DNA from: Dechloromonas sp.
GTDB lineage: Bacteria; Pseudomonadota; Gammaproteobacteria; Burkholderiales; Rhodocyclaceae
DNA: 64,000 nucleotides
NCBI GenBank assembly: GCA_016790965.1
Contig: JAEUNZ010000001.1
Span: forward strand, 27,095 to 91,094
Direction of reading: 5' to 3'
The position numbers were made by a program, and so were the translations under genes. Below are positions 1 through 64,000 of this stretch, piece by piece. How positions within the stretch are numbered: the first letter of the stretch is position 1; every line of letters begins with the position of its first letter. The notes under the pieces are model-generated. The model searched no databases. It worked only from the letters and a program-made list of their open reading frames with translations, and was not told the origin of the DNA.

Positions 1-330
1 CGGTACGCGAGAGGGCAGCCAGGTCTGGATGCACTCCAGGGCGAGGCTGAGGCTCGCGGCGATGAGTGTCGCCAGTACCGCTCCCGTCCAGCGGCCCGGC
101 AGTCGGATCAGGGAGAGGGCACACAGAAATCCCAAGGGGATGTAGACGGCGACATTGGTCGCAAGGTCGAAAGCAGTCCAGTAGCGGGGCCAGCCCGCCT
201 CAAGGAAGGCAAAGGCCGAAGCCCCCGTATCGCGCCAGCCGGAAAAGGGGTGGAGGCTGGCGTAAATGAGAAGTCCGCACCACGCCAGGCCGAGGTAGCG
301 GGAAAGGACATCCGGGCTGCGAAAACTCAT
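1..330 (-). CDS. VanZ-like family membrane protein (partial, C-terminus runs off the window)
   Basis: Absent from the ORF track because it is open at the window edge. A minus-strand ATG at 330..328 opens a stop-free frame to base 1: MSFRSPDVLSRYLGLAWCGLLIYASLHPFSGWRD...VYIPLGFLCALSLIRL...LECIQTWLPSRVP. It has a multi-TM hydrophobic pattern and an E-x-x-Q-x-x-x-P-x-R stretch typical of VanZ-like proteins. Confidence 0.5.
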   Translation of the reverse strand, partial: MSFRSPDVLSRYLGLAWCGLLIYASLHPFSGWRDTGASAFAFLEAGWPRYWTAFDLATNVAVYIPLGFLCALSLIRLPGRWTGAVLATLIAASLSLALECIQTWLPSRVP

Positions 331-338
331 GTTCCGGG

Positions 339-1115
339 CTAGTCGAAGCGTACGCTCAGTGTCAGGCCGGCGCCGAAGTCCGGACTGGCGTCCGCAAAGC
401 CTTTGACCAGATAGACCTGACCCTTGTAGCCCGGACCGAAACGCCATTCCGCGTACAGGGTGGCTTCGCTGACCGGAGAACCGCTGCCGGTCAGCGCCTG
501 GCGGTAGTCGTAGTAAGCGCCGATTTCGGCCTCTCCCCCAAGTCTGTGCCCTAGGCCCAGGGCGCCGAACCAGGGATTACGGTAATCCACGCCCTGCGGA
601 TCCTGCTTGTAGGTTCTGCCCAGGGTCATCATTGCACGGGCGTCACCCAGAGGCAGCAGAAAATCGACCAGGAGCGAGTAATCATCGCGGCCCGTGGTGA
701 TCAGATCGTTGCGCCGGGCCGAAGTGGCAAACTTGGCCTTGAATCCGAGGTCGGCCTGCAGTCCCTCCTCTCCCTGGTCGATGATCTCGTGCAGCACGGT
801 TGCGGTGAGATCGCCGAAACCCTCCTGGGTCTGGCGGACGGGACTGAATCGGTCGCCGCCGGCGCTCGCCGTGCCCGTTGCGCGTACGTAGGGGAGATGA
901 AGTTTCCACACCCAAGGCCCGGTCTGATGTTTGAAGATGAGGGGCAGTGTCCAGGCGGTCGAGCGCTCACGCTCGCCGTACCTGCCTTCGGCGTAGTCCA
1001 GATTGAGGCTCACGGTGGTCTGCCCGGATGCGCCCTGGGGGGCCAGCGCAAGGAGGGCAAACACGACCCGAGCCGGGAAGGGGATAATGGAGGGAATAAA
1101 ACGCAAGAAAAACAT
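339..1115 (-). CDS. Outer-membrane beta-barrel protein (MetA-pathway/'transporter'-type OMP)
   Basis: 258 aa with an N-terminal signal peptide (..VFALLALAPQGASG). Alternating amphipathic strand pattern with G/Y/D-rich turns runs to the C-terminus (..GLTLSVRFD). Confidence 0.6.
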   Translation of the reverse strand: MFFLRFIPSIIPFPARVVFALLALAPQGASGQTTVSLNLDYAEGRYGERERSTAWTLPLIFKHQTGPWVWKLHLPYVRATGTASAGGDRFSPVRQTQEGFGDLTATVLHEIIDQGEEGLQADLGFKAKFATSARRNDLITTGRDDYSLLVDFLLPLGDARAMMTLGRTYKQDPQGVDYRNPWFGALGLGHRLGGEAEIGAYYDYRQALTGSGSPVSEATLYAEWRFGPGYKGQVYLVKGFADASPDFGAGLTLSVRFD

Positions 1116-1356
1116 GTTTGCACAGCCAGGTTACGAGAATGGGCGCGGCAGGGGAGCCGCGGTTGAATAAATCCAGGAGTCAGTCAAACAGGTTGGGGCC
1201 AATGCCGAGGCGCATCCGCGCCCGGATCGCGCCAAGTGAACCGCAGCCATGACCAAAGCCATGGCGAGGGTGAGCGGAGGCGTACGTTGCCGATCCGACG
1301 TGACTGACGACTAGCCTGATGGACGTTGCGCTGTCGGTCAAGAGCAATGCCGGAGA

Positions 1357-2724
1357 GTGAAAATGGCCCGTATTGGTGCTCGCGTGCACGATGACTTCAA
1401 TCTGATCCGCTGGTTCTCGCTCACGACCCTGGCGTCGGTGGTCACCGTGAGTGCGGTTGCAGCGTGGGCGCTGGCCAACTTTCTCACCGATCGCATGATC
1501 CGCCAGGATGCGGAGATCACCGCGGGCTTCGTCCGCAGCATCGTGGCGACCGAGAACGCCTACGACTTTTTCAGTGGTGCCACCAGTGCAGGCACCCAGC
1601 CCTTCCAGGATTTCCTCGGTCATGTGAATCGTATTCCCGGGGTGCTGCGCATCAACGTCTATTCGGCGGATCGACGCATGGTCTGGTCGAGCGACGCGAG
1701 CCTGATGGGCAAGCGTTTCGAGCACAATGAAGAATTGGATGAAGCGCTGAGTGCCGATCTGGTCGTCCATAGCGGCGTCGTCGATCCCAGCCATCTTGTC
1801 AAGTCGGAGCACCAGCACCTGGGGGACGGGCACAAGCAGTTCGTCGAGAGTTACGTGCCGATCTTCGACGTGCACGGACGCCGTATCGTGGGTGTGGTCG
1901 AACTGTACAAGGTGCCGGCCGACCTGTTCGAAACCCTTGCCGAGGGGCGCCGCCTGATCTGGTTGGCGGCCGTGGTGGCCGCGGCCTTTCTCTATGCGGC
2001 GCTTTTCTGGATCGTCTTGCGCGCCCAGCGCATCATCGAAATTCAGGGTGACCGGCTGGTGGAATCGGAATCCCTTGCGGTGGTGGGCGAGATGGGGTCG
2101 GCAGTCGCCCACGGTCTGCGCAATCCCCTCGCTGCCATCCGCTCCTCGGCCGAACTCGCCCTGGAGAGCCCCCTCCCCGATCAAGCCCGGGAGTGCGCCC
2201 AGGATATCGTTGCCCAGGTTGATCGCCTCGAAGGCTGGGTGCGCCAGTTGCTCACCTACGCCAAGCCGGCCCACGCGGCCCTGGAGCCGGTGGACCTCGC
2301 TGCTCTGTTCGCCGAGGTGGCCGAGACTTACCGGCGCGATCTGGAGCGGCGAGGCATCGGCGTCAGCGTCGAGGCTGCCCCGGATCTGCCGAAGGTGCGG
2401 GGCGACGTTGCCCTGCTGACCCAGATGCTGGGCAGCCTAGTGGTCAACGCCGGAGAAGCCATGACGGGTTCGGGTCACATCGTCCTGTCCGGCCGCCGCC
2501 TGGGAGCGGAATGCATTGCGGAAGTGCGGGACGACGGTCCGGGCATCACCCCCGCCGAAGCCGGCCGCGTGTTCAAGCCCTTCTACACGACCAAGCCCAA
2601 GGGGCTCGGGCTGGGGCTTCCCCTGGTGCGCCGCCTGGTCGAGCGCTTCGGTGGTTCGGTGGAACTGGAGAGCGCTCCCGGTAAAGGAACCCTCGTTCGC
2701 CTGCACCTGCCGGTTTGGGAGTAG
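1357..2724 (+). CDS. Sensor histidine kinase (periplasmic sensor domain, HisKA + HATPase_c)
   Basis: Two hydrophobic segments flank a ~160-aa predicted periplasmic domain. H-box GSAVAHGLRNPLAAI, plus N/G boxes (LVVNAGEAM, DDGPGI, GLGLGLPLV). The stop is 3 nt before the response-regulator start. Confidence 0.85.
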   Translation: MKMARIGARVHDDFNLIRWFSLTTLASVVTVSAVAAWALANFLTDRMIRQDAEITAGFVRSIVATENAYDFFSGATSAGTQPFQDFLGHVNRIPGVLRINVYSADRRMVWSSDASLMGKRFEHNEELDEALSADLVVHSGVVDPSHLVKSEHQHLGDGHKQFVESYVPIFDVHGRRIVGVVELYKVPADLFETLAEGRRLIWLAAVVAAAFLYAALFWIVLRAQRIIEIQGDRLVESESLAVVGEMGSAVAHGLRNPLAAIRSSAELALESPLPDQARECAQDIVAQVDRLEGWVRQLLTYAKPAHAALEPVDLAALFAEVAETYRRDLERRGIGVSVEAAPDLPKVRGDVALLTQMLGSLVVNAGEAMTGSGHIVLSGRRLGAECIAEVRDDGPGITPAEAGRVFKPFYTTKPKGLGLGLPLVRRLVERFGGSVELESAPGKGTLVRLHLPVWE

Positions 2725-2727
2725 CTC

Positions 2728-4146
<1,419 letters not shown>

Positions 4147-4289
4147 GGCGCCTCGATCCAGGGGGAGCGCCCGCGGCGCAGGGGGATATGCCCCTTTGGG
4201 CTTGTCATTTGACCCAGGCTGCTGCGCCCTTGGGCCTCGGACGCGATGGAATATCCAAATAATCATAGGCATAGAGAAATCACTCGGGC

Positions 4290-4305
4290 TGGCACGGGCC
4301 ATGCT
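4290..4305 (+). promoter_or_regulatory. Predicted sigma-54 (-24/-12) promoter
   Basis: TGGCACGggccATGCT matches TGGCAC-N5-TTGC with one mismatch. It lies ~85 nt upstream of the 4391 start codon and directly downstream of an NtrC-type activator gene. Confidence 0.55.
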
Positions 4306-4390
4306 GCATGGGAAGCATGGGAATGAATTCGGCGTCAGCCGCTCCCATGCAAGCCTTGTCCCGACCGAGAACCTTTCAAGGAGACCCAAA

Positions 4391-4654
4391 ATGTCCAAGA
4401 CTTTGATGTCACTTTCCGCCTTCGCCCTGGCAATCAGCCTTGCGGCGCCCGCCACCGCCTATTCTCCCGCGAGCTTCGACCTGAGCATCGCCCGTGCCGA
4501 GCGGCCCGAGAAACCCGAAAAGCCGCAAAAGCGCGAAAGAATCGGCGCCCTCGAGGTGGATTCGCAACTGGCCCGCGAGGCGACCGAGCGCCCCCGCGGC
4601 CGCGACAATGAGCGTCCCGGCGATCGTCAGCGGCGCGGCGGCCGCGGCGCCTGA
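4391..4654 (+). CDS. Small secreted protein, highly charged R/E/P-rich (87 aa)
   Basis: Internal ATG of track ORF 3578..4654, preceded by AAGGAG 7 nt upstream. Sec-type signal peptide MSKTLMSLSAFALAISLAAPATA. The mature part is low-complexity (PEKPEKPQKRER..RPRGRDNERPGDRQRRGGRGA). No family recognised. Confidence 0.5.
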   Translation: MSKTLMSLSAFALAISLAAPATAYSPASFDLSIARAERPEKPEKPQKRERIGALEVDSQLAREATERPRGRDNERPGDRQRRGGRGA

Positions 4655-4722
4655 AGCAGGCCACTGGAGGGAGCCGAGGGTTCCCTCCCCCCTCCCCCCT
4701 ATTCCCTGAGGAGTCATCGACC

Positions 4723-4908
4723 ATGAACAAGCCCTTGCGCAGCATCCTTACCCTCTTAGGCGCCGGCGTCATTTCCCTTCTGCTCGCGAGCCCAGCGATG
4801 GCCGGCAATTCCGTCTCTCGCGGCCACGGTGTCAAATGCACCTGGGTGCTCGTCTCTTCTGTCGGCGGGAACAACGTCTATCAGCAGGTGTGCCGCCGAG
4901 GCGTCTGA
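4723..4908 (+). CDS. Small secreted two-cysteine peptide precursor (61 aa)
   Basis: GAGGAG RBS lies ~9 nt upstream. Signal peptide MNKPLRSILTLLGAGVISLLLASPAMA. The 34-aa mature part GNSVSRGHGVKCTWVLVSSVGGNNVYQQVCRRGV has 2 Cys. No family recognised. Confidence 0.5.
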   Translation: MNKPLRSILTLLGAGVISLLLASPAMAGNSVSRGHGVKCTWVLVSSVGGNNVYQQVCRRGV

Positions 4909-5849
4909 TCATCGGTTCGCGTCGCGCCGGTCACGCCCGGTGCCTGGTTCTTTTCCTGGCACTCGGTGGACCGGTTGCCTGGGCTGATTCGCCTCTGAAA
5001 GGGAGTCTTGAAATCGCGGCCGGCCACGAAGAACTCACCAGTCCGCTGGTGCGCGTGGCTCCCTCCGGCCCGCTGTTGCGAGTGGAAGGGCTCAACCGCC
5101 TGGCGGGCAGCAGCCTCCGCATCAATGGCTCCGTCCTCCGCGACTGGACCCTGGACGGCGGCACCGGCATTTCCGCTTCGGCGCGGGGTGACGTCCTGCG
5201 CGCGCCGGCTGCTCCGGATCTGGACTGGGGAATCGCCGCCGCTGACGTGATGCTGCGCCATCCCTGGGCGGGCGCGACCTGGGGCATCGGACCGAGCGTC
5301 CAGCGACTCTGGGTCGCGCGACGCAGGTTTCGGGATACCGTTGGGGTCCAGGCAGACGCGCTTCGCGTTGATGGGAGCGGCCATTGGTCCCTGGCCGGCG
5401 ATTGGGCGCAGACGCAGCACTCGGGGGAAAACTCCGATTTCAACAGTGCTATCGCCTTGGTCAGTCTGCAGCGCCGAATCAGCGATCCCCTGCCCGGCCT
5501 CGAATCCATGGACCTCGAGGGCGGCCTCTTGCGCGAACGCAATCGCGCGGGGCTGCCGGAGCTGGGGAGTCGAAGTGCCTATCTGCGCGTGACCCTCGCC
5601 GGCAAGCGATGGGGCTACGACTGGTCCCTGGGGGGCATGACCCAGCGCTCGCGGTTCGATGCCACGGTGCTTGATCCGTTGCCGGCCAGAAGGGATCGCT
5701 TTCGCTCCCTCGACCTGTCGGTCTCCCGGGACATCGGCGAAGGCGCCTATGTCAAAGCCGAAGCCAATTTCGCCCGGAACGAAGCAAACTCGCCCCTCTT
5801 CGAGAGCCGCTACCGCCAGGTCGCCCTGACCCTGGGTTTTGCCTGGTAG
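4890..5849 (+). CDS. Putative outer-membrane beta-barrel protein (start uncertain)
   Basis: Track ORF 4836..5849. A signal-like segment (RCLVLFLALGGPVAWA/DSPLKG) is followed by alternating strand pattern and a C-terminal aromatic residue (..QVALTLGFAW), typical of OMPs. GTG at 4890 or ATG at 4836 could be the start; both overlap the preceding small ORF. Confidence 0.55.
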   Translation: MPPRRLIIGSRRAGHARCLVLFLALGGPVAWADSPLKGSLEIAAGHEELTSPLVRVAPSGPLLRVEGLNRLAGSSLRINGSVLRDWTLDGGTGISASARGDVLRAPAAPDLDWGIAAADVMLRHPWAGATWGIGPSVQRLWVARRRFRDTVGVQADALRVDGSGHWSLAGDWAQTQHSGENSDFNSAIALVSLQRRISDPLPGLESMDLEGGLLRERNRAGLPELGSRSAYLRVTLAGKRWGYDWSLGGMTQRSRFDATVLDPLPARRDRFRSLDLSVSRDIGEGAYVKAEANFARNEANSPLFESRYRQVALTLGFAW

Positions 5850-5856
5850 CTTCGCT

Positions 5857-6915
5857 TCAGCGTACCTTGATTTCGGTCCAGAGCCTGGACATCAGACGGC
5901 GCTGCTTCGGGTCAAGGTCCCGCAGCATTTCCAGGCGTGCGAGGTCGTCCTGAGTCGGGAACAGCCCCCGCTCTGCGGCCACCTCGCGCAGGATGTGGGG
6001 AACCGCGGCGGCGTTGGGATTGCCGGCGCCAATCAGGTTGGAGACATCGGCCGCGTTGGCGCCGTCGAGCATGAAATCGATGAAGCGGTGGGCGAGGTCG
6101 GGTCGCCGCGACGAGGTGTGGATGACGAAATTGTCCACCGCCAGCACGGCTCCCTCCTTGGGGATGGCGAAGCCGATGGCGAAGGGCCGGCGGGCGGCCT
6201 TGGCGTCCTCCCGGGCGCGGAACATGTCGTTGGAGTAGCCGTGGGCGACCCAGATGGTGCCGATGGCGAGTTCCTTGATGTAGGTGCTGTTGGAGAAGGT
6301 AGCCCAGTAGGGCTTGGCGCGAACGATGAGGTCGCGGGCAGCCCGCCAGTGGGCGGCGTCGGTGTCCTGGGCCGAGTGGCCGAGATAGCGCAGTGCTGCC
6401 GCCATCAGCTCGCGCTGGCTGTTAAGCACGGTCACCCTGCCCTTCAGCTTTTCCAGGTACTTGGGTTCGAAGATCAGGGCCCAGGTATCGGTCGGGAGAT
6501 GGAGTTCCCGCAGCTTGTCGGCGTTGTAGCCGATAAGCGTCACCGTCGTCGCGTAGGGGATCGAGTAGCGGTTGCCGGGGTCGTACCAGGCGTTGACGTA
6601 GGCCGGGTTGAGGTTGGTGAAGTGCGGTAGCAGCGCTTTGTCGAGGGGCTTCAGCTCCTGCTTGCGGATCAGGGTCTGGACGGCGTTGCCGGTGGGCACC
6701 AGCAGGTCGTAGCCGGCGGCGCCGGCCTCCAGCTTGGCCAGCATCTCCTCGTTGTCCGAGTAGTAATCCTGTTTCAGGGTGCAGCCGCACCACTTCTCGA
6801 AGCGCTCTGCCGTGTCAGCCGAGATGTAGTTGTTCCAGTTGTAGAGGTAGAGGGTGTCGCCGGCCCCCGCCGGCAAGGCGGCCAGCCAAAGAAGGAGCGC
6901 GGCGACGAGCCTCAT
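5857..6915 (-). CDS. potD: Spermidine/putrescine ABC transporter periplasmic binding protein
   Basis: Real start is the ATG at 6915 (MRLVAALLLWLAALPAGAG signal peptide), overlapping the potC stop (ATGA). PotD/PotF-family sequence (LYLYNWNNYI.., ..GYSNDM..). The upstream 250 aa of the 603-aa track ORF are out-of-frame read-through of potC. Confidence 0.9.
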   Translation of the reverse strand: MRLVAALLLWLAALPAGAGDTLYLYNWNNYISADTAERFEKWCGCTLKQDYYSDNEEMLAKLEAGAAGYDLLVPTGNAVQTLIRKQELKPLDKALLPHFTNLNPAYVNAWYDPGNRYSIPYATTVTLIGYNADKLRELHLPTDTWALIFEPKYLEKLKGRVTVLNSQRELMAAALRYLGHSAQDTDAAHWRAARDLIVRAKPYWATFSNSTYIKELAIGTIWVAHGYSNDMFRAREDAKAARRPFAIGFAIPKEGAVLAVDNFVIHTSSRRPDLAHRFIDFMLDGANAADVSNLIGAGNPNAAAVPHILREVAAERGLFPTQDDLARLEMLRDLDPKQRRLMSRLWTEIKVR

Positions 6916-7688
6916 CGGCTGCTCTTCAGGGTGTCCGGCGCGAAGCGGGCGGCCAGGGCGATGAGGCTGAGGGTCAGGGCCATGAGCAGGGTCGACACGG
7001 CATTGACCTCCGGCGTTACCGCCACCTTGATCATTGAATAGATCTGTAGCGGCAGGGTCGACATGCCTACCCCGGCGACGAAAAAGGTGATGACGAAATC
7101 GTCGATGGAGAGGGTGAAAGCCATCAGGTAGCCGGCGACGATGCCGGGCAGGATCAGCGGCAGGGTCACCCGGCGGAAGGTGCGCCAGGGGGTGGCGCCC
7201 AGATCCCGGGCGGCCTCGAAGAGGCTCTCGTCCATGCCCGCCAGGCGGGCGCGCACGATGATGGCGACGAAACCGATGGAAAAGGTGATGTGGGCGGCGA
7301 GGATGGAGAATAAGCCCAGGGTCAGGTCCAGCATCTGGCGGAAGAAGAGCAGCAGCGAGACGCCGAGCAGGATTTCCGGCATCGCCACCGGCGTTAGCAC
7401 CAGGAAGGGCAACAGTTTTGGCCGCCAGCGGTGCATGGCGATGCCGGCCATGGTGCCGAGCACGGTGGCAACGGTACTTGAAACCACCGCGATGAACAAC
7501 GAGTTGCCCGCCGCCTGCAGCATGTTGTCGTCGGCCAACAGTTTGCCGTACCAGGCGGTGGTGAAGCCCACCCAGGAAGCGTTCAGTTCCGAATCGTTGA
7601 AGGAAAACAGAACCACCACGGCCAGCGGCACGTAGAGGAAGGCGTAGGTGGCGAGCCCAGCAGCCCACAGAAAGGGGGAGCGGCTCAT
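6912..7688 (-). CDS. potC: Spermidine/putrescine ABC transporter permease
   Basis: 258 aa, 6 TM, with the EAA-type loop (FEAARDLGATPWRTFRRVTLPL) of binding-protein-dependent permeases. Position in the potABCD order supports the call. Confidence 0.9.
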   Translation of the reverse strand: MSRSPFLWAAGLATYAFLYVPLAVVVLFSFNDSELNASWVGFTTAWYGKLLADDNMLQAAGNSLFIAVVSSTVATVLGTMAGIAMHRWRPKLLPFLVLTPVAMPEILLGVSLLLFFRQMLDLTLGLFSILAAHITFSIGFVAIIVRARLAGMDESLFEAARDLGATPWRTFRRVTLPLILPGIVAGYLMAFTLSIDDFVITFFVAGVGMSTLPLQIYSMIKVAVTPEVNAVSTLLMALTLSLIALAARFAPDTLKSSR

Positions 7689-7703
7689 CCCGCCACCTGC
7701 TCG

Positions 7704-7791
7704 CCGTTCGCCCTGAGCCCTTCGACTCGGCTCAGGACAGGCCTGTCGAAGGGCGTTTTGCCAAGGGTTTCGACAGACTCAGCCCGAACGG
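7704..7791. repeat. REP-like nested palindromic element between potB and potC
   Basis: Inner perfect 10-bp inverted repeat GCCCTTCGAC (7717..7726) / GTCGAAGGGC (7745..7754). Outer 12/14 inverted repeat CCGTTCGCCCTGAG (7704..7717) / CTCAGCCCGAACGG (7778..7791). It translates to the ..SRVEGLRANG.. pseudo-peptide characteristic of repetitive extragenic palindromes. Confidence 0.55.
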
Positions 7792-7809
7792 AGGATGTCT
7801 GGCGCCGCG

Positions 7810-8646
7810 TCACCCCGCCCCCCGCGTCCGCGTCACCCTTGCCGACACCCCCGCCACCGCCAGCACGGCCGCCGTCAGGGCCAGGGACAAGGTCGCCCCC
7901 AGGGGCCAGTCCCGGTTGTCCAGGAACTGCTCCTTGATCAGGTTGCCGATGAGAATGTCGCCGGTGCCGCCCAAGAGTTCCGGCACCGCGAACATGCCCA
8001 GCACGGGGATGAAGACCAGCACCGCCCCGGAGAACACTCCGGGCAGCGACAGCGGCCAGGTCACCCGCCAGAAGCGCGTCCACGCCCCCGCTCCCAGGTC
8101 CTGGGCGGCTTCCAGCAGGGCCGGGTCGTGCTTTTCCAGGTTGGTGTAGAGGGGCAGGATCATGAAAGGCAGGTGCACATAGACCATGCCGACGATCACC
8201 GCCGTCGTCGAATAGAGCAGGTTCAAGGGGCCGAGAATGATGATCCAGGCGTAAACCCGGATCAGGAAGTTGCTGGCGAAGGGCAGGATCACCAGCAGCA
8301 CCAAGAGATCCCGCTGCCGCTTGGGGCTCCTGGCGATGAGCAGCGCCAGGGGGTAGGCCAGCAGCAGGCAGAGCAGCGTGGTCAGCCCGGCGATGAGGAA
8401 GGACTTGGCCAGGATTCCCGCGTAGATCACGTCTTCGCCGACGAAGCGGTAGGCGTCCAGGGAAAGGCCGTGCGTCGCCAGGGGCGCCAGGCCGCCGAAC
8501 TCCCCCGGCTCGCGGAAGCTCGCCGCCGCCATGATCAGCGCCGGCACCAGGAAGAAGACGACGAGAAAGAGCGCCGGCGGCAGGGTCACCAGCCAGCGGG
8601 TCAGCCGCTCGGCGGAGGGCCTAAGACGCGAGATAGACGCCCGCAT
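7810..8646 (-). CDS. potB: Spermidine/putrescine ABC transporter permease
   Basis: 278 aa, multi-TM, with EAA loop (LLEAAQDLGAGAWTRFWRVTWPLSLPG). The start overlaps the potA 3' end. Confidence 0.9.
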   Translation of the reverse strand: MRASISRLRPSAERLTRWLVTLPPALFLVVFFLVPALIMAAASFREPGEFGGLAPLATHGLSLDAYRFVGEDVIYAGILAKSFLIAGLTTLLCLLLAYPLALLIARSPKRQRDLLVLLVILPFASNFLIRVYAWIIILGPLNLLYSTTAVIVGMVYVHLPFMILPLYTNLEKHDPALLEAAQDLGAGAWTRFWRVTWPLSLPGVFSGAVLVFIPVLGMFAVPELLGGTGDILIGNLIKEQFLDNRDWPLGATLSLALTAAVLAVAGVSARVTRTRGAG

Positions 8647-9706
8647 CGTGCCTCCATTCCACGCTCACCCGGTCGCCGATTTCGTGAAAGCGCGCCTTGC
8701 CCGGGGCGGCGTTGGTGGTCAGGGCGTCCAGGGTGACGCCGTTGTCGAGCTGCACCTTGTATACCGTCACGTCGCCGAGGTAGAGATACTCCCGCACCGT
8801 GCCCACGAAATGGTTCTTCAGTGCGGCCTGCTCGGTGCGGTGGGAAACCCGCAGGTGCTCCGGCCGCAGGGCCAGGGCGCCGCGGCTGCCGGCGGCAGCC
8901 TCCGGATGGGCCGGCGCGGCGATCTCGCCCAGGCCGGCGGCGGCCAGGCGCAGGCCGTGGAGGGTCGATTCCACCACCGCCGCGTCGATCAGGTTGATGG
9001 TGCCGATGAAGTCCGCCACGAAGCGGTTCTTCGGTGCCGAATAGAGCACCTCCGGCACGTCCAGTTGTTCCACCCGGCCGGCGTTCATGACGGCGATGCG
9101 GTGGGAGAGCGCCAGGGCCTCCTGCTGGGCGTGGGTGACGAAAACGAAGGTCACGCCGACCTCCCGCTGCAGGGCGATCAACTCCCCCTGCATGCGCTCC
9201 CGCAGTTTGGCGTCCAGAGCCCCCAGGGGTTCGTCGAGCAGCAGCAGGCGCGGCTTGTTCACCAGCCCCCGGGCCAGGGCCACCCGCTGCTTCTGGCCGC
9301 CGGACAGCTCGTGGGGAAAGGCGCGGCCCTTCTCCTCCAGATGCACCAGGGCCAGGGCTTCATTCACCCGCCGCTTGATCTCGTTGTCGGACTTGCCCGC
9401 CATCTCGAGGGGAAAGGCGATATTGCCGCTCACCGTGAGGTGTGGGAACAGCGCGAAACTCTGGAACACCGTATGCACCGGCCGCTGCTCCGGCGGAATC
9501 CCCGCCAGGGGCCGCCCGTCTAGGAAGAGCTCGCCCTCGTCCGGCGCGTCGAAGCCCGCGATCATGCGCAGGATGGTGGTCTTGCCGCAGCCGGAAGGCC
9601 CCAGGAGGGTAAAGAATTCACCGGCCTCAATATCGAGGGAAACCGCCTTCACCGCTTCGAGCTCCCCGAAGCGTCGGGTGATGTTGCGCAGTTCGAGGAG
9701 GGCCAT
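8621..9706 (-). CDS. potA: Spermidine/putrescine ABC transporter ATPase
   Basis: Walker A GPSGCGKTT, Q-loop, ABC signature LSGGQKQRVALAR, Walker B LLLLDEPL, and a C-terminal TOBE-like regulatory domain. Confidence 0.92.
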   Translation of the reverse strand: MALLELRNITRRFGELEAVKAVSLDIEAGEFFTLLGPSGCGKTTILRMIAGFDAPDEGELFLDGRPLAGIPPEQRPVHTVFQSFALFPHLTVSGNIAFPLEMAGKSDNEIKRRVNEALALVHLEEKGRAFPHELSGGQKQRVALARGLVNKPRLLLLDEPLGALDAKLRERMQGELIALQREVGVTFVFVTHAQQEALALSHRIAVMNAGRVEQLDVPEVLYSAPKNRFVADFIGTINLIDAAVVESTLHGLRLAAAGLGEIAAPAHPEAAAGSRGALALRPEHLRVSHRTEQAALKNHFVGTVREYLYLGDVTVYKVQLDNGVTLDALTTNAAPGKARFHEIGDRVSVEWRHDAGVYLAS

Positions 9707-9865
9707 GCCTCGGGCGCCAGCTTTTTCTTTGCGATAGCTCCATTATAGATTGCTGATGCGCTTTTCCTGCACCATTGGACGCAATGGAGCCGCAGCCTTG
9801 GCCGCCCTGATCGGCACCAAACGTCGTGACGCGGGCTGCAATTCATCCACTCCGCAGTTGTGCGA

Positions 9866-10440
9866 GTCAAGTTGTGCAGATGCTGATCAGGTAGTCGGTC
9901 GGCTTTCTGCGCGGTGTCGGTGACCCGGAGCGCGTCGTGGCACTGACATCGCGCGGCCGAATCAGGCGGCCATCCTCAACTGCTCCTTCTTCTGTTCCGA
10001 AAGGAACACCATGTTCAGGTACCGGCTGTCGTTCAGCCAGGTCTCGTGGGTCTCGACACAGAGGGCCCGGATCAGCCGCAGGCACGAGGTCTCGTTCGGG
10101 AAGATGCAGACGACCCGCGTCCGGCGCTCGATCTCCTTGTTCAGACATTCGAGCATGTTCTTTCTCTTCATATGCTTGTGGTGTGCCCGGTGATGCCCCT
10201 AGATGCTCGGTCATCTCACTCTCCAGAACCTCCTGCAGCGCTTCCTTCATCATCGACTTCATCAGGTCAGGGCCGCCCGCCACCAGTCCTTCTAACGACG
10301 ATAACTTCGCCTTAATCTTCCCCGCGGTCATGGTTTGCCCTCCTTAGGGGTCAAGGTCGATCTAGACAATCAACCTTTCACCATGACCACCCTTCACCGT
10401 TCCGGCAAAGAGGCATTTGCACACAATGCTGCACACTACC
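9866..10440 (-). mobile_element. Internally deleted IS256-family insertion sequence remnant (non-autonomous)
   Basis: The transposase N-terminus (..DLMKSMMKEALQEVLESEMTEHLGA) and C-terminus (..NMLECLNKEIERRTRVVCIFPNETSCLRLIRALCVETHETWLNDSRYLNM) lie in different frames only ~200 bp apart, so the catalytic core is missing. Imperfect terminal inverted repeats (..GTTGTGCAGATGCTG.. at the left; reverse complement of ..GCATTTGCACACAATGCTGCACACTACC at the right). No target-site duplication seen. Confidence 0.75.
9962..10331 (-). pseudogene. IS256-family transposase pseudogene (N- and C-terminal fragments only)
   Basis: Track ORFs 9867..10331 and 9962..10171 carry the two conserved ends of mutator/IS256 transposases. 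The DDE core (~300 codons) is absent. Confidence 0.75.
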
Positions 10441-10726
10441 CAAATCATTCGAATCGCCAATAAATAGAAAAGGTGCCCGATACAGATAACATCAGCCACC
10501 TGTCGCGAGAATTGAATTGGTCCATAAATAGCCAATGAGCTTGAATATCAAAAATTCGTCGTCGGATAGTCAATAACTCATCAATTTTTGATCAACATAT
10601 TGTTTATTATAGCATTTATTTCAATCTGTCAGCTGGATGTAAGCTTTATCAAAAAGACTCCTCTCGGCGGCTATTGTTTTTCAAGTGCAGTACGCCGCGC
10701 ACTCAATTATTTAGGAGGAGACAAAT

Positions 10727-10981
10727 ATGGACGACAACGGCAAGGCCTATTGGTCCGCTACGCTGGGCCTACTCACCAAAATTCTGGTGATATGGTTCCT
10801 GGTGTCCTTCGGCGCTGGAATTCTTTTCGCCGATGCGTTGAATTCAATCAAGCTTGGGGGCTACCCGCTGGGTTTCTGGTTTGCCCATCAGGGATCGATC
10901 TATGTTTTCGTGGCGCTAATCTTTGTCTACGCCAAGGCCATGGGCAATATCGACCGCAAATTCGACGTCCACGAAGACTAA
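10727..10981 (+). CDS. DUF4212 small membrane subunit of a solute:sodium symporter
   Basis: 84 aa, two TM, GGAGGAG RBS. It lies immediately upstream of a VC_2705-type SSS permease, the conserved pairing for DUF4212. Confidence 0.8.
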   Translation: MDDNGKAYWSATLGLLTKILVIWFLVSFGAGILFADALNSIKLGGYPLGFWFAHQGSIYVFVALIFVYAKAMGNIDRKFDVHED

Positions 10982-10990
10982 GGAGCACCC

Positions 10991-12805
10991 ATGGATCTGC
11001 AAAACATAACCTATCTGGTGGTCGGCGCGACCTTTGCGCTCTACATCGGAATCGCGATCTGGGCACGAGCCGGCAGTACTAGCGAATTCTACGTCGCCGG
11101 CGGCGGGGTGCCTCCTGTCATGAATGGCATGGCGACGGCGGCCGACTGGATGTCAGCAGCCTCTTTCATCTCCATGGCCGGCCTCATTTCCAACATGGGT
11201 TACGGCGGCGGCCTGTTTCTCATGGGATGGACGGGTGGCTACGTTCTGTTGGCCATGCTCTTGGCGCCCTACCTGCGCAAGTTCGGGAAGTTCACGGTGC
11301 CTCAGTTCATCGGCGACCGCTTCTACTCCAAGAGTGCGTCAACGGTGGCGGTGCTTTGCCTGCTGACGGCGTCCATCACCTACATCATCGGCCAGATGAC
11401 CGGTGTCGGCGTGGCGTTCTCCCGCTTCCTGGGCGTCAGCAACGAGGTCGGCATCTACGTCGGTATGGGCATCGTGTTCATGTACGCCGTGTTCGGCGGC
11501 ATGAAGGGCATCACGTACACCCAGGTGGCCCAGTACATCGTGCTGATCCTGGCCTACACCATCCCGGCGATCTTCATCAGCCTGCAGCTGACTGGCAACC
11601 CCATCCCGCAGTTGGGACTGGGTTCCGACATGGTCGGCACCGATGTGTCTCTCCTCGCCAGGTTAGATGAGGTGGTCACCGACCTGGGCTTTGGCAAGTA
11701 CACGACGACGACGGCAGGCAGCACGCTGAACATGTTCGTCTACACCCTGTCGCTGATGATCGGTACCGCCGGCCTGCCGCACGTGATCATGCGCTTCTTC
11801 ACCGTGCCCAAGGTTGCCGACGCGCGCATCTCCGCCGGTTGGGCCCTGGTGTTCATCGCCATTCTCTACACGACGGCCCCCGCAGTGGCTGCCATGGCCA
11901 AGATGAATCTGATCCGCACCGTGACTCCGGGCGTGGTGATGAAGGGCGTCGACCCTTACAGCGCCGATGCCCAGATCAAGGCGGACGAGCGTCCTGACTG
12001 GATGAAGCGCTGGGAAAAGACAGGCCTGCTCAAGTTCGAAGACAAGAACGGTGATGGCCGCATCCAGTACTACAACGACAAGACCAAGAACGAAGACGTC
12101 AAGAAGAAGGCTGAAGCCGCGGGCTGGAAGGGCAACGAACTGACGGTCAACGCCGACATCATCGTGCTCGCCAATCCGGAAATCGCGCTCCTGCCGAACT
12201 GGGTGATCGCCCTGGTGGCCGCCGGCGGTCTCGCCGCTGCGCTGTCCACTGCTGCCGGTCTGCTCATGGCCATCTCCGCGGCGGTCTCCCACGATCTGGT
12301 GAAGGGTATCTTCAAGCCCGACATCAGCGAAAAGGGCGAGCTGATGGCGGGCAAGATCTCCATGGCCGTTGCTATCGTCGTTGCAGGCTATCTAGGTCTC
12401 AATCCGCCAGGCTTCGCGGCCGGAACGGTCGCCTTGGCCTTCGGGATCGCCGCGAGTTCGCTCTTTCCGGCCATCATGATGGGCATCTTCAGCAAGAAGA
12501 TGAACAAGGAAGGCGCCATTGCCGGCATGCTGTCCGGCCTGGCCGTCACCTTGTTCTACGTCTTCGCGCATAAAGGCATCTTCTTCATCAAGGGTACCGA
12601 TTATCTGGACGTGATCGGTGGCGCCAACAGCTTCTTCGGCATCACTCCGGAAGCCTTCGGCGCCGTCGGCGCACTCCTCAACTTCATCGTCGCCTTCGTG
12701 GTGGACAAGATGACCAAGGAGCCGCCCGAGCATATCCAGCACCTCGTCGAAAGCGTTCGCGTACCCCGTGGCGCCAAGGCAGTGGATGGCTCGCACGCCC
12801 ACTGA
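10991..12805 (+). CDS. Solute:sodium symporter family permease (ActP/VC_2705-like, with large internal soluble loop)
   Basis: 604 aa, ~13 TM. SSS-family N-terminal motifs (EFYVAGGGVPPVMNGMATAADWMSAASFISMAG) and a hydrophilic insertion (..KADERPDWMKRWEKTGLLKFEDKNGDGRIQYYND..). Confidence 0.9.
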   Translation: MDLQNITYLVVGATFALYIGIAIWARAGSTSEFYVAGGGVPPVMNGMATAADWMSAASFISMAGLISNMGYGGGLFLMGWTGGYVLLAMLLAPYLRKFGKFTVPQFIGDRFYSKSASTVAVLCLLTASITYIIGQMTGVGVAFSRFLGVSNEVGIYVGMGIVFMYAVFGGMKGITYTQVAQYIVLILAYTIPAIFISLQLTGNPIPQLGLGSDMVGTDVSLLARLDEVVTDLGFGKYTTTTAGSTLNMFVYTLSLMIGTAGLPHVIMRFFTVPKVADARISAGWALVFIAILYTTAPAVAAMAKMNLIRTVTPGVVMKGVDPYSADAQIKADERPDWMKRWEKTGLLKFEDKNGDGRIQYYNDKTKNEDVKKKAEAAGWKGNELTVNADIIVLANPEIALLPNWVIALVAAGGLAAALSTAAGLLMAISAAVSHDLVKGIFKPDISEKGELMAGKISMAVAIVVAGYLGLNPPGFAAGTVALAFGIAASSLFPAIMMGIFSKKMNKEGAIAGMLSGLAVTLFYVFAHKGIFFIKGTDYLDVIGGANSFFGITPEAFGAVGALLNFIVAFVVDKMTKEPPEHIQHLVESVRVPRGAKAVDGSHAH

Positions 12806-12813
12806 GCGAGTGT

Positions 12814-12839
12814 CGCCGGGCGGCCTTTGCCGCCCGGCG
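12814..12839 (+). terminator. GC-rich hairpin after the symporter gene
   Basis: CGCCGGGCGG-CCTTTG-CCGCCCGGCG is a perfect 10-bp stem 9 nt after the stop. No clear U-tract follows, so its role as an intrinsic terminator is uncertain. Confidence 0.4.
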
Positions 12840-12905
12840 TGTGGCCCATCCCCTGTGAATAACCCAAAGCTCATTGCCGCCGTTGGCGGCTCCCGGGAGC
12901 ATTAG

Positions 12906-13271
12906 ATGGCTTTTGATATCAATACCGCAATGACCTGGATTCTTTTCCTGGCGCTCTTTCCCATGGCCTTTTTCTGGTTGAGGCGGGCTTGGCGCATCAT
13001 CGTCCGTCGCAATTTTTCTGAGGTGGCCTTGAAGCGCGGGGTGGCACCGACCAACCCGGAGAAGTTTGCCCCTTACGCTGCTGCCCTCAACCTGGCCGCA
13101 GGAGCAGTCGCGCTCACCATGGTCGTCGCCGTAGTCGGCTACGGCCTCGCATACGAAACCTGGACGGCGATCGCGGGATCGACCCTGTGGCTCAAGTTCT
13201 TCGGGGATTTCATTCTCGGCCGGCACGCCCACCCATCGCGACCGGAAAGCAGTTGGGCCGGACGGGCCTGA
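12906..13271 (+). CDS. Hypothetical small membrane protein
   Basis: 121 aa with three hydrophobic segments. Sits between the symporter and a two-component pair. No family recognised. Confidence 0.45.
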   Translation: MAFDINTAMTWILFLALFPMAFFWLRRAWRIIVRRNFSEVALKRGVAPTNPEKFAPYAAALNLAAGAVALTMVVAVVGYGLAYETWTAIAGSTLWLKFFGDFILGRHAHPSRPESSWAGRA

Positions 13272-13457
13272 ACGGGCCAACGGCAGATACTCGGTGGGCG
13301 CCATTGCCGGGAAGATCGCCCCAATGCTTACGGCCCGTGCGGGGGTTCGCTTCGGTCATGTCTGCCCAGTTGTGGACAAGCGGGCATCAAGCGCTGACGC
13401 TCGTGGGGAGAGTCGAGTACCATCGTCGGTGAAATCAGGATAAGGAGCTAGGGCGCC

Positions 13458-14150
13458 TTGGCCAACCGTTTGCTCATTGTTGAAGACGATCGCGATCTGG
13501 CGCGCAATCTGATCGAATATCTGGAGCTGCAGGGCTACGTCACCGATTTTGCCGCCGACGGTCAAACCGCGCTCCAACTCGTCGCGGCCGAGCAGTTCGA
13601 TCTGGTGGTATTGGATCTCATGCTACCCGTGATCGACGGGCTTTCGGTCTGCACCAGAATCCGCCAGCAGTTGCACAGCCATGTCCCGGTGGTGATGCTG
13701 ACCGCCAAGGACGAAGTCGATCTCAAGGTTGCGGCCTTGGATATCGGGGCGGACGACTACGTGGTGAAACCTGCTTCGCTACGAGAAATTGAAGCCCGCA
13801 TCCGAGCCCTGATCCGGCGAACGTCGCGGGAGGTCGAGAGTGACGTCTTGATCGTGGATGATCTGCGCTTTGATACGGGAACGATGAAGATCGAGCGCGC
13901 GGGCGTTCCCATTGTCCTTCCGCCCGTGCCGATGCGCATTCTCATGTTGCTGATGAGGCGCTCGCCCAACGTCGTCCATCGCCAGGCCATCCACCGCGAA
14001 ATCTGGGGCGACGAAACGGGGGATGCCCACGCCCTGATCGTCCACATGCATATGTTGCGCAATGCGGTAGACAAGTCGTTCTTCCGGCAGATCATCCACA
14101 CTGTCCGAGGCTTCGGTTACCGGATTGCCTATGAACCCGAAGCCTTATGA
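13458..14150 (+). CDS. OmpR/PhoB-family response regulator
   Basis: TTG start. REC domain (LLIVEDD.., DLVVLDLMLP, LTAKD) plus a winged-helix trans_reg_C domain (..TVRGFGYRI). Confidence 0.9.
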   Translation: MANRLLIVEDDRDLARNLIEYLELQGYVTDFAADGQTALQLVAAEQFDLVVLDLMLPVIDGLSVCTRIRQQLHSHVPVVMLTAKDEVDLKVAALDIGADDYVVKPASLREIEARIRALIRRTSREVESDVLIVDDLRFDTGTMKIERAGVPIVLPPVPMRILMLLMRRSPNVVHRQAIHREIWGDETGDAHALIVHMHMLRNAVDKSFFRQIIHTVRGFGYRIAYEPEAL

Positions 14151-15441
14151 CAGCCTGCGACGCAAGCTGGTGCTGCCTTTTGTCGCGCTCGGCTTTGCGG
14201 TCAGTTCGCTGCTGAGTCTGATCACCTTCGCCCTGGTGGCGGATCTGGAGGAGCGCGCCATCGAACGGACACTGCGTGTCCAGCTGGAATCCTTCCGCAA
14301 CCGCCGCCAAGCCAATCCGGACGCATTGCCTCCCTCGGCCTCGCTTCTCCACGCCCACCCATTGCCGTCGCCCCAGTTTCCTCAGCTCAAAACCGTGCCC
14401 TTGCTCGACGATCGGATCACGCGGCTGATGGCCGAGCAACACGAATACTCGGTACTGGCTGCCCGAGTGGGTGAAGAACCGTTTGCCCTCCTCTACGACC
14501 GTTCGTATGTCACCAGCAGCTTGCGCAAACTGGCGCTTTTTCTCGTCCTGGGCACCGGGTTGATGACGCTTCTTTCCTTCATCATCGGGAATCGCCTTGC
14601 GGGAAAGGTGGTAAAACCCATCGCCAAGTTGCTGGGCGACATCACTGCCCAGTCGAGGGGGGCAGGCCTCGATCAGGCCAGCCGTCCCCGGCTGGCCGCC
14701 GAGGACTACCCCAACGACGACATCGGCCGGCTGGTTCGCGCCGTCGAAGCCTTCTCGCTGCGACTCTACGGCTTTGTCGAGCGGGAAGGATATTTCGCTG
14801 CCGATGTCGCCCATGAGCTGCGCACCCCAATCGCCGTCATCCGGGGTACCGCCGAGGTGCTGGTTGAATACCCGGCTTTACCCGAAGCGGTTCGCCAACG
14901 ATTACATACGATACAGCGCCAGGCGGTGCGCATGGGTCAGATACTCGAAGCCATGCTGCTGCTCGCCCGCGAAGAAGCCGAAGGAAGCGATCCCGCTTGC
15001 GCCGTCGCCGAACTCGTCGAGGATATCGCGGCGGATTTTCGGTTGTCCCTTGCCGACGGGTCGATTCGCCTCGTCTGCGAACTCGATGCTCACCCCATCC
15101 TTCCGGTCGAGCGCTCGCTGGTTTATGTCGTCGTGGCGAACCTCCTTCGGAACGCGTGCGCGCACACCCGGGAAGGGACGATAAGCCTGCGCCTCGAGGC
15201 GGATCGACTGATCATCGAGGATACGGGTGTCGGCATACCGCAGGAGCGTTTTTCGACGCTTTTCCAGCGTCATGTCAAGGGTGAGGAAAGCGTCGGCTAC
15301 GGACTCGGGCTCTCAATCGTTGCCCGCGTCACAGAACGCCTCGGCTGGCGGGTGACGATCGCCAGCGAGCCGGGCAGCGGCACTAAAGTCAGCCTGCTTT
15401 TCCACCCGGACAAATTCAACCGCCTTGATAGACCAGCTTGA
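14125..15441 (+). CDS. Sensor histidine kinase (2 TM, HAMP, HisKA, HATPase_c)
   Basis: The start (TTG 14125 or ATG 14131) overlaps the regulator stop. H-box FAADVAHELRTPIAVI, N box NLLRNACAHT, G boxes DTGVGI and GYGLGLSIV. Confidence 0.85.
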   Translation: MPMNPKPYDSLRRKLVLPFVALGFAVSSLLSLITFALVADLEERAIERTLRVQLESFRNRRQANPDALPPSASLLHAHPLPSPQFPQLKTVPLLDDRITRLMAEQHEYSVLAARVGEEPFALLYDRSYVTSSLRKLALFLVLGTGLMTLLSFIIGNRLAGKVVKPIAKLLGDITAQSRGAGLDQASRPRLAAEDYPNDDIGRLVRAVEAFSLRLYGFVEREGYFAADVAHELRTPIAVIRGTAEVLVEYPALPEAVRQRLHTIQRQAVRMGQILEAMLLLAREEAEGSDPACAVAELVEDIAADFRLSLADGSIRLVCELDAHPILPVERSLVYVVVANLLRNACAHTREGTISLRLEADRLIIEDTGVGIPQERFSTLFQRHVKGEESVGYGLGLSIVARVTERLGWRVTIASEPGSGTKVSLLFHPDKFNRLDRPA

Positions 15442-16261
15442 CGTGCGGGAAGGGAATTTCGACGCCCGCCTCGTCGAAGGCCGCCTTAATTCGCGCGAGA
15501 TACTCCCGGCGCACGCTCCATTGCTCCAGTGGCGCAACTTTGAAACGGCAGCGGATCACGACCGCAGAGTCAGCCCACTGCTCGACTCCGGCAACCTCCA
15601 GCGGCTCCAAGATGCGCCCCGCAAAGCTTGGATCGGTCCGTAACGTCTCTCCCACGCGCCGCATCAGCGCAACCACCTCGTCGATGCGCTCGGCGTACGC
15701 AACACCGATGTCGATGACCGCGTAGGCAAAGCCGAGGCTCATATTGGTGACGACAGTGATATTGCCGTTGGGGATGTAGTGCACATTGCCCGAGTAATCC
15801 CGCAGGCGGAGGTAACGGAGGGTCAATTCCTCGACGGTGCCGGACTTCCCGCCGGCATCAACGACGTCGCCGATGCGGAGCTGGTTTTCCAGAAGGAGGA
15901 AGAATCCCGTGAAGTAATCCTTGACCAGACTCTGCGCTCCGAATCCGACGGCAATACCGATGACCCCGGCGGCTCCTAGGATCGGGGCGACCGAAATGCC
16001 CAACTCCCCGAGGACGAGAATGGCCCCCAGCAGAGTGACTGCGACTGTCAGCACATAGCGTATGACGCGCGAAAGCGTGCGGACTCTCTGTCCGTCCTCG
16101 GTGGTTTCCTGGCGGGCGACGAGAAGCTCTCGCAACTGCGGGACGACGCGGTGGATCGTTCGGAGCGCAAGCAAGGTGAGGATGGCGATCAAGAGAATAC
16201 GCCCGCCTGTAGCGACATGACCGGGAAGCCAGGCTTCCATGGTTTCGAGCAATTGGGCCAT
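15416..16261 (-). CDS. Mechanosensitive ion channel (MscS family)
   Basis: The likely start ATG at 16261 (MAQLLETMEAW..) shares one base with the GH15 stop (TGATG). It has 3 TM and the MscS beta-domain motif (GDVVDAGGKSGTVEELTLRYLRLRDYSGNVHYIPNG). Confidence 0.85.
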   Translation of the reverse strand: MAQLLETMEAWLPGHVATGGRILLIAILTLLALRTIHRVVPQLRELLVARQETTEDGQRVRTLSRVIRYVLTVAVTLLGAILVLGELGISVAPILGAAGVIGIAVGFGAQSLVKDYFTGFFLLLENQLRIGDVVDAGGKSGTVEELTLRYLRLRDYSGNVHYIPNGNITVVTNMSLGFAYAVIDIGVAYAERIDEVVALMRRVGETLRTDPSFAGRILEPLEVAGVEQWADSAVVIRCRFKVAPLEQWSVRREYLARIKAAFDEAGVEIPFPHVKLVYQGG

Positions 16262-18039
16262 CAGAAGGCTTCGTCCCAGCGAATCGAGAGTCGGATCGCC
16301 GAATTGATCAGACCGACCATGCTGTAGGTCTGCACGAAATTGCCCCACAGCTCGCCCGTAGCCGGATCGGCATGCTCGGCGAGCAGTCCGAGGCGATTGC
16401 GGCAGGCCAGGAGCCGTTCGAAGAGCTGTCGCGCCTCGTCCCTTCTCTCCAAGGCGACGAGGGCATTGACGTACCAGAAACTACAGACGAGGAAGGCGTT
16501 TTCCGGCTCACCGAAATCGTCCTTCTCGACATAGCGGAAGATGAAATCGCCGCGCCGCAAGTCCTTGGCTACGGCATCCACGGTCTCCTCGAAGCGCGGA
16601 TCGTCGGCGGCCAGGAAACCCAATTCGGCCAGAAGCAGGAGGCTTGCGTCCATGGCATCGCCTTCGAAGGTGGAGACGAAGCACTTGCGGCGGGTATTCC
16701 AGGCGCGGCGTGAAATCACGCGGTGCAGGCGGTCCGCCTGCTTGCGCCAATACGTGGCGCGTCGGGCGATCCCAAGCCGTTCGGCGATGCGCGCCAGACG
16801 GTCGCAGGCTGCCCAGCACATGACCGCTGAAAAGGTATGGACCCGAGCGCTGCCACGCAGCTCCCAGAGGCCGGCATCGGGTTGGTCGAAGCAGAGGATC
16901 GCCTGCTCGCCCAAGGGCTCGAGACGACGGAAAAGGGCTTCGTCGCCCCGATGGGCGAGCCGTTGATCGAAGAATACATGTGTCGCGGCGAGGATCGCAG
17001 AGCCATAGACGTCGTGTTGGACCTGCCGGTAGGCCTGATTGCCGATGCGCACCGGTCCCATGCCCCGGTATCCGGCCAGGGACGCCACCTCCCGCTCTTC
17101 CAAATCGGCTCGCCCATCGATGCCATAGACCGGCTGTAGCGATGAATTGCCGGCACTCGCGGCGACATTGATGATGTAGCCCAGGTAGCGTTCCATGGTC
17201 CGGGTCGCCCCCAGACGGTTGAGGGCATTGACCACGAAGTAGCCGTCCCGCAACCAGCAGTAGCGATAGTCCCAATTTCGGGTGCTGCCGGCGGATTCGG
17301 GAACCGAGGTGGTCATGGCGGCAATGATGGCCCCGGTATCGTCGTAGGCATTGAGCTTTAGGGTGATGGCAGAGCGGATCACCGCCTCCTGCCATTCGAA
17401 AGGGATACTGAGGACGCGCGCCCACTCGCGCCAGTACTGGGCGGTCTCTTCCTGAAAATGGCGCCCCACCTCGGTCACGGAATCGTGGACGCTCTCGTCC
17501 GGACCCAGAATGAGGGTCACGCTGTCAGCAAGATAGAACGGCGTTTCCTGCAGGATCGCGGTCAGCGATGCATCCGTGGTCAGCCGCAGGGTGAGATCGG
17601 GTCCGACGAAGCGGACATGGTTGCTCCCTCGGGTGACTTCAGGGCGGGCGACTCCATCGCCGCAGGCGGGACGCAACCGCAGGGTCAGGCGCGGGCTGCC
17701 CGACACCTTGGCGATACGGCGTACCAGCATCATCGGACGGAAAATCCGTCCGTATTGGCCAAAGCGCGGGGCGAAGTCGGTCACTTCGACGCAACCGCCC
17801 TGCCGGTCGAAGAGCCGCGTCGTCAGGATCGCCGTGTTCTCGAGGTAGTGCTGCTCGGAGTGGGAGTACTCGGCGAGGTCCACGGCAGCGCAGCCGATTT
17901 CGTCATTGTCGCGTAGGAGAGCGCAGAACCACGGGTCGCCGTCGAAGCGAGGAAAGCATGCCCAGGTGACGGTGGCTCGCGTGTCGATCAGGGCGCCGAT
18001 GGTGCAGTTGCCGATGAGTGCTTGTTCTAGGGAAGTCAT
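16261..18039 (-). CDS. Glycoside hydrolase family 15 (glucoamylase/trehalase-like)
   Basis: The likely start ATG at 18039 (MTSLEQALIGNC..) overlaps the otsB stop (ATGA). GH15 (alpha/alpha)6 catalytic-domain motifs (..NWDYRYCWLRDG.., ..LWE..). Conserved partner of otsAB. Confidence 0.85.
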   Translation of the reverse strand: MTSLEQALIGNCTIGALIDTRATVTWACFPRFDGDPWFCALLRDNDEIGCAAVDLAEYSHSEQHYLENTAILTTRLFDRQGGCVEVTDFAPRFGQYGRIFRPMMLVRRIAKVSGSPRLTLRLRPACGDGVARPEVTRGSNHVRFVGPDLTLRLTTDASLTAILQETPFYLADSVTLILGPDESVHDSVTEVGRHFQEETAQYWREWARVLSIPFEWQEAVIRSAITLKLNAYDDTGAIIAAMTTSVPESAGSTRNWDYRYCWLRDGYFVVNALNRLGATRTMERYLGYIINVAASAGNSSLQPVYGIDGRADLEEREVASLAGYRGMGPVRIGNQAYRQVQHDVYGSAILAATHVFFDQRLAHRGDEALFRRLEPLGEQAILCFDQPDAGLWELRGSARVHTFSAVMCWAACDRLARIAERLGIARRATYWRKQADRLHRVISRRAWNTRRKCFVSTFEGDAMDASLLLLAELGFLAADDPRFEETVDAVAKDLRRGDFIFRYVEKDDFGEPENAFLVCSFWYVNALVALERRDEARQLFERLLACRNRLGLLAEHADPATGELWGNFVQTYSMVGLINSAIRLSIRWDEAF

Positions 18040-18785
18040 GCCATCCCTTCCAGCATCTGGGCGAGCCAGGCCCGCACTGCCGTCACGTCCGCCAGCCGAT
18101 GACCTGCGCAAGTTCGGCCACTTCCTACCCTGATCGAGATTCCCTGGGCCTTATTGACAGCCGCGAAAGCCCGTTCATCGGTGACATCGTCGCCAATGAA
18201 GACGGGACAGCGTCCGCGAAACGGAGATTCCCGGAGAAATTCGGTGACCGCCGTTCCTTTGTCGACTCCGGCCGGCTTGGCTTCGACCACGCATTTCCCG
18301 CGCTGGACCTCCAGCAGCGGAGCCGTCTCGGCCACCAGCTCGCGCATCACATGGTGGGCGTAACCGGCCATATTGGGGATGCGCCGATAGTGGAGCGCGA
18401 TGGAGAGCCCTTTGTCTTCGAGCAACAATTCGGGATAGCGGCGAATGATGGGCTGCAGGACCTGGAGGATACGATGTTTCGCATCGGGGGCGATCGGGTG
18501 CAGCCACAACCTACCGGAGGCATCGCGACGCTCGAGGCCGTGCTGCCCAGCCCGGGGAACCCGGACCTGCTTCAAGTGGATGTCGAGATCCGAGATCGAG
18601 CGTCCGCTGACGACTGCCATGGCGCCGCCGCACGCCGCATGCAGATGTTCGACGAGCTGCAGGAGAGCGGCGTCGACGTGGATTCCGTCCGGAGTATCGG
18701 CAACGTCGAGGAGGGTACCGTCGAAATCGAGGAAATAGGCCCAGTCGCGGCTTGGTCTGGGAAGGATTCGCCGGCGCATCGTCAT
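18036..18785 (-). CDS. otsB: Trehalose-6-phosphate phosphatase
   Basis: HAD motif I FLDFDGTL, motif II VVSGR, and C-terminal FIGDDVTDE. The start overlaps the otsA stop (ATGA). Confidence 0.88.
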   Translation of the reverse strand: MTMRRRILPRPSRDWAYFLDFDGTLLDVADTPDGIHVDAALLQLVEHLHAACGGAMAVVSGRSISDLDIHLKQVRVPRAGQHGLERRDASGRLWLHPIAPDAKHRILQVLQPIIRRYPELLLEDKGLSIALHYRRIPNMAGYAHHVMRELVAETAPLLEVQRGKCVVEAKPAGVDKGTAVTEFLRESPFRGRCPVFIGDDVTDERAFAAVNKAQGISIRVGSGRTCAGHRLADVTAVRAWLAQMLEGMA

Positions 18786-21034
18786 GGTTTCTCCTTATGC
18801 GTTCCGCTGGCGCGGGGAGCCAGGCCGCCGAGCAAGCGCCCTCGACGCCGCATGGCAGCGGCATCGAGGAGCATCCTGCCCGCCCAGCGAAAGACGTTGA
18901 ACTCCGCGATCAGGCCACGCATCAGGCGCATGCGGTCGCGCTGTTCAGCCTCCGGCATGGTCAGGGCAAGATGAAGGGCGGAAGCACATTGATCGGCGTC
19001 GTAGGGATTTACGATCAGGGCTTCGGGAAGTTCCCGCGCTGCGCCGGTGAATTGGGACAGGATCAGAACCCCGCGTTCGTCGTCGCGAGCAGCGACGAAC
19101 TCTTTCGCCACCAGATTCATCCCGTCATGCAGGCTACTGACGAAGCAGAGTTCGGAAGCGCGATAGTAGGCGTACACGTCCGCCGGCTCATGATGTTCGA
19201 CCTTGAGGATGATCGGTGGCGGCCCTTGCCGCTCGAAGCGGCCGTTGATGCGGGTGGCCAACGCCCGCACCTGCGATTCGTGGTGCTGGTATTCGTCGAT
19301 GCCGGACCGCGACGGCGCGGCAACCTGGATGAAACTGAAGCGGCCGATCCACTCCGGATGCAGATCGAGCAAGCGTTCAATGGCGCGAAAGCGTTCCAGG
19401 ATTCCTTTGGTGTAGTCCAGTCTATCCACGCCGATACCGAGTCGGTGCCCGACGGGGAGATCGTTGCTGTGCCGCGAACGGGCGCGGCACTCGAGGAGAG
19501 GGATTCCGACCACCTCAGCCGCCGGGGGCCAGTCTATGGAGATGGGATAGGGGTGCACCGCCGTCAGGAATCCACCCAGCGAAACGGTGAAGGACGCACG
19601 ATCGACCCGAGCTTCGAGGAGACGGTCCACGGTATCGACGAAGTTGTTGCAGTGGAACTGCGTATGGAAGCCCAGAATGCTGCTGCCGAGCAGGCCGGTG
19701 ACGATCTCCTCTCGCCAAGGGCAGATGGCGAACGACTCCGGATTAGGCCAAGGAATATGCCAGAACGTGATGATCGTGGCGTTGGGCAGACGCTGCCGCA
19801 CCATGCGCGGAAGAAGCGCGAAGTGGTAATCCTGGATGAGGATGATGGGATTGGTCGTTTTGGCTTCGGCAACCACGGCGTCGGCGAATTTCTGATTCAC
19901 GATCTGGTACTGGGCCCAGTCGGATGAACGGAAAGTGGGTCGCACGTGCGCGATATGGCACAGGGGCCAGAGGCCTTCGTTGGAGAATCCGTAGTAGTAG
20001 CCCTCCTCTTCTTTCGGGGTCAGCCACAGCCGGCGGATCTGATAAGCGGGCTTTTCCGGCGGTACGCTGACGCGGTCGAATTTGTCGACCACTTCCCTGT
20101 CGGCGGAGCCGCTTCCGTGGGCGATCCAGGTGCCCGAACAGGCGCGCATGATGGGCTCGAGGGCGGTCACCAGGCCGCTCGCGGGACGCTGCACTTCGAC
20201 GCGGTCTCCGCGGTGCTGGTGAATGTAGGGTTCCCGATTGGAGACGACGATGACATCCTCGCCGCTCAATTCGTTGCGCAGGATCGCGCGCAGTGCGTCG
20301 GCGGTCCAGCTGATCCGTCCCTCGTCTCGCGCCCGCGTTTCGAGCTCCAGATCCCGGATCAGGCGCTGGAGATCGCTCGCGATGGGACGAAATTCGGGGG
20401 GCGGTGCCGGCGCGTCGCCAGTCGGCTGCCGAATCAGTCCTTCGCCACGGAGCAGGGATTGGATTCCGGCCACCCAGCCCCTCCAGGACAACTGTGCGAT
20501 GACGACGGTAATGAGAGAGATGAGTGCAGTCAGGGCAAGGAAGAAATAGAACACGTAGCGATTGGTTTCTTCGCTGCGTCGGGCGATGAAGCTCAAATCG
20601 TGAATGAGGATCAACCTGCCGTCAGGCGCCAACTCCGTGCTCATCGCCTTGATCGAAATGTGGAGCGGACCGAGGGGACTCTGGAGCAGTCTCGGCCCGG
20701 GTTGACTCCACTCCGACAACTCGCTGCAGCGCAAATCGCCGGGGAGGGTCTTGCTGCCGGTAATCTCGCCATCTGCGGTGGCGCAATAGCCGATTGCGTA
20801 GAGGCGCTCATCCTGCGAAATGCGATTGAAGAATTCGCCGACCTTGCCCTTGCGGCCTGCGGAAAGCCGCTCTTCCAGCGGATCGTGCACGGCATTGGCG
20901 ATCAGGGTCGCGCGAATGTCGAGGTCGCGCATGAACCAGCTCAATGTGAAATGATCGATGAGATGGCTGGTGCCGTAGGCGACCAGCGCCAAGGTGACCA
21001 ATAAGGGAAGGACGAATCGGAGAGAGAGCCTCAA
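18782..21034 (-). CDS. otsA: Trehalose-6-phosphate synthase with ~265-aa N-terminal membrane/periplasmic extension
   Basis: The C-terminal ~480 aa are a GT20 OtsA core (VVSNREPY.., FWHIPWP.., LHDGMNLVAKEF.., NPYD). The N-terminus has a TM helix, a ~140-aa soluble segment and a second TM helix (YVFYFFLALTALISLITVVIAQL). Confidence 0.88.
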   Translation of the reverse strand: MRLSLRFVLPLLVTLALVAYGTSHLIDHFTLSWFMRDLDIRATLIANAVHDPLEERLSAGRKGKVGEFFNRISQDERLYAIGYCATADGEITGSKTLPGDLRCSELSEWSQPGPRLLQSPLGPLHISIKAMSTELAPDGRLILIHDLSFIARRSEETNRYVFYFFLALTALISLITVVIAQLSWRGWVAGIQSLLRGEGLIRQPTGDAPAPPPEFRPIASDLQRLIRDLELETRARDEGRISWTADALRAILRNELSGEDVIVVSNREPYIHQHRGDRVEVQRPASGLVTALEPIMRACSGTWIAHGSGSADREVVDKFDRVSVPPEKPAYQIRRLWLTPKEEEGYYYGFSNEGLWPLCHIAHVRPTFRSSDWAQYQIVNQKFADAVVAEAKTTNPIILIQDYHFALLPRMVRQRLPNATIITFWHIPWPNPESFAICPWREEIVTGLLGSSILGFHTQFHCNNFVDTVDRLLEARVDRASFTVSLGGFLTAVHPYPISIDWPPAAEVVGIPLLECRARSRHSNDLPVGHRLGIGVDRLDYTKGILERFRAIERLLDLHPEWIGRFSFIQVAAPSRSGIDEYQHHESQVRALATRINGRFERQGPPPIILKVEHHEPADVYAYYRASELCFVSSLHDGMNLVAKEFVAARDDERGVLILSQFTGAARELPEALIVNPYDADQCASALHLALTMPEAEQRDRMRLMRGLIAEFNVFRWAGRMLLDAAAMRRRGRLLGGLAPRASGTHKEKP

Positions 21035-21085
21035 GGTAAATTCTCTCGGCCGGGGATTAAGGCGAATTGCATCGGGTAAGCCCTT

Positions 21086-21664
21086 TCACCTTTCGTAGAC
21101 CACGTCCACGCGGCGCATTTGGCGACGGCATGTCGTCTTGCAGTCGCGCGGAGCTTTTTCGTTGCCCATGGAGCTGAGTCGCAATTGCCGTCGTGGGATA
21201 CCCATGGATTTGAGCGCCTCTACGACGACGTTCAGCCGCTGTTGGGCGATGGCGACGTTCAGGGAACGGCTTCCCAGATAGTCCGTATGGGCCACTAGGG
21301 TAACGGACTGCTTCGAGTCCGCTTTGAGCCGCTCGGCGTGCTTGCGCAGGGCTCTGAGGGCGACCGTATCGAGCACCGAACTCCCGAGATCGAAGTAGAT
21401 GCTTTCTTCGTCCGCGACCGCAGTCGTCCTGCTCGTTTCGGCAGCGACGACTTCCTGCCGCGGAGTCACAATTTCCGGATCGCTCTCCTCATTCGCCCCG
21501 TGGACTGCGGTGGGAACGTCGGCCGCCGCCGGAGTTGCCTGGGAACCAGTGTGCAGTTCCTTGCGCGCAGTCCCGCAGCCACCGAGCGTGAGCGTCGAGA
21601 CGAGGAGCAAGCTGGCGGTCAGGCGAAGGCGCAAAGGCGGATATTGATCGGTGGTGATGAGCAT
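21086..21664 (-). CDS. OmpA-family lipoprotein (peptidoglycan-binding)
   Basis: Start taken at the internal ATG (MLITTDQ..) because a lipobox LTLGGC follows. C-terminal OmpA_C domain (..YFDLGSSVL.., VTLVAHTDYLGS.. NVAIAQQR). Confidence 0.75.
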   Translation of the reverse strand: MLITTDQYPPLRLRLTASLLLVSTLTLGGCGTARKELHTGSQATPAAADVPTAVHGANEESDPEIVTPRQEVVAAETSRTTAVADEESIYFDLGSSVLDTVALRALRKHAERLKADSKQSVTLVAHTDYLGSRSLNVAIAQQRLNVVVEALKSMGIPRRQLRLSSMGNEKAPRDCKTTCRRQMRRVDVVYER

Positions 21665-21767
21665 TTCATCGAGCGAACTATTTCTCGGTAGCAGGGAACC
21701 AGCCTGGCCTGCGCCCGCCGATATCCTCGACGCGGGAATAACCGATGACGGGCGCGCCGGGAGAGGT

Positions 21768-22106
21768 TCAGCGCTTCGGTGCCGACAATTGCTCGAGGCC
21801 ACGTCGGGTTCGGCGTATCAAAAACGGTCCGGCCAGCAGCACCAGTCCCAGACTTGCGAGCAGAAACTGCTCGCCGTAGACCAGGATCGGGCTGGCGGAA
21901 ACCTCGGCCTGCGGTTCCAGTAGCCAGGCCATCATGGCGATTGCGGAGAGGATGCCCACCAATTCGTGGCCGTCCAGGTCGGTGCCGGAGGCTTTGTCGA
22001 GTTGTTCGCGCCACTGGCTGGCGGGCCATTGCCGCAAGGTGGGAAAAAACTGGAGGGCCAGCCACTGCGTCAAAGTCCAGCGATGGGTCGTGCGATCTTT
22101 TGGCAT
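21768..22106 (-). CDS. Hypothetical small membrane protein
   Basis: Only the last 112 codons of track ORF 21768..23525 lie outside nhaD. ATG at 22106 (MPKDRTTHRW..) and two hydrophobic segments. Confidence 0.4.
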   Translation of the reverse strand: MPKDRTTHRWTLTQWLALQFFPTLRQWPASQWREQLDKASGTDLDGHELVGILSAIAMMAWLLEPQAEVSASPILVYGEQFLLASLGLVLLAGPFLIRRTRRGLEQLSAPKR

Positions 22107-22123
22107 TGGACCGATCCTTTCGT

Positions 22124-23407
22124 TCACGCGGGGGGCACGCTGAGGAGAAGGTAGGCCCCGGCGCCGGCGAAGTAGCCGATGAGGGCCAGCCAGCTGATTT
22201 TGCGCACGTACCAGAAGAAGTGGATCTTTTCGAGGCCCATGGCCGCCACGCCGGCGGCGGAACCGATGATCAGGATCGACCCCCCGGTGCCCGCGCAATA
22301 GGCCAGGAATTGCCAGAGCAGGCTGTCCGCCGGGAAGCGGGCCAAGTCGTACATTCCCATCGATGCCGCGACGAGGGGGACGTTGTCGACGATGGCGCTG
22401 ACGATTCCGATCACGAGGATGATGAGTTCCTGTCGGCCGATCGTCTGGTCGAGCCACCGGGCCAGGGCGCCGAGGATGTGGCTGTGCTCCAGAGTTGCCA
22501 CCGCTAGCAGGATGCCGATGAAGAACACCAGGGAGCTGAGGTCGATCTTGCTCAGGGCGTGAGCCAAGGTGAAGTGGGTCTTGAATTCGTCTTCCTTGTG
22601 CCGGTGGACCAGGTCGCCGACCAGCCAGAGGATGCCCAGGCCGAAAAGGATGCCCATGAAGGGCGGCAGGTGGGTCACCGTCTTGAAGGCGGGCACCGCC
22701 ACCAGAATGCCGATACCGAGGAAGAACATGAGCTTGCGTTCGAACTCCGTGGTTCCCAGGCCGTGGTCCTCGTCGGTACGCCCCGGGCTCACGACTTCGC
22801 GTCCGCGCAGCAGATAGGCGGTGATCGCCAGGGGAATCAGCATGCTCACCAGGGACGGCAGGAGGAGCGAGCGAATGGTGGCGATCGGGGTGATCTGGCC
22901 GCCGATCCACAGCATCGTTGTCGTGACGTCGCCGATAGGAGACCAGGCACCGCCGGAATTCGCCGCGATGACGATGATCCCGGCGAAGAAGAGGCGGTCC
23001 TCCCGGCGCTCCAGAAGCTTGCGCATGAGGGAAATCATGACGATCGTGGTCGTCAGATTGTCCAGAATGGCGCTGAGGAAGAAGGTGACCATGCCGACGA
23101 CCCACATGAGGGTGGAGAGACTCCTCGTGCGGATCTGGCGGGTGATGACCTCGAAGCCGTTGTGGGCGTCGACCACCTCGACGATGGTCATGGCCCCCAT
23201 CAGGAAGAAGACGATCTGCGCGGTACCGGTCAGCGACTCGCCCAGCTGTTCGCTGACCCGATGGGCATCGCCCGTGCCCAGGGCATAGAGGGTCCATAAC
23301 AGACCGGCGCCGATGAGTGCGGAGGCAGACTTGTTGATCCCGAGCGGGTGCTCGAGGGCAATGGCAGTGTAGGCAAGCAGGAAGACGACGATGAGGGTGG
23401 AAAGCAT
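22124..23407 (-). CDS. nhaD: Na+/H+ antiporter, NhaD family
   Basis: 427 aa, ~12 TM. Sequence resembles the NhaD/arsenite-permease-superfamily antiporters (..LEHPLGINKSASALIGAGLLW.., ..AILDNLTTT.., ..AIVDNVPLV..). Confidence 0.85.
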   Translation of the reverse strand: MLSTLIVVFLLAYTAIALEHPLGINKSASALIGAGLLWTLYALGTGDAHRVSEQLGESLTGTAQIVFFLMGAMTIVEVVDAHNGFEVITRQIRTRSLSTLMWVVGMVTFFLSAILDNLTTTIVMISLMRKLLERREDRLFFAGIIVIAANSGGAWSPIGDVTTTMLWIGGQITPIATIRSLLLPSLVSMLIPLAITAYLLRGREVVSPGRTDEDHGLGTTEFERKLMFFLGIGILVAVPAFKTVTHLPPFMGILFGLGILWLVGDLVHRHKEDEFKTHFTLAHALSKIDLSSLVFFIGILLAVATLEHSHILGALARWLDQTIGRQELIILVIGIVSAIVDNVPLVAASMGMYDLARFPADSLLWQFLAYCAGTGGSILIIGSAAGVAAMGLEKIHFFWYVRKISWLALIGYFAGAGAYLLLSVPPA

Positions 23408-23557
23408 CGGGCGGGTCGGAGCGGATCGGAGTGGTGGCGCGGTCCGGACTTCTGGAGGACCGCGACCGTTCCTTCGGAGGGGGTCGCATGCCGCTTTCGG
23501 CGACTGGCGCTCCGGCTGGCGGCACTACCTTAGCCTAGTGCGTCTTGAATAAAAAGT

Positions 23558-23581
23558 CGAATAATATTGTGCGATTATTCG
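23558..23581. promoter_or_regulatory. Candidate LysR-type operator in the nhaD/LysR divergent region
   Basis: Perfect inverted repeat CGAATAAT-N8-ATTATTCG in the AT-rich 200-bp divergent intergenic region. It has the T-N11-A architecture typical of LysR boxes. Confidence 0.35.
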
Positions 23582-23607
23582 GGTTATACGAATCATGAAA
23601 GTCGGCG

Positions 23608-24510
23608 ATGAACCATAAGCATCTGTTCTACTTCTGGAAGGTGGCCAAGTTGGGAAGCGTCCGCAAGGCCGCTGCCGCGATCAATATGACGCCGCAGACC
23701 TTGAGCGGCCAGATCGGCCTCCTGGAAGAGAGCCTGGGGACGGAACTTTTTGCCCGGCGGGGAAGATCCATCGTCCTCACTGATGCCGGAAAGCTCGCCC
23801 TGGAATATGCGAACGAGCTCTTTGCCCTGAGCGCGGAGCTGGAAGTGGCGATCAAACACCTTCCCCGGGGGCGGCCGGCCCAGTTCCAGGTGGGCGTCTC
23901 CGATGCCGTGCCCAAGTCCCTGGCATGCACACTGTTGCAGCCGGCGATTCTGGGCGAGCAAAGCACGCGCATCGTCTGTCGCGAATGGCGCTTGGACCGA
24001 CTCCTTGCTCAACTGGCAGTGCACGAGATCGATCTCGTGCTGGCCGACGGCCCGGTTCCCCCCAATACCGGCGTTCGAGCCTACAACCACCGCTTGCTCG
24101 AGTCGGGGATCAGCTTCCTGGCCTCGCCCAGCATCGCGCAGCAACAGGAAGGAGCCTTTCCCGGCTCCTTGGGAACCTTGCCGCTGCTCCTGCCCGGAGA
24201 GGATGCGCATGTGCGCTCCGCCCTCAACGCCTGGCTGGAGAAAAAGCGGCTTCGGGCGCGCATCGTCGGCGAATTCGACGACAGCGCGCTCATGGGCGCC
24301 TTCGGCCGCCAGGGGATCGGTGCCTTTCCCGTTCCCACGGTGGCCGAGCGCGAGTTTCTCGATACGGGCGACCTGGTCGTTCTCGGCCGTACACAGGAGG
24401 TTCAGGTCAGTTTTTACGCCATTTCCGTCGAGCGCCGCCTGACCCATCCCTGCGTGGTGGCCATCACGCGTTCGGCGCAGCAGATCGGCACGCCACCGGC
24501 CCCCGCTTGA
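23608..24510 (+). CDS. LysR-family transcriptional regulator (NhaR-like)
   Basis: N-terminal wHTH MNHKHLFYFWKVAKLGSVRKAAAAINMTPQTLSGQI (the NhaR-type 'LFYFW' start) plus a LysR substrate-binding domain. Divergent from nhaD. Confidence 0.85.
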   Translation: MNHKHLFYFWKVAKLGSVRKAAAAINMTPQTLSGQIGLLEESLGTELFARRGRSIVLTDAGKLALEYANELFALSAELEVAIKHLPRGRPAQFQVGVSDAVPKSLACTLLQPAILGEQSTRIVCREWRLDRLLAQLAVHEIDLVLADGPVPPNTGVRAYNHRLLESGISFLASPSIAQQQEGAFPGSLGTLPLLLPGEDAHVRSALNAWLEKKRLRARIVGEFDDSALMGAFGRQGIGAFPVPTVAEREFLDTGDLVVLGRTQEVQVSFYAISVERRLTHPCVVAITRSAQQIGTPPAPA

Positions 24511-24533
24511 GGGGCCGACAGACCGAGGGCACT

Positions 24534-25325
24534 TCAGTCGGCGCGCCAGGGCAATGGGGGAGCCGCGAGGCGCGATCTGCTTCCGTCGCCGATGGGGCCG
24601 AAGAGGGCTTCGCCGCGTTCCCACTGGCCCTGGGCTTCGGCGATGACGGCCCGGCTGGAGCCGACGAAGTTCCACCACATGTGGACCGGTTCCGCGAAAG
24701 GCTCTCCCCCCAGGAGCAAGACCCGCGTATCCGCGCCCAGCAGGAGGCTCAGGTGGTCCTGGCCGCGTCCGAGATAGGCGAATTCGTCGGTTGCGAAACG
24801 CTCGCCGGCAACTTGCGCCGCGCCGCTGAGCGGAACGAGTCCATATTCGAAATCGGGCTCCAGGGCGAGGGTGAGGGTCGTCGGCACCGTGCTGGCGATG
24901 TCCAGACCGAGCAGGGGCGAATGGACGCGGGGAGGCGCAGCGTGGTCGCCATAGGTTCCGGCCAGCAAGGTCAGGGTGGCGCCCCCCTCCTGCCAGCGGG
25001 GCAATACCGGATGATGGGCGAAATCAGGCGCGCAGTGCTCGTTTTCCGGCGGCAGCGCGATCCAGAGCTGTGCTGCATGCAGGCGTTGACCGTCGACCAG
25101 CGAATCTTCGGTATGTACGATGCCGCGGCCGGCGGTCATCAGATTGACTTCTCCCGGCCGAATGACTTGCTCGTTCCCGAGACTGTCCCGGTGGAGCACC
25201 TCGCCCTCGATCAACCAGGTGAAGGTCTGCAGTCCGATGTGGGGGTGGGGTCCCACGTGCATCCCTCGTCCGGCAGGGAATTCGACAGGGCCGGCGTGGT
25301 CGAGGAAGCACCAGGCGCCGACCAT
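24534..25325 (-). CDS. Pirin-family bicupin protein, N-terminus apparently truncated or replaced
   Basis: Pirin motifs RMVGAWCFLDHAGP, HPHIGLQTFTWLIEGE, HRDSLG, MTAGRGIVHTE. Pirin-like sequence only begins at ..LLPSRQQRMVG. The start is uncertain (ATG 25325, TTG 25349, or in-frame ATG 25475 across foreign sequence). Confidence 0.7.
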   Translation of the reverse strand: MVGAWCFLDHAGPVEFPAGRGMHVGPHPHIGLQTFTWLIEGEVLHRDSLGNEQVIRPGEVNLMTAGRGIVHTEDSLVDGQRLHAAQLWIALPPENEHCAPDFAHHPVLPRWQEGGATLTLLAGTYGDHAAPPRVHSPLLGLDIASTVPTTLTLALEPDFEYGLVPLSGAAQVAGERFATDEFAYLGRGQDHLSLLLGADTRVLLLGGEPFAEPVHMWWNFVGSSRAVIAEAQGQWERGEALFGPIGDGSRSRLAAPPLPWRAD

Positions 25326-25346
25326 GCGCTGCTGACGGCTGGGCAG

Positions 25347-25599
25347 CAAGCCTTGGAAAATCCGGATAGTTCGATCACTTTCCCGAAGATGCGCCGAGCA
25401 GAAACACCGGAAAGTAGAGTTTGACGAACCCGACCATCTTGTCAATGAAGAGGCCGGTGAACATGGGAGCGACAAGGGATGGGTCGGTCAGCAGAACGGC
25501 GCCGAGCGCAGCGACCGGTGCGAACATGATGACGCTGTAGCCGCGATAGGCGACAAACATCAAGAAGCAGAGTGCGGACAGGACGATGAGAAAGTCCAT
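25347..25599 (-). pseudogene. GntP-family permease 5' fragment (frameshifted and truncated)
   Basis: 74-aa ORF MDFLIVLSALCFLMFVAYRGYSVIMFAPVAALGAVLL..KMVGFVKLYFPVFLLGASSGK* looks like the first two TM helices of a GntP-type permease. Restoring one base after ..GGCGC gives ..GAIFGKVIELSGFSK, then the similarity stops at about 25347. The family call is from memory of the motif, not a search. Confidence 0.5.
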
Positions 25600-25638
25600 G
25601 GGTTTCCTCCGGGTGTGGTTGTTGAGTGCCGATCCCTT

Positions 25639-25654
25639 TGCAACAGCCGTGCCG
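25639..25654 (-). promoter_or_regulatory. Predicted sigma-54 (-24/-12) promoter upstream of the permease fragment
   Basis: The minus strand reads cGGCACGgctgTTGCAa, matching GGCACG-N4-TTGCA. It lies ~40 nt upstream of the ATG at 25599, which has a GGAGGAAAC RBS. Confidence 0.5.
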
Positions 25655-25922
25655 GATTTATAAGCGATTGAATATTGGGTATTTATACCGGATTAGTCGG
25701 CGTCGCGACGCATTTTCGTGTCCGCCGTCACGACGATCTGTCCGGCAGGGCAGACAGTGGCGGCGCCGCAGTGAGCGACCCCTCCACGCTATGGAGGTTG
25801 GGGGTCGTCACCAGGGGGGCGCGAGAACTGCGCGCGTGACGCGAGCGGAAAGACTCTGCAGCGCCTGCCCTTCATCCATCGTTTTATCCCCTGCCGCGTC
25901 CCCTGGCGCGGGCCGCAATCCC

Positions 25923-26765
25923 TTATGGACAGCGCTTACCCGAACTGCGCTCGCAACCGACCTGGTCCAACCTGGCGCGGAGGGCCGGTCCGTAAGCGTC
26001 GGCCAGGTGAACGTCGTCGTGACCGGCCTCTGGGATCAGGACTAGTTCCGCCTTGGGAACCCGGGCCTGGATCAGCCGGCTATGAGCCGAGGGGATGAAG
26101 GTGTCGGCTTCGCCGTGGATGAGGAGCAGAGGACCCTGGATGGCCGTGGCGGCAGTACAGGTGTCCAGGGGGTAGCGGACGATGAATCCCGGCAGGTAGG
26201 GGTAGACGGTCTTGGTGAGTTCTTTGAGGCTGCAATAGGGAGAGACGAGAACGGTCAGGGCCGGCTGGACTTCCGCCGCCAGGATGGCCGCCGGACCGCT
26301 GCCCAGGGAGCGCCCGTGGATCACCTTGGGGGCGCCGGGGTAGCGGGCTTCCAGGGCCGTCCAGGCGGCCCGCACGTCGGCCAGGAGCTGGGCTTCGCTG
26401 CTGACGCTGCCGCTGCTCTTGCCGTAGCCCCGGTAGTCGATCATGAAGAGGTCCAGATTCGCCTGGCGGTAGAGATCGTGGTTGGAGAACCAGCTGTCCA
26501 GGTTGCCGCCGTTGCCGTGCAGGAAGAACACCACCCCCCGGGGATGGGGCAGCCGCAGGTTGAGGGCCGAGAGACTGCCGCCGGGAACCGGGATGCTGAC
26601 TTCCTCGACATCCTTGGGCAACCGGAAATCGTGCTGGGAGGGCAGCGGCTCGCCGCGGAAGATGAGGCTTTCCTGGGTCCACCAGATCCAGGCGACGAGG
26701 CCGACGTAGGCAAGGGCCAGAAGGAAGATCCCTCGCCCCGCCAGGCTGAGCAGGCTAGCCCTCAC
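25923..26765 (-). CDS. Alpha/beta-fold hydrolase (membrane-anchored)
   Basis: N-terminal TM helix, HG oxyanion motif (FFLHGNGGN), nucleophile elbow GRSLGSG, and C-terminal ..HGEADTFIP.. / ..GHDD.. for the acid/His. The GTG start overlaps the ycgB stop by 11 nt. Confidence 0.8.
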   Translation of the reverse strand: MRASLLSLAGRGIFLLALAYVGLVAWIWWTQESLIFRGEPLPSQHDFRLPKDVEEVSIPVPGGSLSALNLRLPHPRGVVFFLHGNGGNLDSWFSNHDLYRQANLDLFMIDYRGYGKSSGSVSSEAQLLADVRAAWTALEARYPGAPKVIHGRSLGSGPAAILAAEVQPALTVLVSPYCSLKELTKTVYPYLPGFIVRYPLDTCTAATAIQGPLLLIHGEADTFIPSAHSRLIQARVPKAELVLIPEAGHDDVHLADAYGPALRARLDQVGCERSSGKRCP

Positions 26766-28296
26766 GCCGCCGCTTCTCGCTCTTCTTCTCGAACAGCAGG
26801 TTGACGTTTCCGCTGGGGAGCTGTTCTTCCAGCCGCACGGTGAAGCCCCACAGATAGGCCAGATGCTCCAGGACCGATTCGGTCTCCGCCCCCAGGGGGC
26901 GGCGATCGTGCAGGAAATGGCGCAGGGTGAGGGAGCGGTCGCCCCGCAGGTCCACGTTCCAGACCTGGATATTGGGTTCGCTGCTGCCCAGGTTGTACTG
27001 TTCTCCCAGGGTGCGGCGCAGGCTGCGGTAGCCTTGGTCGTCGTGGATGGCGTCGATGTGCAGGTGCTTGCGCGTGTCGTCGTCGAGGATGGCGAAAAAG
27101 CGGAATTCCCGCATCAGCCGTGGCGAGAGGTACTGGGCGACGAAGCTCTCGTCCTTGAAGTTGCTGAGGGCAAAGTTGAAAGTCTCGCGCCAATCGGACC
27201 CCGCGATGTCGGGGAACCACTCCCGGTCCTCTTCGTCCGGGGCCTCGCAGATGCGGCGCAGGTCTTTCCACATGGCGAAGCCCAGGGCGTAGGGGTTGAT
27301 GCCGGAATACCAGGGGCTGTTGTAGGGGGGCTGGTAGACGACGTTGGTGTGGGACTGGAGAAATTCGATCATGAAGCCGTCTGACAGCCGCCCCTCGTCG
27401 TAGAGGGTGTTGAGCAGGGTGTAGTGCCAGTAAGTGGCCCAGCCTTCGTTCATCACCTGGGTCTGGCGTTGGGGATAGAAGTACTGGCCGATCTTGCGCA
27501 CGATGCGCACCACTTCCCGCTGCCAGGGTTCCAGCAGAGGGGCGTTCTTTTCTACGAAGTACAGCAGGTTTTCCTCGGGCTCCTCGGGGAAGCGGCGCTC
27601 CTCTTCCTGCATCTCGACGACTTCCTGTTTCGGCAGGGTGCGCCAGAGGTCGTTGATCTGGGCCTGAAGATAGGCCTCCCGCTCCTTCTGGCGCAGGGTT
27701 TCCTTTTCCAGCGAGAGGCGGGGCGAGCGCTTGTAACGGTCGACGCCCAGGTTCATGAGGGCATGGCAGGCGTCCACCAGGCGCTCGACGGCTTCCGCGC
27801 CGTGGCGTTCCTCGCACTGGGCAATGTAGTTCTTGGCGAAGACCAGGTAATCGATGATGGCGTCGGCGCTGGTCCACTGGCGGAAGAGGTGATTGCCCTT
27901 AAAGAAGGAGTTGTGGCCATAGGCGGCGTGGGCGATCACCAGGGCCTGCATGGTGAGGGTGTTTTCCTCCATCAGGTAGGCGATGCAGGGGTCTGAATTG
28001 ATGACAATCTCGTAGGCCAGGCCCATGTGGCCGCGCTTGTAGCGGTTCTCGGTTTCCAGGAAGTGCTTGCCGAAAGACCAGTGGTGGTAATAGACCGGCA
28101 TGCCGATGGAAGCGTAGGCGTCCATCATCTGTTCGGCGGTGATGATTTCGAGCTGATGGCGATAGCAGTCAAGGCCGTAGTTGCGTGCCACGCGGCCGAT
28201 TTCGGCGTCGTAGCGCTCTATGGCCTCGATGGTCCAGTCGGAGCCCTCGGCGATGGGGCGGATTTTCTTCTTGCTCATGGTGCTCCCGCCGGGCAA
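26755..28296 (-). CDS. ycgB: SpoVR/YcgB family protein
   Basis: 513 aa with similarity to SpoVR family along its length (..YYHHWSFGK.., ..NEGWATYWH.., ..NPYALGF..). Third gene of the prkA-yeaH-ycgB module. Confidence 0.9.
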   Translation of the reverse strand: MPGGSTMSKKKIRPIAEGSDWTIEAIERYDAEIGRVARNYGLDCYRHQLEIITAEQMMDAYASIGMPVYYHHWSFGKHFLETENRYKRGHMGLAYEIVINSDPCIAYLMEENTLTMQALVIAHAAYGHNSFFKGNHLFRQWTSADAIIDYLVFAKNYIAQCEERHGAEAVERLVDACHALMNLGVDRYKRSPRLSLEKETLRQKEREAYLQAQINDLWRTLPKQEVVEMQEEERRFPEEPEENLLYFVEKNAPLLEPWQREVVRIVRKIGQYFYPQRQTQVMNEGWATYWHYTLLNTLYDEGRLSDGFMIEFLQSHTNVVYQPPYNSPWYSGINPYALGFAMWKDLRRICEAPDEEDREWFPDIAGSDWRETFNFALSNFKDESFVAQYLSPRLMREFRFFAILDDDTRKHLHIDAIHDDQGYRSLRRTLGEQYNLGSSEPNIQVWNVDLRGDRSLTLRHFLHDRRPLGAETESVLEHLAYLWGFTVRLEEQLPSGNVNLLFEKKSEKRRREG

Positions 28297-28342
28297 GCCG
28301 CCAGGGGCGAGGTGAAGGGGGGCGGGCGTGAGGGTGCGCCGC

Positions 28343-29611
28343 TCATGCTAGCCTCTTGTGGAATAGTTCCCGGAAGACGGGGTAGATGTCGGTGACCTCG
28401 CCGATGCGTTGCAGGGCGAAGCACTCCGGGTGGGTCTCCTGCAGCCGCTCGTATTCCAGCCACAGGTTCTGCGGTGCGCCCTCGGTGATTTCGATGTAGG
28501 CGAAGTACTGCACGCAGGGCAGGATGGACTCGCTGAGGATTTGCCGGCACAGGGGAGAGTCGTCGTTCCAGTTATCACCGTCCGAAGCCTGGGCGCCGTA
28601 GATGTTCCACAGGTTGGAGCTGTAGCGCTCGGCGATGATCTGCTGCATGAGCTTCAAGGCGCTGGACACGATGGTGCCGCCGGTTTCCCGGGAATGGAAG
28701 AAATTTTCTTCATCCACCTCTTCCGCCGCTGTGTGGTGGCGGATGAAAACTACCTCGATCTTCTCGTAATTGCGGTTCAGGAAGAGGTAGAGCAGCATGA
28801 AGAAGCGCTTGGCCATCTGTTTCTTCTGCTCGTCCATGGACCCGGACACGTCCATCAGGCAGAACATCACTGCCTGGGTCGAGGGCTGGGGGATGCGGAT
28901 GCGGTTGCTGAAGCGCAGATCGAAGGGGTCGATGAAGGGAATGGCCTCGCGGCGCGCCTTGAGGCAGGCGATTTCCCGCTCGATGCGCTCGATGCCCGGG
29001 TCGCCCGGCACGTCGCGCTTCAGGCGGTCGAGTTCCTCCTGCAATTCCCGCAGGCGGGCGGAATAGGGGCCGCCCACCGCCACCCGGCGGCCGGCGGCGC
29101 CGCGCATGGTGCGCACCAGATTGATATTGGTCGGCACCCCCGTCTGGGTATAGCCGGCCCGCACCCGCTTGTATTCATCCACCCGGGCGAGCTGGCGCTT
29201 CACCAGATTGGGCAGGGCCAGTTCGTCGAAGAAGATGTCGAGAAATTCGTCCCGGGTGAGGGTGAAGACGAAATCGTCCTGGCCCTCCCCTTCATTGCTG
29301 GCCCGGCCTTTGCCCTGGCCGCTGCCGCCTCCCAGCGGTCGCTCGACCTGATCACCGGTATTGAAGCGGTCGTTGCCGGGATGGACCATGTCCCGCTTGC
29401 CCCCCCGGCCATGGCGGAAATGGGGTTCTGAGATGTCTTTGCCGGGGATGCCGATCTTCTCGCCGTTATCCAGGTCGCGGATGCCCCGCCTGGCGATGGC
29501 GTCGGCCACCGATTTGCGAATCTGTCCCTTGAAGCGCTGGATGAACCGGCTCCGATTGATCGAACTCTTGTTCTTGCTGTCCTGCCGCCGATCGACGATG
29601 CGTACCGTCAT
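28343..29611 (-). CDS. yeaH: YeaH/YhbH family protein (DUF444, vWA-like)
   Basis: Start taken at the internal ATG (MTVRIVDRRQDSKNKSSINRSRF..), the conserved DUF444 N-terminus. vWA-like MIDAS segment (FCLMDVSGSM). Confidence 0.9.
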   Translation of the reverse strand: MTVRIVDRRQDSKNKSSINRSRFIQRFKGQIRKSVADAIARRGIRDLDNGEKIGIPGKDISEPHFRHGRGGKRDMVHPGNDRFNTGDQVERPLGGGSGQGKGRASNEGEGQDDFVFTLTRDEFLDIFFDELALPNLVKRQLARVDEYKRVRAGYTQTGVPTNINLVRTMRGAAGRRVAVGGPYSARLRELQEELDRLKRDVPGDPGIERIEREIACLKARREAIPFIDPFDLRFSNRIRIPQPSTQAVMFCLMDVSGSMDEQKKQMAKRFFMLLYLFLNRNYEKIEVVFIRHHTAAEEVDEENFFHSRETGGTIVSSALKLMQQIIAERYSSNLWNIYGAQASDGDNWNDDSPLCRQILSESILPCVQYFAYIEITEGAPQNLWLEYERLQETHPECFALQRIGEVTDIYPVFRELFHKRLA

Positions 29612-29662
29612 TGAGGACTCCCTGTGTCGGGCGCGAGGCACAGGCCACGCGCTCCCGGCCCA

Positions 29663-31585
29663 TCACGAAGACTTGCGTACCCGCAGATACCACTCGCACA
29701 GCAGGCGCACCTGTTTTTCGGTATAGCCCTTGGTGATCATGCGATTGACGAAATCCTGGTGCTTCTTCTGCTCGTCGGCGCTGGCCTTGGTGTTGAAGGA
29801 GATGACCGGCAGCAACTCCTCGGTGTTGGAAAACATCTTCTTTTCGATCACCGCCCGCAGCTTCTCGTAGCTGGTCCAGGACGGATTCTTGCCGTCGTGC
29901 TTGGCCCGGGCGCGCAGGACGAAATTGACCACCTCGTTGCGGAAGTCCTTGGGATTGCTGATGCCGGCCGGCTTCTCGATTTTCTCCAACTCGTCGTTCA
30001 GGGCCCCCCGGTCGAGGATTTCGCCGGTGTTCGGGTCGCGGAATTCCTGGTCTTGAATCCAGAAGTCGGCGTAGGTGACGTAGCGGTCGAAGATGTTCTG
30101 GCCGTATTCGGAATAACTTTCCAGGTAGGCGGTCTGGATTTCCTTGCCGATGAACTCGGCGTAGCGTGGGGAGAGGTATTCCTTGAGGAAGCGCAGATAG
30201 CGTTCCTCAATCTCGGGCGGGTACTGTTCCTGTTCGATCTGCTGCTCCAGGACGTACATCAGGTGTACCGGATTGGCCGCCACCTCCCGGTGGTCGAAGT
30301 TGAAGACCTTGGAGAGAATCTTGAAGGCGAAGCGGGTGGACAGCCCGGTCATGCCCTCGTCCACCCCGGCGTAGTCGCGGTACTCCTGGTAGCTCTTGGC
30401 CTTGGGGTCGGTGTCCTTGAGATTTTCGCCGTCGTAGACCCGCATTTTGCTGTAGATGGAAGAGTTCTCCGGCTCCTTGAGGCGCGACAGGGCGGCGAAC
30501 TGGGCCATCATGCGTAGAGTGTCCGGCGCGCAGGGGGCCTGGGAAAGCGACGAATTGACCAGCAGCTTTTCGTAGATGTGGATCTCGTCCGACACCCGCA
30601 GGCAGTACGGAACCTTGACGATATAAATGCGGTCGAGGAAAGCCTCGTTGTTGCGGTTGTTCTTGAAAGCCTGCCATTCCGCCTCGTTGGAGTGGGCCAG
30701 CACGAGCCCGTCGAAGGGGATGGCGCCGAAGCCCTCGGTGCCCTTGTAGTTCTGCTCCTGGGTGGCGGTGAGCAGGGGGTGCAGTACCTTGATGGGCGCC
30801 TTGAACATCTCGACGAATTCCAGGATGCCCCGGTTGGCGAGGCACAGGCCGCCGGAGTAGGAATAGGCGTCCGGGTCGTTCTGGGAATAGGTTTCCAGCT
30901 TCCTGATGTCGATCTTGCCCACCAGGCTGGAAATGTCCTGGTTGTTCTCGTCGCCCGGTTCGGTCTTGGAGACGGCGATCTGGGACAGCACCGAGGGGCG
31001 AATCTTCACCACCCGGAACTTGGTGATGTCGCCGCCGAATTCCTGCAGGCGCTTCACCGCCCAGGGGCTCATGATGGTGCCCAGGTAGCGGCGGGGGATG
31101 CCGTAATCCTCTTCCAGGATGGGGCCATCCTCATTGACGTTGAACAGGCCCAGGGGCGATTCATGCACCGGCGAACCCTTGATGGCGTAGAAGGGCACCT
31201 TCTCGATGAGGGCCTTCAGCCGCTCTGCGAGTGAGGACTTACCCCCGCCGACCGGCCCAAGAAGGTAAAGAATCTGCTTCTTCTCCTCCAGGCCCTGGGC
31301 GGCGTGACGGAAGTAGGAAACGATGTTCTCGATCACCTCCTCCATGCCGTAAAACTCGCGGAAGGCGGGATAGAGCTTCATCATCTTGTTGGCGAAGATG
31401 CGCGAGAGCCGAGGTTCCAGCCGTGTATCGAGAAGTTCCGGCTCGCCAATGGCGATGAGCATGCGCTCGGCGACGCTGGCGTAGGCAGTGGGGTCGGTCT
31501 TGCACAGGTCGAGGTATTCCTGGACCGACATTTCTTCCTCTTGCGCGGCTTCGTAGCGGCTCTGGTAGCGGGCGAAGATCGACAT
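29663..31585 (-). CDS. prkA: PrkA/YeaG family serine protein kinase (AAA+-like N-domain)
   Basis: Start at the internal ATG (MSIFARYQSRYE..). Walker A LLGPVGGGKSSL and the PrkA C-terminal kinase-like domain. 640 aa, matching the family size. Confidence 0.92.
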   Translation of the reverse strand: MSIFARYQSRYEAAQEEEMSVQEYLDLCKTDPTAYASVAERMLIAIGEPELLDTRLEPRLSRIFANKMMKLYPAFREFYGMEEVIENIVSYFRHAAQGLEEKKQILYLLGPVGGGKSSLAERLKALIEKVPFYAIKGSPVHESPLGLFNVNEDGPILEEDYGIPRRYLGTIMSPWAVKRLQEFGGDITKFRVVKIRPSVLSQIAVSKTEPGDENNQDISSLVGKIDIRKLETYSQNDPDAYSYSGGLCLANRGILEFVEMFKAPIKVLHPLLTATQEQNYKGTEGFGAIPFDGLVLAHSNEAEWQAFKNNRNNEAFLDRIYIVKVPYCLRVSDEIHIYEKLLVNSSLSQAPCAPDTLRMMAQFAALSRLKEPENSSIYSKMRVYDGENLKDTDPKAKSYQEYRDYAGVDEGMTGLSTRFAFKILSKVFNFDHREVAANPVHLMYVLEQQIEQEQYPPEIEERYLRFLKEYLSPRYAEFIGKEIQTAYLESYSEYGQNIFDRYVTYADFWIQDQEFRDPNTGEILDRGALNDELEKIEKPAGISNPKDFRNEVVNFVLRARAKHDGKNPSWTSYEKLRAVIEKKMFSNTEELLPVISFNTKASADEQKKHQDFVNRMITKGYTEKQVRLLCEWYLRVRKSS

Positions 31586-31656
31586 GCTGGACTCCTTCCT
31601 GGTTGTACCGCCGGCATCCTGCCGTGTGCGGGTTTGAATCCACATTCGTACAACGG

Positions 31657-31678
31657 TTCAACCGGAAACCCGGTTGAA
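31657..31678 (-). terminator. Hairpin between the arginase-OAT gene and prkA
   Basis: TTCAACCGG-N4-CCGGTTGAA is a perfect 9-bp stem 16 nt after the stop at 31694 (minus strand). Confidence 0.4.
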
Positions 31679-31693
31679 GCGGGCGGTTTCACT

Positions 31694-33775
31694 CTACGCC
31701 GCCTGCGGTTGCCTCCCGGCCAAATCCTTCACGGTCTCGGCCAGACGGTCAAGCCCCCAGTCCAGTTCGCCACGGCGGAGGGTGAGCGGTGGCGCCAGGC
31801 GCAATACCGTGCCATGGGTGTCCTTGCTCAGGACGCCGTGTTCCAGGAGGCCCAGGGCCAGACGGCGTGCGTCGAGCCGCTGGGCATCGAGCTCGATGCC
31901 GGCGAACAGTCCTCTGCCTCGCACCGCCACGATGGCGGAACACTCCGCGGCCAGGGCGTTCAGGCGCTCCATCAGAATTTCGCCCAGAGCGGCGGAACGG
32001 GCGACCAGATCCTCGTCCTCCAGCACATCCAGGGCGGCCAGGGCTACGGCGGCGGCCAGCGGGTTGCCGCCGAAGGTCGAGCCGTGGTCGCCGGGTCGGA
32101 AGACGCCCATCACCGCCTCGTCGGCCAGAAAGGCGGAGACCGGCAGCAGGCCGCCGCCCAGGGCCTTGCCCAGGATGAGGCCGTCCGGCCGCACGCCATC
32201 GTGCTGGCAGGCCAGCAAGCGGCCGGTGCGTCCCAGGCCGGTCTGCACCTCGTCGGCGATGAGCAATACCTCGTGGCGGCGGCAGAGCGCCGCGCAGGCG
32301 GCCAGATAGCCCGGGGGCGGAACGACGATGCCGCCCTCGCCCTGGATGGGCTCCACCAGGAAGGCTGCCGTATGGGGCGTGATGGCAGCGGCCAGGGCCG
32401 CCGGATCGCCGTAGGGGATGCGCTTCATCCCGGGAGAGAAGGGGCCGAAGCCGCGGCGGTACTGGGGTTCGGACGACAGGCCCACCGCGGCCAGGGTGCG
32501 GCCGTGGAAATTGCCCTCGCAGGCGATGATTTCGGCCCTGTCCGGTGGGACGCCCTTCACTTCGTAGGCCCACTTGCGGGCGGCCTTGAGGGCCGTTTCC
32601 ACCGCTTCGACGCCTGTGTTCATGGGCAGGGCGCGCTCATAGCCGGTGAGCAGGGTGAGGCGGCGCAGGAAGCGCGGCAGGCGGTCGTTGAAATAGGCTC
32701 GGGAGGTAACCGCCAGACGGCCGGCCTGCTCAGTCAGGGCGGCCAGCAGGCGGGGGTGGGCGTGGCCGAAGCTGGTGGCGGAATAGGCGGACATGAAATC
32801 GAGGTAGCGCCGCCCCTCCACGTCTTCCAGCCAGGCACCCTGGCCCCGGGCCAGGACCACCGGCAGGGGGGCGTAATTGCGGGCGCCGAAGCCCTCCTCC
32901 CAGCGCCGCAGCGTGGCAGCATCGGGGCGGGACACCGCCTCCGCCAGGGCCAGAATGAAGCGGGCCGTGGCACCCTGGGGGTCCAGGGCCGGGTCGAACT
33001 CCACGATCTCCAGGCCGACGCAACTGCGCTCCCGCAGCACGCCGGCCAGGCCGGCCAGCAATTCTTCGGCCGTGATCCCGTGGGGGACCGGCGTCGCAAC
33101 GCCCGGAGCGGCGCCGGGGTCCACGGCATCCACGTCCAGGCTGATGCCCCAGGGGCCGGGGCCCAGTTCGTGGCGCGCTGCGGCGAAGACGGAGGTAAAG
33201 CCTCGCTCCCGCACCTCGGCCATGCAATGGATACGCACGCCCAGGCGGGTGAGCCGCTCCATCTCGGCCGATTCAAAGCTGCGGGCACCGATGACCACCA
33301 CGCGGGACGGGTCCAGGAGGGGGCCGGGAATCGTGGCGAGAGGCGCTTCGCCTTCACCCAGCAAGGCGGCGAGGGGCATGCCGTGGGCGTTGCCGCTGGG
33401 GCTGCTGGCGGGGGTGTGGGCGTCGAGGTGGGCGTCGATCCAGATCAGGCCGGGGGCGGTGCCCAGGGCACGGCCGACGCCCTTCCAGGTGGCGGCGGCG
33501 AGGGAATGGTCGCCCCCCAGAACCAGGGGGCGGTCGGCCCGGGAGACGACCTCGGCGCATCGGCTGGCGAGGCGCTCCAGAATGGCGGCCAGGTCGTCCT
33601 GCCCTGCCAGCGCCAGGGCCTGCCACTCGGCTCCCAGGCCGTTGGCCCGCAGCCGTGCGACGAGACCGGCCCGGCCCAGGGGCGAGTCATCGGCAAGATG
33701 GGGATGGGGACCGCCGAGAAAACTTCCGACCGCGATGCACTGCACCGTCGGGTTCAGGGAGATCAGTTTGCGCAT
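31694..33775 (-). CDS. Bifunctional fusion: arginase-family ureohydrolase (N) + ornithine aminotransferase, class-III PLP (C)
   Basis: The N-terminal ~300 aa carry arginase motifs GGDHSLA, WIDAHLDAHT, SPSGNAHGMPLA and SLDVDAVDP. The C-terminal ~390 aa carry OAT motifs NYAPLPVVL, FMSAYSATSFGHAHP, DEVQTGLGRTG and LGKALGGG. It is a single uninterrupted 693-codon frame. Confidence 0.85.
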   Translation of the reverse strand: MRKLISLNPTVQCIAVGSFLGGPHPHLADDSPLGRAGLVARLRANGLGAEWQALALAGQDDLAAILERLASRCAEVVSRADRPLVLGGDHSLAAATWKGVGRALGTAPGLIWIDAHLDAHTPASSPSGNAHGMPLAALLGEGEAPLATIPGPLLDPSRVVVIGARSFESAEMERLTRLGVRIHCMAEVRERGFTSVFAAARHELGPGPWGISLDVDAVDPGAAPGVATPVPHGITAEELLAGLAGVLRERSCVGLEIVEFDPALDPQGATARFILALAEAVSRPDAATLRRWEEGFGARNYAPLPVVLARGQGAWLEDVEGRRYLDFMSAYSATSFGHAHPRLLAALTEQAGRLAVTSRAYFNDRLPRFLRRLTLLTGYERALPMNTGVEAVETALKAARKWAYEVKGVPPDRAEIIACEGNFHGRTLAAVGLSSEPQYRRGFGPFSPGMKRIPYGDPAALAAAITPHTAAFLVEPIQGEGGIVVPPPGYLAACAALCRRHEVLLIADEVQTGLGRTGRLLACQHDGVRPDGLILGKALGGGLLPVSAFLADEAVMGVFRPGDHGSTFGGNPLAAAVALAALDVLEDEDLVARSAALGEILMERLNALAAECSAIVAVRGRGLFAGIELDAQRLDARRLALGLLEHGVLSKDTHGTVLRLAPPLTLRRGELDWGLDRLAETVKDLAGRQPQAA

Positions 33776-33909
33776 GGGGCGCCTCCTCTCCAGGCCTGGG
33801 GGTCTCTACCAGCTTAGACGAGAGTCGCCGGGGCCGGTTCGGAAGCTTTGCCGGACGGTCGAAATCCGCCCCCGGATGGCGTGCGGTGATCGGGGGGCCG
33901 GCCTCTGGC

Positions 33910-35391
33910 TTACCCCAGCGCTGTCGCAACCGCCCGAAAACTCTCCAGCCCGGCTTCCAGATTTTCGATGATTTCACCGGCCAGTTCATCCGGCTCGGGC
34001 AGGTTATCCAGATCGGCCAGGCTCTTGTCCTTCAACCAGAAAATATCGAGGCTGGTCTTGTCGCGGGCGACGATCTGCTCATGGCTGAACTTGCGCCAGC
34101 GGCCTTCCGGATTGGCTGTCTCGTGCCAGGTTTCGGCGCGCTCGTAGCGGTTCAACGGGTTGTAGCAGGCGACGAAATCCTGCAAGTCCTCGAAGCGCAG
34201 CGGCTTCTTTTTCAGCGTATGGTGGATGTTGGTGCGATAGTCATAGACCCACACCTCCCACGTCCACGCCTCCTTGCGCGCCGGCTGGTTATCGAAGAAC
34301 AGCACGTTCGCCTTGACGCCGTTGGCGTAGAAGATCCCCGTCGGCAGGCGCAGGATGGTGTGCAGATCGGTCGTCTCCAGCAACTTGCGGCGCACCGTCT
34401 CGCCCGCACCGCCCTCGAACAGCACGTTGTCCGGCACCACCACGGCGGCGCGCCCCGTCGTCTTCAGCAGGCTGCGGATATGCTGCACGAAATTGAGCTG
34501 CTTGTTCGAGGTCGTCGCCCAGAAATCCTGGCGGTTGTAGGTCAGGTCATCACGATCCAGCTCGCCGTCCTCATTGGTGAACACCATGCTGCTCTTCTTG
34601 CCGAAGGGCGGGTTGGCCAGCACGTAGTCAAAGCTTTCCTGCGGCGGGGCGATCAGCGCGTCGTTCGGCGAAATCGGACTGTCCCCGTCGATCTCACCAA
34701 TGTTGTGCAGGAACATGTTCATCAAGGCCAGCCGCCGCGTACCGGCGACGATCTCGTTGCCAAAAAAGGTATCGTGCTTGAGGAAAGCCCGCTGCTCGCG
34801 GTCCATGCCGGGGTAGGTGTCGACCAGGAAATCGTAGGCGGCGAGGAAAAAGCCGCCGGTGCCGCAGGCCGGATCGGCAATCGTCTTTCCCGGCAGCGGC
34901 CGCACGCACTCCACCATCGCCCGGATCAGCGGGCGCGGCGTGAAATACTGCCCTGCTCCCGACTTCGTATCCTCGGCGTTACGCTCCAACAAGCCCTCGT
35001 AGATGTCGCCCTTGACGTCCGCCCCCAGCGTCACCCAACTGGTTTCGTCGACCATGTCGATCAACCGTGACAGCTTGGCCGGGTCCTGGATCTTGTTCTG
35101 CGCCTTGGTGAAAATCTGCCCGAGCAGCCCCGGCTTGTTGCCCAGCTCCCGCAGCACCGTCACGTAATGCACTTCCAGCGCCGCCCCGCGCACAGACTTC
35201 AGGCTCGCCCAGCCGAGGTTTTCGGGAATCCCGATCTTGCGGCTGTACGGCGGCCGACCGTACTCGTCGGCCATTTTCAGGAAAATCAGGTAAGTCAGCT
35301 GCTCCAGGTAGTCGCCATAGCCGACGCCGTCATCGCGCAGCGTGGTACAAAAGCTCCAGACACGGGAGACGATGGATGCGGTTGCGTTCAT
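33910..35391 (-). CDS. hsdM: Type I restriction-modification system DNA methyltransferase subunit
   Basis: HsdM_N domain (..YLEQLTYLIFLKMADE..), SAM motif I DPACGTGGF, and catalytic motif IV NPPFG. Confidence 0.92.
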   Translation of the reverse strand: MNATASIVSRVWSFCTTLRDDGVGYGDYLEQLTYLIFLKMADEYGRPPYSRKIGIPENLGWASLKSVRGAALEVHYVTVLRELGNKPGLLGQIFTKAQNKIQDPAKLSRLIDMVDETSWVTLGADVKGDIYEGLLERNAEDTKSGAGQYFTPRPLIRAMVECVRPLPGKTIADPACGTGGFFLAAYDFLVDTYPGMDREQRAFLKHDTFFGNEIVAGTRRLALMNMFLHNIGEIDGDSPISPNDALIAPPQESFDYVLANPPFGKKSSMVFTNEDGELDRDDLTYNRQDFWATTSNKQLNFVQHIRSLLKTTGRAAVVVPDNVLFEGGAGETVRRKLLETTDLHTILRLPTGIFYANGVKANVLFFDNQPARKEAWTWEVWVYDYRTNIHHTLKKKPLRFEDLQDFVACYNPLNRYERAETWHETANPEGRWRKFSHEQIVARDKTSLDIFWLKDKSLADLDNLPEPDELAGEIIENLEAGLESFRAVATALG

Positions 35392-35829
35392 GTTGATGAA
35401 TCTTTCAAATAAATTCGGTGCGGGAGCCCCGGTGGTTTGGCGTCAAACCACCGGGGTTAAACGAGCCTAGGTGCTTAGCTCCGGTGGTATACGGGTCAGC
35501 TCCGGTGATATGACGTTGGCTAAAGCGCATAAATTTATGCGCCTTGGCGTATAGGCGGCGTATAGAATTCTTTATTCTTCAAATAAAACTTTGTTTATTA
35601 GACATTTTTTTGTTGCACCAAACTGGTCGTTATTTATGCGCCGAGGCGCATAGCGTCCGGTTTGCGGCTTCGCTAGGCTTTCAGATTGAAGTCATCGTTA
35701 CCATGCATCGTCAGCCGTGAATCAAGAAATTCAGCGCACACGGAAAATGCACAACAATTGGATTTATTGGACTTTTCCGCCACATAACTTCTCCACCCAG
35801 CGCTGGTGAATCAAAACAGGATCAAGAAA
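35392..35829. repeat. AT-rich, palindrome- and repeat-dense spacer upstream of hsdM
   Basis: Hairpin CCCCGGTGGTTT-N6-AAACCACCGGGG (35427..35456). Direct repeats AGCTCCGGTG(G/A)TAT (35477..35490, 35497..35510). Perfect 18-bp palindromes GCGCATAAATTTATGCGC (35525..35542) and TATGCGCCGAGGCGCATA (35635..35652). No ORF of plausible size. Confidence 0.6.
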
Positions 35830-37284
35830 CTACGCCCACCCGGGAACATACCCGCCTCTCGGGTGCTCAGGATCGGCAATCCTGATCAGATTAGCCTCCA
35901 GCGCCTTGTTGATGACCGTGCTTGCCTGCGCCGCATTCCGGCTGGCAATGCCCAAGCGGGCGCATAAGGTGGCGTTTTTCATCTTGTCGCCGCTGAGAAA
36001 CTTGAACACCGCGTGGAAGTAACAAGCGCGGACGCGCTCGTCGGGTGTCATGTCGGCAAACATGCGCGGTCCATACATAACAACCTGCGTAGCATGGTTT
36101 TCGGCGCGGAACCATGGCGCTGGAAGCTGGTGTAGTTCGACCAACTCAATCACCTTGTCCAGACCGCTCCCCTGTTCCTCACAGAAATTCATCCGCCGCA
36201 TCAAGCTGGCCAGCGCCTCGTTGCGGGAGCGTGGCGGCAAATCCACCATCCGATCGGGTTGAACCAGCGGGATGCCTGGATTGCTGATTTCAATGCGGTC
36301 GCTGAACAATTCGATCAGCGGCCCCGCCCCGGTAATCGTCATGTCCTGGTGAATCATGGCATTGGCGACGAGTTCGCGTATCGCCAACTCGGGAAACATC
36401 GAATGCGATTCCCGTAGCGCAGCCCCGATGTGCTCGTTCTTCGGTTGCAGATCGTTCAGGTAAGCGACCAGCCCCTCGAACCCCACCGCATACCCCTTCT
36501 GTCCATCATGGCGATGCTTGACTGTGGTCGCGCGGGTTTTCCCCTCATAGGCAACAAAGCGAATCGCCTTGCGGGAAATCCCATCGTCGAACTCCGACAA
36601 ACGGTTGGCAAACAGGATGGCGCCCAGATTCGTGATGTTCCACCGCTCGCCGACATCTTTCACTGCCAGCCGGTCCACCACCAGCTTCTCGAAAATTCCC
36701 TGCCGGTTGTCCGGCAGAGGCTGCTTGGTCAGACGGAAATACTGGCTGTAGTCGAGCAGCGCCAGAACATCGTCGCCCGAAACATACTGGCGGGCAATGC
36801 CGCCCTCCCAGCGATAGGGGCGCATGCGATCAATCAGGGCCTGGTAACGCTCGGGATAATCCGTCAGCTTCGGCGTTGCGCTGCCAATGCGGATGTAGGG
36901 CGTTCCATTGAAGCAGACTGGCGCCCCGGTTGCCGCCGGGATTTCCAGCAAAACAACCCGCCCATCGGGATGGCTGACCTCCCGGAAGGCAAAAGCGATG
37001 CTCGGCTGCAAACGTTGCGCCAGCCAGAACTGCAAGGGTTGATTCCCCATTTTTTCCGACTCGGGGTGGAAGCCCGTGCCAATCACGCGATGACTGCCAT
37101 CCTCAATCCCCCAAAGCATGAAGGCCGTCTCCCGCCCCACCATGCGGGCAGCGTTGGAAAGCGCAGAGCAACGCAAGCCGATCATCTCCGGATCGGCATT
37201 GTTCGCCTTGAACTCCAGCCACTCCATTTCGTCGGGCTGAGCGCGGAGTTCATTCACCAGATCAATATCGCGGGCTGCGCTCAT
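35830..37284 (-). CDS. AlbA_2 (Schlafen-like) + HATPase_c_4 + C-terminal wHTH protein embedded in the Type I R-M operon
   Basis: N-terminal ..EMEWLEFKAN.. (AlbA_2 'divergent AAA' signature) and central ..AIRELVANAMIHQDM.. (HATPase_c_4 signature). The C-terminal helix-rich ~80 aa look like a DNA-binding domain. The start overlaps the hsdS stop (ATGA). Confidence 0.7.
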   Translation of the reverse strand: MSAARDIDLVNELRAQPDEMEWLEFKANNADPEMIGLRCSALSNAARMVGRETAFMLWGIEDGSHRVIGTGFHPESEKMGNQPLQFWLAQRLQPSIAFAFREVSHPDGRVVLLEIPAATGAPVCFNGTPYIRIGSATPKLTDYPERYQALIDRMRPYRWEGGIARQYVSGDDVLALLDYSQYFRLTKQPLPDNRQGIFEKLVVDRLAVKDVGERWNITNLGAILFANRLSEFDDGISRKAIRFVAYEGKTRATTVKHRHDGQKGYAVGFEGLVAYLNDLQPKNEHIGAALRESHSMFPELAIRELVANAMIHQDMTITGAGPLIELFSDRIEISNPGIPLVQPDRMVDLPPRSRNEALASLMRRMNFCEEQGSGLDKVIELVELHQLPAPWFRAENHATQVVMYGPRMFADMTPDERVRACYFHAVFKFLSGDKMKNATLCARLGIASRNAAQASTVINKALEANLIRIADPEHPRGGYVPGWA

Positions 37285-38747
37285 TGCGTGGCTCCTACTG
37301 TTGGACGTGTTTTCTTCTTGCCGGGGGGTGCCGACAAACGCTCGGCGCGGATGCGTTCGAGCAGGGTGGTGGCGGGTTCTTCGTTTTTGGCCTGTTTGAC
37401 CAGTTGACCGCAGAAAGCCTTTTTCAGGATGGACTGGCGCAGCGCGTCGGCCTGTTGCAGCGCGGTGGCGAGGGTTTGGTCGAGTTGGTCGGCTTCGGAG
37501 AGTTTTTCGGCAAGCAGTTTTTCTATTTGTTGCTGTTCTTGCTCACTGCAAAGCGGATAAGCAAAACCTTCAACGGACTTGGTGTTGAAGTGAATCAACG
37601 CAACCCCAACCATCTTTTGTTTTACGCGCCCCTGCGTCTGCCAGTTCATGTAGTAGGCCAACAAATGCGAGGAAACATGTCGCGGCGCTTTGACAATAAC
37701 GAGATCAGAGCAATTTGCCTTACCCAAATGCTCGGGGATTACACAAGAAACGCCAATAGAACCTGAGCGAACCACGACCACATCCCCCGCAGACAAGGCG
37801 GACTTGCTCAAGGACTGATGGAATCCTTCTGATATGAACTTTAAGCCTTCGGGATCAAAACGGTTTTCTCGAACATTCTGCGAACGCAGAAATGGCACCC
37901 CCTGTTCGATGTATTCGTCCTTCATTGGGCCTACGTAACCGACCGTTACTCGGTCCACCAACTCACCAACGCGAATCCAGCCCCACCCCGCCGGCAGTTC
38001 AGGCAACTCGGCGAGTTCTTCGGCGGTGAGCGGAGGCAGGGGCTTGGGGGGTTTGGGTTTGGGGCCTGCTTGGCCGGCGGTTTGCCAGTCGGCGAGTTGT
38101 TGCTGGTAGCGGGCCTGGCGTTCGCGGGCGATGCGTTGTTGCAGGGCGACGGCGGTTTCGAGCTGGTCGGCGTGAGCGGCGCGCCAGGCGGCGGTGAGCT
38201 TGCCTTCGAAGGCATTCTTGAGCAGCGACTGGCGATAGACCTTGAGCTGTTCGCGGGCGGTATTCAGGCTGGCCACGCCCTGATCGAGTTCGGAAAACAG
38301 TTCCTCGATCTTGGAGACGATGCGGTGTTGTTCGGCGAGTGGAGGAATCGGCAGCAACGATTTGGCAAGGTGCTGGTAGTGCCGCGCATAGCCGTTGTTT
38401 GGAATCTTGGTAACGAGATAGCGGACAAACTGCTCCAGCAACTTTGGCAAGATACAGGCGCTCGGCTGAAGAACCTTTACGCCATCAGCACCCGGAGCAA
38501 ACGCTGTGTTGACCAATTTCACTACGCGAGTGTGGTCCCCAAATACGATAGCTGGCAGCTCGCAATCAATCACCATCGCAGTGTCATCGGTGTAACCGCC
38601 AACGTAGTCTTGCCCTTGGTCGAACACAGGGAACTTCCCGCTTGGAAGGTAGTTTTTCTGCGGGATTTTCTTGTCGGTAAGGGTAACGTTACGTACAGCT
38701 TCGCTGACTGGCAGCAACACCCATGAGGGAGGAAATTCCTCCATCAC
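37281..38747 (-). CDS. hsdS: Type I restriction-modification specificity subunit
   Basis: Two target-recognition domains, visibly less GC-rich, are separated by a helical central conserved region (PPLAEQHRIVSKIEELFSELD..) with a second conserved helix at the C-terminus (..EQEQQQIEKLLAEKLSEADQL..). The start abuts the hsdR stop (GTGATG). Confidence 0.88.
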   Translation of the reverse strand: MMEEFPPSWVLLPVSEAVRNVTLTDKKIPQKNYLPSGKFPVFDQGQDYVGGYTDDTAMVIDCELPAIVFGDHTRVVKLVNTAFAPGADGVKVLQPSACILPKLLEQFVRYLVTKIPNNGYARHYQHLAKSLLPIPPLAEQHRIVSKIEELFSELDQGVASLNTAREQLKVYRQSLLKNAFEGKLTAAWRAAHADQLETAVALQQRIARERQARYQQQLADWQTAGQAGPKPKPPKPLPPLTAEELAELPELPAGWGWIRVGELVDRVTVGYVGPMKDEYIEQGVPFLRSQNVRENRFDPEGLKFISEGFHQSLSKSALSAGDVVVVRSGSIGVSCVIPEHLGKANCSDLVIVKAPRHVSSHLLAYYMNWQTQGRVKQKMVGVALIHFNTKSVEGFAYPLCSEQEQQQIEKLLAEKLSEADQLDQTLATALQQADALRQSILKKAFCGQLVKQAKNEEPATTLLERIRAERLSAPPGKKKTRPTVGATQ

Positions 38748-41572
38748 GCCACCAACGCCTCATTCAACTCATCCAGCAACAGGTCCATGCCCTCGCCGAA
38801 CAGTTGCCACATTTTCCCCAGCCCGCCCTGGGCGTCGAAGGGGCTGTAGTCGAGGTCGCTGCGCTCGACGTGGCAGGAGTGGGCGATATGGTCGCGGAGC
38901 ATGCGTAGCCAGTTCATCTGTTCTTCGTTGAATTTGTCGGTGCCGCCGGCGTGGTGCTGCATGATCCAGGTCTGGAAGTTCTTGCGCACGGTGTCGGCGA
39001 ACGGGGTGATTTTGGCGTCCAGGCCGCAGACGCGGCGGATCAGGGCGAGCAGCGCGGTCAGTTCCTGTTCCGGCGGGGCGCCATTGTAGCCGTCGAGCTG
39101 GCCGTAGGCTTGCCAGATGCGCAGCGGAGCGAGTTTGGGTTTGTCGGCTTTGAGCTTGTCGAGTACCTGGCGCACCAGCTTCAGCGTGACTTCGCGCCGT
39201 CGCCAGGGTTGGGCGAAGAAGATGGTGAGTGCTTCGATTTCATCCCGGTTGGCGGCCAGCCAGTCGGCGAATTCGCCGGTCAGCGCTTCGGCCTGCGCGG
39301 CGCTGTCCTGGCTCCAGCCGGCGTAGGTGACGCTATCCAGATTGTCGTGGTCGATGGTCTGTTCTTTTTCGCGGCGGATGGTGTCGATCAGTTCGATGAA
39401 TTCGCCGTTGAGCAGCGCCGCGGCTTCGCCAACCAGTTGTTGCTGGGCTTGGTCGCGCAGCGTGTCGCCGGGGTCGTTGCCCGCATTTTGCCCAAAGCGC
39501 AGGCCGGCGAGTTCGAGGGCGCGGGCTTCGATGAGGTCGCCGTCGATGGCGTTGAACAGTTTGCTGACCAGGTGGCTGAGTTCGACGCCGCCGGCCGCTT
39601 CGCGCAGGCGGCGCTGGTCGTCGGCGTCGAGCTGCTTGTTGAGGCGAGCCAGACGGCCGGCCAGCGAGGAGACGCTGTCGGTGTCGGTGGCGCCCATCAG
39701 GATGCCCATGGCGAGGTCTTTGAGCGGCACACCGGGCTTGGTGATCAGTGGCTGGCTGGCGGTCTTCAGCGATTTGGTGACGCCGATGGCGTCGACGATC
39801 ACGTAGTGGGTCTTGGCGGTTTTGGCGCTGGGCGTGACTTTGCGCAGCTCGTCCATGTCCAGCGTGCGGGTGCCGCGGCCTTTCATCTGCTCGAAGTAGT
39901 TGCGGCTTTTGACGTCGCGCATGAAGAGCAGGCATTCGAGCGGTTTCACATCGGTGCCGGTGGCGATCATGTCGACGGTGACGGCGATGCGCGGGTGGTA
40001 TTCGTTGCGGAACTGGGCGAGGACGGATTTGGGGTCTTCGCCTTCCTGCACGCTGCCGTCGGCGAGCTTTTTGTCCTGCGCGGCGCGATAGGTGACTTTC
40101 TTGCAGAAGGCGTTGCCCTCGCCGAATTCCTCGCGCACGGTCTGGATGATGTCGTCGGCGTGGCTGTCGGTCTTGGCGAAGATCAGGGTCTTCGGCACTT
40201 CATCGCGGCCGGGGAAGATGGCCGGCAGATTGTCGCGGAAGGCGCGGATGACAGTGCGGATCTGGTCCGGGTTGACGATGTCGCGGTCGAGTTGTGTGGC
40301 GGTGTAGGCGGCGTCCTCGTCCTGCTGTTCCCAACGCTTTTTGCGGGTCAGGCGCTCGCGCTTTTCGACTTGCTGCTCGGCGGCAATAACGGCGCCTTGC
40401 TGGGTGATGCGGGTGTCGATGAGGTAGATCTCGTTGCCGACGTTGACGCCGTCGGCGACGGCTTTTTCATGGCTGTAGTCGCTGACGACGTTCTTTTTGA
40501 AGTAGCCGTAGGTGCGGTTGTCGGGCGTCGCGGTGAGGCCGATCAGGCTGGCGTCGAAGTAGTCGAGCACCTGTTGCCAGAGGTTGTAGATGCTGCGGTG
40601 GCATTCGTCGATGAAGATGAAATCGAAGAACTCGGGCGGGATTTTGGCGTTGTAGGCGACCGGGGCAGGGGCTTTGGCCAGGGTCAGTTCGGCCGGGTTG
40701 ATTTCTTCGGTGGCTTCGTCGAGTTCCTTGTCCTGCAGCAACGCGTAGAGGCGCTGGATGGTCGAGATGCAGACGTCGGCGCCCTTGTCGACGAAGCTGC
40801 TTTTGAGCCGCTGGACGCTGTAAAGCTCGGTGAATTTGCGGTTATCGTCGATCGGCACGTAGGCCATCATTTCCTGCTCGGCCTGCTCGCCGAGGTTTTT
40901 GGTATCAACCAGGAAGAGCACGCGCTTGGCGTCTGCGTGCTTGAGCAGGCGGTAGATACTGGTGATGGCGGTGTAGGTCTTGCCGGCGCCGGTGGCCATC
41001 TGGATCAGGGCGCGCGGCCGGGCTTCGCGGAAGGATTGTTCGAGGTTGGTGATCGCCGTTTCCTGGCAGTCGCGCAGGCGGAGTTCTTTGGCCGGCTGGT
41101 GCTCCGGGTTGAGCGGCGGCAGTTCGGCGAGGCGTCCGCGCAGGCTGTCGCCTTCGGCCATCCAGTCGCGCAGGGTTTCAGGGCGGTGGAAGCTGAACAC
41201 CTCGCGCGAACGCGGCTTGGGGTCGCGGCCATCGGTGAAGCGGGTGACGATGCCAGTGGCTTCGTAGAGGAAGGGCAGCGGCTGCTGGTTATTGACCCAC
41301 TTGAGTTTGGCGGCTGCGTAGCCTTCAGTTTGCGGCTCGTGGGCAGTCAGGCGCTGGCCTTCTGATTCGCGCTTGGCTTCGATGACGCCGACGGCTTTTT
41401 TGTCGACGAAGAGTACGTAGTCGGCCGGGCCGGCATCGGTTTGCCACTCGCGCACGGCCTGTCCAGCCCCGACGCCGAAATCGATTTTCTTTTGCACCGC
41501 CCAGCCGGCAGCACGCAATTGCGCATCGATGCGGTCGCGGGCTTGTTGCTCGGGATTCTGGTTTTCGCTCAT
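38744..41572 (-). CDS. hsdR: Type I restriction enzyme R subunit (HSDR_N nuclease + SF2 helicase + EcoEI_R_C-like tail)
   Basis: Start at the internal ATG (MSENQNPEQQARDRIDAQL..). Nuclease-like N-domain (ADYVLFVD..VGVIEAKR), helicase motifs I (MATGAGKT), II (DECH) and VI (QMKGRGTR). Confidence 0.92.
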   Translation of the reverse strand: MSENQNPEQQARDRIDAQLRAAGWAVQKKIDFGVGAGQAVREWQTDAGPADYVLFVDKKAVGVIEAKRESEGQRLTAHEPQTEGYAAAKLKWVNNQQPLPFLYEATGIVTRFTDGRDPKPRSREVFSFHRPETLRDWMAEGDSLRGRLAELPPLNPEHQPAKELRLRDCQETAITNLEQSFREARPRALIQMATGAGKTYTAITSIYRLLKHADAKRVLFLVDTKNLGEQAEQEMMAYVPIDDNRKFTELYSVQRLKSSFVDKGADVCISTIQRLYALLQDKELDEATEEINPAELTLAKAPAPVAYNAKIPPEFFDFIFIDECHRSIYNLWQQVLDYFDASLIGLTATPDNRTYGYFKKNVVSDYSHEKAVADGVNVGNEIYLIDTRITQQGAVIAAEQQVEKRERLTRKKRWEQQDEDAAYTATQLDRDIVNPDQIRTVIRAFRDNLPAIFPGRDEVPKTLIFAKTDSHADDIIQTVREEFGEGNAFCKKVTYRAAQDKKLADGSVQEGEDPKSVLAQFRNEYHPRIAVTVDMIATGTDVKPLECLLFMRDVKSRNYFEQMKGRGTRTLDMDELRKVTPSAKTAKTHYVIVDAIGVTKSLKTASQPLITKPGVPLKDLAMGILMGATDTDSVSSLAGRLARLNKQLDADDQRRLREAAGGVELSHLVSKLFNAIDGDLIEARALELAGLRFGQNAGNDPGDTLRDQAQQQLVGEAAALLNGEFIELIDTIRREKEQTIDHDNLDSVTYAGWSQDSAAQAEALTGEFADWLAANRDEIEALTIFFAQPWRRREVTLKLVRQVLDKLKADKPKLAPLRIWQAYGQLDGYNGAPPEQELTALLALIRRVCGLDAKITPFADTVRKNFQTWIMQHHAGGTDKFNEEQMNWLRMLRDHIAHSCHVERSDLDYSPFDAQGGLGKMWQLFGEGMDLLLDELNEALVA

Positions 41573-41704
41573 GGGCGGCGGAGCGCTTATTGGCAATCCG
41601 GCGATGATAGCGGAAGGCGCGACCGGTCTGGATGCCAGGCGAATCTCTCGCTGCCCGGAGGCCACCTTCGGCGCGAATTGTCGGTTACGACGAAACATCA
41701 GGGC

Positions 41705-41728
41705 GCGGATGCTTGTCTCGGCATCCGC
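41705..41728 (-). terminator. Hairpin after the symporter gene
   Basis: GCGGATGC-N8-GCATCCGC is a perfect 8-bp stem 10 nt after the stop at 41738, followed on the minus strand by ..GATGTTTCG. Confidence 0.45.
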
Positions 41729-41737
41729 GAAACCTGG

Positions 41738-43249
41738 CTAGCGCTTGGGATGCTCGTGCAGGGGTTCGGCGTGGTGCGTCTCCGCCGCCGCGCGGTGATG
41801 CAGGGCGGCGTGGAGGTCTTCCTGGGGCGTGGCCCGACCGATCCACTGGGGAAGCAGGGAGCCGAGGAGCATTCCGACGAAGCCTACGGCCAGGCCGATG
41901 AGTTGGGGCGGTACCGGGCTTTCCTCGATCAGGAACTCGACCAGCAACCAGGAACTGAGTCCCCCGACGATGGACGCCAGCGCCCCCTGGGAAGTGGCGC
42001 GCTTCCACAGCGCCCCGGCAAAGAGAGGCACGAAAGCGCCGGCCAGGGTGACCTTGTAGGCGTTTTCCACCATCTTGAAAATGGAGGCGTTGGAGTAGAG
42101 GGCAAAGCCGAGCACGACGCAGGCGAAGCCGACGATGGAAAAACGCATGACCCGCAGGAAAGCCCGGTCGCCCAAGCGCGGGAACATGGGGCGGATGATG
42201 TTCTCGGCGAAGGTGACGGAAGGTGCCAGCAGGGTGGCCGACGAACAGCTCATGATGGCCGAGAGCACGGCGCCGAAGAAGATGACCTGGGCGAAGAGCG
42301 GTGTGTGGTTCAGGACCAGCAGCGGCAACACCTTCTGGAAATCCTCCGGGGCGTCGGAAGCGAGCATCGGCCCATACTGGCCGGGGTCGATGAGGGTTGC
42401 CGAATAGGCGATGAACATGGGCACGAAGCAGAAGCAGAAGTAGATCGATGCTCCCAGGATCGAGCCCCAAATTGCGACCTTGGCGCTCTTGGCCGAAGTG
42501 ATGCGCTGGAAGACGTCCTGCTGCGGGATGGAACCCAGCATCATGGTCACCCAGGCCCCCAGGAAGGTGATCCACAGCCAGGGATCGGGTTCGGGGAAGA
42601 ACTCGAACTTGCCGGCGGCGGCCGCGTGGTCGATGACGACACCGGCGCCGCCGGTCTTGTCGGCCATCACCGTGGCGATGAAGAATAGGCCGCCCATGCT
42701 CACCGCCATCTGCACGAAGTCGAGCACCGCTACCGACAGCATGCCGCCGAAGGTGGTGTAGGTGAGCACCACCGCTGCGCCCAGGACCATGCCCGCCGTC
42801 TGGCTCAGGCCGTCGTTGGTCACCACGTTGAGGATGAGGCCCAGGGCCTTGATCTGGGCGGACACCCAGCCCAGGTAGGAGGCGACGATGCAGAGGGTGG
42901 TGATGACCTCGACCGTGCGGTTGTAGCGCAGGCGGTAGAAGTCGCCCAGGGTGATGATGTTGAGCTTGTAGAGGTAGCGGGAGAAGAAAATGCCGGCGAT
43001 GACGAGGCACATGGAGGAGCCGAAGGGGTCGGCCACCACCCCACCCAGGCCCTCACGTACGAAGGTGGATGAGGCACCGAACACGGCTTCGGCACCGAAC
43101 CAGGTCGCAAACACGGTGGCGGTGACCACCGGTAGCGGCAGGTGTCGGCCCGCGACGGCGAAATCCTTGGTGTTGTGCACCCGGGTGGCGGCAAAGAGGC
43201 CGATGCCGATAGACACCAATAGGTAAAGCGCCACGAACCAGACCAGCAT
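41738..43249 (-). CDS. Sodium:solute symporter family transporter
   Basis: 503 aa, ~13 TM. SSF N-terminal motifs (DFAVAGRHLPLPVVTATVFATWFGAE.., ..TLGDFYRLRY). Confidence 0.88.
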   Translation of the reverse strand: MLVWFVALYLLVSIGIGLFAATRVHNTKDFAVAGRHLPLPVVTATVFATWFGAEAVFGASSTFVREGLGGVVADPFGSSMCLVIAGIFFSRYLYKLNIITLGDFYRLRYNRTVEVITTLCIVASYLGWVSAQIKALGLILNVVTNDGLSQTAGMVLGAAVVLTYTTFGGMLSVAVLDFVQMAVSMGGLFFIATVMADKTGGAGVVIDHAAAAGKFEFFPEPDPWLWITFLGAWVTMMLGSIPQQDVFQRITSAKSAKVAIWGSILGASIYFCFCFVPMFIAYSATLIDPGQYGPMLASDAPEDFQKVLPLLVLNHTPLFAQVIFFGAVLSAIMSCSSATLLAPSVTFAENIIRPMFPRLGDRAFLRVMRFSIVGFACVVLGFALYSNASIFKMVENAYKVTLAGAFVPLFAGALWKRATSQGALASIVGGLSSWLLVEFLIEESPVPPQLIGLAVGFVGMLLGSLLPQWIGRATPQEDLHAALHHRAAAETHHAEPLHEHPKR

Positions 43250-43341
43250 GAGCCACCCCCCCGGGAAAGATGGCGGCGATTATACTTTTTTGCGGCGCAC
43301 CAAGGGGGGGCGTGCCAGGGCCGCCGGAATCGGGGAAATCC

Positions 43342-44109
43342 TCAGGGATTCAACTGTTTGTAGGTGGTTTCCGCGAGGGAAAGAAGCTTCTCGCGGGGCA
43401 ATTCGCCGGAAAGGGCGTAGCCCAGTCGGCCGTCCAGCCAGTAGAACACGCCGATCTTGCCCTCCAGGGCATAGCGGAAGGCGGTTTCGCGGTTTTCGGC
43501 GGCGTCGCTGCGGATATAGAGGGTGAGGCGCCGTCCGCCGGCGTCCTCATACATGAACTGGGCCACCGGTCCTTTGTCTCCGGGCAGTAGGCGGCCCCCC
43601 ACCAGGGTGTAGCCCTCGGCGCCCAGGTGGGGCACCTTGAGCGGGGTGCCCAGGCGCTTGGACAGCCACTGGGCGAGATGGGCTTCCTGGTCGGCGCCCA
43701 CTTCCACCGGATGGCGCACTTCCGGCGTGTAGACGACGTGGGCCAGGGCAGCGCTGCGGGCAATGGGGGGGGGCGCTGCCTCGCCGGGGGCTTGGGTCGC
43801 CTTGAAGCCGTAGCCGATGAGCGCGCCCAGGGCCAGCCAGCCGGCAGCAGCGGCGTAGGCGAATTTTTGGCGGGAAGCGCGGGCCGGCGGACGGGCGGCG
43901 GCTTGCAGCAACTCGGGAACGGGTTCGGTGAGGACGGGCTCGTAGGCCGCTCGCAACAGCTGTTTCTGTTCTTCCCAGGCGGCAACGCGCGCGGCCTCGG
44001 CGGGATGGGCGGCCAGCCAGGCGGCGACAACCTCTCGACGGGCAGGGTCGAGTTGTCCATCGACGTAGGCGTGCAAATCCTCTTCGCCAGGGGAAAGCGG
44101 AGTGTTCAT
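43342..44109 (-). CDS. Anti-sigma factor (zf-HC2-like N-domain, single TM, periplasmic domain)
   Basis: Start at the internal ATG 44109 (MNTPLSPGEEDLHAYVDGQLDP..), overlapping the sigma-factor stop (ATGA). TM segment FAYAAAAGWLALGALIGYGF. The upstream part of the 377-aa track ORF is out-of-frame overlap with the sigma gene. Confidence 0.8.
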   Translation of the reverse strand: MNTPLSPGEEDLHAYVDGQLDPARREVVAAWLAAHPAEAARVAAWEEQKQLLRAAYEPVLTEPVPELLQAAARPPARASRQKFAYAAAAGWLALGALIGYGFKATQAPGEAAPPPIARSAALAHVVYTPEVRHPVEVGADQEAHLAQWLSKRLGTPLKVPHLGAEGYTLVGGRLLPGDKGPVAQFMYEDAGGRRLTLYIRSDAAENRETAFRYALEGKIGVFYWLDGRLGYALSGELPREKLLSLAETTYKQLNP

Positions 44110-44600
44110 TTCACGATCCTCAGGCGCGCCGGACCGGTCCCTTCCGCCAGCAGGGCGCGCAGCTTGTCTCGGCCGCGGGCCAGCCGGGACATGACGGTAC
44201 CGATGGGCACGCCCAGGACGCGCGCCGCATCGGCATAGGAAACCTCTTCGAGGGTGACGAGGAGCAGCACTTCCCGCTGCTCGGGGGGCAACTGGGCGAG
44301 GGCTGCATCGATATCGCGCACCTCCAGGCGGTCGGCCTGGGAGGCGCGGGCCGCCGGCTCGACGTAGAGGTCGTCGAGGGCTTCCGCCGCGGGCGGTCGG
44401 CTGCGGTACTGATTGACGAAGACGTTGTGCATGATGGTCAGCAACCAGGCGTCGAGCCGGCTTCCGGGGCGCCATAGCGCGAACTTCGCCCAGCCCCGCT
44501 CCAGGGTGTCCTGGACCAGATCGTCGGCCGCATGGCGGTCTCCGGTCAGGGCCCGGGCGTAGCGCCGCAGGCGGGGCAGGTGGTCGGCGAAGCTCGTCAT
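44106..44600 (-). CDS. ECF (group IV) RNA polymerase sigma factor
   Basis: Start at the internal ATG 44600 (MTSFADHLPRLRRYA..). Region 2 (DDLVQDTLERGW..) and region 4 HTH (SYADAARVLGVPIGTVMSRLARGR). Confidence 0.88.
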   Translation of the reverse strand: MTSFADHLPRLRRYARALTGDRHAADDLVQDTLERGWAKFALWRPGSRLDAWLLTIMHNVFVNQYRSRPPAAEALDDLYVEPAARASQADRLEVRDIDAALAQLPPEQREVLLLVTLEEVSYADAARVLGVPIGTVMSRLARGRDKLRALLAEGTGPARLRIVK

Positions 44601-44611
44601 GGCGTCAGGGG

Positions 44612-44977
44612 CTACTTTGCCACGTGCCAGACGTTGTTGAAACCGTCGCCGGTGGCGTCGCCAGGTTTCTGGTCCTTGATCCAGAAATAAAGCGGCTTGC
44701 CCTTGTAGGTCCATTGCTTCTTGCCGTCGTCGCGGGCGATGACGGAAAAGTCGCCGCTGCCCTTGTCGCCGTCGGCGGCGGCCAGGGGGGGCCAGTTTTC
44801 GGCGCACTTGCCGTTGCACACGCTCTTGCCGCTGCCGGCCTCGTCCTTGTCGAAGACGTAGAGGGTCATGCCGTTGGGGCCCACCAGCATGTTGCTCTGC
44901 ATCTTGGCAGGCGGGTTGGCCAGACTGGCGCAAGCGGTGAAGGCGAGGCTGAGGGCGAGGGGAAGAAGGCGTTTCAT
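44612..44977 (-). CDS. Secreted lipoprotein with Yx(F/W/Y)xxD repeats (COG4315-like)
   Basis: Start at the internal ATG 44977. Lipobox LAFTAC. Repeated motifs (LYVFDKD.., LYFWIKD..) and C..NGKCAENWPP. First gene of the ECF operon. Confidence 0.7.
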   Translation of the reverse strand: MKRLLPLALSLAFTACASLANPPAKMQSNMLVGPNGMTLYVFDKDEAGSGKSVCNGKCAENWPPLAAADGDKGSGDFSVIARDDGKKQWTYKGKPLYFWIKDQKPGDATGDGFNNVWHVAK

Positions 44978-45168
44978 GGAGGTCTCCTGTCGTGGTTGAG
45001 GGGCAGGAGGGTGAACACGCAGGAGAATGGCGTATTCCCTCCGGCGGACAAATTTTTCGCCAAGGCCTCCCGGGGCGTGCCATTGCTCCCGCATCGAGCT
45101 CTTGCTATCTTGCCTGCAGACCGGCGACACGACCCGGATCTGCCGGCCCGGGGGAAGCGGGGGACGTC

Positions 45169-46296
45169 ATGGAAGCACTGCGCGGGAAGCAGCCGTCCAG
45201 GAAGAAGGCGCTGCTCATCGGAGGCGGCGCGCCCAATGCCACACTGATGGCGGGAGCGCTGGTTGCCTTCATTGAAAACAAGGTGGAGTTCGACGTGGTG
45301 TCCACGGCCGGCGCCGGAGCGCTCCTGGGGCTGCTGTATCGGGCACCGATCGGCGGCGACGCCCGAAAAGCCCTGCAGCACACCACCCGCCTGGGAATCG
45401 CCGACGCCATCTACGACTGGTTGCCGGTCAATTACAAGGTATTTCTCAAGGGCGGGCCGACGGCGGACGTGTTCCGGGAGTTCCTGGCGCTCAATCCCTT
45501 CGCCGCGCACATTATTGGCCAAGGATGGAATCAAGGGGCCGAGAAGATCCTGGGGGACTGGCTGCAGCTCGTCTGGGCTTCCCTCACTCCCGGCGATACG
45601 AGCCCGTTCAGCCAGGGCCTCTGTGCCCACGTGCCTTTTGCTGAAGATGTCATCGATTTCGCGGCCCTTCCGGGGGCGCCGGGGGCGTTCTACATCAACG
45701 CCTTCAACGTCAGCCGGGGGAAGATGAGCATCTGGGGCAAGGACGAGATCACCCCGGAGCATTTTCGCGCGGCCCTCGCCTTCCCCTTCCTCTATCCGCC
45801 CTACCGCCTCGGGGGCGAAGACTACATCGAAGGCGCGGCCATCGACACCATCAACTTCCGCGCCCTGGTCGCCGAGAAACCGGACCCCGACCCCGACGCT
45901 GCCCCGCCCGACACCTTTCTCTACCGCGGCGAGGAACGCACTACGGGCTTGCACGAAGATCTCGACACCCTGGTGGTCTTCGACATTCTGGGCAGCGAAA
46001 AGCTGATCCGGCGGCCCGAAAATCTCTACGACGCCTGGGTGCGTTCCATCATCACCCCTCTGGTCGCCATCGCCCGGGACGACGTGAAACTCTTCGAACG
46101 TGTCCACAACATCGACCCGGCGACCCACCGTGCGAAGCGCCGGGTGCTCAAGGTCAAGCTGCTGGAGGGCATTGCGGAGGGTGATTGGCCAGATGTACTC
46201 GACTGGTCGGCGTCCAATCTGGAACGCCTCTACGCCATCGGCTACCGCGCCGGCCTGCGCTTCTGCGCTGAACACCCAGGCGCCCTGAACCTCTGA
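45169..46296 (+). CDS. Patatin-like phospholipase family protein with non-canonical active-site motifs
   Basis: Start at the internal ATG 45169. Glycine-rich loop LLIGGGAPN, then ..DVVSTAGAGALLG.. where patatins carry G-x-S-x-G, and ..YIEGAAID.. where the catalytic D-G-G/A normally sits. Confidence 0.65.
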   Translation: MEALRGKQPSRKKALLIGGGAPNATLMAGALVAFIENKVEFDVVSTAGAGALLGLLYRAPIGGDARKALQHTTRLGIADAIYDWLPVNYKVFLKGGPTADVFREFLALNPFAAHIIGQGWNQGAEKILGDWLQLVWASLTPGDTSPFSQGLCAHVPFAEDVIDFAALPGAPGAFYINAFNVSRGKMSIWGKDEITPEHFRAALAFPFLYPPYRLGGEDYIEGAAIDTINFRALVAEKPDPDPDAAPPDTFLYRGEERTTGLHEDLDTLVVFDILGSEKLIRRPENLYDAWVRSIITPLVAIARDDVKLFERVHNIDPATHRAKRRVLKVKLLEGIAEGDWPDVLDWSASNLERLYAIGYRAGLRFCAEHPGALNL

Positions 46297-46323
46297 GGCA
46301 CCTGCCCGCACTGCCCGCTGCGA

Positions 46324-46427
46324 ATACTCTGCCGCATTCAAGCCGATACTTTGTCGACTTCGCCTTGCCATGCAGGAGCACTACCTTCGGCTTGTCTTCG
46401 CGTCTCGGCTTGAATGCGGCAGAGTAT
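46324..46427. repeat. 104-bp element bounded by perfect 23-bp inverted repeats (MITE/REP-like)
   Basis: ATACTCTGCCGCATTCAAGCCGA at 46324..46346, with its exact reverse complement TCGGCTTGAATGCGGCAGAGTAT at 46405..46427. The 58-bp centre is non-palindromic and has no coding capacity. Confidence 0.6.
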
Positions 46428-46435
46428 GAAAAGGC

Positions 46436-46468
46436 GAAAGCCCCTTGTCGGGGGGGCAAGGGGCTTTC
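46436..46468. terminator. Strong GC hairpin after the patatin-like gene
   Basis: GAAAGCCCCTTG-N9-CAAGGGGCTTTC is a perfect 12-bp stem. A U-run follows only on the minus-strand reading. Confidence 0.5.
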
Positions 46469-46707
46469 AAGGCGACCCGTCAGGAGGTGGGAGGGGGAGG
46501 GCCGCCTAGGCCAACCCGGAGGTCAGCGCATGAGTGCAAGATACCGGTCCGCCAGTCCGGGCTCAAGTAACGGTTTGCAACAGTGTGTAGCGCTGTGTGG
46601 GGGCCGTCGCCCTTGACAGGGGGATGCCCCGGGGGCGTATCGTTTGCCGCTGCCGGTCGGCCTTCCCGAGGATTCGCCGGAATTGCCATATTGTCACCGG
46701 AGACGCC

Positions 46708-48645
46708 ATGATCTCATCCGCCCCCCTGCCCCTGTGGACGCCCCGTAACCCGGAACGGACGACCCTCGCCGCCTGGATGAATGCCCTGGATATGGCGGAT
46801 TACGAGTCCCTGTGGCGCTGGTCGGTGGAGCGGCCCGAGGAATTCTGGGACCGTGTGTGGGACGAATTCGGCGTGGTCGGCGACAAGGGCGGGACGGTGC
46901 TGGCGGACGGTGCGCTCATGCCGGGCGCCCGCTGGTTTCCCGAGGCGAGGATCAATTTTGCGGAGAACCTCCTCGCGGCGCCGGGTGACGGAGACGCCCT
47001 GGTTTTCTGGGGCGAGGATAAGCTGCAGCAGCGCTGGGACCATGCCCGCCTTCGGGATACCGTCGGGCGTTGCGCGCGGGTTCTGAGCCGGGCCGGAGTC
47101 GGGGTCGGGGATCGGGTGGCGGCCTATCTGCCCAATCTGCCCGAAGCGCTGGTGGCCATGCTCGCCACGGCGTCCCTGGGGGCCGTCTGGTCGTCGGCCT
47201 CGCCCGATTTTGGCGTCCAGGGCGTTCTCGACCGCTTCGGCCAAATCGAGCCTAAAGTGCTGCTCTGTGTGGACGGCTACTGGTACAACGGCAAGGCGGT
47301 GGATTGCCGCGGCAAGAACGCCGAAGTCGCCGCTCGGCTCAAGGGCCTGAGTCTCGTCCTGGTCGTGCCCTACCTGGCGGAGAGCCCCGATCTGGGGGCG
47401 CTTCCCGGTGCGCAGTCCTGGCCGGAGGCCCTGGCTGCCGCCGATGCGGGCCCGCCGGAATTCCTGCGGGTGCCCTTCGACCACCCGCTCTTCATCCTAT
47501 ATTCCAGTGGCACCACCGGAGTGCCCAAGTGCATCGTCCACGGGCATGGGGGCACCCTGCTGCAACACCTGAAGGAGCACCGCCTGCACGGCGACCTGCG
47601 CCCCGGCGACCGCCTGTTCTACTACACCACCTGCGGTTGGATGATGTGGAACTGGCTGATGAGCGGCCTCGCTTCCGGCGCCACCCTGCTGCTCTACGAC
47701 GGCAGTCCCTTTGCCGGAGACGGGACGATCCTCTTCGATTACGCTCAGGCCGAGGGTATGACCCACTTCGGCACCTCGGCCAAATTCATCGACGCCGCCG
47801 CCAAGATGGGCCTCCACCCGGCCCGGACGCACCGCCTGGACGCCTTGCGGGCGGTCTTCTCCACCGGCAGCCCCCTGTCGCCGGAAGGCTTCGACTGGGT
47901 CTATCGGGAACTGAAGGAGGACGTGCTGTTGGCATCCATTTCCGGTGGCACGGACATCATCTCCTGCTTCGTCCTGGGGAACCCTGCCTTGTCTGTCCAT
48001 CGCGGCGAAATCCAGTGCCGCGGCCTGGGCATGGCAGTGGAGGTCTTCGACGAGGACGGCCGGCCGGTGCGCGAACAGAAGGGTGAACTGGTGTGCACGC
48101 TGCCCTTCCCGTCCATGCCGGTCGGCTTCTGGAACGACCCGGACGGCAGCAAGTATCGCGCCGCCTACTTCGAGCGCTTTCCCGGCGTCTGGTGCCATGG
48201 TGACTATTCAGAAATCACGGCCCGTGGCGGCATCGTCATCTACGGCCGTTCCGACGCCACCCTCAACCCCGGCGGCGTGCGCATCGGCACGGCGGAAATC
48301 TACCGCCAAGTGGAGCAACTTCCCGAAATTCTCGAATCCCTGGTGATTGGACAGGACTGGGAGGGGGACTTGCGGGTGGTACTCTTCGTCAAGCTCGCGG
48401 CGGGAGCGATCCTTGACGATGCCCTGCGGGAACGGATCAAGGCGCATATCCGCAACACCACCACGCCACGCCATGTCCCAGCGCGCATCGTCGAAGTCGG
48501 TGATATTCCGCGGACCAAATCGGGCAAGATTGTCGAGTTGGCGGTACGCAATGTGGTCCACGGCCAGGCCGTGAAAAACATGGAAGCCCTGGCCAATCCC
48601 GAAGCCTTGCAGTTCTACCGTGACCGCCCGGAGTTGGGGACTTGA
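46708..48645 (+). CDS. Acetoacetyl-CoA synthetase (acetoacetate-CoA ligase)
   Basis: Start at the internal ATG 46708 ([18 protein letters not shown]..). AMP-binding motif [14 protein letters not shown], plus ..GGTDI.., ..[18 protein letters not shown].. and the C-terminal ..PRTKSGKI.. lysine motif. The N-terminal region is typical of AACS rather than Acs. Confidence 0.9.
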
Positions 48646-48922
48646 GCAGATCCCTTGGCGATGCGGCACAGGGAAGTACAAAACGGCGTTTCGAGTTGGT
48701 GAAGATGGCCGCCCATCCCTGCCGGCTCGGCGACGCTTCGTGAAACTCGCGGCGCCCAGGGGCAGTGCCGTCCCAGGGAAGAGGACGGCATCCCGCTATC
48801 GCTCCCGGTCGAGGCCAACGGGAGCCGAAGGACTGCTCAATCGCTCGTCCTCCTTTGGAGGGATGGCGAGCATTGCGGGGCGGGGCTAAAGTGCGCAGAA
48901 TTCTCTGGGGGCCGTTGTAGCG

Positions 48923-49681
48923 ATGCGTATTTCCCTCGTGCGGACCATCGCGCTCTTCATCCTGATCGTTCATGAAACCGCCAACGCGGACTGTGGCGAT
49001 TTGCGTCCCTACGCCGATCTCACAGGATGCGATTTCTCGCGCATGAATTTGGCAGGCAAGGATCTGCGTGGGGCGCGACTGACCGGCGCCAAGCTGGAAA
49101 ACGCGAATCTTCGCGGAGTCGACCTGAGCGGCGCAGATCTGCGCAAGGCCAATGCCAAGTGGGCTCATTTCGAAGAATCGCGTCTGGTCGAGGCGGACCT
49201 GCGCGATGCCGATCTCTTTCACGCAATATTCGACCGTGCCGACCTGAGTCGTGCCAAGCTGCGCGGGGCCTATCTGTTTGGGGCGAACCTGATTGGCGCT
49301 CGGGCGCGTGGCGCCGATTTTGCCCAGGCCTATCTCAAGGACATCCTGATGGAGGGCATAGACCTGTCGGGGGGGTCGCTGCAGGACTGCTATGCCTTTC
49401 GTAGCGTCCTGATGGACGCCAAACTGGTGGGAACCGATCTCTCGGGCGCAGACCTGACCGGTGCTGCGGCCGAGCGTGCGGATTTTTCCAAGGCGCGCCT
49501 CCATCGCACCCGGCTTTCCGGGGCGACGCTACGTGAGGCGGAATTCGCCTCTGCGGACTTGCTCGATGCAGATTTTGCCCATGCCGATTTGTGGAACGCC
49601 CGCTTCGATCGGGTAACCAACCTGCCCGCGTCTCTGACCGAAGCCCTCTCGGAGGCCTTCACCGGCAGGGCAAAGCCTTGA
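48923..49681 (+). CDS. Secreted pentapeptide-repeat protein
   Basis: Signal-like N-terminus, then ~40 consecutive A(D/N)LxX pentapeptides (ADLTGCDFSRMNLAGKDLRGARLTGAKLENANLRGVDLSGADLRKANA..). Confidence 0.85.
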   Translation: MRISLVRTIALFILIVHETANADCGDLRPYADLTGCDFSRMNLAGKDLRGARLTGAKLENANLRGVDLSGADLRKANAKWAHFEESRLVEADLRDADLFHAIFDRADLSRAKLRGAYLFGANLIGARARGADFAQAYLKDILMEGIDLSGGSLQDCYAFRSVLMDAKLVGTDLSGADLTGAAAERADFSKARLHRTRLSGATLREAEFASADLLDADFAHADLWNARFDRVTNLPASLTEALSEAFTGRAKP

Positions 49682-49772
49682 ACCGACACGTCCCTCCCCA
49701 CCCGCTTGCGCCAAGGGTGTGCCCCCGGTGAGGGATCGCGAGGGCCCGCCTTTTCGTGGGACGCTTACCTGC

Positions 49773-50423
49773 TCAGACTTGATCCAGGCGATCCAGGGAT
49801 GCCAGGGTTGCAATGAGCCCCTCGACTCCCGTTGTCCGTGCTTCCTCAACGAGCCGGGAACGGTACTTGAGGAAGAGGCTTTGCTCCTCGACGGCGACGT
49901 TGATTAACTTCCAGCCGCCATCTTCGCGGACGAGTTGATAGTCAATCTTGGTGTGGCGGTGCCCGGGTTCCGAGATGTGCGTGCGGATGGTCGCCTCCTC
50001 AGACTCCGTGTCAGTCTGCTCGGCTTCGCGGAAGGGTTCGATGAAGAGGCGGGCACCACGGTGATCCTGGGCCGCGAGATTTTCTGCATAGGTCCGGAGA
50101 AGGAGGCGGCGGAACTCGGTGCTGAGCCGTTCCCGCTGGGCTTCCGTCGCGACCGCCCAAACTCGTCCCGTGGCTTCTTCGGTAAGACGCCGAAAATCGA
50201 TGTGGGGCGCGATCTCCCGCTCGGCCATGCGGCGCAGCGCGCGGGTATTCGAACTTTCCGCGAGGGCTGACAAAGCGGCTCCAGCGGTCCGGCGGACGTC
50301 TGTTTCCGGGTTGGACCCTGCCGCCGAAGCCGCGCCAGCCAGTGCCAGCGAGCTCAGGGCGATGAATTGATGGATATTCCGTTTGAACCTCAGGTTTCGT
50401 TTCTGTGTCATTGGGGTCTCCAT
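49773..50423 (-). CDS. MlaC/Ttg2D-family periplasmic lipid-binding protein (paralog A)
   Basis: Signal peptide (..FIALSSLALAGAASAAG) and MlaC-like core (..IAPHIDFRRLTEEATGRVW..EFRRLLLRTYA..). Clear paralog of 51688..52326. Confidence 0.72.
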   Translation of the reverse strand: METPMTQKRNLRFKRNIHQFIALSSLALAGAASAAGSNPETDVRRTAGAALSALAESSNTRALRRMAEREIAPHIDFRRLTEEATGRVWAVATEAQRERLSTEFRRLLLRTYAENLAAQDHRGARLFIEPFREAEQTDTESEEATIRTHISEPGHRHTKIDYQLVREDGGWKLINVAVEEQSLFLKYRSRLVEEARTTGVEGLIATLASLDRLDQV

Positions 50424-50589
50424 AGGGGTTTTTGAACTCCACGCCGTGCCGGCTCGCTCGGGTATCGAGTTCCGGAAGGCGCTAGGCGGCTGCTACAAGA
50501 AGTCACGCAAGGTCCGTCACCCCAGCCGAAAGGGGGTGCGGCGTGGACCGCTCCGGCTGGGTTCGATCTTTCGAACGAGGTGGCCGTTT

Positions 50590-51051
50590 TCAGTCCCGGT
50601 CGTGGCCATGGCCATGGCCATGGCCGTGGCCCCGACCGTGACCGTCTCCACGATCACGATCGTGCGGGCCACCCCGCTCGTCATGGCGATCATGGCCGTC
50701 ATCCCGGCCATGTCGCTCCCGATAGCGGGGAGCGAACTCGCGGCTGTACCAGTCATCCCGGACGAAATAGACGCGCTCTCCGCAAGCACCGTAGGCCGCA
50801 CAGTGCTTGGACCAATGCTTGGCATGGCCGGGAGGAACGCGCAAATAGACGGGCGGTCCTGCCACCGGTGCGGGCGCAATCACCAAAGGACGCTGATAGA
50901 TTAGGACGGGAGGCGGGTAACCACCGATGTCGATACGTCCGTAGAAACCCGGTTGTCCAATACTGATGGACACGCCGACGTCCGCGCCCTGACTGGACAT
51001 GCTGAGGCTCGCTGCCGTAAAGGCGAGAACGAGAGTGGGGATCTTCATCAT
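50590..51051 (-). CDS. Secreted protein with His/Gly/Asp/Arg-rich C-terminal tail
   Basis: Signal peptide MMKIPTLVLAFTAASLSMSSQGA and a Pro-rich core with 2 Cys. The tail is ..RERHGRDDGHDRHDERGGPHDRDRGDGHGRGHGHGHGHGHDRD. The (HG)n stretch is encoded by a GGCCAT-type hexanucleotide repeat at 50602..50631. Confidence 0.6.
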   Translation of the reverse strand: MMKIPTLVLAFTAASLSMSSQGADVGVSISIGQPGFYGRIDIGGYPPPVLIYQRPLVIAPAPVAGPPVYLRVPPGHAKHWSKHCAAYGACGERVYFVRDDWYSREFAPRYRERHGRDDGHDRHDERGGPHDRDRGDGHGRGHGHGHGHGHDRD

Positions 51052-51062
51052 GGGGGCTCCTT

Positions 51063-51662
51063 CTACAAGGGGTTGAGCGTCTTGGTCAGGGTGTAATGGG
51101 TATAGCCGATGCTCGCACCGGCGCGCAGTCCCACGCCGAGGCGGATGGGGGCCAAGATCGTGTCATCGCGTTGCTGGTAATTAACCCCCGCGCCGCCGAC
51201 GTAATAGACGCTTCCGTCTACCGACGGAAAACGCTTGAGGAGGTCTTCGGTTTTATGGGCGTGGTAAACCAGGACGAAGACTTTGGAGGCATTGCCGCCG
51301 AGATCGAAGCCGATGGACGGACCTTGCCAGAATATTCGTGACCCGCCGCCGTGTTTGAAGGCGAGTTGGCCCTCGCCGTACCGCAGGCCGATGGTGGCCG
51401 CGCCGGCCACCTCCTCCCCCTTGATGTAGCCGCTTGGGCGACCCTGTTCCTTGAATGCCTTGGCGATGACCTTCCCCAGGCCTTCGGTGGTGTCCCCTAA
51501 AAAATCGCTGGCGGCCTTGAGAATCGAGTCCTCGTCGAAACCCTCGTTCTCTGGCGCATTGGCCCAGGTGGCATGCGGCACGGAAATCAGGGCGCTGGCA
51601 ATGCCCAGGGCCCAGTATTTGGCAAACGTTCTTCGGGAAACCGTCTTCTGTGGGGAGTTCAT
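51063..51662 (-). CDS. DUF1134-family periplasmic protein (Tat-type signal)
   Basis: SRRTFAKYWALGIASALI.. is a twin-arginine-like signal. Gly-rich beta-strand core (..GLRYGEGQLAFKHGG..FWQGPSIGFDLGGN..YYVGGAGVNY..) matches my recollection of DUF1134. Confidence 0.65.
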   Translation of the reverse strand: MNSPQKTVSRRTFAKYWALGIASALISVPHATWANAPENEGFDEDSILKAASDFLGDTTEGLGKVIAKAFKEQGRPSGYIKGEEVAGAATIGLRYGEGQLAFKHGGGSRIFWQGPSIGFDLGGNASKVFVLVYHAHKTEDLLKRFPSVDGSVYYVGGAGVNYQQRDDTILAPIRLGVGLRAGASIGYTHYTLTKTLNPL

Positions 51663-51687
51663 TGTTCTCTCCTTATCCGTTGTCGGA

Positions 51688-52326
51688 TCAAGCGCTCTGA
51701 CGATTCTTTTCGCTCAGCGCACGGATGATGCCTTCCACGCCGCCTTCCTTCGCCTGGGTCGCGAACCAGTCGCGATAATTGGTTACCAGGCTGATGTTTT
51801 CGACCATGACGTCGACGACCTTCCAGCCGGTTTCATTCCTGGCCATACGGTAGTCGATGGCGATTGGGCGGCGTCCCGGTTCGGTGACCTTGGTCCTTAC
51901 CGTCGTTTCGTCTCCCGGAGACACGGGAGACGGCTGGACGGCCACCTGCGTCGCGCCGTGGTTGGCGGCATTCAGCGATTTGGTGTAACTGCGGACCAGC
52001 AGGCGCTGGAATTCGCTGACCAACAGCTCCTGCTGTGCTGGCGTCGCTTGTGCCCATACCCGACCGGCAGCCAGTTGGGTCATGCGGCGGAAGTCGAAGT
52101 GGGGAACAACCTTTGATTGTGCGATCTGGCGCAGGGTGGCTGGTTCCGGATTGCTGGCAATTGCGGCCAGCACGTCCTGGGTCGTCTCACGGACGACCGC
52201 ATCGGGCGTCTCGTCAGCCGCTCCCGCGGCGCTGGCGATGGCGAGCGCACTCACCACGAGGAATTTACGAATGTTCCGATTGAATCGCAGATATCGCTTC
52301 TCGGTCATGTTGAATCCTCCATTCAA
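51688..52326 (-). CDS. MlaC/Ttg2D-family periplasmic lipid-binding protein (paralog B)
   Basis: Signal peptide (..FLVVSALAIASAAGAAD) and MlaC-like core (..VVPHFDFRRMTQLAAGRVW..EFQRLLVRSYT..). Confidence 0.72.
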   Translation of the reverse strand: MNGGFNMTEKRYLRFNRNIRKFLVVSALAIASAAGAADETPDAVVRETTQDVLAAIASNPEPATLRQIAQSKVVPHFDFRRMTQLAAGRVWAQATPAQQELLVSEFQRLLVRSYTKSLNAANHGATQVAVQPSPVSPGDETTVRTKVTEPGRRPIAIDYRMARNETGWKVVDVMVENISLVTNYRDWFATQAKEGGVEGIIRALSEKNRQSA

Positions 52327-52521
52327 GGCCGGGCGGAGCGCCGGACCGAAGGCTCACTCTAGGCCGAGCGGACGAGGGTCGAGGTAATCATCCGTAACAG
52401 CAAGTAAGCCACTCTCTCGGTAGGTCTCGGTACTATCCTCCCGAACCGACCGGTGCTGGGGAAGGTATTGCCCTATGGCTTCCGGCCACAGAATCGACGA
52501 TGACTTTGGCGTGCGACCGAC

Positions 52522-53085
52522 TCAGCGAGATCTGTGTTGTGTTCCGAGAGTGTGCGGGGGGCCAGCCTGTCTAGGCCGGTGAAACCAGGCCGCTGCCAGG
52601 AGAATGGGGGCTGTTGCCAGGCTGGCAGCCCAGACGGGTGCCAGAGTGGATTGGAGCCAATCGGCAGGCCCACCGGCGGCGAGGGCAAGCTGATGGGCGA
52701 ACCAGAGCAGTGAACCTGAGAGGGCGAGGAACATGCCCCAGCGGCCGAATTGCCGGGCCGAGGATTCCCTCTCGCCGCAGTCCGCCGCGGGTTTCCAGGG
52801 CAGACTTCCCGCCAGCGCGCCTCCCAGGCGTTTTGCCGCTGACCATACCAGTGCGACGAGCAACCCGAACCAGAATGCGATTTCAACCAGATGGGGCCAA
52901 TGGGCCTTCATGAAGCCGTAGCCGTCCACGCTGTCGGTCCCTTCCGGAAGCAGCGCGATGCCTGCGCCACAACCCAACGCCACGACGAGGGCAGCGATGA
53001 CCGCCCCGCGCAGTTGGCCTGCCCAGTAATGGAACTCTGCGTCCACGTCTGAATTGATAGGCAGTCGATCGAGCAGCTTGTACAT
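52522..53085 (-). CDS. Hypothetical integral membrane protein
   Basis: 187 aa with four hydrophobic segments. No family recognised. Confidence 0.45.
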   Translation of the reverse strand: MYKLLDRLPINSDVDAEFHYWAGQLRGAVIAALVVALGCGAGIALLPEGTDSVDGYGFMKAHWPHLVEIAFWFGLLVALVWSAAKRLGGALAGSLPWKPAADCGERESSARQFGRWGMFLALSGSLLWFAHQLALAAGGPADWLQSTLAPVWAASLATAPILLAAAWFHRPRQAGPPHTLGTQHRSR

Positions 53086-53255
53086 GGGGCCTCCTTGCGC
53101 AGAAGATTCCCTGCCGCGCTTTCCGCCCTTCCTGACCTACCCTGGCCCCGGCGCAGGATTCAACCCTTCCGGTCGGGGCATAGAGACTCCCGGTACGGCG
53201 GAAACCCGGTAGACCGGCAATAGCGCCGGGCGTTCGCAGCTATGGCGGACGCTTT

Positions 53256-54161
53256 TCAACCGCCCTTGCGCCGTGCCCTGGGGTGGGCGGCGTCGTAGAC
53301 CTTGGCCAGGTGTTGGAAGTCGAGGTGGGTATAGACCTGGGTCGAGGCAATGCTGGAGTGGCCCAGCATTTCCTGCACCGCCCGCAAGTCGCCCGAAGAT
53401 TGCAGGACGTGGGAGGCGAAGGAATGGCGCAGCATGTGGGGATGGACGTGGCGCGGCAGGCCGGCCTGCCGGGCGTGGCGTTCGAGGCGTGCTTCGACCA
53501 CCCGGGGATGGATGCGGCGGCCGCGCCGGCCCACGAAAAGGGCGGTCTCGTCCGCGCTGGCCAGGCTCTCGCGCAGGAGGCGCCAGGCGCTTAGCGCCTC
53601 GCGGGCCTTGCGACCGACAGGGACGATGCGGGTCTTGCCCCGTTTGCCAGTGACACGGACTTCGTCATCGGCAAGCAGGCCCTCGAGATCATTCCACTGC
53701 AAGCTGACCAATTCCGCCAGGCGCAGACCGGAAGAGTAGAAGAGCTCGAACATGGCCCGGTCCCGGGCCTGGACCGCCGGGTCGTCATCTTGCGTCGGTT
53801 CGTCGAGCAGTCGGGCGGTTTCGTCGGCGGAAAGGGCTTTGGGCAGCCGCTTGGGCGAGCGGGGCGGCTTCACGCCATCGCAGGGGTTGCCCGCAACCCC
53901 GCCCCTCCGGCCAAGCCAGGCGAAAAAGCCTCGCCAGGCGGAGAGATGGCGGGCCAGAGAACGCCCCGCCAGACCGCCGCCGTGCAGCTGGGCCAGGAAC
54001 TGCCGCAGATGATGGCCGCCCAGCTGTTCCAGCGGAACTGCTCCCGCAAGGGCGAGCAGCTTTTCCAGATCGCGGCGGTAGGCGGCGACCGTATGGGGCG
54101 ACTGGCGCCGCTGCTCGGCCAGTTCGGCCAGATATTCAGCGACGGCTGCTTTGGCCGTCAC
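53256..54161 (-). CDS. xerC: Tyrosine recombinase XerC
   Basis: Phage-integrase fold with catalytic R..HxxR..Y (..HMLRHSFASH.., ..LGHSSIASTQVYTH). The conserved dapF-DUF484-xerC context indicates a chromosome-dimer-resolution function. Confidence 0.9.
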   Translation of the reverse strand: MTAKAAVAEYLAELAEQRRQSPHTVAAYRRDLEKLLALAGAVPLEQLGGHHLRQFLAQLHGGGLAGRSLARHLSAWRGFFAWLGRRGGVAGNPCDGVKPPRSPKRLPKALSADETARLLDEPTQDDDPAVQARDRAMFELFYSSGLRLAELVSLQWNDLEGLLADDEVRVTGKRGKTRIVPVGRKAREALSAWRLLRESLASADETALFVGRRGRRIHPRVVEARLERHARQAGLPRHVHPHMLRHSFASHVLQSSGDLRAVQEMLGHSSIASTQVYTHLDFQHLAKVYDAAHPRARRKGG

Positions 54162-54847
54162 GACAGGGGAACGGCTTCCCGCGGCCCGGCAACCCGGGCC
54201 AGGGCGGCGGAAACCAGTTCGCCCAGACGCTCCAGGTAGAGGGTTCCCATGTCGGCGAAGAAGCGCTGGGGGTCTTCACTGCCCAAGGCGACGAGGCCGA
54301 TGGTACCGCCGCCGTTGCGCAGCGCAACGAGGGCCTGGGAGCGTATGTGACCGGCGTGCTCGCCAAACCATGCCGCAGTGCCGAAGCCGGCGGTGCCACC
54401 GCAGTAGGGCCGTGCCAGACCCTCGGCGAAGGCTTGGAGTTCCTCGCCCACGGCAGCGAACTCGGGCAGGTCGTCGATGCCTTCCGGCTTGTCCCACAGG
54501 CGCAGCGCCACATGGGGAATGGAGAAGTCGTCGCGCAGATGGAAGTTGAGCAAATGGATGACCGCCTGGAAAGTCTCGGCAGCGATGAGGGCGACGGCCA
54601 GGCGATGCACCTTTTCGCTGATGGCGTCGTTTTCCTCGCCAAAGGCGATCAGCTCGGCCAGCTTGCTCTCCACCTGACGATTGGTTTCCCGCATCACCAG
54701 CATTTGCCGCTCGTTGAGGGAAATGGCCCGGCCGCCGTGGGGATGGGGGACGTAGAGCTGGGCCAGGAGTTCGGCGTTCTGGTCGAAGAAGGCCGGGTTG
54801 GCCTGGAGGAAACGCACCACCTCATCGGCGGAAAGCAGGGAATTCAT
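54158..54847 (-). CDS. DUF484 family protein (GAF-like)
   Basis: 229 aa. Overlaps both the dapF stop and the xerC start by 4 nt. Conserved middle gene of the dapF-xerC operon. Confidence 0.85.
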
Positions 54848-55674
54848 AGGTCGATTTCTCCGGTGAAGACGGGGGTCGCGGGGCCGGTCATCAGCACCGG
54901 CTGACCGGGGCCGCCCCAGGCGATGCAGAGGTCGCCGCCCCGGGTGGCCATGCGCACGGGGGAGTCAAGCAAACCCCGGCGGATTCCCACGACCGCAGCG
55001 GCGCAGGCGCCCGTGCCGCAGGCCAGCGTTTCACCCGAGCCGCGCTCGAAGACGCGCAGACGGGCGCTGTGCCGATCAAGTACTTGCAGAAATCCGGCGT
55101 TGACCCGTTGGGGAAAACGCGGGTGGCATTCGATGAGCGGACCCTCCACGCCCACGGGGGCAGCGTCCACATCCGCCACCACCTGCACGGCATGGGGATT
55201 GCCCATGGAGACGACGCTGATGTTCACGCTGCAGCCGGCTACGTCCAGAGGCTGGACGACGGCGTCGGAATCGCTCACGAAGGGAATGTCGGCGGGGGCA
55301 AAGCGGGGGACGCCCATATCGACGGTGACCTCGCCGTTGTCCTCCAGGCGGGGCCCGATGATGCCGTTCCTGGTCTCGACCCGGATTTCCCGCTTGCCCG
55401 TCAGGCCTGCATCGTGGACGAAGCGCACGAAGCAACGGGCGCCGTTGCCGCACTGTTCCACTTCGCCGCCGTCGGCGTTGAAGATGCGGTAGCGGAAATC
55501 GACCCCGGGGCTGCCGGGGGCTTCCACCAACAGAATCTGGTCGCAGCCCACGCCGAAATGGCGATCGGCCAGGAAGCGCAATTGCTCGGGTGTCAGGTCG
55601 ATGCGCTGGCGAACGCCGTCCAGAACGACAAAATCATTGCCCAACCCGTGCATCTTGGTGAATTTCAGCTTCAC
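54844..55674 (-). CDS. dapF: Diaminopimelate epimerase
   Basis: [15 protein letters not shown].. N-terminus and both catalytic Cys motifs (..EQCGNGARC.., ..[10 protein letters not shown]..). Confidence 0.93.
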
Positions 55675-55788
55675 TACGACCCCGCTTAAGATTGCAAAAA
55701 TGATAACAGAGACATGGTGTTATCTCAAATTTCAGAGAAATTAGATGAAATCTCGCGACCGAATCCAGGTCACTGTCCGTCCGTCCCC

Positions 55789-56292
55789 TCAAAGACGCTT
55801 TTCCATCACGTAATCGTCCATGACGTAGCCGCCGCCGATGTCGTCGACGGTGCTGGTGCGTACCTCGAAACCGTATTTTCGATAGGACGCGATGGCCCGG
55901 GCGTTGCGCTTGTTCACCTGCAGGATGAGGCAGGGGTAGCCCTGGCTGCGGGCGCGCGCCGCGACGTGGGCGATGAGTTGCCCACCCACGCCCTGGCGCT
56001 GGGCATCAGGATGAATGTAGAGCTTGTCCAGCTTGAATTCGCCGTTGAACAGCTCGCTGAAGGCGAACCCGACCCGGCGGCCGGCATGGAAAGCCTGATC
56101 GAGCCACTTGTGGGCGTCTTCCAGATCGTCGTAAAGGCGCTCGTGGCCGTAGCGCTGCTCCAGCATGAAGTCGATCTGCTCCTGGGTGATGATCCCGGGA
56201 TAGCTCGCCTGCCAGATTTCCCGTGCCAGCGCGGCGATGGCAGGCACGTCGGGATAGGTTACCGGCCGGATGTCTACGGTAAGGGCGCTCAT
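55789..56292 (-). CDS. GNAT-family N-acetyltransferase
   Basis: 167 aa with acetyl-CoA binding motif A (..IHPDAQRQGVGGQLI..). Confidence 0.85.
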   Translation of the reverse strand: MSALTVDIRPVTYPDVPAIAALAREIWQASYPGIITQEQIDFMLEQRYGHERLYDDLEDAHKWLDQAFHAGRRVGFAFSELFNGEFKLDKLYIHPDAQRQGVGGQLIAHVAARARSQGYPCLILQVNKRNARAIASYRKYGFEVRTSTVDDIGGGYVMDDYVMEKRL

Positions 56293-56470
56293 GATGGTCC
56301 TCTGTTCTCCTGCCGGTTTTGTGGTGGCGTCGCGCTACTGCCCCGGAAGCGGCCCGGCTTCCCCGCTTCCTGTTGTTTCCACCGCACTGCAAGTCGTCCC
56401 CGCACGCCGGAAAACCCGCGCATTGTCCCACGCTGGCCGCAGTCCTTCGAGCCTCCGGGACCGGAGTGGG

Positions 56471-57325
56471 TTATTCCCCGGTCTGCGGCGTAGGGGGCGC
56501 TTCGGCTCCCGAGGGACGCTTGTAGCGGTTGTAGCCCCATAGATACTGCACCGGGCACTGACGGATGAGGGACTCGATTTCGCGGTTGATGGCGGCAGCC
56601 CGCGCCACCGTATCCCCCACCAGGGCCTGTTGCGGGGCGCTGAAGTGGATACGGTAGCCCTGCCCATCCGGCAGGCGCTCGCCCCAGGTCATCAACACCG
56701 TGGCGCCCGTTTCGGAAAGGCGCGCCGCCAGCGTCATGGTGTAGGCCGGCCGGGCAAAGAAATCGAGCCAGACGCCCTCGCCGGTCTTGGGGGCCTGATC
56801 GGGCAGGATGCCGACCGCCTGTCCCTTGCGCAGGGCCTTGATGAGAGCCCGCACGCCGGAAAGGTCGGCGGGCGCGAGGTGCAGATTGCTGCGTCTTCGG
56901 CCGGTCTCGATGAGCTGTTGCAGGGCGGTCTGACGCGGGGGGCGGTAGAGCACGGTGATGTCGCCCAGGGACGAGAGGTATTGGGCCGTAATCTCGAAAC
57001 AGCCCAGGTGTCGAGTGAGGTAGAGCACACCCTTGCCGGCCGCCATGGCCTCCTGGACCAGGGGCAGGCCCACTACCTCGACCACCTGGGCGTTGGCTTC
57101 CTCCAGGGTGCGCAACCAGATGCGGGAAAGCTCCAGGGCCTGCTTGCCCGCCTCCGCCGCCGCGGGCAGCGCGAGATTGCGGTCCAGCCCGGCCTGGGAG
57201 AGATTGGCTTTGAGATGGCGCCGGTAAGTGGGGGAAAGCCAGTAGGTCAGGCGCCCGGCCAGCCCTCCGAGGGCATGGACCCACCCGAGGGGCAGCCGGC
57301 TCAGGAGGCGAAACAGGAAGATCAT
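56471..57325 (-). CDS. Lipid A biosynthesis (Kdo)2-lipid IVA acyltransferase family protein (LpxL/HtrB-like)
   Basis: Preferred start is the internal ATG (MIFLFRLLSRLPLGWVHALGGLAG..), the typical LpxL N-terminal anchor. The H-x4-(D/E)-like motif appears as ..TRHLGCFE... The track ORF extends to 57364. Confidence 0.78.
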   Translation of the reverse strand: MIFLFRLLSRLPLGWVHALGGLAGRLTYWLSPTYRRHLKANLSQAGLDRNLALPAAAEAGKQALELSRIWLRTLEEANAQVVEVVGLPLVQEAMAAGKGVLYLTRHLGCFEITAQYLSSLGDITVLYRPPRQTALQQLIETGRRRSNLHLAPADLSGVRALIKALRKGQAVGILPDQAPKTGEGVWLDFFARPAYTMTLAARLSETGATVLMTWGERLPDGQGYRIHFSAPQQALVGDTVARAAAINREIESLIRQCPVQYLWGYNRYKRPSGAEAPPTPQTGE

Positions 57326-57482
57326 GGAACCGGGGTTTGCAACGGGCGGGGAAAAGGCTAGCATTATCGGATCGCCGAGTTAAACAGACAACTTGCGGGG
57401 CGATTCAGAAATTCTGCTAAAGCGTCGCCAGCTCGTGGTCCGAAGCCGGTAACGCCGGACAACAGGACCGCTGGAGCTTCAA

Positions 57483-58646
57483 GTGAGCGAATACTTCTTC
57501 ACTTCGGAATCGGTTTCCGAAGGCCATCCCGACAAGGTCGCCGATCAGATTTCCGACGCCATCCTGGACGCCATTCTGGCCCAGGACAAGCATTCCCGCG
57601 TCGCCGCCGAAACGCTGTGCAACACCGGCCTGGTCGTCCTGGCCGGCGAAATCACCACGGCCGCCAACGTGGATTACATCCAGGTGGCCCGCGACACCAT
57701 CAAGCGCATCGGCTACGACAACACCGAATACGGCATCGACTACAAGGGCTGCGCCGTGCTGGTGGCCTACGACAAACAGAGCCCGGACATCGCCCAGGGC
57801 GTGAACAAGGCTTACGACGACAACCTCGGCCAGGGCGCCGGGGACCAGGGCCTCATGTTCGGTTACGCCTGCGACGAAACCCCGGTGCTGATGCCCCTGC
57901 CCATCCATCTCTCGCATCGGCTGGTCGAGCGCCAGGCCATGCTGCGCAAGGACGGCCGCCTGCCCTGGGCCCGCCCGGACGCCAAGTCCCAGGTCACCAT
58001 CAAGTACGTGGACGGCAAGCCCCACAGCATCGACACCGTGGTGCTGTCCACCCAGCACTCTCCGGACATCAGCCTGGAAGACCTGCGCGAAGCCACCATC
58101 GAGGAAATCATCAAGCCGGTGCTGCCCAAGGAACTGATCAAGGGGGACATCAAGTACCTGGTGAATCCCACCGGACGCTTCGTCGTCGGCGGCCCCCAAG
58201 GCGACTGCGGCCTCACCGGGCGCAAGATCATCGTCGACACCTACGGCGGGGCCGCCCCCCACGGCGGGGGCGCCTTCTCCGGCAAGGATCCCTCCAAGGT
58301 GGACCGTTCCGCCGCCTACGCCGGCCGCTATGTGGCCAAGAACGTCGTCGCCGCCGGCCTGGCCTCCCGCTGCCTGGTGCAGGTCTCCTACGCCATCGGC
58401 GTCGCCGAGCCGACCTCGGTCATGGTGGAAACCTTCGGTACCGGCAAGGTCAGCAACGAAACCCTCACCGCGCTGATCCGCAAACACTTCGACCTGCGCC
58501 CCAAGGGCATCGTCAATATGCTCGACCTGCTCCGCCCCATCTACCAGAAGACGGCAGCCTATGGCCACTTCGGCCGCGACGAACCGGAGTTCAGTTGGGA
58601 AGCGACGGATCGCGCGGCGTTGCTCCGCAACGACGCCGGGCTGTAA
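57483..58646 (+). CDS. metK: S-adenosylmethionine synthetase
   Basis: GTG start. ..[13 protein letters not shown].., [28 protein letters not shown]. Confidence 0.95.
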
Positions 58647-58753
58647 GCGAAGCGCACAGCCCGCCCGCGTAGCGGCGATCCTTCGCTGGGTGGAGGCTAA
58701 CCGGTCCGCACCGCGGGCCGGTTAAGGTGCGCAGCACCGGCCGCAGCCAAAAC

Positions 58754-58813
58754 ACGGATCGGGCAGCGTTGCTGCGCAACGATGCGGGCCTACAAGCGAT
58801 GCTTGCAGGCCCG
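58754..58813 (+). repeat. Degenerate second copy of the metK 3' end plus its terminator hairpin
   Basis: ~60 nt (ACGGATCGGGCAGCGTTGCTGCGCAACGATGCGGGCCTACAAGCGATGCTTGCAGGCCCG) align position-for-position with 58605..58663 (the last 13 metK codons, stop and hairpin), with roughly four in five bases identical by eye. Copy 2 still translates as ..[12 protein letters not shown]. Confidence 0.6.
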
Positions 58814-58886
58814 TCGGCACGCCAATCCGCGGATTTAGCCCAAAGAGGGAGCCAGCCGGCTCCCCTTTTCGCTAGAATTTCGCCCC

Positions 58887-60080
58887 ATGCTCAAAAAAAT
58901 CCGTGTCGCCGACCTCAAGCTAGGCATGCACCTGCACGCCTTCTGCGGGGCTTGGCTTGAACATCCTTTCTGGCGCACCAAGTTCGTTCTCAAGGATCCC
59001 CGCGACCTCGCCCTGATCCGCGAAAGCTCCATCCAGGAAGTCTGGATCGATTCATCCAAGGGTCTGGACGTGGAACCCGCCAAGACGGTCGAAGCCAGCG
59101 TCGAGCCACCGCCCCTGCCGGAACCCGAGGCATTGCCAGCAAAGGCGAGCTTTCAGGATGAAGTGAAGCGCGCCGCCAAGATTTGCGCCAAATCGAAGGA
59201 AGCCGTGGTGTCCATGTTCCAGGAAGTGCGCATGGGCAAGGCCATCGATGCGGATCAGGCCCAGGGTCTGGTGGAGGAGATCTCCAATTCCGTCATGCGT
59301 AACCCGGGCGCTCTCATTAGCTTGGCCCGCTTGAAGACCGCAGACGATTACACCTACATGCACTCGGTGGCGGTATGTGCTCTGATGATCGCTTTGGCCC
59401 GACAGCTGGGCCTGGATGACCATGAGACGCGTCAGGCGGGTATGGCGGGGCTACTCCACGATCTGGGCAAAGCCCTCATGCCGCCCGAAATCCTCAACAA
59501 GCCGGGCAAGCTGACGGACGAGGAATTCGCCGTCATGAAGACCCATCCGGCCGAAGGCCACAAGCTGCTCCTTGAGGGCGAGGGGGTCAGCGAGATCATG
59601 AAGGACGTCTGCCTGCACCATCACGAGAAGGTGGACGGCAGCGGCTATCCTGAGCGCCTGAATGGCGAAACCATGAGTCTCTTTGCCAAGATGGGCGCCG
59701 TATGTGACGTGTACGACGCAGTGACCTCGAACCGCCCCTACAAGGCTGGCTGGGATCCGGCCGAGTCCATCAAGCGCATGGCCGAGTGGCAGGGGCATTT
59801 CGACCCGGCGGTGTTTCAGGCCTTTGTAAAGAGTCTCGGCATCTATCCCATCGGATCCCTGGTGCGGCTCCATTCCGGTCGCCTGGGGGTCGTGGTCGAG
59901 CAGAGCGAAAAGTCGCTTCTGGTCCCCAAGGTCAAAGTGTTCTTTTCCACCAAGTCCCGCGCCTACATCAAGCCAGAACTGCTCGATCTTTCCCGCCCCG
60001 GTGCCCTCGACAAGATCGTCGGCCGGGAGAACGCCGCCCGCTGGGGCATCAAGGATATCGACCAGTACTGGGCGGGCTAG
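58887..60080 (+). CDS. HD-GYP domain c-di-GMP phosphodiesterase with DUF3391-type N-domain
   Basis: The N-terminus MLKKIRVADLKLGMHLH.. is typical of DUF3391. HD motif ..LLHDLGK.. and ..HHEKVDGSGYP.. (GYP). Confidence 0.85.
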   Translation: MLKKIRVADLKLGMHLHAFCGAWLEHPFWRTKFVLKDPRDLALIRESSIQEVWIDSSKGLDVEPAKTVEASVEPPPLPEPEALPAKASFQDEVKRAAKICAKSKEAVVSMFQEVRMGKAIDADQAQGLVEEISNSVMRNPGALISLARLKTADDYTYMHSVAVCALMIALARQLGLDDHETRQAGMAGLLHDLGKALMPPEILNKPGKLTDEEFAVMKTHPAEGHKLLLEGEGVSEIMKDVCLHHHEKVDGSGYPERLNGETMSLFAKMGAVCDVYDAVTSNRPYKAGWDPAESIKRMAEWQGHFDPAVFQAFVKSLGIYPIGSLVRLHSGRLGVVVEQSEKSLLVPKVKVFFSTKSRAYIKPELLDLSRPGALDKIVGRENAARWGIKDIDQYWAG

Positions 60081-60115
60081 TAGCCTGCCGGGCCGAATCC
60101 TGGCCGACCCCGGGC

Positions 60116-60144
60116 TGTCCATCGCCAGCCGAAGTCCTTATAAT
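60116..60144 (+). promoter_or_regulatory. Candidate sigma-70 promoter of the ahcY leader
   Basis: Perfect -10 TATAAT at 60139..60144, with a weak -35 TGTCCA 17 nt upstream. It would place the TSS just before the riboswitch. Confidence 0.45.
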
Positions 60145-60149
60145 CAACC

Positions 60150-60215
60150 CCCTACCGAGGAGCGCTGCAAGGGCGATCGCCCTCAGGCTCGGTTCTAAAC
60201 GGCGCTCATTCGACC
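60150..60215 (+). ncRNA. SAH (S-adenosylhomocysteine) riboswitch
   Basis: The leader of ahcY contains CCGAGGAGCGCUGCAAGGGCGAUCGCCCUCAGGCUCGGUUCUAAACGGCGCUCA. Pairings visible in sequence: CCGAG (60155-59) with CUCGG (60188-92), GAGCGC (60161-66) with GCGCUC (60202-07), and an internal hairpin GGGCG-AU-CGCCC. The conserved AGGCUCGG and AACGGCGCUC blocks match the SAH riboswitch consensus as I remember it, and the ahcY context is canonical. Confidence 0.8.
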
Positions 60216-60312
60216 AACCCGTGCCGGCACGGGACGGTGGATGAGCTTGGCAGGCCCTCGACGCGCCGCCCCCGCTTTCCCCTCCCCCCGGCCACTTGTT
60301 TGAGGAGTTCGC

Positions 60313-61722
<1,410 letters not shown>

Positions 61723-61773
61723 TGCACCCGCCGGCCCCGCCCGGGGCCGGCTCGCTTTCGAGAGGAGGCCCGC

Positions 61774-62127
61774 ATGTTCAAGCTGCTTGCCGTCTGGGGC
61801 ATCAACGCCATCGCGCTGATCGCCCTGCCCTATGTCGTGCCCTCCATCTCGGTGGCGAGTTTCGCCACCGCCCTCTGGGTGGCCCTGGTGCTGGGCCTCA
61901 TCAACACCCTGCTGCGGCCGCTGCTCATTCTCCTCACCCTGCCGGTGACGCTCCTGACCCTCGGATTATTCATCTTCGTCATCAACGCCCTGCTTTTCCA
62001 GTTGGCGGGCCATCTGGTTGAGGGATTCCACGTCGGCGGGTTCTGGTCGGCCTTCTTCGGGTCCATCGGCTACAGCCTGATTTCCTGGATTCTCGCGACC
62101 GTCCTCCTCTCGGGCAAGCGCGACTGA
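61774..62127 (+). CDS. DUF360 / phage-holin-4-like small membrane protein
   Basis: 117 aa, 4 TM (..GLINTLLRPLLILLTLPVTLLTLGLFIFVINA..). Sits between ahcY and metF, as is conserved in betaproteobacteria. Confidence 0.75.
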   Translation: MFKLLAVWGINAIALIALPYVVPSISVASFATALWVALVLGLINTLLRPLLILLTLPVTLLTLGLFIFVINALLFQLAGHLVEGFHVGGFWSAFFGSIGYSLISWILATVLLSGKRD

Positions 62128-62129
62128 AC

Positions 62130-62870
62130 ATGCGCGCCGACCAGCTCCTCGTCGCCAGCGGCCTCGCCGCCTCCCGCACCGCGGCCCAGCGGCTCATCGC
62201 CGCCGGCCGCGTCCGCTGGGATGGCGAACCGGTGGCCAAGCCGGCCCAGGAGCTGCCCTCCGACGACCATCTGGAGATCATCGCCGACCCCGCCGACCGC
62301 TATGTCTCCCGCGGCGGCCTCAAGCTGGCCGGTGCCCTGGCCGCAACCGGCATCGCCGTGGCCGGAAAGGCCTGCCTCGACGTCGGCCAGTCCACCGGCG
62401 GTTTCACCGACTGCCTGCTCCAGGCCGGTGCTGCCCTCGTGGTCGGTGTCGACGTGGGCCACGGGCAACTGCACCCCCGCCTGGCCGGCGACTCGCGCGT
62501 CTCGGCCCTCGAGGGCATCAACTGCCGCGCCCTGACCGCCGCCGGCCTGGGGACCAGTATGCCCCCGACCGGCTTCGACCTCATCGTCGGCGACGTTTCC
62601 TTCATTTCCCTCACTCTGGTACTCCCCCAGCTGCCGCCCCTCCTGGCAGCCGGGGGCGACCTGTTGCTCCTGGTCAAACCTCAGTTCGAGGTCGGCCCCG
62701 GCGGCCTCGGCAAAGGCGGCATCGTCCGTGACCCGGCGCTCTACGCCGAGGTCGAGGGCAAGCTGCGTCGCAGTGCCACGGACCTGGGCCTCACCGTCCG
62801 CGCCTGGATCGACAGCCCGATTCCGGGCGGCGACGGCAATCGCGAATTTTTCATCTGGCTGAATAAATGA
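62130..62870 (+). CDS. tlyA: TlyA-family 16S/23S rRNA (cytidine-2'-O)-methyltransferase
   Basis: N-terminal S4 domain (MRADQLLVASGLAASRTAAQRLI..), FtsJ-like SAM motif LDVGQSTGGFTD, and ..LVKPQFE... Confidence 0.85.
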   Translation: MRADQLLVASGLAASRTAAQRLIAAGRVRWDGEPVAKPAQELPSDDHLEIIADPADRYVSRGGLKLAGALAATGIAVAGKACLDVGQSTGGFTDCLLQAGAALVVGVDVGHGQLHPRLAGDSRVSALEGINCRALTAAGLGTSMPPTGFDLIVGDVSFISLTLVLPQLPPLLAAGGDLLLLVKPQFEVGPGGLGKGGIVRDPALYAEVEGKLRRSATDLGLTVRAWIDSPIPGGDGNREFFIWLNK

Positions 62871-63691
62871 AAACCGAAATCTCCATCGAATTCTTCCCGC
62901 CCGGAACTCCCGAAGGGGTAGAAAAGCTGCGCGTCGTTCGCGGCAAACTGGCCGAATTGAAGCCGGCCTTCTTTTCCGTCACTTTTGGCGCCGGCGGCTC
63001 GACCCGGGAGCGCACCTTCGCCGTAGTCAAGGAAATGGCCGCCGAGGGACTGGACGCGGCCCCCCACCTGTCCTGCATCGGCTCCACCCGGGACAATATC
63101 CGGGAAATCCTGGCCGACTATCGGGCCGCCGGCATCCGCCGCATTGTCGCCCTGCGCGGCGATTTGCCTTCCGGCATGGCCGTGACCGGCGAGTTCCGCT
63201 ACGCCAACGAACTGGTGGAATTCATTCGCGCCGAGACCGGCGATCACTTCAGTCTGGAAGTTGCCGCCTACCCGGAATGGCACCCCCAGTCCCGTAATCC
63301 TCGGGAAGACCTGGCGAATTTCGCGCGCAAGGTGAAGGCAGGCGCCAATTCGGCCATCACCCAATACTTCTACAATGCCGACGCCTATTTTCACTTCGTG
63401 GACGAAGCCCGGTCCCTGGGCGTGGATGTTCCCATCGTTCCCGGCATCATGCCCATCGGTAGCTTCTCCAAACTTGCCCGCTTCTCGGACGCCTGCGGCG
63501 CCGAGATTCCCCGCTGGATGCGCCGAAAGTTCGAAAGCTTCGGCGACGACGCCGATTCCATCCGCGCCTTCGGTCTGGACGTTGTTAGCGACCTATGTGA
63601 GCGCTTGCTCACAGGAGGCGCACCCGGCCTGCATTTTTACTGTATGAACCAGTCCGAATTGACTAGGGAAATCTGCCGCCGGCTGACATAG
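62867..63691 (+). CDS. metF: 5,10-methylenetetrahydrofolate reductase
   Basis: ..SIEFFPP..., ..ALRGD.., ..AAYPE.H.., ..TQ.FY. The start overlaps the tlyA stop (ATGA). Confidence 0.92.
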   Translation: MKTEISIEFFPPGTPEGVEKLRVVRGKLAELKPAFFSVTFGAGGSTRERTFAVVKEMAAEGLDAAPHLSCIGSTRDNIREILADYRAAGIRRIVALRGDLPSGMAVTGEFRYANELVEFIRAETGDHFSLEVAAYPEWHPQSRNPREDLANFARKVKAGANSAITQYFYNADAYFHFVDEARSLGVDVPIVPGIMPIGSFSKLARFSDACGAEIPRWMRRKFESFGDDADSIRAFGLDVVSDLCERLLTGGAPGLHFYCMNQSELTREICRRLT

Positions 63692-63730
63692 AATAGCCCC
63701 ATCCCTTCCCTCACTGCGGGGGCTGTACCC

Positions 63731-64000
63731 TTGTCCGACCCCACCCTTCCCGCTGCGCCCGGGGACCGGGCCTACGCCCCGGCGGGGTGGTTGCGCTTGT
63801 TGCCGGGCGCTTTTCTGATTGCCGGGTTGGCAACCACCGGGCTCGTATGGTGGAACGCCCGCAGTGATGGCGGCGCCGCGCTGCAAAGGGAATTCGAAGC
63901 CCAGGCCACCACGGTGACGCGGGAACTGGAAGGCCGCCTCAAGGACACCAGTGAGCTTCTGCGCGGCGTCGTCGGACTGTTCGCCGCCAATCCGGAGCTG
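63731..64000 (+). CDS. Possible 5' end of a membrane sensor protein (partial, runs off the window)
   Basis: Not in the track because it is open at the edge. A TTG at 63731 opens a stop-free frame to 64000: LSDPTLPAAPGDRAYAPAGWLRLLPGAFLIAGLATTGLVWWNARSDGGAALQREFEAQATTVTRELEGRLKD.. It reads as a TM helix followed by an extracytoplasmic sensor-like start. Only weak support. Confidence 0.3.
   Translation, partial: MSDPTLPAAPGDRAYAPAGWLRLLPGAFLIAGLATTGLVWWNARSDGGAALQREFEAQATTVTRELEGRLKDTSELLRGVVGLFAANPEL

Follow-up and report, generated by a model that had tools for sequence, protein, structure and literature searches.

The locus studied here raises the question whether a Type I restriction-modification (R-M) system may keep its methyltransferase gene apart from the other subunit genes by design. 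In a stretch of 64,000 nt from Dechloromonas sp. (the window), hsdR, hsdS and a further gene, X, are joined by abutting or overlapping codons, and hsdM comes only behind a gap. An earlier interpretation made from the letters alone, the sequence-only reading, had seen in this an inverted operon logic with hsdM split off, implying a different solution to establishment and restriction alleviation.

All four open reading frames are on the minus strand, at positions 38744..41698, 37281..38747, 35830..37284 and 33910..35391; together with the R/S and S/X junctions and the gap of 438 bp they were confirmed from the ORFs and by direct reading. For hsdR the best start is the ATG at 41572, in agreement with the N-termini of homologues (Table 1). 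HsdR shows the Pfam domains HSDR_N, ResIII, SWI2_SNF2 and EcoEI_R_C, scores 370 bits against NCBIfam PRK11448 and carries in its translation the motifs D51..E65-x-K67, GAGKT and DECH. HsdS is matched by Pfam Methylase_S and NCBIfam PRK09737. HsdM consists of HsdM_N and N6_Mtase (Pfam), the motifs DPACGTGGF and NPPFG are seen in the alignment, and the protein matches PDB 2okc (deposited as 'StySJI M protein') with E = 1e-132. Because of these gene identities and the intact catalytic motifs, the locus is predicted to be a complete, intact Type I R-M system plus one extra gene; in this the profile matches support what had been proposed before. At the hsdR/hsdS junction, read as gtgGCGTGATGGAGG, the last base of the hsdR TGA is also the first base of the hsdS start codon, the ATG at 38744 (TGATG); if the GTG at 38747 were the hsdS start, the overlap would be 4 nt. 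At the hsdS/X junction, read as AGGAGccacgcaATGA, the ATG of X overlaps the TGA of hsdS (ATGA), and an AGGAG Shine-Dalgarno sequence lies upstream of it. Overlaps of stop and start codons of this kind are ordinary in bacterial operons and statistically unremarkable.

Table 1. Positions in the window of the inserted island and its parts.
Feature	Position	Strand	Description
Whole inserted island	33909..41739	minus	7,831 bp; from blastn against an empty-site contig
Island-borne leader of hsdR	41573..41739	minus	upstream of hsdR
hsdR	38744..41572	minus	942 aa; restriction/translocase subunit, intact
hsdS	37281..38744	minus	487 aa; specificity subunit, two variable target-recognition domains
X	35830..37284	minus	484 aa; start overlaps hsdS stop
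Non-coding spacer	35392..35829	minus	438 bp; composite
X 3' box 1	35810..35829	minus	TTTCTTGATCCTGTTTTGAT; directly after X stop codon
X 3' box 2	35715..35729	minus	TTTCTTGATTCACGG; 100 nt after box 1; repeat family D2
Palindrome A	35635..35652	none	TATGCGCC-NN-GGCGCATA; conserved in L112, L100, L113
Palindrome B	35525..35553	none	TATACGCCAAGGCGCATA overlapping GGCGCATAAATTTATGCGC
Three 19-nt direct repeats	35425-35443, 35477-35495, 35498-35516	none	families D1, I4
hsdM	33910..35391	minus	493 aa; N6-adenine methyltransferase

The borders of the locus could be defined by comparing the arginase-OAT/SSS junction in relatives, as had been suggested. By blastn, contig L089 continues from one flank to the other (5554-9814 corresponds to window 46000-41740 and 9868-14775 to window 33908-29001), the island replacing 53 bp of the intergenic region between the SSS transporter gene and the arginase/aminotransferase fusion gene. 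A second contig, L092, also has the empty site. Both are strain-level contigs, found alongside several occupied ones from the same population. These two empty sites prove that the locus is a horizontally acquired island. Its right border is ambiguous within 33905..33909, and the hsdM stop codon lies 0–5 nt from it. The earlier description of an island between unrelated genes, with neither integrase nor tRNA gene, was borne out: Pfam and NCBIfam confirmed the identity of both flanking genes, no tRNA gene was found across the whole window, and the scanned neighbouring genes hold no integrase-type domain. The claim that flanking direct repeats are absent stands for anything longer than 6 bp; the sole terminal repeat is AGCCAG, present at both ends, and this could be due to chance.

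To survey gene order in related systems, the four proteins of the window were searched by tblastn against 80 genome loci, which come from bacteria of many phyla and two archaea. As these loci were picked by HsdM similarity (72–93% identity), the set describes this lineage and not Type I systems generally. Upstream flanks of 7 kb or more are available for 57 loci. In 50 of these both hsdR and hsdS precede hsdM in the same orientation, and in two further hsdS alone does so; the remaining five have no R and S within 10 kb. No locus of the survey has R or S behind hsdM or in the opposite orientation. R directly adjoins or overlaps S in 34 of 56 loci, and the cargo between hsdS and hsdM varies from 0 to 6.8 kb. 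From the upstream co-directional ORF to the hsdM start the median distance is 1 nt (77 loci); this ORF overlaps hsdM in 37 of the 77 and is closer than 20 nt in 53, and only in two is a distance of 300 nt reached. The order R-S-(cargo)-M is thus the norm among homologues and appears as the usual arrangement in a lineage of very wide distribution, which speaks against an inverted logic in the coupling of R, S and X. Likewise, the view of hsdM as split off by design could not be upheld, since in this lineage the gene is normally coupled to the one upstream of it.

Of 150 ORFs in the cargo slots, 141 are co-oriented. Their Pfam domains are SLFN_AlbA_2 (14), HATPase_c_4 (12), Fic-like_C (7), AAA_21/AAA_15 (7), PIN (5), PDDEXK_3 (4) and GmrSD (4), besides DarT/Macro, RhuM and others. 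The closest relatives, with HsdM 95% identical, hold different cargo from that of the window: VapBC-like genes, BrnTA and another Schlatpase (see below) in L083, YhcG in L086. R and M show 88–92% nucleotide identity to relatives. Within HsdS the match is confined to the conserved central and C-terminal parts (91–97% nucleotide identity), the recognition domains being, like the cargo, unrelated to theirs, so that the island has a mosaic structure.

X comprises a Schlafen (AlbA_2) domain (Pfam SLFN_AlbA_2), a GHKL-type ATPase (HATPase_c_4) and, at the C-terminus, a region resembling a winged HTH. Judged by its domains it is a Schlafen(AlbA_2)-GHKL ATPase-HTH protein, predicted as a 'Schlatpase', the commonest cargo in the lineage of this HsdM. 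In an alignment of 15 sequences the residues E19, E24, N44, G59, E304, N308, H312, N355 and G374 are invariant and K26 is nearly so. The spacing E19-x4-E24-x-K26 equals that of the Schlafen tRNase triad of Cash, E17-D22-K24 (PMC13462974). Homologues 76–78% identical to X are found in an Aeromonas system of the order hsdM-hsdS-X-(237 nt)-hsdR and also solo, either between the housekeeping genes rph and rdgB or next to a tRNA gene. The ATGA overlap of X on hsdS recurs in three Type I lineages (window, L024 and Aeromonas); in some other loci X follows hsdR instead.

The spacer between X and hsdM has a GC content of 0.461, lower than that of the island (0.598) and that of the flanks (0.646). It contains no credible ORF and gave no Rfam match. 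Consensus scans, covering sigma-70-type promoters and canonical terminators only, found no promoter match and no convincing terminator in it; one weak terminator-like match (35752-35734) was no better than in shuffled sequences. The spacer is composite, with a conserved 3' module belonging to X and with blocks of palindromes and repeats that related loci share. It is 80% identical to L112 (7849-8217), 67% identical to L100 and also alignable with L113 and L116. In Aeromonas and solo contexts alike, X is followed by a non-coding module of two TTTCTTGAT..GTTTTGAT boxes: all homologues at 76–78% identity have these TTTCTTGATYNNGTTTTGAT boxes in two copies, and their distance is exactly 99 nt in L129-L135, that is, in three independent contexts. 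In the window the second half of box 2 is degenerate; in Bacteroidota the boxes are recognisable as TTATTTGATGGYTATTTGAT. A search of 1.9 Mb of loci with the motif as a regular expression returned 22 matches, 17 of them at most 150 nt downstream of an X gene of the window clade. Four further matches lie in loci lacking an intact X of this clade, three of which keep the 3' end of X, and one is unrelated. To the extent that the Schlatpase, SLFN-pAgo and Cash literature was accessible, it holds no mention of this module.

In the distal part, the 19-mer of palindrome B, GGCGCATAAATTTAYGCGC, is carried by ~15 metagenome loci of the lineage; in the majority of them it precedes the hsdM ATG by about 70 nt, often right behind the stop codon of another Schlatpase gene. 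The 19-nt direct repeat occurs as a single copy in L112 and in an amplified version in L116; in the window an inverted copy gives rise to a perfect 13-bp hairpin (35427-35456). Since the conserved box module follows X in every insertion context, the spacer is best read as part of the X cassette, coming with the inserted cargo gene, and not as a device of the R-M system. The first ~120 nt would be the 3' module accompanying X wherever it is inserted, and the rest palindrome and repeat sequence common to related loci, several of which keep no more than a remnant of such a cargo gene. The non-coding conservation in several loci (80% with L112) and a fold more stable than that of shuffled sequences (z = -3.75) leave room for a role of the spacer itself, as promoter, operator, attenuator or small RNA.

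How, then, should the separation of hsdM be explained? That R, S and X were brought together and M set apart as an adaptation for establishment or restriction alleviation unlike that of classical Type I systems appears extremely improbable. The order does differ from that of EcoKI (hsdR, a gap of 200 bp, then overlapping hsdM-hsdS), a spacer does precede hsdM, and little is known of Type I transcription in general (PMC12707154). However, the order is found lineage-wide, and because hsdM normally overlaps its upstream gene there, its separate position in the window would be an exception caused by the cargo. Moreover, the unit of X plus spacer precedes hsdR in the Aeromonas M-S-X-R system. HsdR is inert without M2S1, and the known control at establishment is post-translational, by ClpXP for types IA and IB and by assembly for type IC (PMC12707154); for this reason gene order alone does not imply a different mechanism of establishment.

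Two other explanations concern X itself. The spacer may bring along an internal promoter, operators or both. The operators would be either the TTTCTTGAT..GTTTTGAT boxes or the GCGCATA palindromes, and the HTH of X would bind them and so control the hsdM downstream. We regard this as unlikely, although the boxes and their exact spacing are kept in three unrelated insertion contexts and remain recognisable in Bacteroidota, palindrome B mostly keeps its place before hsdM, and X, labelled by some sources 'predicted HTH transcriptional regulator', is always co-oriented with the next gene, with a gap of ~200 nt or more when co-oriented. Against this, no sigma-70-like promoter was seen in the window spacer or in the modules of L129 and L134, only one half of box 2 is intact in the window, and the gene that the module of Malikia leads into is convergent, so that there the module cannot serve a downstream gene. 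Still less probable is that X acts as a guard in the manner of PrrC, a Schlafen RNase that the Type I complex keeps latent until phage anti-restriction frees it, leading to abortive infection, the tight coupling of hsdS and X then reflecting co-assembly. The triad spacing, the GHKL ATP-binding residues and the recurrent ATGA overlap would fit, PrrC in EcoprrI is a precedent (PMC3874165), and PMC13462974 reports RM-associated Schlafen-ATPase clusters, describing their activation mechanism as unknown. Yet near-identical X genes stand alone, far from any hsd gene (L132, L134), X lies behind hsdR instead of hsdS in other loci, and it has neither homology to PrrC nor a match to any PADLOC model.

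The best reading, and to us a quite probable one, is that of an intact Type I island, acquired horizontally, with the order standard in its lineage and with cargo in the S-M slot. The lineage is cosmopolitan and only a distant relative of the EcoKI (type IA) family; its standard operon would be hsdR, hsdS and hsdM in this order, overlapping or abutting, with the R-S and S-M junctions serving as slots for same-orientation accessory defence or toxin-antitoxin genes; here the S-M slot would hold X, translationally coupled to hsdS. The subunits are expected to assemble as R2M2S1. This complex should methylate adenine in a bipartite target, which the two HsdS recognition domains define, and restrict unmethylated DNA by way of ATP-driven translocation. 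Not gene order but the inactivity of HsdR in the absence of M2S, together with post-translational control like that of the known Type I families, would most likely provide self-protection at establishment. The transcript most likely begins in the leader of hsdR and would extend through the spacer into hsdM, with a weak internal start in the spacer possible. The sigma-70 consensus found no match in the leader, which has an 8-bp hairpin (41705..41728) directly past the SSS stop codon. Its block TCCGCTATCATC (41603..41614) may serve the operon promoter as -10 region; L112, L086 and L083 have this block conserved in the corresponding place, and L084 has it nearly conserved.

With EcoKI (Type IA, E. 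coli K-12) the system shares the three-subunit architecture and, as its best NCBIfam models, those of the EcoKI type. HsdM is 41% identical over the full length, HsdR 26% over EcoKI residues 242-1165 and the conserved helices of HsdS 39%, identities far under within-family levels, with scores under the equivalog cut-offs. In contrast to the window, EcoKI has the order hsdR / hsdM-hsdS with two promoters, and its HsdR carries an N-terminal extension of ~240 aa that the window protein lacks; the latter has an EcoEI_R_C domain. This C-terminal domain is a feature in common with EcoAI/EcoEI (Type IB), whose gene order is R-M-S; the match to the NCBIfam EcoAI model is partial, reaching 185 bits against a cut-off of 550 and covering the N-terminal 60% only. 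X shares with prokaryotic Schlafen-ATPase proteins the pair AlbA_2 (PF04326) and GHKL (PF13749) followed by a short HTH, the majority architecture according to the SLFN-pAgo preprint; it differs from this group, SLFN-pAgo and Cash included, in having no Argonaute, Csx15 or NACHT sensor domain. An accessory gene for defence or a toxin inside the hsd operon in the same orientation is known from EcoprrI-PrrC (PMC3874165), from T1RM-TgvAB of V. cholerae VPI-2 (PMC11411939) and from the EPEC RRDM with DarTG2 (PMC12255303). In all three the cargo lies between hsdS and hsdR. EcoprrI is furthermore a conventional Type IC system (PMC3874165), and the EPEC island has hsdM first (PMC12255303). The window operon has hsdR first and hsdM last, and its cargo is a predicted Schlatpase. 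DarT/Macro and GmrSD are also among the cargo of the window lineage.

The sequence-only reading had taken the order hsdR-hsdS-X-hsdM, in which X codes for a Schlafen-ATPase, as an inversion of the usual logic of Type I restriction-modification (R-M) operons. A survey of homologs does not bear this out. HsdM of the window has thousands of close relatives, 85–95% identical in Rhodocyclales-like bacteria. Scanning one genome per species yielded 80 loci with an HsdM 72–93% identical, spanning Proteobacteria, Bacteroidota, Spirochaetota, Verrucomicrobiota, Cyanobacteria, Firmicutes, Nitrospirota and even archaea, against which HsdR, HsdS, X and HsdM of the window were searched by tblastn. The lineage was defined operationally by an HsdM at least about 72% identical and by an hsdM gene that hsdR and hsdS precede in the same orientation; the window has both. 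Upstream sequence extends over 7 kb or more in 57 loci; 50 of these show hsdR, hsdS and hsdM in this order on one strand and two more have hsdS alone upstream of hsdM. Not in a single one of the 80 loci did tblastn place hsdR or hsdS downstream of hsdM or in inverted orientation. Five exceptions lack hsdR and hsdS within 10 kb. In three of these a cargo-type gene abuts hsdM (for a Schlatpase, the protein group of X, for an AAA_14/DUF4143 protein and for AbiEii), the fourth is close to a YhgA-like transposase gene, and the adjoining ORFs of the fifth are without a Pfam match. The two closest loci from an exact protein look-up (HsdM 95% identical) are likewise R-first and M-last. R-S-(cargo)-M is thus the norm among the homologs, an outcome which the sequence-only reading had itself named as refuting it. 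The R-M island of the window is an ordinary Type I one that harbours an accessory gene and keeps the order standard for its lineage.

The genes of this lineage are also closely spaced. In 77 loci, the nearest co-directional ORF upstream stops at a median distance of 1 nt from the hsdM start; the two overlap in 37 loci (mostly by the 4-nt ATGA type), are less than 20 nt apart in 53 and at least 300 nt apart in only two. Fewer than 100 bp separate hsdS itself from hsdM in 14 of 67 loci, where the two mostly abut or overlap, and hsdR and hsdS abut or overlap in 34 of 56. These spacings indicate that the basic unit is a tightly packed hsdR-hsdS-hsdM operon. The 438-bp AT-rich gap described before hsdM does exist (GC 0.461; the island has 0.598 and the flanks have 0.646) but is the extreme of this distribution, hsdM being normally coupled.

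The HsdM protein is 72–80% identical among Betaproteobacteria, Bacteroidota, Spirochaetota, Cyanobacteria, Firmicutes and archaeal MAGs (Methanosarcina, Woesearchaeota), which points to a single Type I lineage having spread horizontally very widely and in recent times. What can be counted is a widespread lineage, HsdM 72–95% identical in many bacterial phyla and some archaea, that is hsdR-first, hsdM-last and tightly coupled; therefore, the textbook arrangement with modification genes first or separate is not general. The R-S-M order is plain in routine genome annotation. A published explicit account of it for this lineage was not found in the literature searched, an absence that does not amount to novelty. 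Several possible precedents were set aside: the streptococcal label 'hsdRSM' names the cluster, and the text available to us did not settle the order of transcription; the staphylococcal hsdRSMS is a different system; and EPEC RRDM and the Zymomonas plasmid system differ in gene order. The accessible text of a V. cholerae paper (PMC11411939) does not state the gene order. The E. coli genomes gave no close relative, only an EcoKI-type hsdM with about 75% identity over 160 nt. Plasmid matches are hsdS-hsdM pairs or lone hsdM genes: the gene tables of Vibrio campbellii plasmid pVCGX3 and a Methylomonas plasmid show hsdS-hsdM without hsdR, or a lone hsdM preceded by vapC. These copies would be orphan methyltransferases, with the reservation that the tables are incomplete and an hsdR pseudogene may be present.

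ORF calling recovers all four minus-strand genes as they had been described (see table), and both junctions are as reported: the A of the hsdR TGA doubles as that of the hsdS ATG (..GTGGCGTGATGGAGG..), and the ATG of X overlaps the hsdS TGA (AGGAGccacgcaATGA). The best start of hsdR is the ATG at 41572, its residue 1 being where homologs begin to align. The subunit genes are intact. In HsdR the PD-(D/E)xK nuclease residues (D51..E65-A-K67) and the SF2 helicase motifs MATGAGKT, DECH and LTATP are preserved; HsdM has the SAM-binding motif DPACGTGGF and the catalytic motif NPPFG, both in alignment with EcoKI M and PDB 2okc. HsdS consists of two repeated halves aligning with EcoKI HsdS; relatives match only its central and C-terminal conserved blocks (91–97% identical), and its two target-recognition domains are unlike theirs. 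Judged by these features, the products qualify as Type I HsdR, HsdM and HsdS.

Features of the island and its surroundings, in window positions unless a locus is named
Feature	Position	Strand	Remarks
Island	33909..41739		
hsdR	38744..41572	-	Pfam HSDR_N, ResIII, SWI2_SNF2, EcoEI_R_C; EcoKI-type model PRK11448, 370 bits
hsdS	37281..38744	-	Methylase_S (Pfam), PRK09737 (NCBIfam)
X	35830..37284	-	SLFN_AlbA_2, HATPase_c_4 (Pfam)
hsdM	33910..35391	-	HsdM_N, N6_Mtase (Pfam)
Spacer	35392..35829		between X and hsdM
Two-box element	35715..35829		also at X-homolog loci L129 9499-9617, L134 9466-9584, L132 6743-6861 (three independent genomic contexts)
Box 1	35810..35829		3' of X stop
Box 2	35715..35729		second half degenerate
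18-nt match, spacer copy	35681..35698	-	ACGATGACTTCAATCTGA
18-nt match, distant copy	1388..1405	+	5' end of a coding region
SSS 3' end	41740..41940		200 bp beside left border
Arginase-OAT gene	31694..33775	-	693 aa
prkA	29663..31645	-	
SAH riboswitch	60151..60214	+	Rfam RF01057, 60.5 bits

EcoKI is the nearest characterised system (HsdM 41%, HsdR 26% and HsdS helices 39% identity), yet it is organised as hsdR / hsdM-hsdS, in contrast to R-S-X-M here. The low HsdM and HsdR identities, NCBIfam scores below the cut-offs and the different order set the system apart from Type IA (EcoKI). Type IB (EcoAI/EcoEI) does not fit either, as the score for the EcoAI-type HsdR equivalog NF046051 is 185 bits, where the cut-off is 550, and only the EcoEI_R_C domain is common. 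The system is therefore of Type I but belongs to neither of the named families IA and IB. The subunits would assemble as R2M2S1, with a bipartite m6A target that the two HsdS recognition domains determine, and transcription would run from the hsdR leader through to hsdM. During establishment the host would be protected because HsdR is inert without M2S, together with post-translational control, which is known to act on restriction at establishment in types IA, IB and IC (PMC12707154). The further idea that a reversed coupling implies another solution to establishment loses its ground, since the order is the lineage norm and hsdM is normally coupled.

The island is an insertion. The exact arginase-OAT protein is found on contigs with and on contigs without the island, and on two empty-site contigs (L089, L092) its gene directly follows the SSS transporter gene. 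Comparing this junction in relatives, as had been proposed, defined an island of 7,831 bp that replaced 53 bp; it starts inside the SSS stop codon (TGA to TAG) and ends 0–5 nt past the hsdM TAA. As stated before, there is no tRNA in the window, and neither the island nor the scanned neighbouring genes hold a recombinase domain (Pfam, NCBIfam). The reported lack of flanking direct repeats stands in so far as the 53 bp were replaced and not duplicated, but a 6-bp AGCCAG occurs at both ends, which is weak evidence. With no recombinase, tRNA or duplication, integrase-mediated insertion was rejected. The SSS 3' end beside the left border is 91.5% identical to the empty-site allele, the next 1.4 kb of SSS are at least 99% and the right flank at least 99.5% identical; the diverged tract next to nearly identical SSS sequence suggests that a piece of donor flank was co-imported by homologous recombination. 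The leader before hsdR is island-borne and 167 nt long. About 30 nt before the hsdR ATG it holds a block, TCCGCTATCATC, which is conserved in relatives at unrelated sites and is a candidate -10 region. As to the neighbourhood, an arginase-family domain and an ornithine aminotransferase are fused in one protein, and prkA comes after this gene; on L089, DUF444 and SpoVR genes follow prkA, and the SSS transporter is located just upstream in the empty-site allele.

Cargo genes embedded in Type I operons are already known, namely PrrC in EcoprrI (PMC3874165), DarTG2 in EPEC (PMC12255303) and TgvAB in V. cholerae (PMC11411939). In the present lineage the slot between hsdS and hsdM exceeds 500 bp in 50 of 67 loci, and the R-S slot is filled less often. 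Nearly all ORFs called in the slots are co-oriented (141 of 150). Their Pfam domains include SLFN_AlbA_2 (14), HATPase_c_4 (12), Fic-like_C (7), AAA_21/AAA_15 (7), PIN (5), PDDEXK_3 (4) and GmrSD (4), besides DarT/Macro, RhuM, IS200 and others, and Septu-, PARIS- and Gabija-type ATPase models of PADLOC match as well. The S-M and R-S junctions are slots rich in accessory defence genes, and mining them might be worthwhile. Assemblies from related samples (L083 compared to L084/L085) share one R-(VapBC-like)-S-BrnTA-Schlatpase-M island with identical right flanks and different left flanks (ABC transporter genes versus rsmI), which may reflect a rearrangement or a mis-assembly at hsdR.

X is such a cargo. 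With PF04326 (E = 1.1e-11) and PF13749 (E = 9.7e-22) it carries the defining domain pair of the Schlafen(AlbA_2)-GHKL ATPases and belongs to this group, whose name 'Schlatpase' and definition are recent; most members have only a short C-terminal HTH (bioRxiv 10.64898/2026.05.29.728809). Schlafen-ATPase proteins are on record as tightly tied to R-M systems with an unknown activation mechanism (PMC13462974). In an alignment of 15 sequences E19, E24, N44, G59, E304, N308, H312, N355 and G374 are invariant and K26 nearly so; as far as sequence can tell, X thus retains both the acidic/lysine triad of Schlafen proteins (E19, E24, K26) and GHKL ATP-binding residues (E304, N308, G374). The spacing E19-x4-E24-x-K26 equals that of the Cash catalytic triad E17-D22-K24, which makes a nuclease role of X plausible. 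No PADLOC model matched X. Relatives number about 8,000 at E ≤ 1e-40, many of them 74–79% identical. The Aeromonas homolog (76% identical) belongs to a canonically ordered Type I system, hsdM-hsdS-X-(237 nt)-hsdR, where its start overlaps hsdS as ATGA like that of X in the window. Solo homologs amid housekeeping genes occur in Malikia and on a JGI metagenome contig. The Malikia gene is located about 500 nt downstream of an apparent tRNA gene (GGCCCGGTAGCTCAGTTGG...; L132 4690-4770), with hsdM-like pseudogene fragments in between, which hints at a decayed island.

In the Aeromonas, Malikia and JGI homologs the sequence TTTCTTGATYNNGTTTTGAT follows within 7–47 nt of the X stop, and another copy stands exactly 99 nt further on. 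Searched as a regular expression, the box gave 22 matches in 1.9 Mb of fetched DNA: 17 on the same strand within 150 nt downstream of an X gene of the window clade, four in related loci without an intact one, and one unrelated. Three of those four loci (L100, L112, L113) retain the 3' end of X, L112 still ending in NVPGWA and a stop. More distant homologs from Bacteroidota and Opitutaceae (36–45% identical) have a variant box, TTATTTGATGGYTATTTGAT, in two or more copies, and 200–700 nt of non-coding DNA precede the next hsd gene. One could imagine X and its 3' module as a self-contained mobile cassette that inserts into operons and controls the next gene, which would be hsdM here, hsdR in Aeromonas, hsdS in Bacteroidota and rdgB in a solo insertion. 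The module would comprise two TTTCTTGATYNNGTTTTGAT boxes, which the closest homologs have at a spacing of exactly 99 nt, and in this locus also the palindromes that come after the boxes. We consider such a cassette improbable; if it existed, a Schlafen-type sensor would govern methylase expression here. The 3' cis element of this RM-associated Schlafen-ATPase gene is strongly conserved and might help to explain regulation or mobilisation of these uncharacterised proteins. Of the island's features, it is this box module that may deserve separate follow-up.

Judged from its sequence, the spacer most likely combines the conserved 3' module of X with remains of cargo turnover. Beyond the boxes, a core of 31% GC is framed by two palindromes, TATGCGCC-NN-GGCGCATA, at a distance of 99 nt, and there are three 19-nt direct repeats with an inverted copy forming a 13-bp hairpin; this part is shared with L112 (80% identity), L100, L113 and L116. 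Approximately 15 metagenome loci of the lineage carry the 19-mer GGCGCATAAATTTAYGCGC; in most of them it stands about 70 nt ahead of the ATG of hsdM, and often it comes directly past the stop codon of another Schlatpase gene. About half of its 32 metagenome matches are unrelated hairpins in other contexts, presumably the chance level for a 19-mer in such a collection by our own, uncomputed estimate, and only the hsdM-linked half is meaningful. That the spacer is a decayed second Schlatpase gene was considered and set aside, blastx giving no significant match; the sequence before palindrome A reads FNLKA and a stop, resembling the FYVKA end of a remnant in locus L002, which is suggestive only. 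No sigma-70 promoter consensus was present in the island or in the X 3' modules of L129 and L134, and terminator-like matches, absent from the latter two, are no more frequent in the island than in shuffles; these scans neither show nor exclude a promoter of hsdM. The gap held no credible small ORF, no match of the tandem-repeat finder and, at an E-value threshold, no Rfam family. It folds more stably than shuffles (z = -3.75), and the covariation that RNAalifold detects among four spacer homologs is weak (-2.4 kcal/mol), which is not evidence for a structured RNA. With the window scanned at the gathering threshold, the sole Rfam match found was the SAH riboswitch. Finally, an exact 18-nt match connects the spacer with a coding region at a distance of 34 kb, at the 5' end of the latter, which exceeds chance (blastn E = 0.002).

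Follow-up and report, generated by a model that had tools for sequence, protein, structure and literature searches.

Prokaryotic proteins that join a Schlafen domain to an ATPase and a DNA-binding domain are known as pSlfn HisKinase-HTH or Schlatpase(-HTH). They are tightly tied to restriction-modification (R-M) systems (PMC13462974) and to BREX (PMC12839542), and the HisKinase-HTH class accounts for 19.2% of the Schlafens of prokaryotes (PMC13056530, Taboada et al. 2026). A helix-turn-helix (HTH) ends more than 90% of Schlatpases, and ATP binding by the PF13749 domain leads to tetramerisation, which rebuilds the Schlafen active architecture (bioRxiv 10.64898/2026.05.29.728809). The catalytic motif is Ex4(E/D)xK (PMC13056530, PMC13462974). 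A second defence layer has been inferred for this family, as cluster 7 in one study (PMC13462974) and as 'backup suicidal effectors' in another (PMC12839542). Two Slfn-HisKinase fusions assayed against an E. coli phage panel gave no protection (PMC13056530).

Here, a member of this family, referred to as X, is described from Dechloromonas sp. within a window of 64 kb, i.e., the whole stretch of DNA that was analyzed. X lies on the minus strand in a block with the gene order hsdR–hsdS–X–hsdM (Table 1). Several described systems resemble it in part. RzAgo, the SLFN-pAgo of Runella zeae, has the Schlatpase module in common with X but senses its targets by an Argonaute core and RNA guides, whereas X lacks an Argonaute and carries a winged helix in the sensor position. 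Cash (CRISPR-associated Schlafen), which cleaves tRNA and is activated through oligomerisation, has like X a Schlafen domain of a single lobe whose active site is E-D/E-K (PMC13462974); however, it is switched by cA4 via a Csx15 domain, where X has GHKL and winged-helix domains. Finally, the slot of X, between hsdS and hsdR, is the one in which type I operons house other accessory defence genes: prrC in EcoprrI (PMC12707154), DarTG2, and TgvAB (PMC12255303; bioRxiv 10.1101/2024.04.04.588119).

Table 1. Features of the X locus (positions in the window; R1 and R2, repeat boxes).
Feature	Position	Strand	Basis or remark
R–S–X–M block, 7,834 bp, one insertion/deletion unit	33906..41739	.	contig joining 33905 to 41740
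hsdR, EcoEI_R_C type, type IB-like	38744..41698	-	ResIII + EcoEI_R_C
hsdS, specificity subunit	37281..38747	-	Methylase_S; PADLOC Specificity_I 5e-108
ATGA overlap, X start/hsdS stop	37281..37284	-	X ATG 37284-37282, hsdS TGA 37283-37281
Gene X, AlbA_2–wHTH-like–GHKL–wHTH, 484 aa	35830..37284	-	ORF, ATG start, Pfam, AlphaFold, Foldseek
Schlafen/AlbA_2 nuclease domain, residues 19-139	36868..37230	-	Pfam PF04326; motif E19-x4-E24-x-K26
GHKL (HATPase_c_4) ATP-binding domain, ~residues 265-405	36070..36492	-	Pfam PF13749, conserved residues, Foldseek
C-terminal winged helix-turn-helix, residues 410-484	35833..36057	-	secondary structure of AlphaFold model
Box R1, TTCTTGAT-CCTG-TTTTGAT	35810..35828	-	begins 2 nt past X stop codon
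IHF-like site AATCCAATTGTTG	35752..35764	-	12/13 positions of WATCAANNNNTTR
Box R2, TTCTTGAT-TCAC-GGCTGAC	35710..35728	-	repeat family D2; second half-site decayed in window clade
Rest of X–hsdM spacer	35392..35709	-	spacer total 438 bp
Strain-specific spacer segment, ~190 bp	roughly 35440-35630	-	absent from loci L002, L017, L018
Spacer palindromes, at segment edges	35536-35553, 35635-52	-	part of X–hsdM spacer
13-bp hairpin in X–hsdM spacer	35427-35456	-	at edge of ~190-bp segment
hsdM	33910..35391	-	N6_Mtase 2e-67

A sequence-only reading of this DNA had proposed that X combines AlbA_2 and HATPase_c_4 domains with a probable C-terminal winged helix, and this architecture is borne out. In Pfam, SLFN_AlbA_2 scores 45.7 bits over residues 19-139 (cut-off 25.3; E 1.1e-11), and HATPase_c_4 scores 77.2 bits over residues 319-403 (cut-off 26; E 9.7e-22); the strings EWLEFKAN and IRELVANAMIHQD occupy residues 21-28 and 302-314 of the translation, in which the Ex4(E/D)xK motif reads E19-MEWL-E24-F-K26. 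Across 109 homologs (33-96% identity), E19, E24, and K26 are each at least 90% conserved, the GHKL residues E304 and N308 are invariant, and N335, G337, G372, and G374, the G-box glycines included, again reach at least 90%. An AlphaFold model based on this 109-sequence alignment has a pLDDT of 94.4 and a pTM of 0.87; it was used instead of the poor model (pLDDT 61.7) given by an alignment of 39 close homologs. In the model, the C-terminus folds into helices 414-430, 437-444, and 448-463 followed by a beta hairpin, to residue 481, which supports the winged helix, as does a Pfam match to Fic-like_C that is weak and below threshold (E 0.004). The recognition helix comprises residues 448-463 (RNAAQASTVINKAL).

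In Foldseek searches, the top full-length match of the model was DIP2311 (PDB 3lmm, E 1e-20), an uncharacterised structural-genomics structure from Corynebacterium diphtheriae of 583 aa with 17-18% identity to X, which is also the sole sequence match in the PDB (E 9.5e-5). The nuclease domains of SLFN14/13/11 matched at ~1e-4, and the GHKL domains of histidine kinases (CA) and PDK (PDK4) at 6e-4 to 1e-2. Public annotation of the homologs is as vague as the sequence-only reading had said, ranging over 'ATP-binding protein', 'predicted HTH transcriptional regulator', and 'RecG'. A RecG-like helicase can be rejected: no helicase family (Pfam, NCBIfam) or fold (Foldseek) was found in X, and the superfamily-2 helicase motor domains are absent from its profile and fold matches. 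PADLOC and NCBIfam have no model for X. By domain content, X belongs to the pSlfn HisKinase-HTH/Schlatpase(-HTH) family, with which it shares PF04326 and PF13749, Ex4ExK, the C-terminal HTH, a length of ~485 aa, and a defence-island or R-M neighbourhood; no feature excludes membership. There are at least 7,955 close homologs and 6,997 clusters at 50% identity; the best 150 are nearly all ~485 aa long, apart from some fragments.

The start codon of X does overlap the hsdS stop codon, as had been claimed, and the overlap is conserved in related loci, being 4 bp long in 23 and 1 bp in 5; judged from this arrangement, hsdS is translationally coupled to X. The further claim that X is made stoichiometrically with the R and S subunits is unsupported, since an overlap implies co-expression only and X has a strong ribosome-binding site of its own (AGGAG at 37292-37296, 7 nt upstream of the ATG). 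Metatranscriptome contigs extend over X, its junction with hsdS, and the spacer, although as assembled contigs they may contain DNA. One metatranscriptome contig fuses position 33905 directly to 41740; this empty-site joint was not seen in four DNA metagenome runs. The GC content of the block is 0.55-0.60, compared to 0.63-0.72 outside. It is flanked by housekeeping genes, for an arginase/aminotransferase and a sodium:solute symporter, and no integrase or tRNA was found among the flanking genes.

To describe its contexts, 81 loci with close X homologs (58-98% identity) were surveyed. The upstream neighbour was HsdS in 39 of 73 cases and the downstream neighbour an EcoEI-type HsdR in 28 of 58; type I genes or their relics were present in 52 of the 81 loci. 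Intact copies also stand alone, 78%-identical ones among them and some next to decayed R-M genes; a P2-like phage carries a 75%-identical X as a lone gene. One further copy lies beside CBASS and others on plasmids. In complete E. coli genomes, similarity was limited to one 131-nt patch. Thus, the description of X as 'hard-wired' into the restriction operon holds in that it follows hsdS in about half of the loci, but not for the stand-alone and phage copies, nor for a gene that can be swapped between systems (see below). That its role next to R-M genes is not established had been offered as a novelty; the association with R-M is already published (PMC13462974).

Between two type I systems that differ in gene order, X is 76% identical, while identity is just 24-34% for M, R, and S (M and R, 31-34% and 26%). 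DNA similarity begins ~5 bp before the ATG and stops within 25 nt of the stop codon. On this comparison, X is a cassette that distant type I systems have exchanged, its borders being precise to the gene. The comparison bears on a first alternative, in which X would act as a guardian like PrrC, held latent on the type I enzyme via HsdS and freed as an RNase once a phage anti-restriction protein inhibits that enzyme. The shared operon slot, the translational coupling with hsdS conserved across loci, and the HsdS-fused Schlatpase modules reported in Poribacteria (bioRxiv 10.64898/2026.05.29.728809) are consistent with such a role. However, a 76%-identical X that serves such divergent partners disfavours a co-evolved interface between X and the R-M enzyme, and intact copies persist alone, in the P2-like phage, or beside CBASS. 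PrrC is an NTPase-regulated tRNA nuclease, which is what is proposed for X, but X has no match to PrrC/RloC (ABC-type ATPase plus anticodon nuclease) in Pfam, NCBIfam, or PADLOC; moreover, PrrC relies on its R-M partner, whereas X seems able to change between unrelated ones and also occurs alone. We regard the guardian role as unlikely. X is probably not tied to any one R-M enzyme and may be best seen as a self-contained accessory defence cassette.

A new observation is that X travels as a cassette together with its own DNA boxes. In 76 of the 81 loci, two 19-nt boxes, TTCTTGAT-N4-TTTTGAT, surround an IHF-consensus site downstream of X, and the distance between the boxes (R1–R2) is 98-100 nt in nearly all of them. 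In 32 of the 76 loci the IHF consensus is perfect, and there it keeps a constant place, 61-64 nt from where R1 starts (background, 0.003 per segment). In the window, R1 pairs two direct half-sites of 7 nt at a spacing of 11 bp and is matched only once in the 64 kb. In loci with the order M–S–X–R, R2 ends 10-60 nt before the hsdR ATG; both boxes are also perfect in stand-alone loci with a convergent next gene (e.g., L014, L025, L044, and L054). No box was found 5' of X in the loci searched. The idea that the inter-box segment holds a structured RNA or a terminator was rejected: it has no Rfam match and no consistent hairpin or terminator (median z -0.16).

More distant X homologs keep the same box layout with different half-sites, and residues 450-453 of the helix co-vary with the downstream boxes, in few independent lineages and confounded by shared ancestry. 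The helix motif NA(A/S)Q pairs with TTGAT boxes, S(A/S)SG with AACTTGC, NY.. with CATGT, and KAAI with GTTCAT. Locus L086, a member of the TTGAT clade, combines the helix NSPQ with a TAAC box. The winged helix of X thus appears to read its own 3' boxes, although another factor could do so.

The sequence-only reading had also suggested that X regulates the spacer downstream. The conserved box–IHF–box module, with its co-varying winged helix, favours part of this idea, whereas the palindrome-rich part of the spacer is strain-specific. The TATGCGCC-NN-GGCGCATA palindrome and the 13-bp hairpin, which fall within the ~190-bp segment or at its edges, are rejected as operators because relatives whose X is 93-98% identical lack this segment and neither element occurs elsewhere in the window. 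Nor is X an R-M controller (C) protein: C proteins are small HTH proteins with palindromic C-boxes upstream of their own and R genes, whereas X is a multidomain protein of 484 aa with direct-repeat boxes on its 3' side and none upstream.

A second alternative is that X is mainly a transcription factor that times or tunes the downstream gene, mostly hsdR, with its nuclease and ATPase domains being sensory or vestigial. The position of the module directly upstream of the hsdR start, the helix/box covariation, the translation of X only after M and S, as in a C-protein-like delay, and the historical annotation as an HTH transcriptional regulator all point in this direction. Against it stand the strong conservation of the nuclease and ATP-binding residues and the perfect boxes of stand-alone loci that are followed by a convergent gene. 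In the window, moreover, hsdM lies downstream, R2 is decayed, and the X–hsdM spacer gave no sigma-70 promoter call; the half-site decay and the ~190-bp insertion before hsdM suggest that downstream control is possibly weakened in this clade. A mainly regulatory X seems improbable to us.

Exact copies of the box are also found, one at a time, in 101 phage contigs, compared to none for two controls. An impression that phages are littered with boxes was an artefact of loose matching, since strict half-sites give one box in 63 of 67 phage loci. The boxes do not encode a conserved peptide, as all three phases are used. Their sense:antisense ratio of 6:29 is consistent with the 1:3 ratio of stop-free frames, and antisense pairing with phage mRNAs was rejected on this ground. 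Only 5 of 58 contexts are in the packaging module (terminase/portal genes), and neither an IHF site nor a second box was found beside phage boxes; a phage pac site was therefore rejected.

The P1 pac site consists of TGATCA/G hexamer clusters on either side of an IHF site. In both P1 pac and the X module, phased TGAT(C) repeats flank an IHF site within ~120-160 bp; however, the likeness is one of layout only, the X repeats being direct paired 7-mers with no terminase involved. That the module is a recombination or pac-like packaging site and X the site-specific DNA-binding nuclease that moves or packages the cassette is very improbable, despite the gene-precise borders, the P1-like repeats, and the boxes in phages, given that X has no box on its 5' side and no recombinase or terminase fold match in Foldseek, that characterized Schlafen domains are RNases, and that phage boxes are solitary and mostly outside packaging genes.

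Taken together, what is shown here, namely the domains with their conserved motifs, the fold, the contexts and borders of the cassette, and the boxes with their IHF site and helix covariation, leads us to lean, with some reserve, toward X as a Schlatpase-HTH accessory defence cassette with a box-binding winged helix, which would cleave RNA (tRNA) as a second, abortive defence layer. Such a layer is among the roles that the sequence-only reading had proposed, and it agrees with what has been inferred for the family (PMC13462974, PMC12839542). X follows hsdS, is translated along with it, and has an N-terminal Schlafen RNase domain with intact active-site residues; its GHKL domain would drive ATP-dependent assembly of dimers or tetramers into an active nuclease, by analogy with RzAgo, the only studied Schlatpase. 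The winged helix would most likely bind the two boxes, each through two direct half-sites 11 bp apart. As the boxes flank an IHF site, an X oligomer may form on bent DNA just ahead of the following gene, which is hsdR in most loci and hsdM in the window. Box DNA would then control or tether the enzyme, whose most likely output is the cleavage of RNA, presumably tRNA. Box binding, oligomerisation, RNase substrate, defence phenotype, and direction of control are what we infer here.

A wider proposal, which we hold only tentatively, is that the HTH of the commonest bacterial Schlafen class is a sequence-specific DNA reader, that the IHF-bent 3' box pair is its cognate site, that box DNA switches the nuclease, and that unrelated phages have acquired the 21-bp box singly and in any reading frame. 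If the box is the ligand, phage boxes would be either a signal sensed by X or decoys that hold X DNA-bound and silent; decoys would fit the enrichment better. Phages use solitary CRISPR repeats as anti-CRISPRs, and decoy boxes would be a DNA counterpart of these.

Absent from the papers on this class, and new, are the box–IHF–box module and its covariation with the helix, the swap of the cassette between type I systems, and the solitary phage boxes. These findings concern the most abundant bacterial Schlafens: one survey assigns 19% of pSlfns to the Schlafen-ATPase-HTH proteins, and another counted more than 60,000 Schlatpase proteins; in many phyla, they are part of R-M and BREX loci. The gene-precise swap shows a way in which R-M operons gain second-layer effectors. 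Because a defined candidate DNA ligand is available, a 19-21-bp box that varies with the recognition helix, the question of what triggers these Schlafens becomes directly testable. Earlier negative tests may reflect panel phages that lacked or carried the box, or constructs cut from the 3' module. If the phage boxes are functional, they would add a new form of interaction between phage and host, at the level of DNA.

Pfam profile search placed SLFN_AlbA_2 at residues 19–139 (45.7 bits, cut-off 25.3) and HATPase_c_4 at residues 319–403 (77.2 bits, cut-off 26) of X, the 484-aa product encoded beside hsdS, which bears out the domain content proposed by the sequence-only reading. No model matching X was found in the NCBIfam scan, and the PADLOC v2 scan gave a chance-level match only. 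The family is large and uniform: word-indexed search returned at least 7,955 relatives (74–96% identity among the top 120), and exhaustive search at the 50%-identity cluster level yielded 6,997 homolog clusters reaching E ≤ 1e-3, of which 697 reach E ≤ 1e-30; some fragments aside, the best 150 are about 485 aa long. Among 109 aligned sequences with 33–96% identity to X, E304, N308, N335/G337 and G372/G374 are invariant or at least 90% conserved; we take the first two to form the ExxxN motif (N box) of GHKL ATPases, and the two pairs to be the GHKL glycine-rich boxes. The same degree of conservation was observed for E19, E24 and K26, which form the Ex4ExK motif reported as the Schlafen active site in two 2026 papers (PMC13056530; PMC13462974).

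AlphaFold produced a poor model from close homologs only; a diverse alignment was used instead (pLDDT 94.4, pTM 0.87). In Foldseek comparisons with the PDB, this model matched the uncharacterised protein DIP2311 (3lmm) over its full length (E 1e-20), the nuclease domains of SLFN14, SLFN13 and SLFN11 (about 1e-4), and histidine-kinase catalytic domains and pyruvate dehydrogenase kinases (6e-4 to 1e-2). The C-terminal winged helix, previously considered probable, appears in the model as three helices and a beta hairpin (414–481), and residues 170–225 look like a second winged helix, judging by secondary structure.

This architecture is already described and no longer obscure. Slfn-HisKinase-HTH proteins represent 19.2% of 5,930 prokaryotic Schlafens, and protection was not seen when Slfn-HisKinase genes were tried in E. 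coli (Taboada et al., PMC13056530). The PF04326 + PF13749 pair has been named the "Schlatpase" supradomain; it occurs in 60,692 proteins, with an HTH in more than 90% of tails, and in restriction-modification (R-M) operons it is found stand-alone or fused to HsdS (10.64898/2026.05.29.728809). Similarly, a cluster of Schlafen, ATPase and DNA-binding proteins was called "tightly associated" with R-M (Cash paper, PMC13462974), and in a BREX survey this architecture figures as a backup suicidal effector (PMC12839542). X occupies a slot beside hsdS, as do the accessory genes hosted between hsdS and hsdR: PrrC (PMC12707154), DarTG2 (PMC12255303) and TgvAB (10.1101/2024.04.04.588119).

Features of the X block (window positions)
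Feature	Position	Strand	Description
hsdR	41698..38744	-	ResIII + EcoEI_R_C
hsdS	38747..37281	-	type I specificity subunit gene
X	35830..37284	-	484-aa ORF
R1 (first box)	35810-35828		
IHF-like site	35752-35764		12/13 positions
R2 (second box)	35710-35728		
hsdM	35391..33910	-	after 438-bp spacer from X

All four genes lie on one strand in the order hsdR, hsdS, X, spacer, hsdM, and hsdR is type IB-like given its domains. As the sequence-only reading stated, the X start codon overlaps the hsdS stop (ATGA, 37281–37284), and AGGAG lies 7 nt 5' of the start; "stoichiometric" production with the R and S subunits does not follow from this overlap. The hsdR ORF counts 984 aa from its first ATG, but alignments with homologs begin no earlier than about residue 40 and HsdR of the Aeromonas type has 804 aa, so the true start may lie further downstream. 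One contig of 97% identity, obtained from a different activated-sludge sample, has 486 unrelated bases in place of a 471-bp stretch of hsdS (37505–37977). It carries an hsdS allele whose target-recognition domain differs, and the fusion to the same X gene is retained.

Activated-sludge and bioreactor metagenomes contain the window sequence at 100% identity. Metatranscriptome contigs span X, the S/X junction (37231–37421), the 3' end of X with the following 196 nt (35634–36155), and the spacer into hsdM (35363–35778), which weakly supports transcription across the block, as such contigs are assembled and may include DNA. Another one joins 33905 directly to 41740, omitting all 7,834 bp of the block, and apparently represents an empty site present in part of the population; this joint was not seen in four DNA metagenome runs. 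Depth over the island was below that of the flanks in one of the four DNA metagenomes.

The association of X with type I systems was assessed in 9 genome and 80 metagenome loci with homologs of 58–98% identity (one genome copy, 43%), to which contigs carrying two named proteins were added. The gene upstream of X is HsdS in 39 of 73 cases, and the downstream gene is an EcoEI-type HsdR in 28 of 58 and HsdM in 4; hsdS and X overlap by 4 bp in 23 loci and by 1 bp in 5 others. Most often the genes run M-S-X-R, as in Aeromonas, in which an integrase/AlpA/primase island carries the block as cargo; the R-S-X-M order of the window recurs only in L002, L017 and L018. X had been described as "hard-wired" into the restriction operon. 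Type I genes or relics do occur in 52 of 81 non-redundant loci (tblastn), yet the link is not obligate: a 78%-identical copy sits amid housekeeping genes in Malikia spinosa, a 75%-identical copy follows the integrase in the accessory region of the P2-like Burkholderia phage Musica, 62%-identical copies adjoin a large methyltransferase on Roseobacter plasmids, and a CBASS operon adjoins a 51%-identical homolog.

Some of these loci retain traces of their history. In M. spinosa (L014, VYSB01000006.1), the first ~90 hsdM codons survive, frameshifted, as a relic (4967–5223) just upstream of X, and in L008 a stand-alone X is preceded only by an HsdS C-terminal relic (9684–9950, the last ~89 codons); the R-M genes are lost in both, with X and both boxes still intact. 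In Musica (L102, OM638608.1), X extends over 6001–7452 but is annotated as a shorter "hypothetical protein" from 6166, with a small opposite-strand ORF called across its 5' end; the deposited gene model is probably truncated, since alignment of the complete 484-aa frame begins at residue 1. The 43%-identical copy of a Hyphomicrobiales MAG (L009, ~10215) has an in-frame stop after about residue 72 and is therefore likely a pseudogene or a sequencing error.

Between window-type and Aeromonas-type operons, identity is 31–34% for M and 26% for R, but 76% for X, and nucleotide similarity runs from ~5 bp before the X ATG to at most 25 nt past its stop. This contrast and these sharp borders indicate that X is a gene-sized cassette, placed after hsdS each time, that moved between distantly related type I systems. 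Such a swap argues against a co-evolved physical interface of X with M, R or S; X is a portable and probably autonomous accessory effector.

Directly after the X stop, 76 of 81 loci carry a box, TTCTTGAT-N4-T(T/C)TTGAT, comprising two 7-nt half-sites in direct orientation, spaced 11 bp apart. R1 begins 2–4 nt past the stop in 56 loci, and a second box follows 98–100 nt on in nearly all; in M-S-X-R loci, hsdR starts 10–60 nt past R2. The sequence between the boxes is unalignable save for its centre, which in 32 of 76 loci (background 0.003 per segment) matches the IHF consensus WATCAANNNNTTR perfectly, at a fixed 61–64 nt from R1. Elsewhere, only about a dozen stray loose matches occur across 838 kb of X loci, and the 64-kb window has a single box match; the second half-site of R2 is decayed there, likewise in L002, L017 and L018. 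The module is as intact in stand-alone loci, the phage copy and plasmids. In addition, L005, L092, L093 and L095 have three or four boxes with a period of ~110 nt, suggesting that the box-spacer unit can be reiterated.

That X might regulate the downstream spacer, as the sequence-only reading proposed, gains unexpected support from this module and none from the repeats to which that reading pointed. The palindrome-rich part, which probably drew its attention, lies in and around a strain-specific segment of ~190 bp (~35440–35630) with flanking repeats (35427–35456 and 35635–35652); the elements there are two TATGCGCC-NN-GGCGCATA palindromes, one further palindrome, GCGCATAAATTTATGCGC, and a perfect 13-bp hairpin. 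The segment is missing from the relatives with 93–98%-identical X (L002, L017, L018), neither the segment nor its repeats recur in the window, and it may be a small inserted element.

More distant homologs (33–50% identity) have two or three phased half-sites directly after the stop, the second box usually lying 76–129 nt downstream, and their half-sites differ: TTGCTTGC, TGCTTGA, AACTTGC, CATGTAAC, TTCATGTC, GATTTGCT, TTATTTGAC and GTTCAT. The pseudogene-like L009 copy still has two GATTTGCT boxes, 88 nt apart. Box types track residues 450–453, which open the third helix in the C-terminal winged helix: NA(A/S)Q in 82 of 82 TTGAT loci, S(A/S)SG in all three AACTTGC loci, NYPM and NYTA in the two loci with CATGT, KAAI in all three GTTCAT loci, and NSPQ in L086, which has TAAC boxes and by overall identity falls inside the TTGAT clade. 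The simplest reading of this covariation is that X itself is the putative protein binding the boxes as DNA. An IHF bend would bring together the two boxes, each of two half-sites, and such pairing would be in keeping with the dimer of dimers that the Schlatpase module is reported to form.

Solitary boxes were also found in phages. The consensus 19-mer TTCTTGATCGGGTTTTGAT occurs exactly in 67 IMG/VR contigs, the TGGG-spacer variant in 18 and the window's CCTG-spacer variant in 16 (101 viral contigs in total; loci L134–L200 and L203–L236), and two composition-matched controls (one reversed, one codon-permuted without stop codons) occur in 0 and 0. No X homolog is encoded in the 67 consensus-box loci, to which this check was confined among the 101 (the other 34 being variant-box loci), and 63 of the 67 have one box (strict half-sites). 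Across the 72 distinct contexts of the consensus and TGGG-spacer boxes, conservation reaches one base further on each side, giving a 21-nt motif; the IHF site and second box are absent. Consensus boxes lie inside ORFs in 35 of 58 distinct contexts, in all three phases and in unrelated genes (portal, terminase, integrase, endolysin, two giant ORFs). Their sense:antisense split, 6:29, is consistent with the 1:3 ratio of stop-free frames, which disfavours an RNA or peptide signal and points to a double-strand DNA motif. The enrichment in phages of a defence protein's presumed binding site suggests that they may gain from carrying it, for example as a decoy.

The observation made by the sequence-only reading is confirmed, and its interpretation, with X as a Schlafen-type accessory effector co-expressed with R-M genes, is partly supported. 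In the literature searched, we found no description of the cis module, of its covariation with the winged helix or of the phage boxes. Together, these three provide a direct experimental handle on the abundant Schlafen-ATPase-HTH family.
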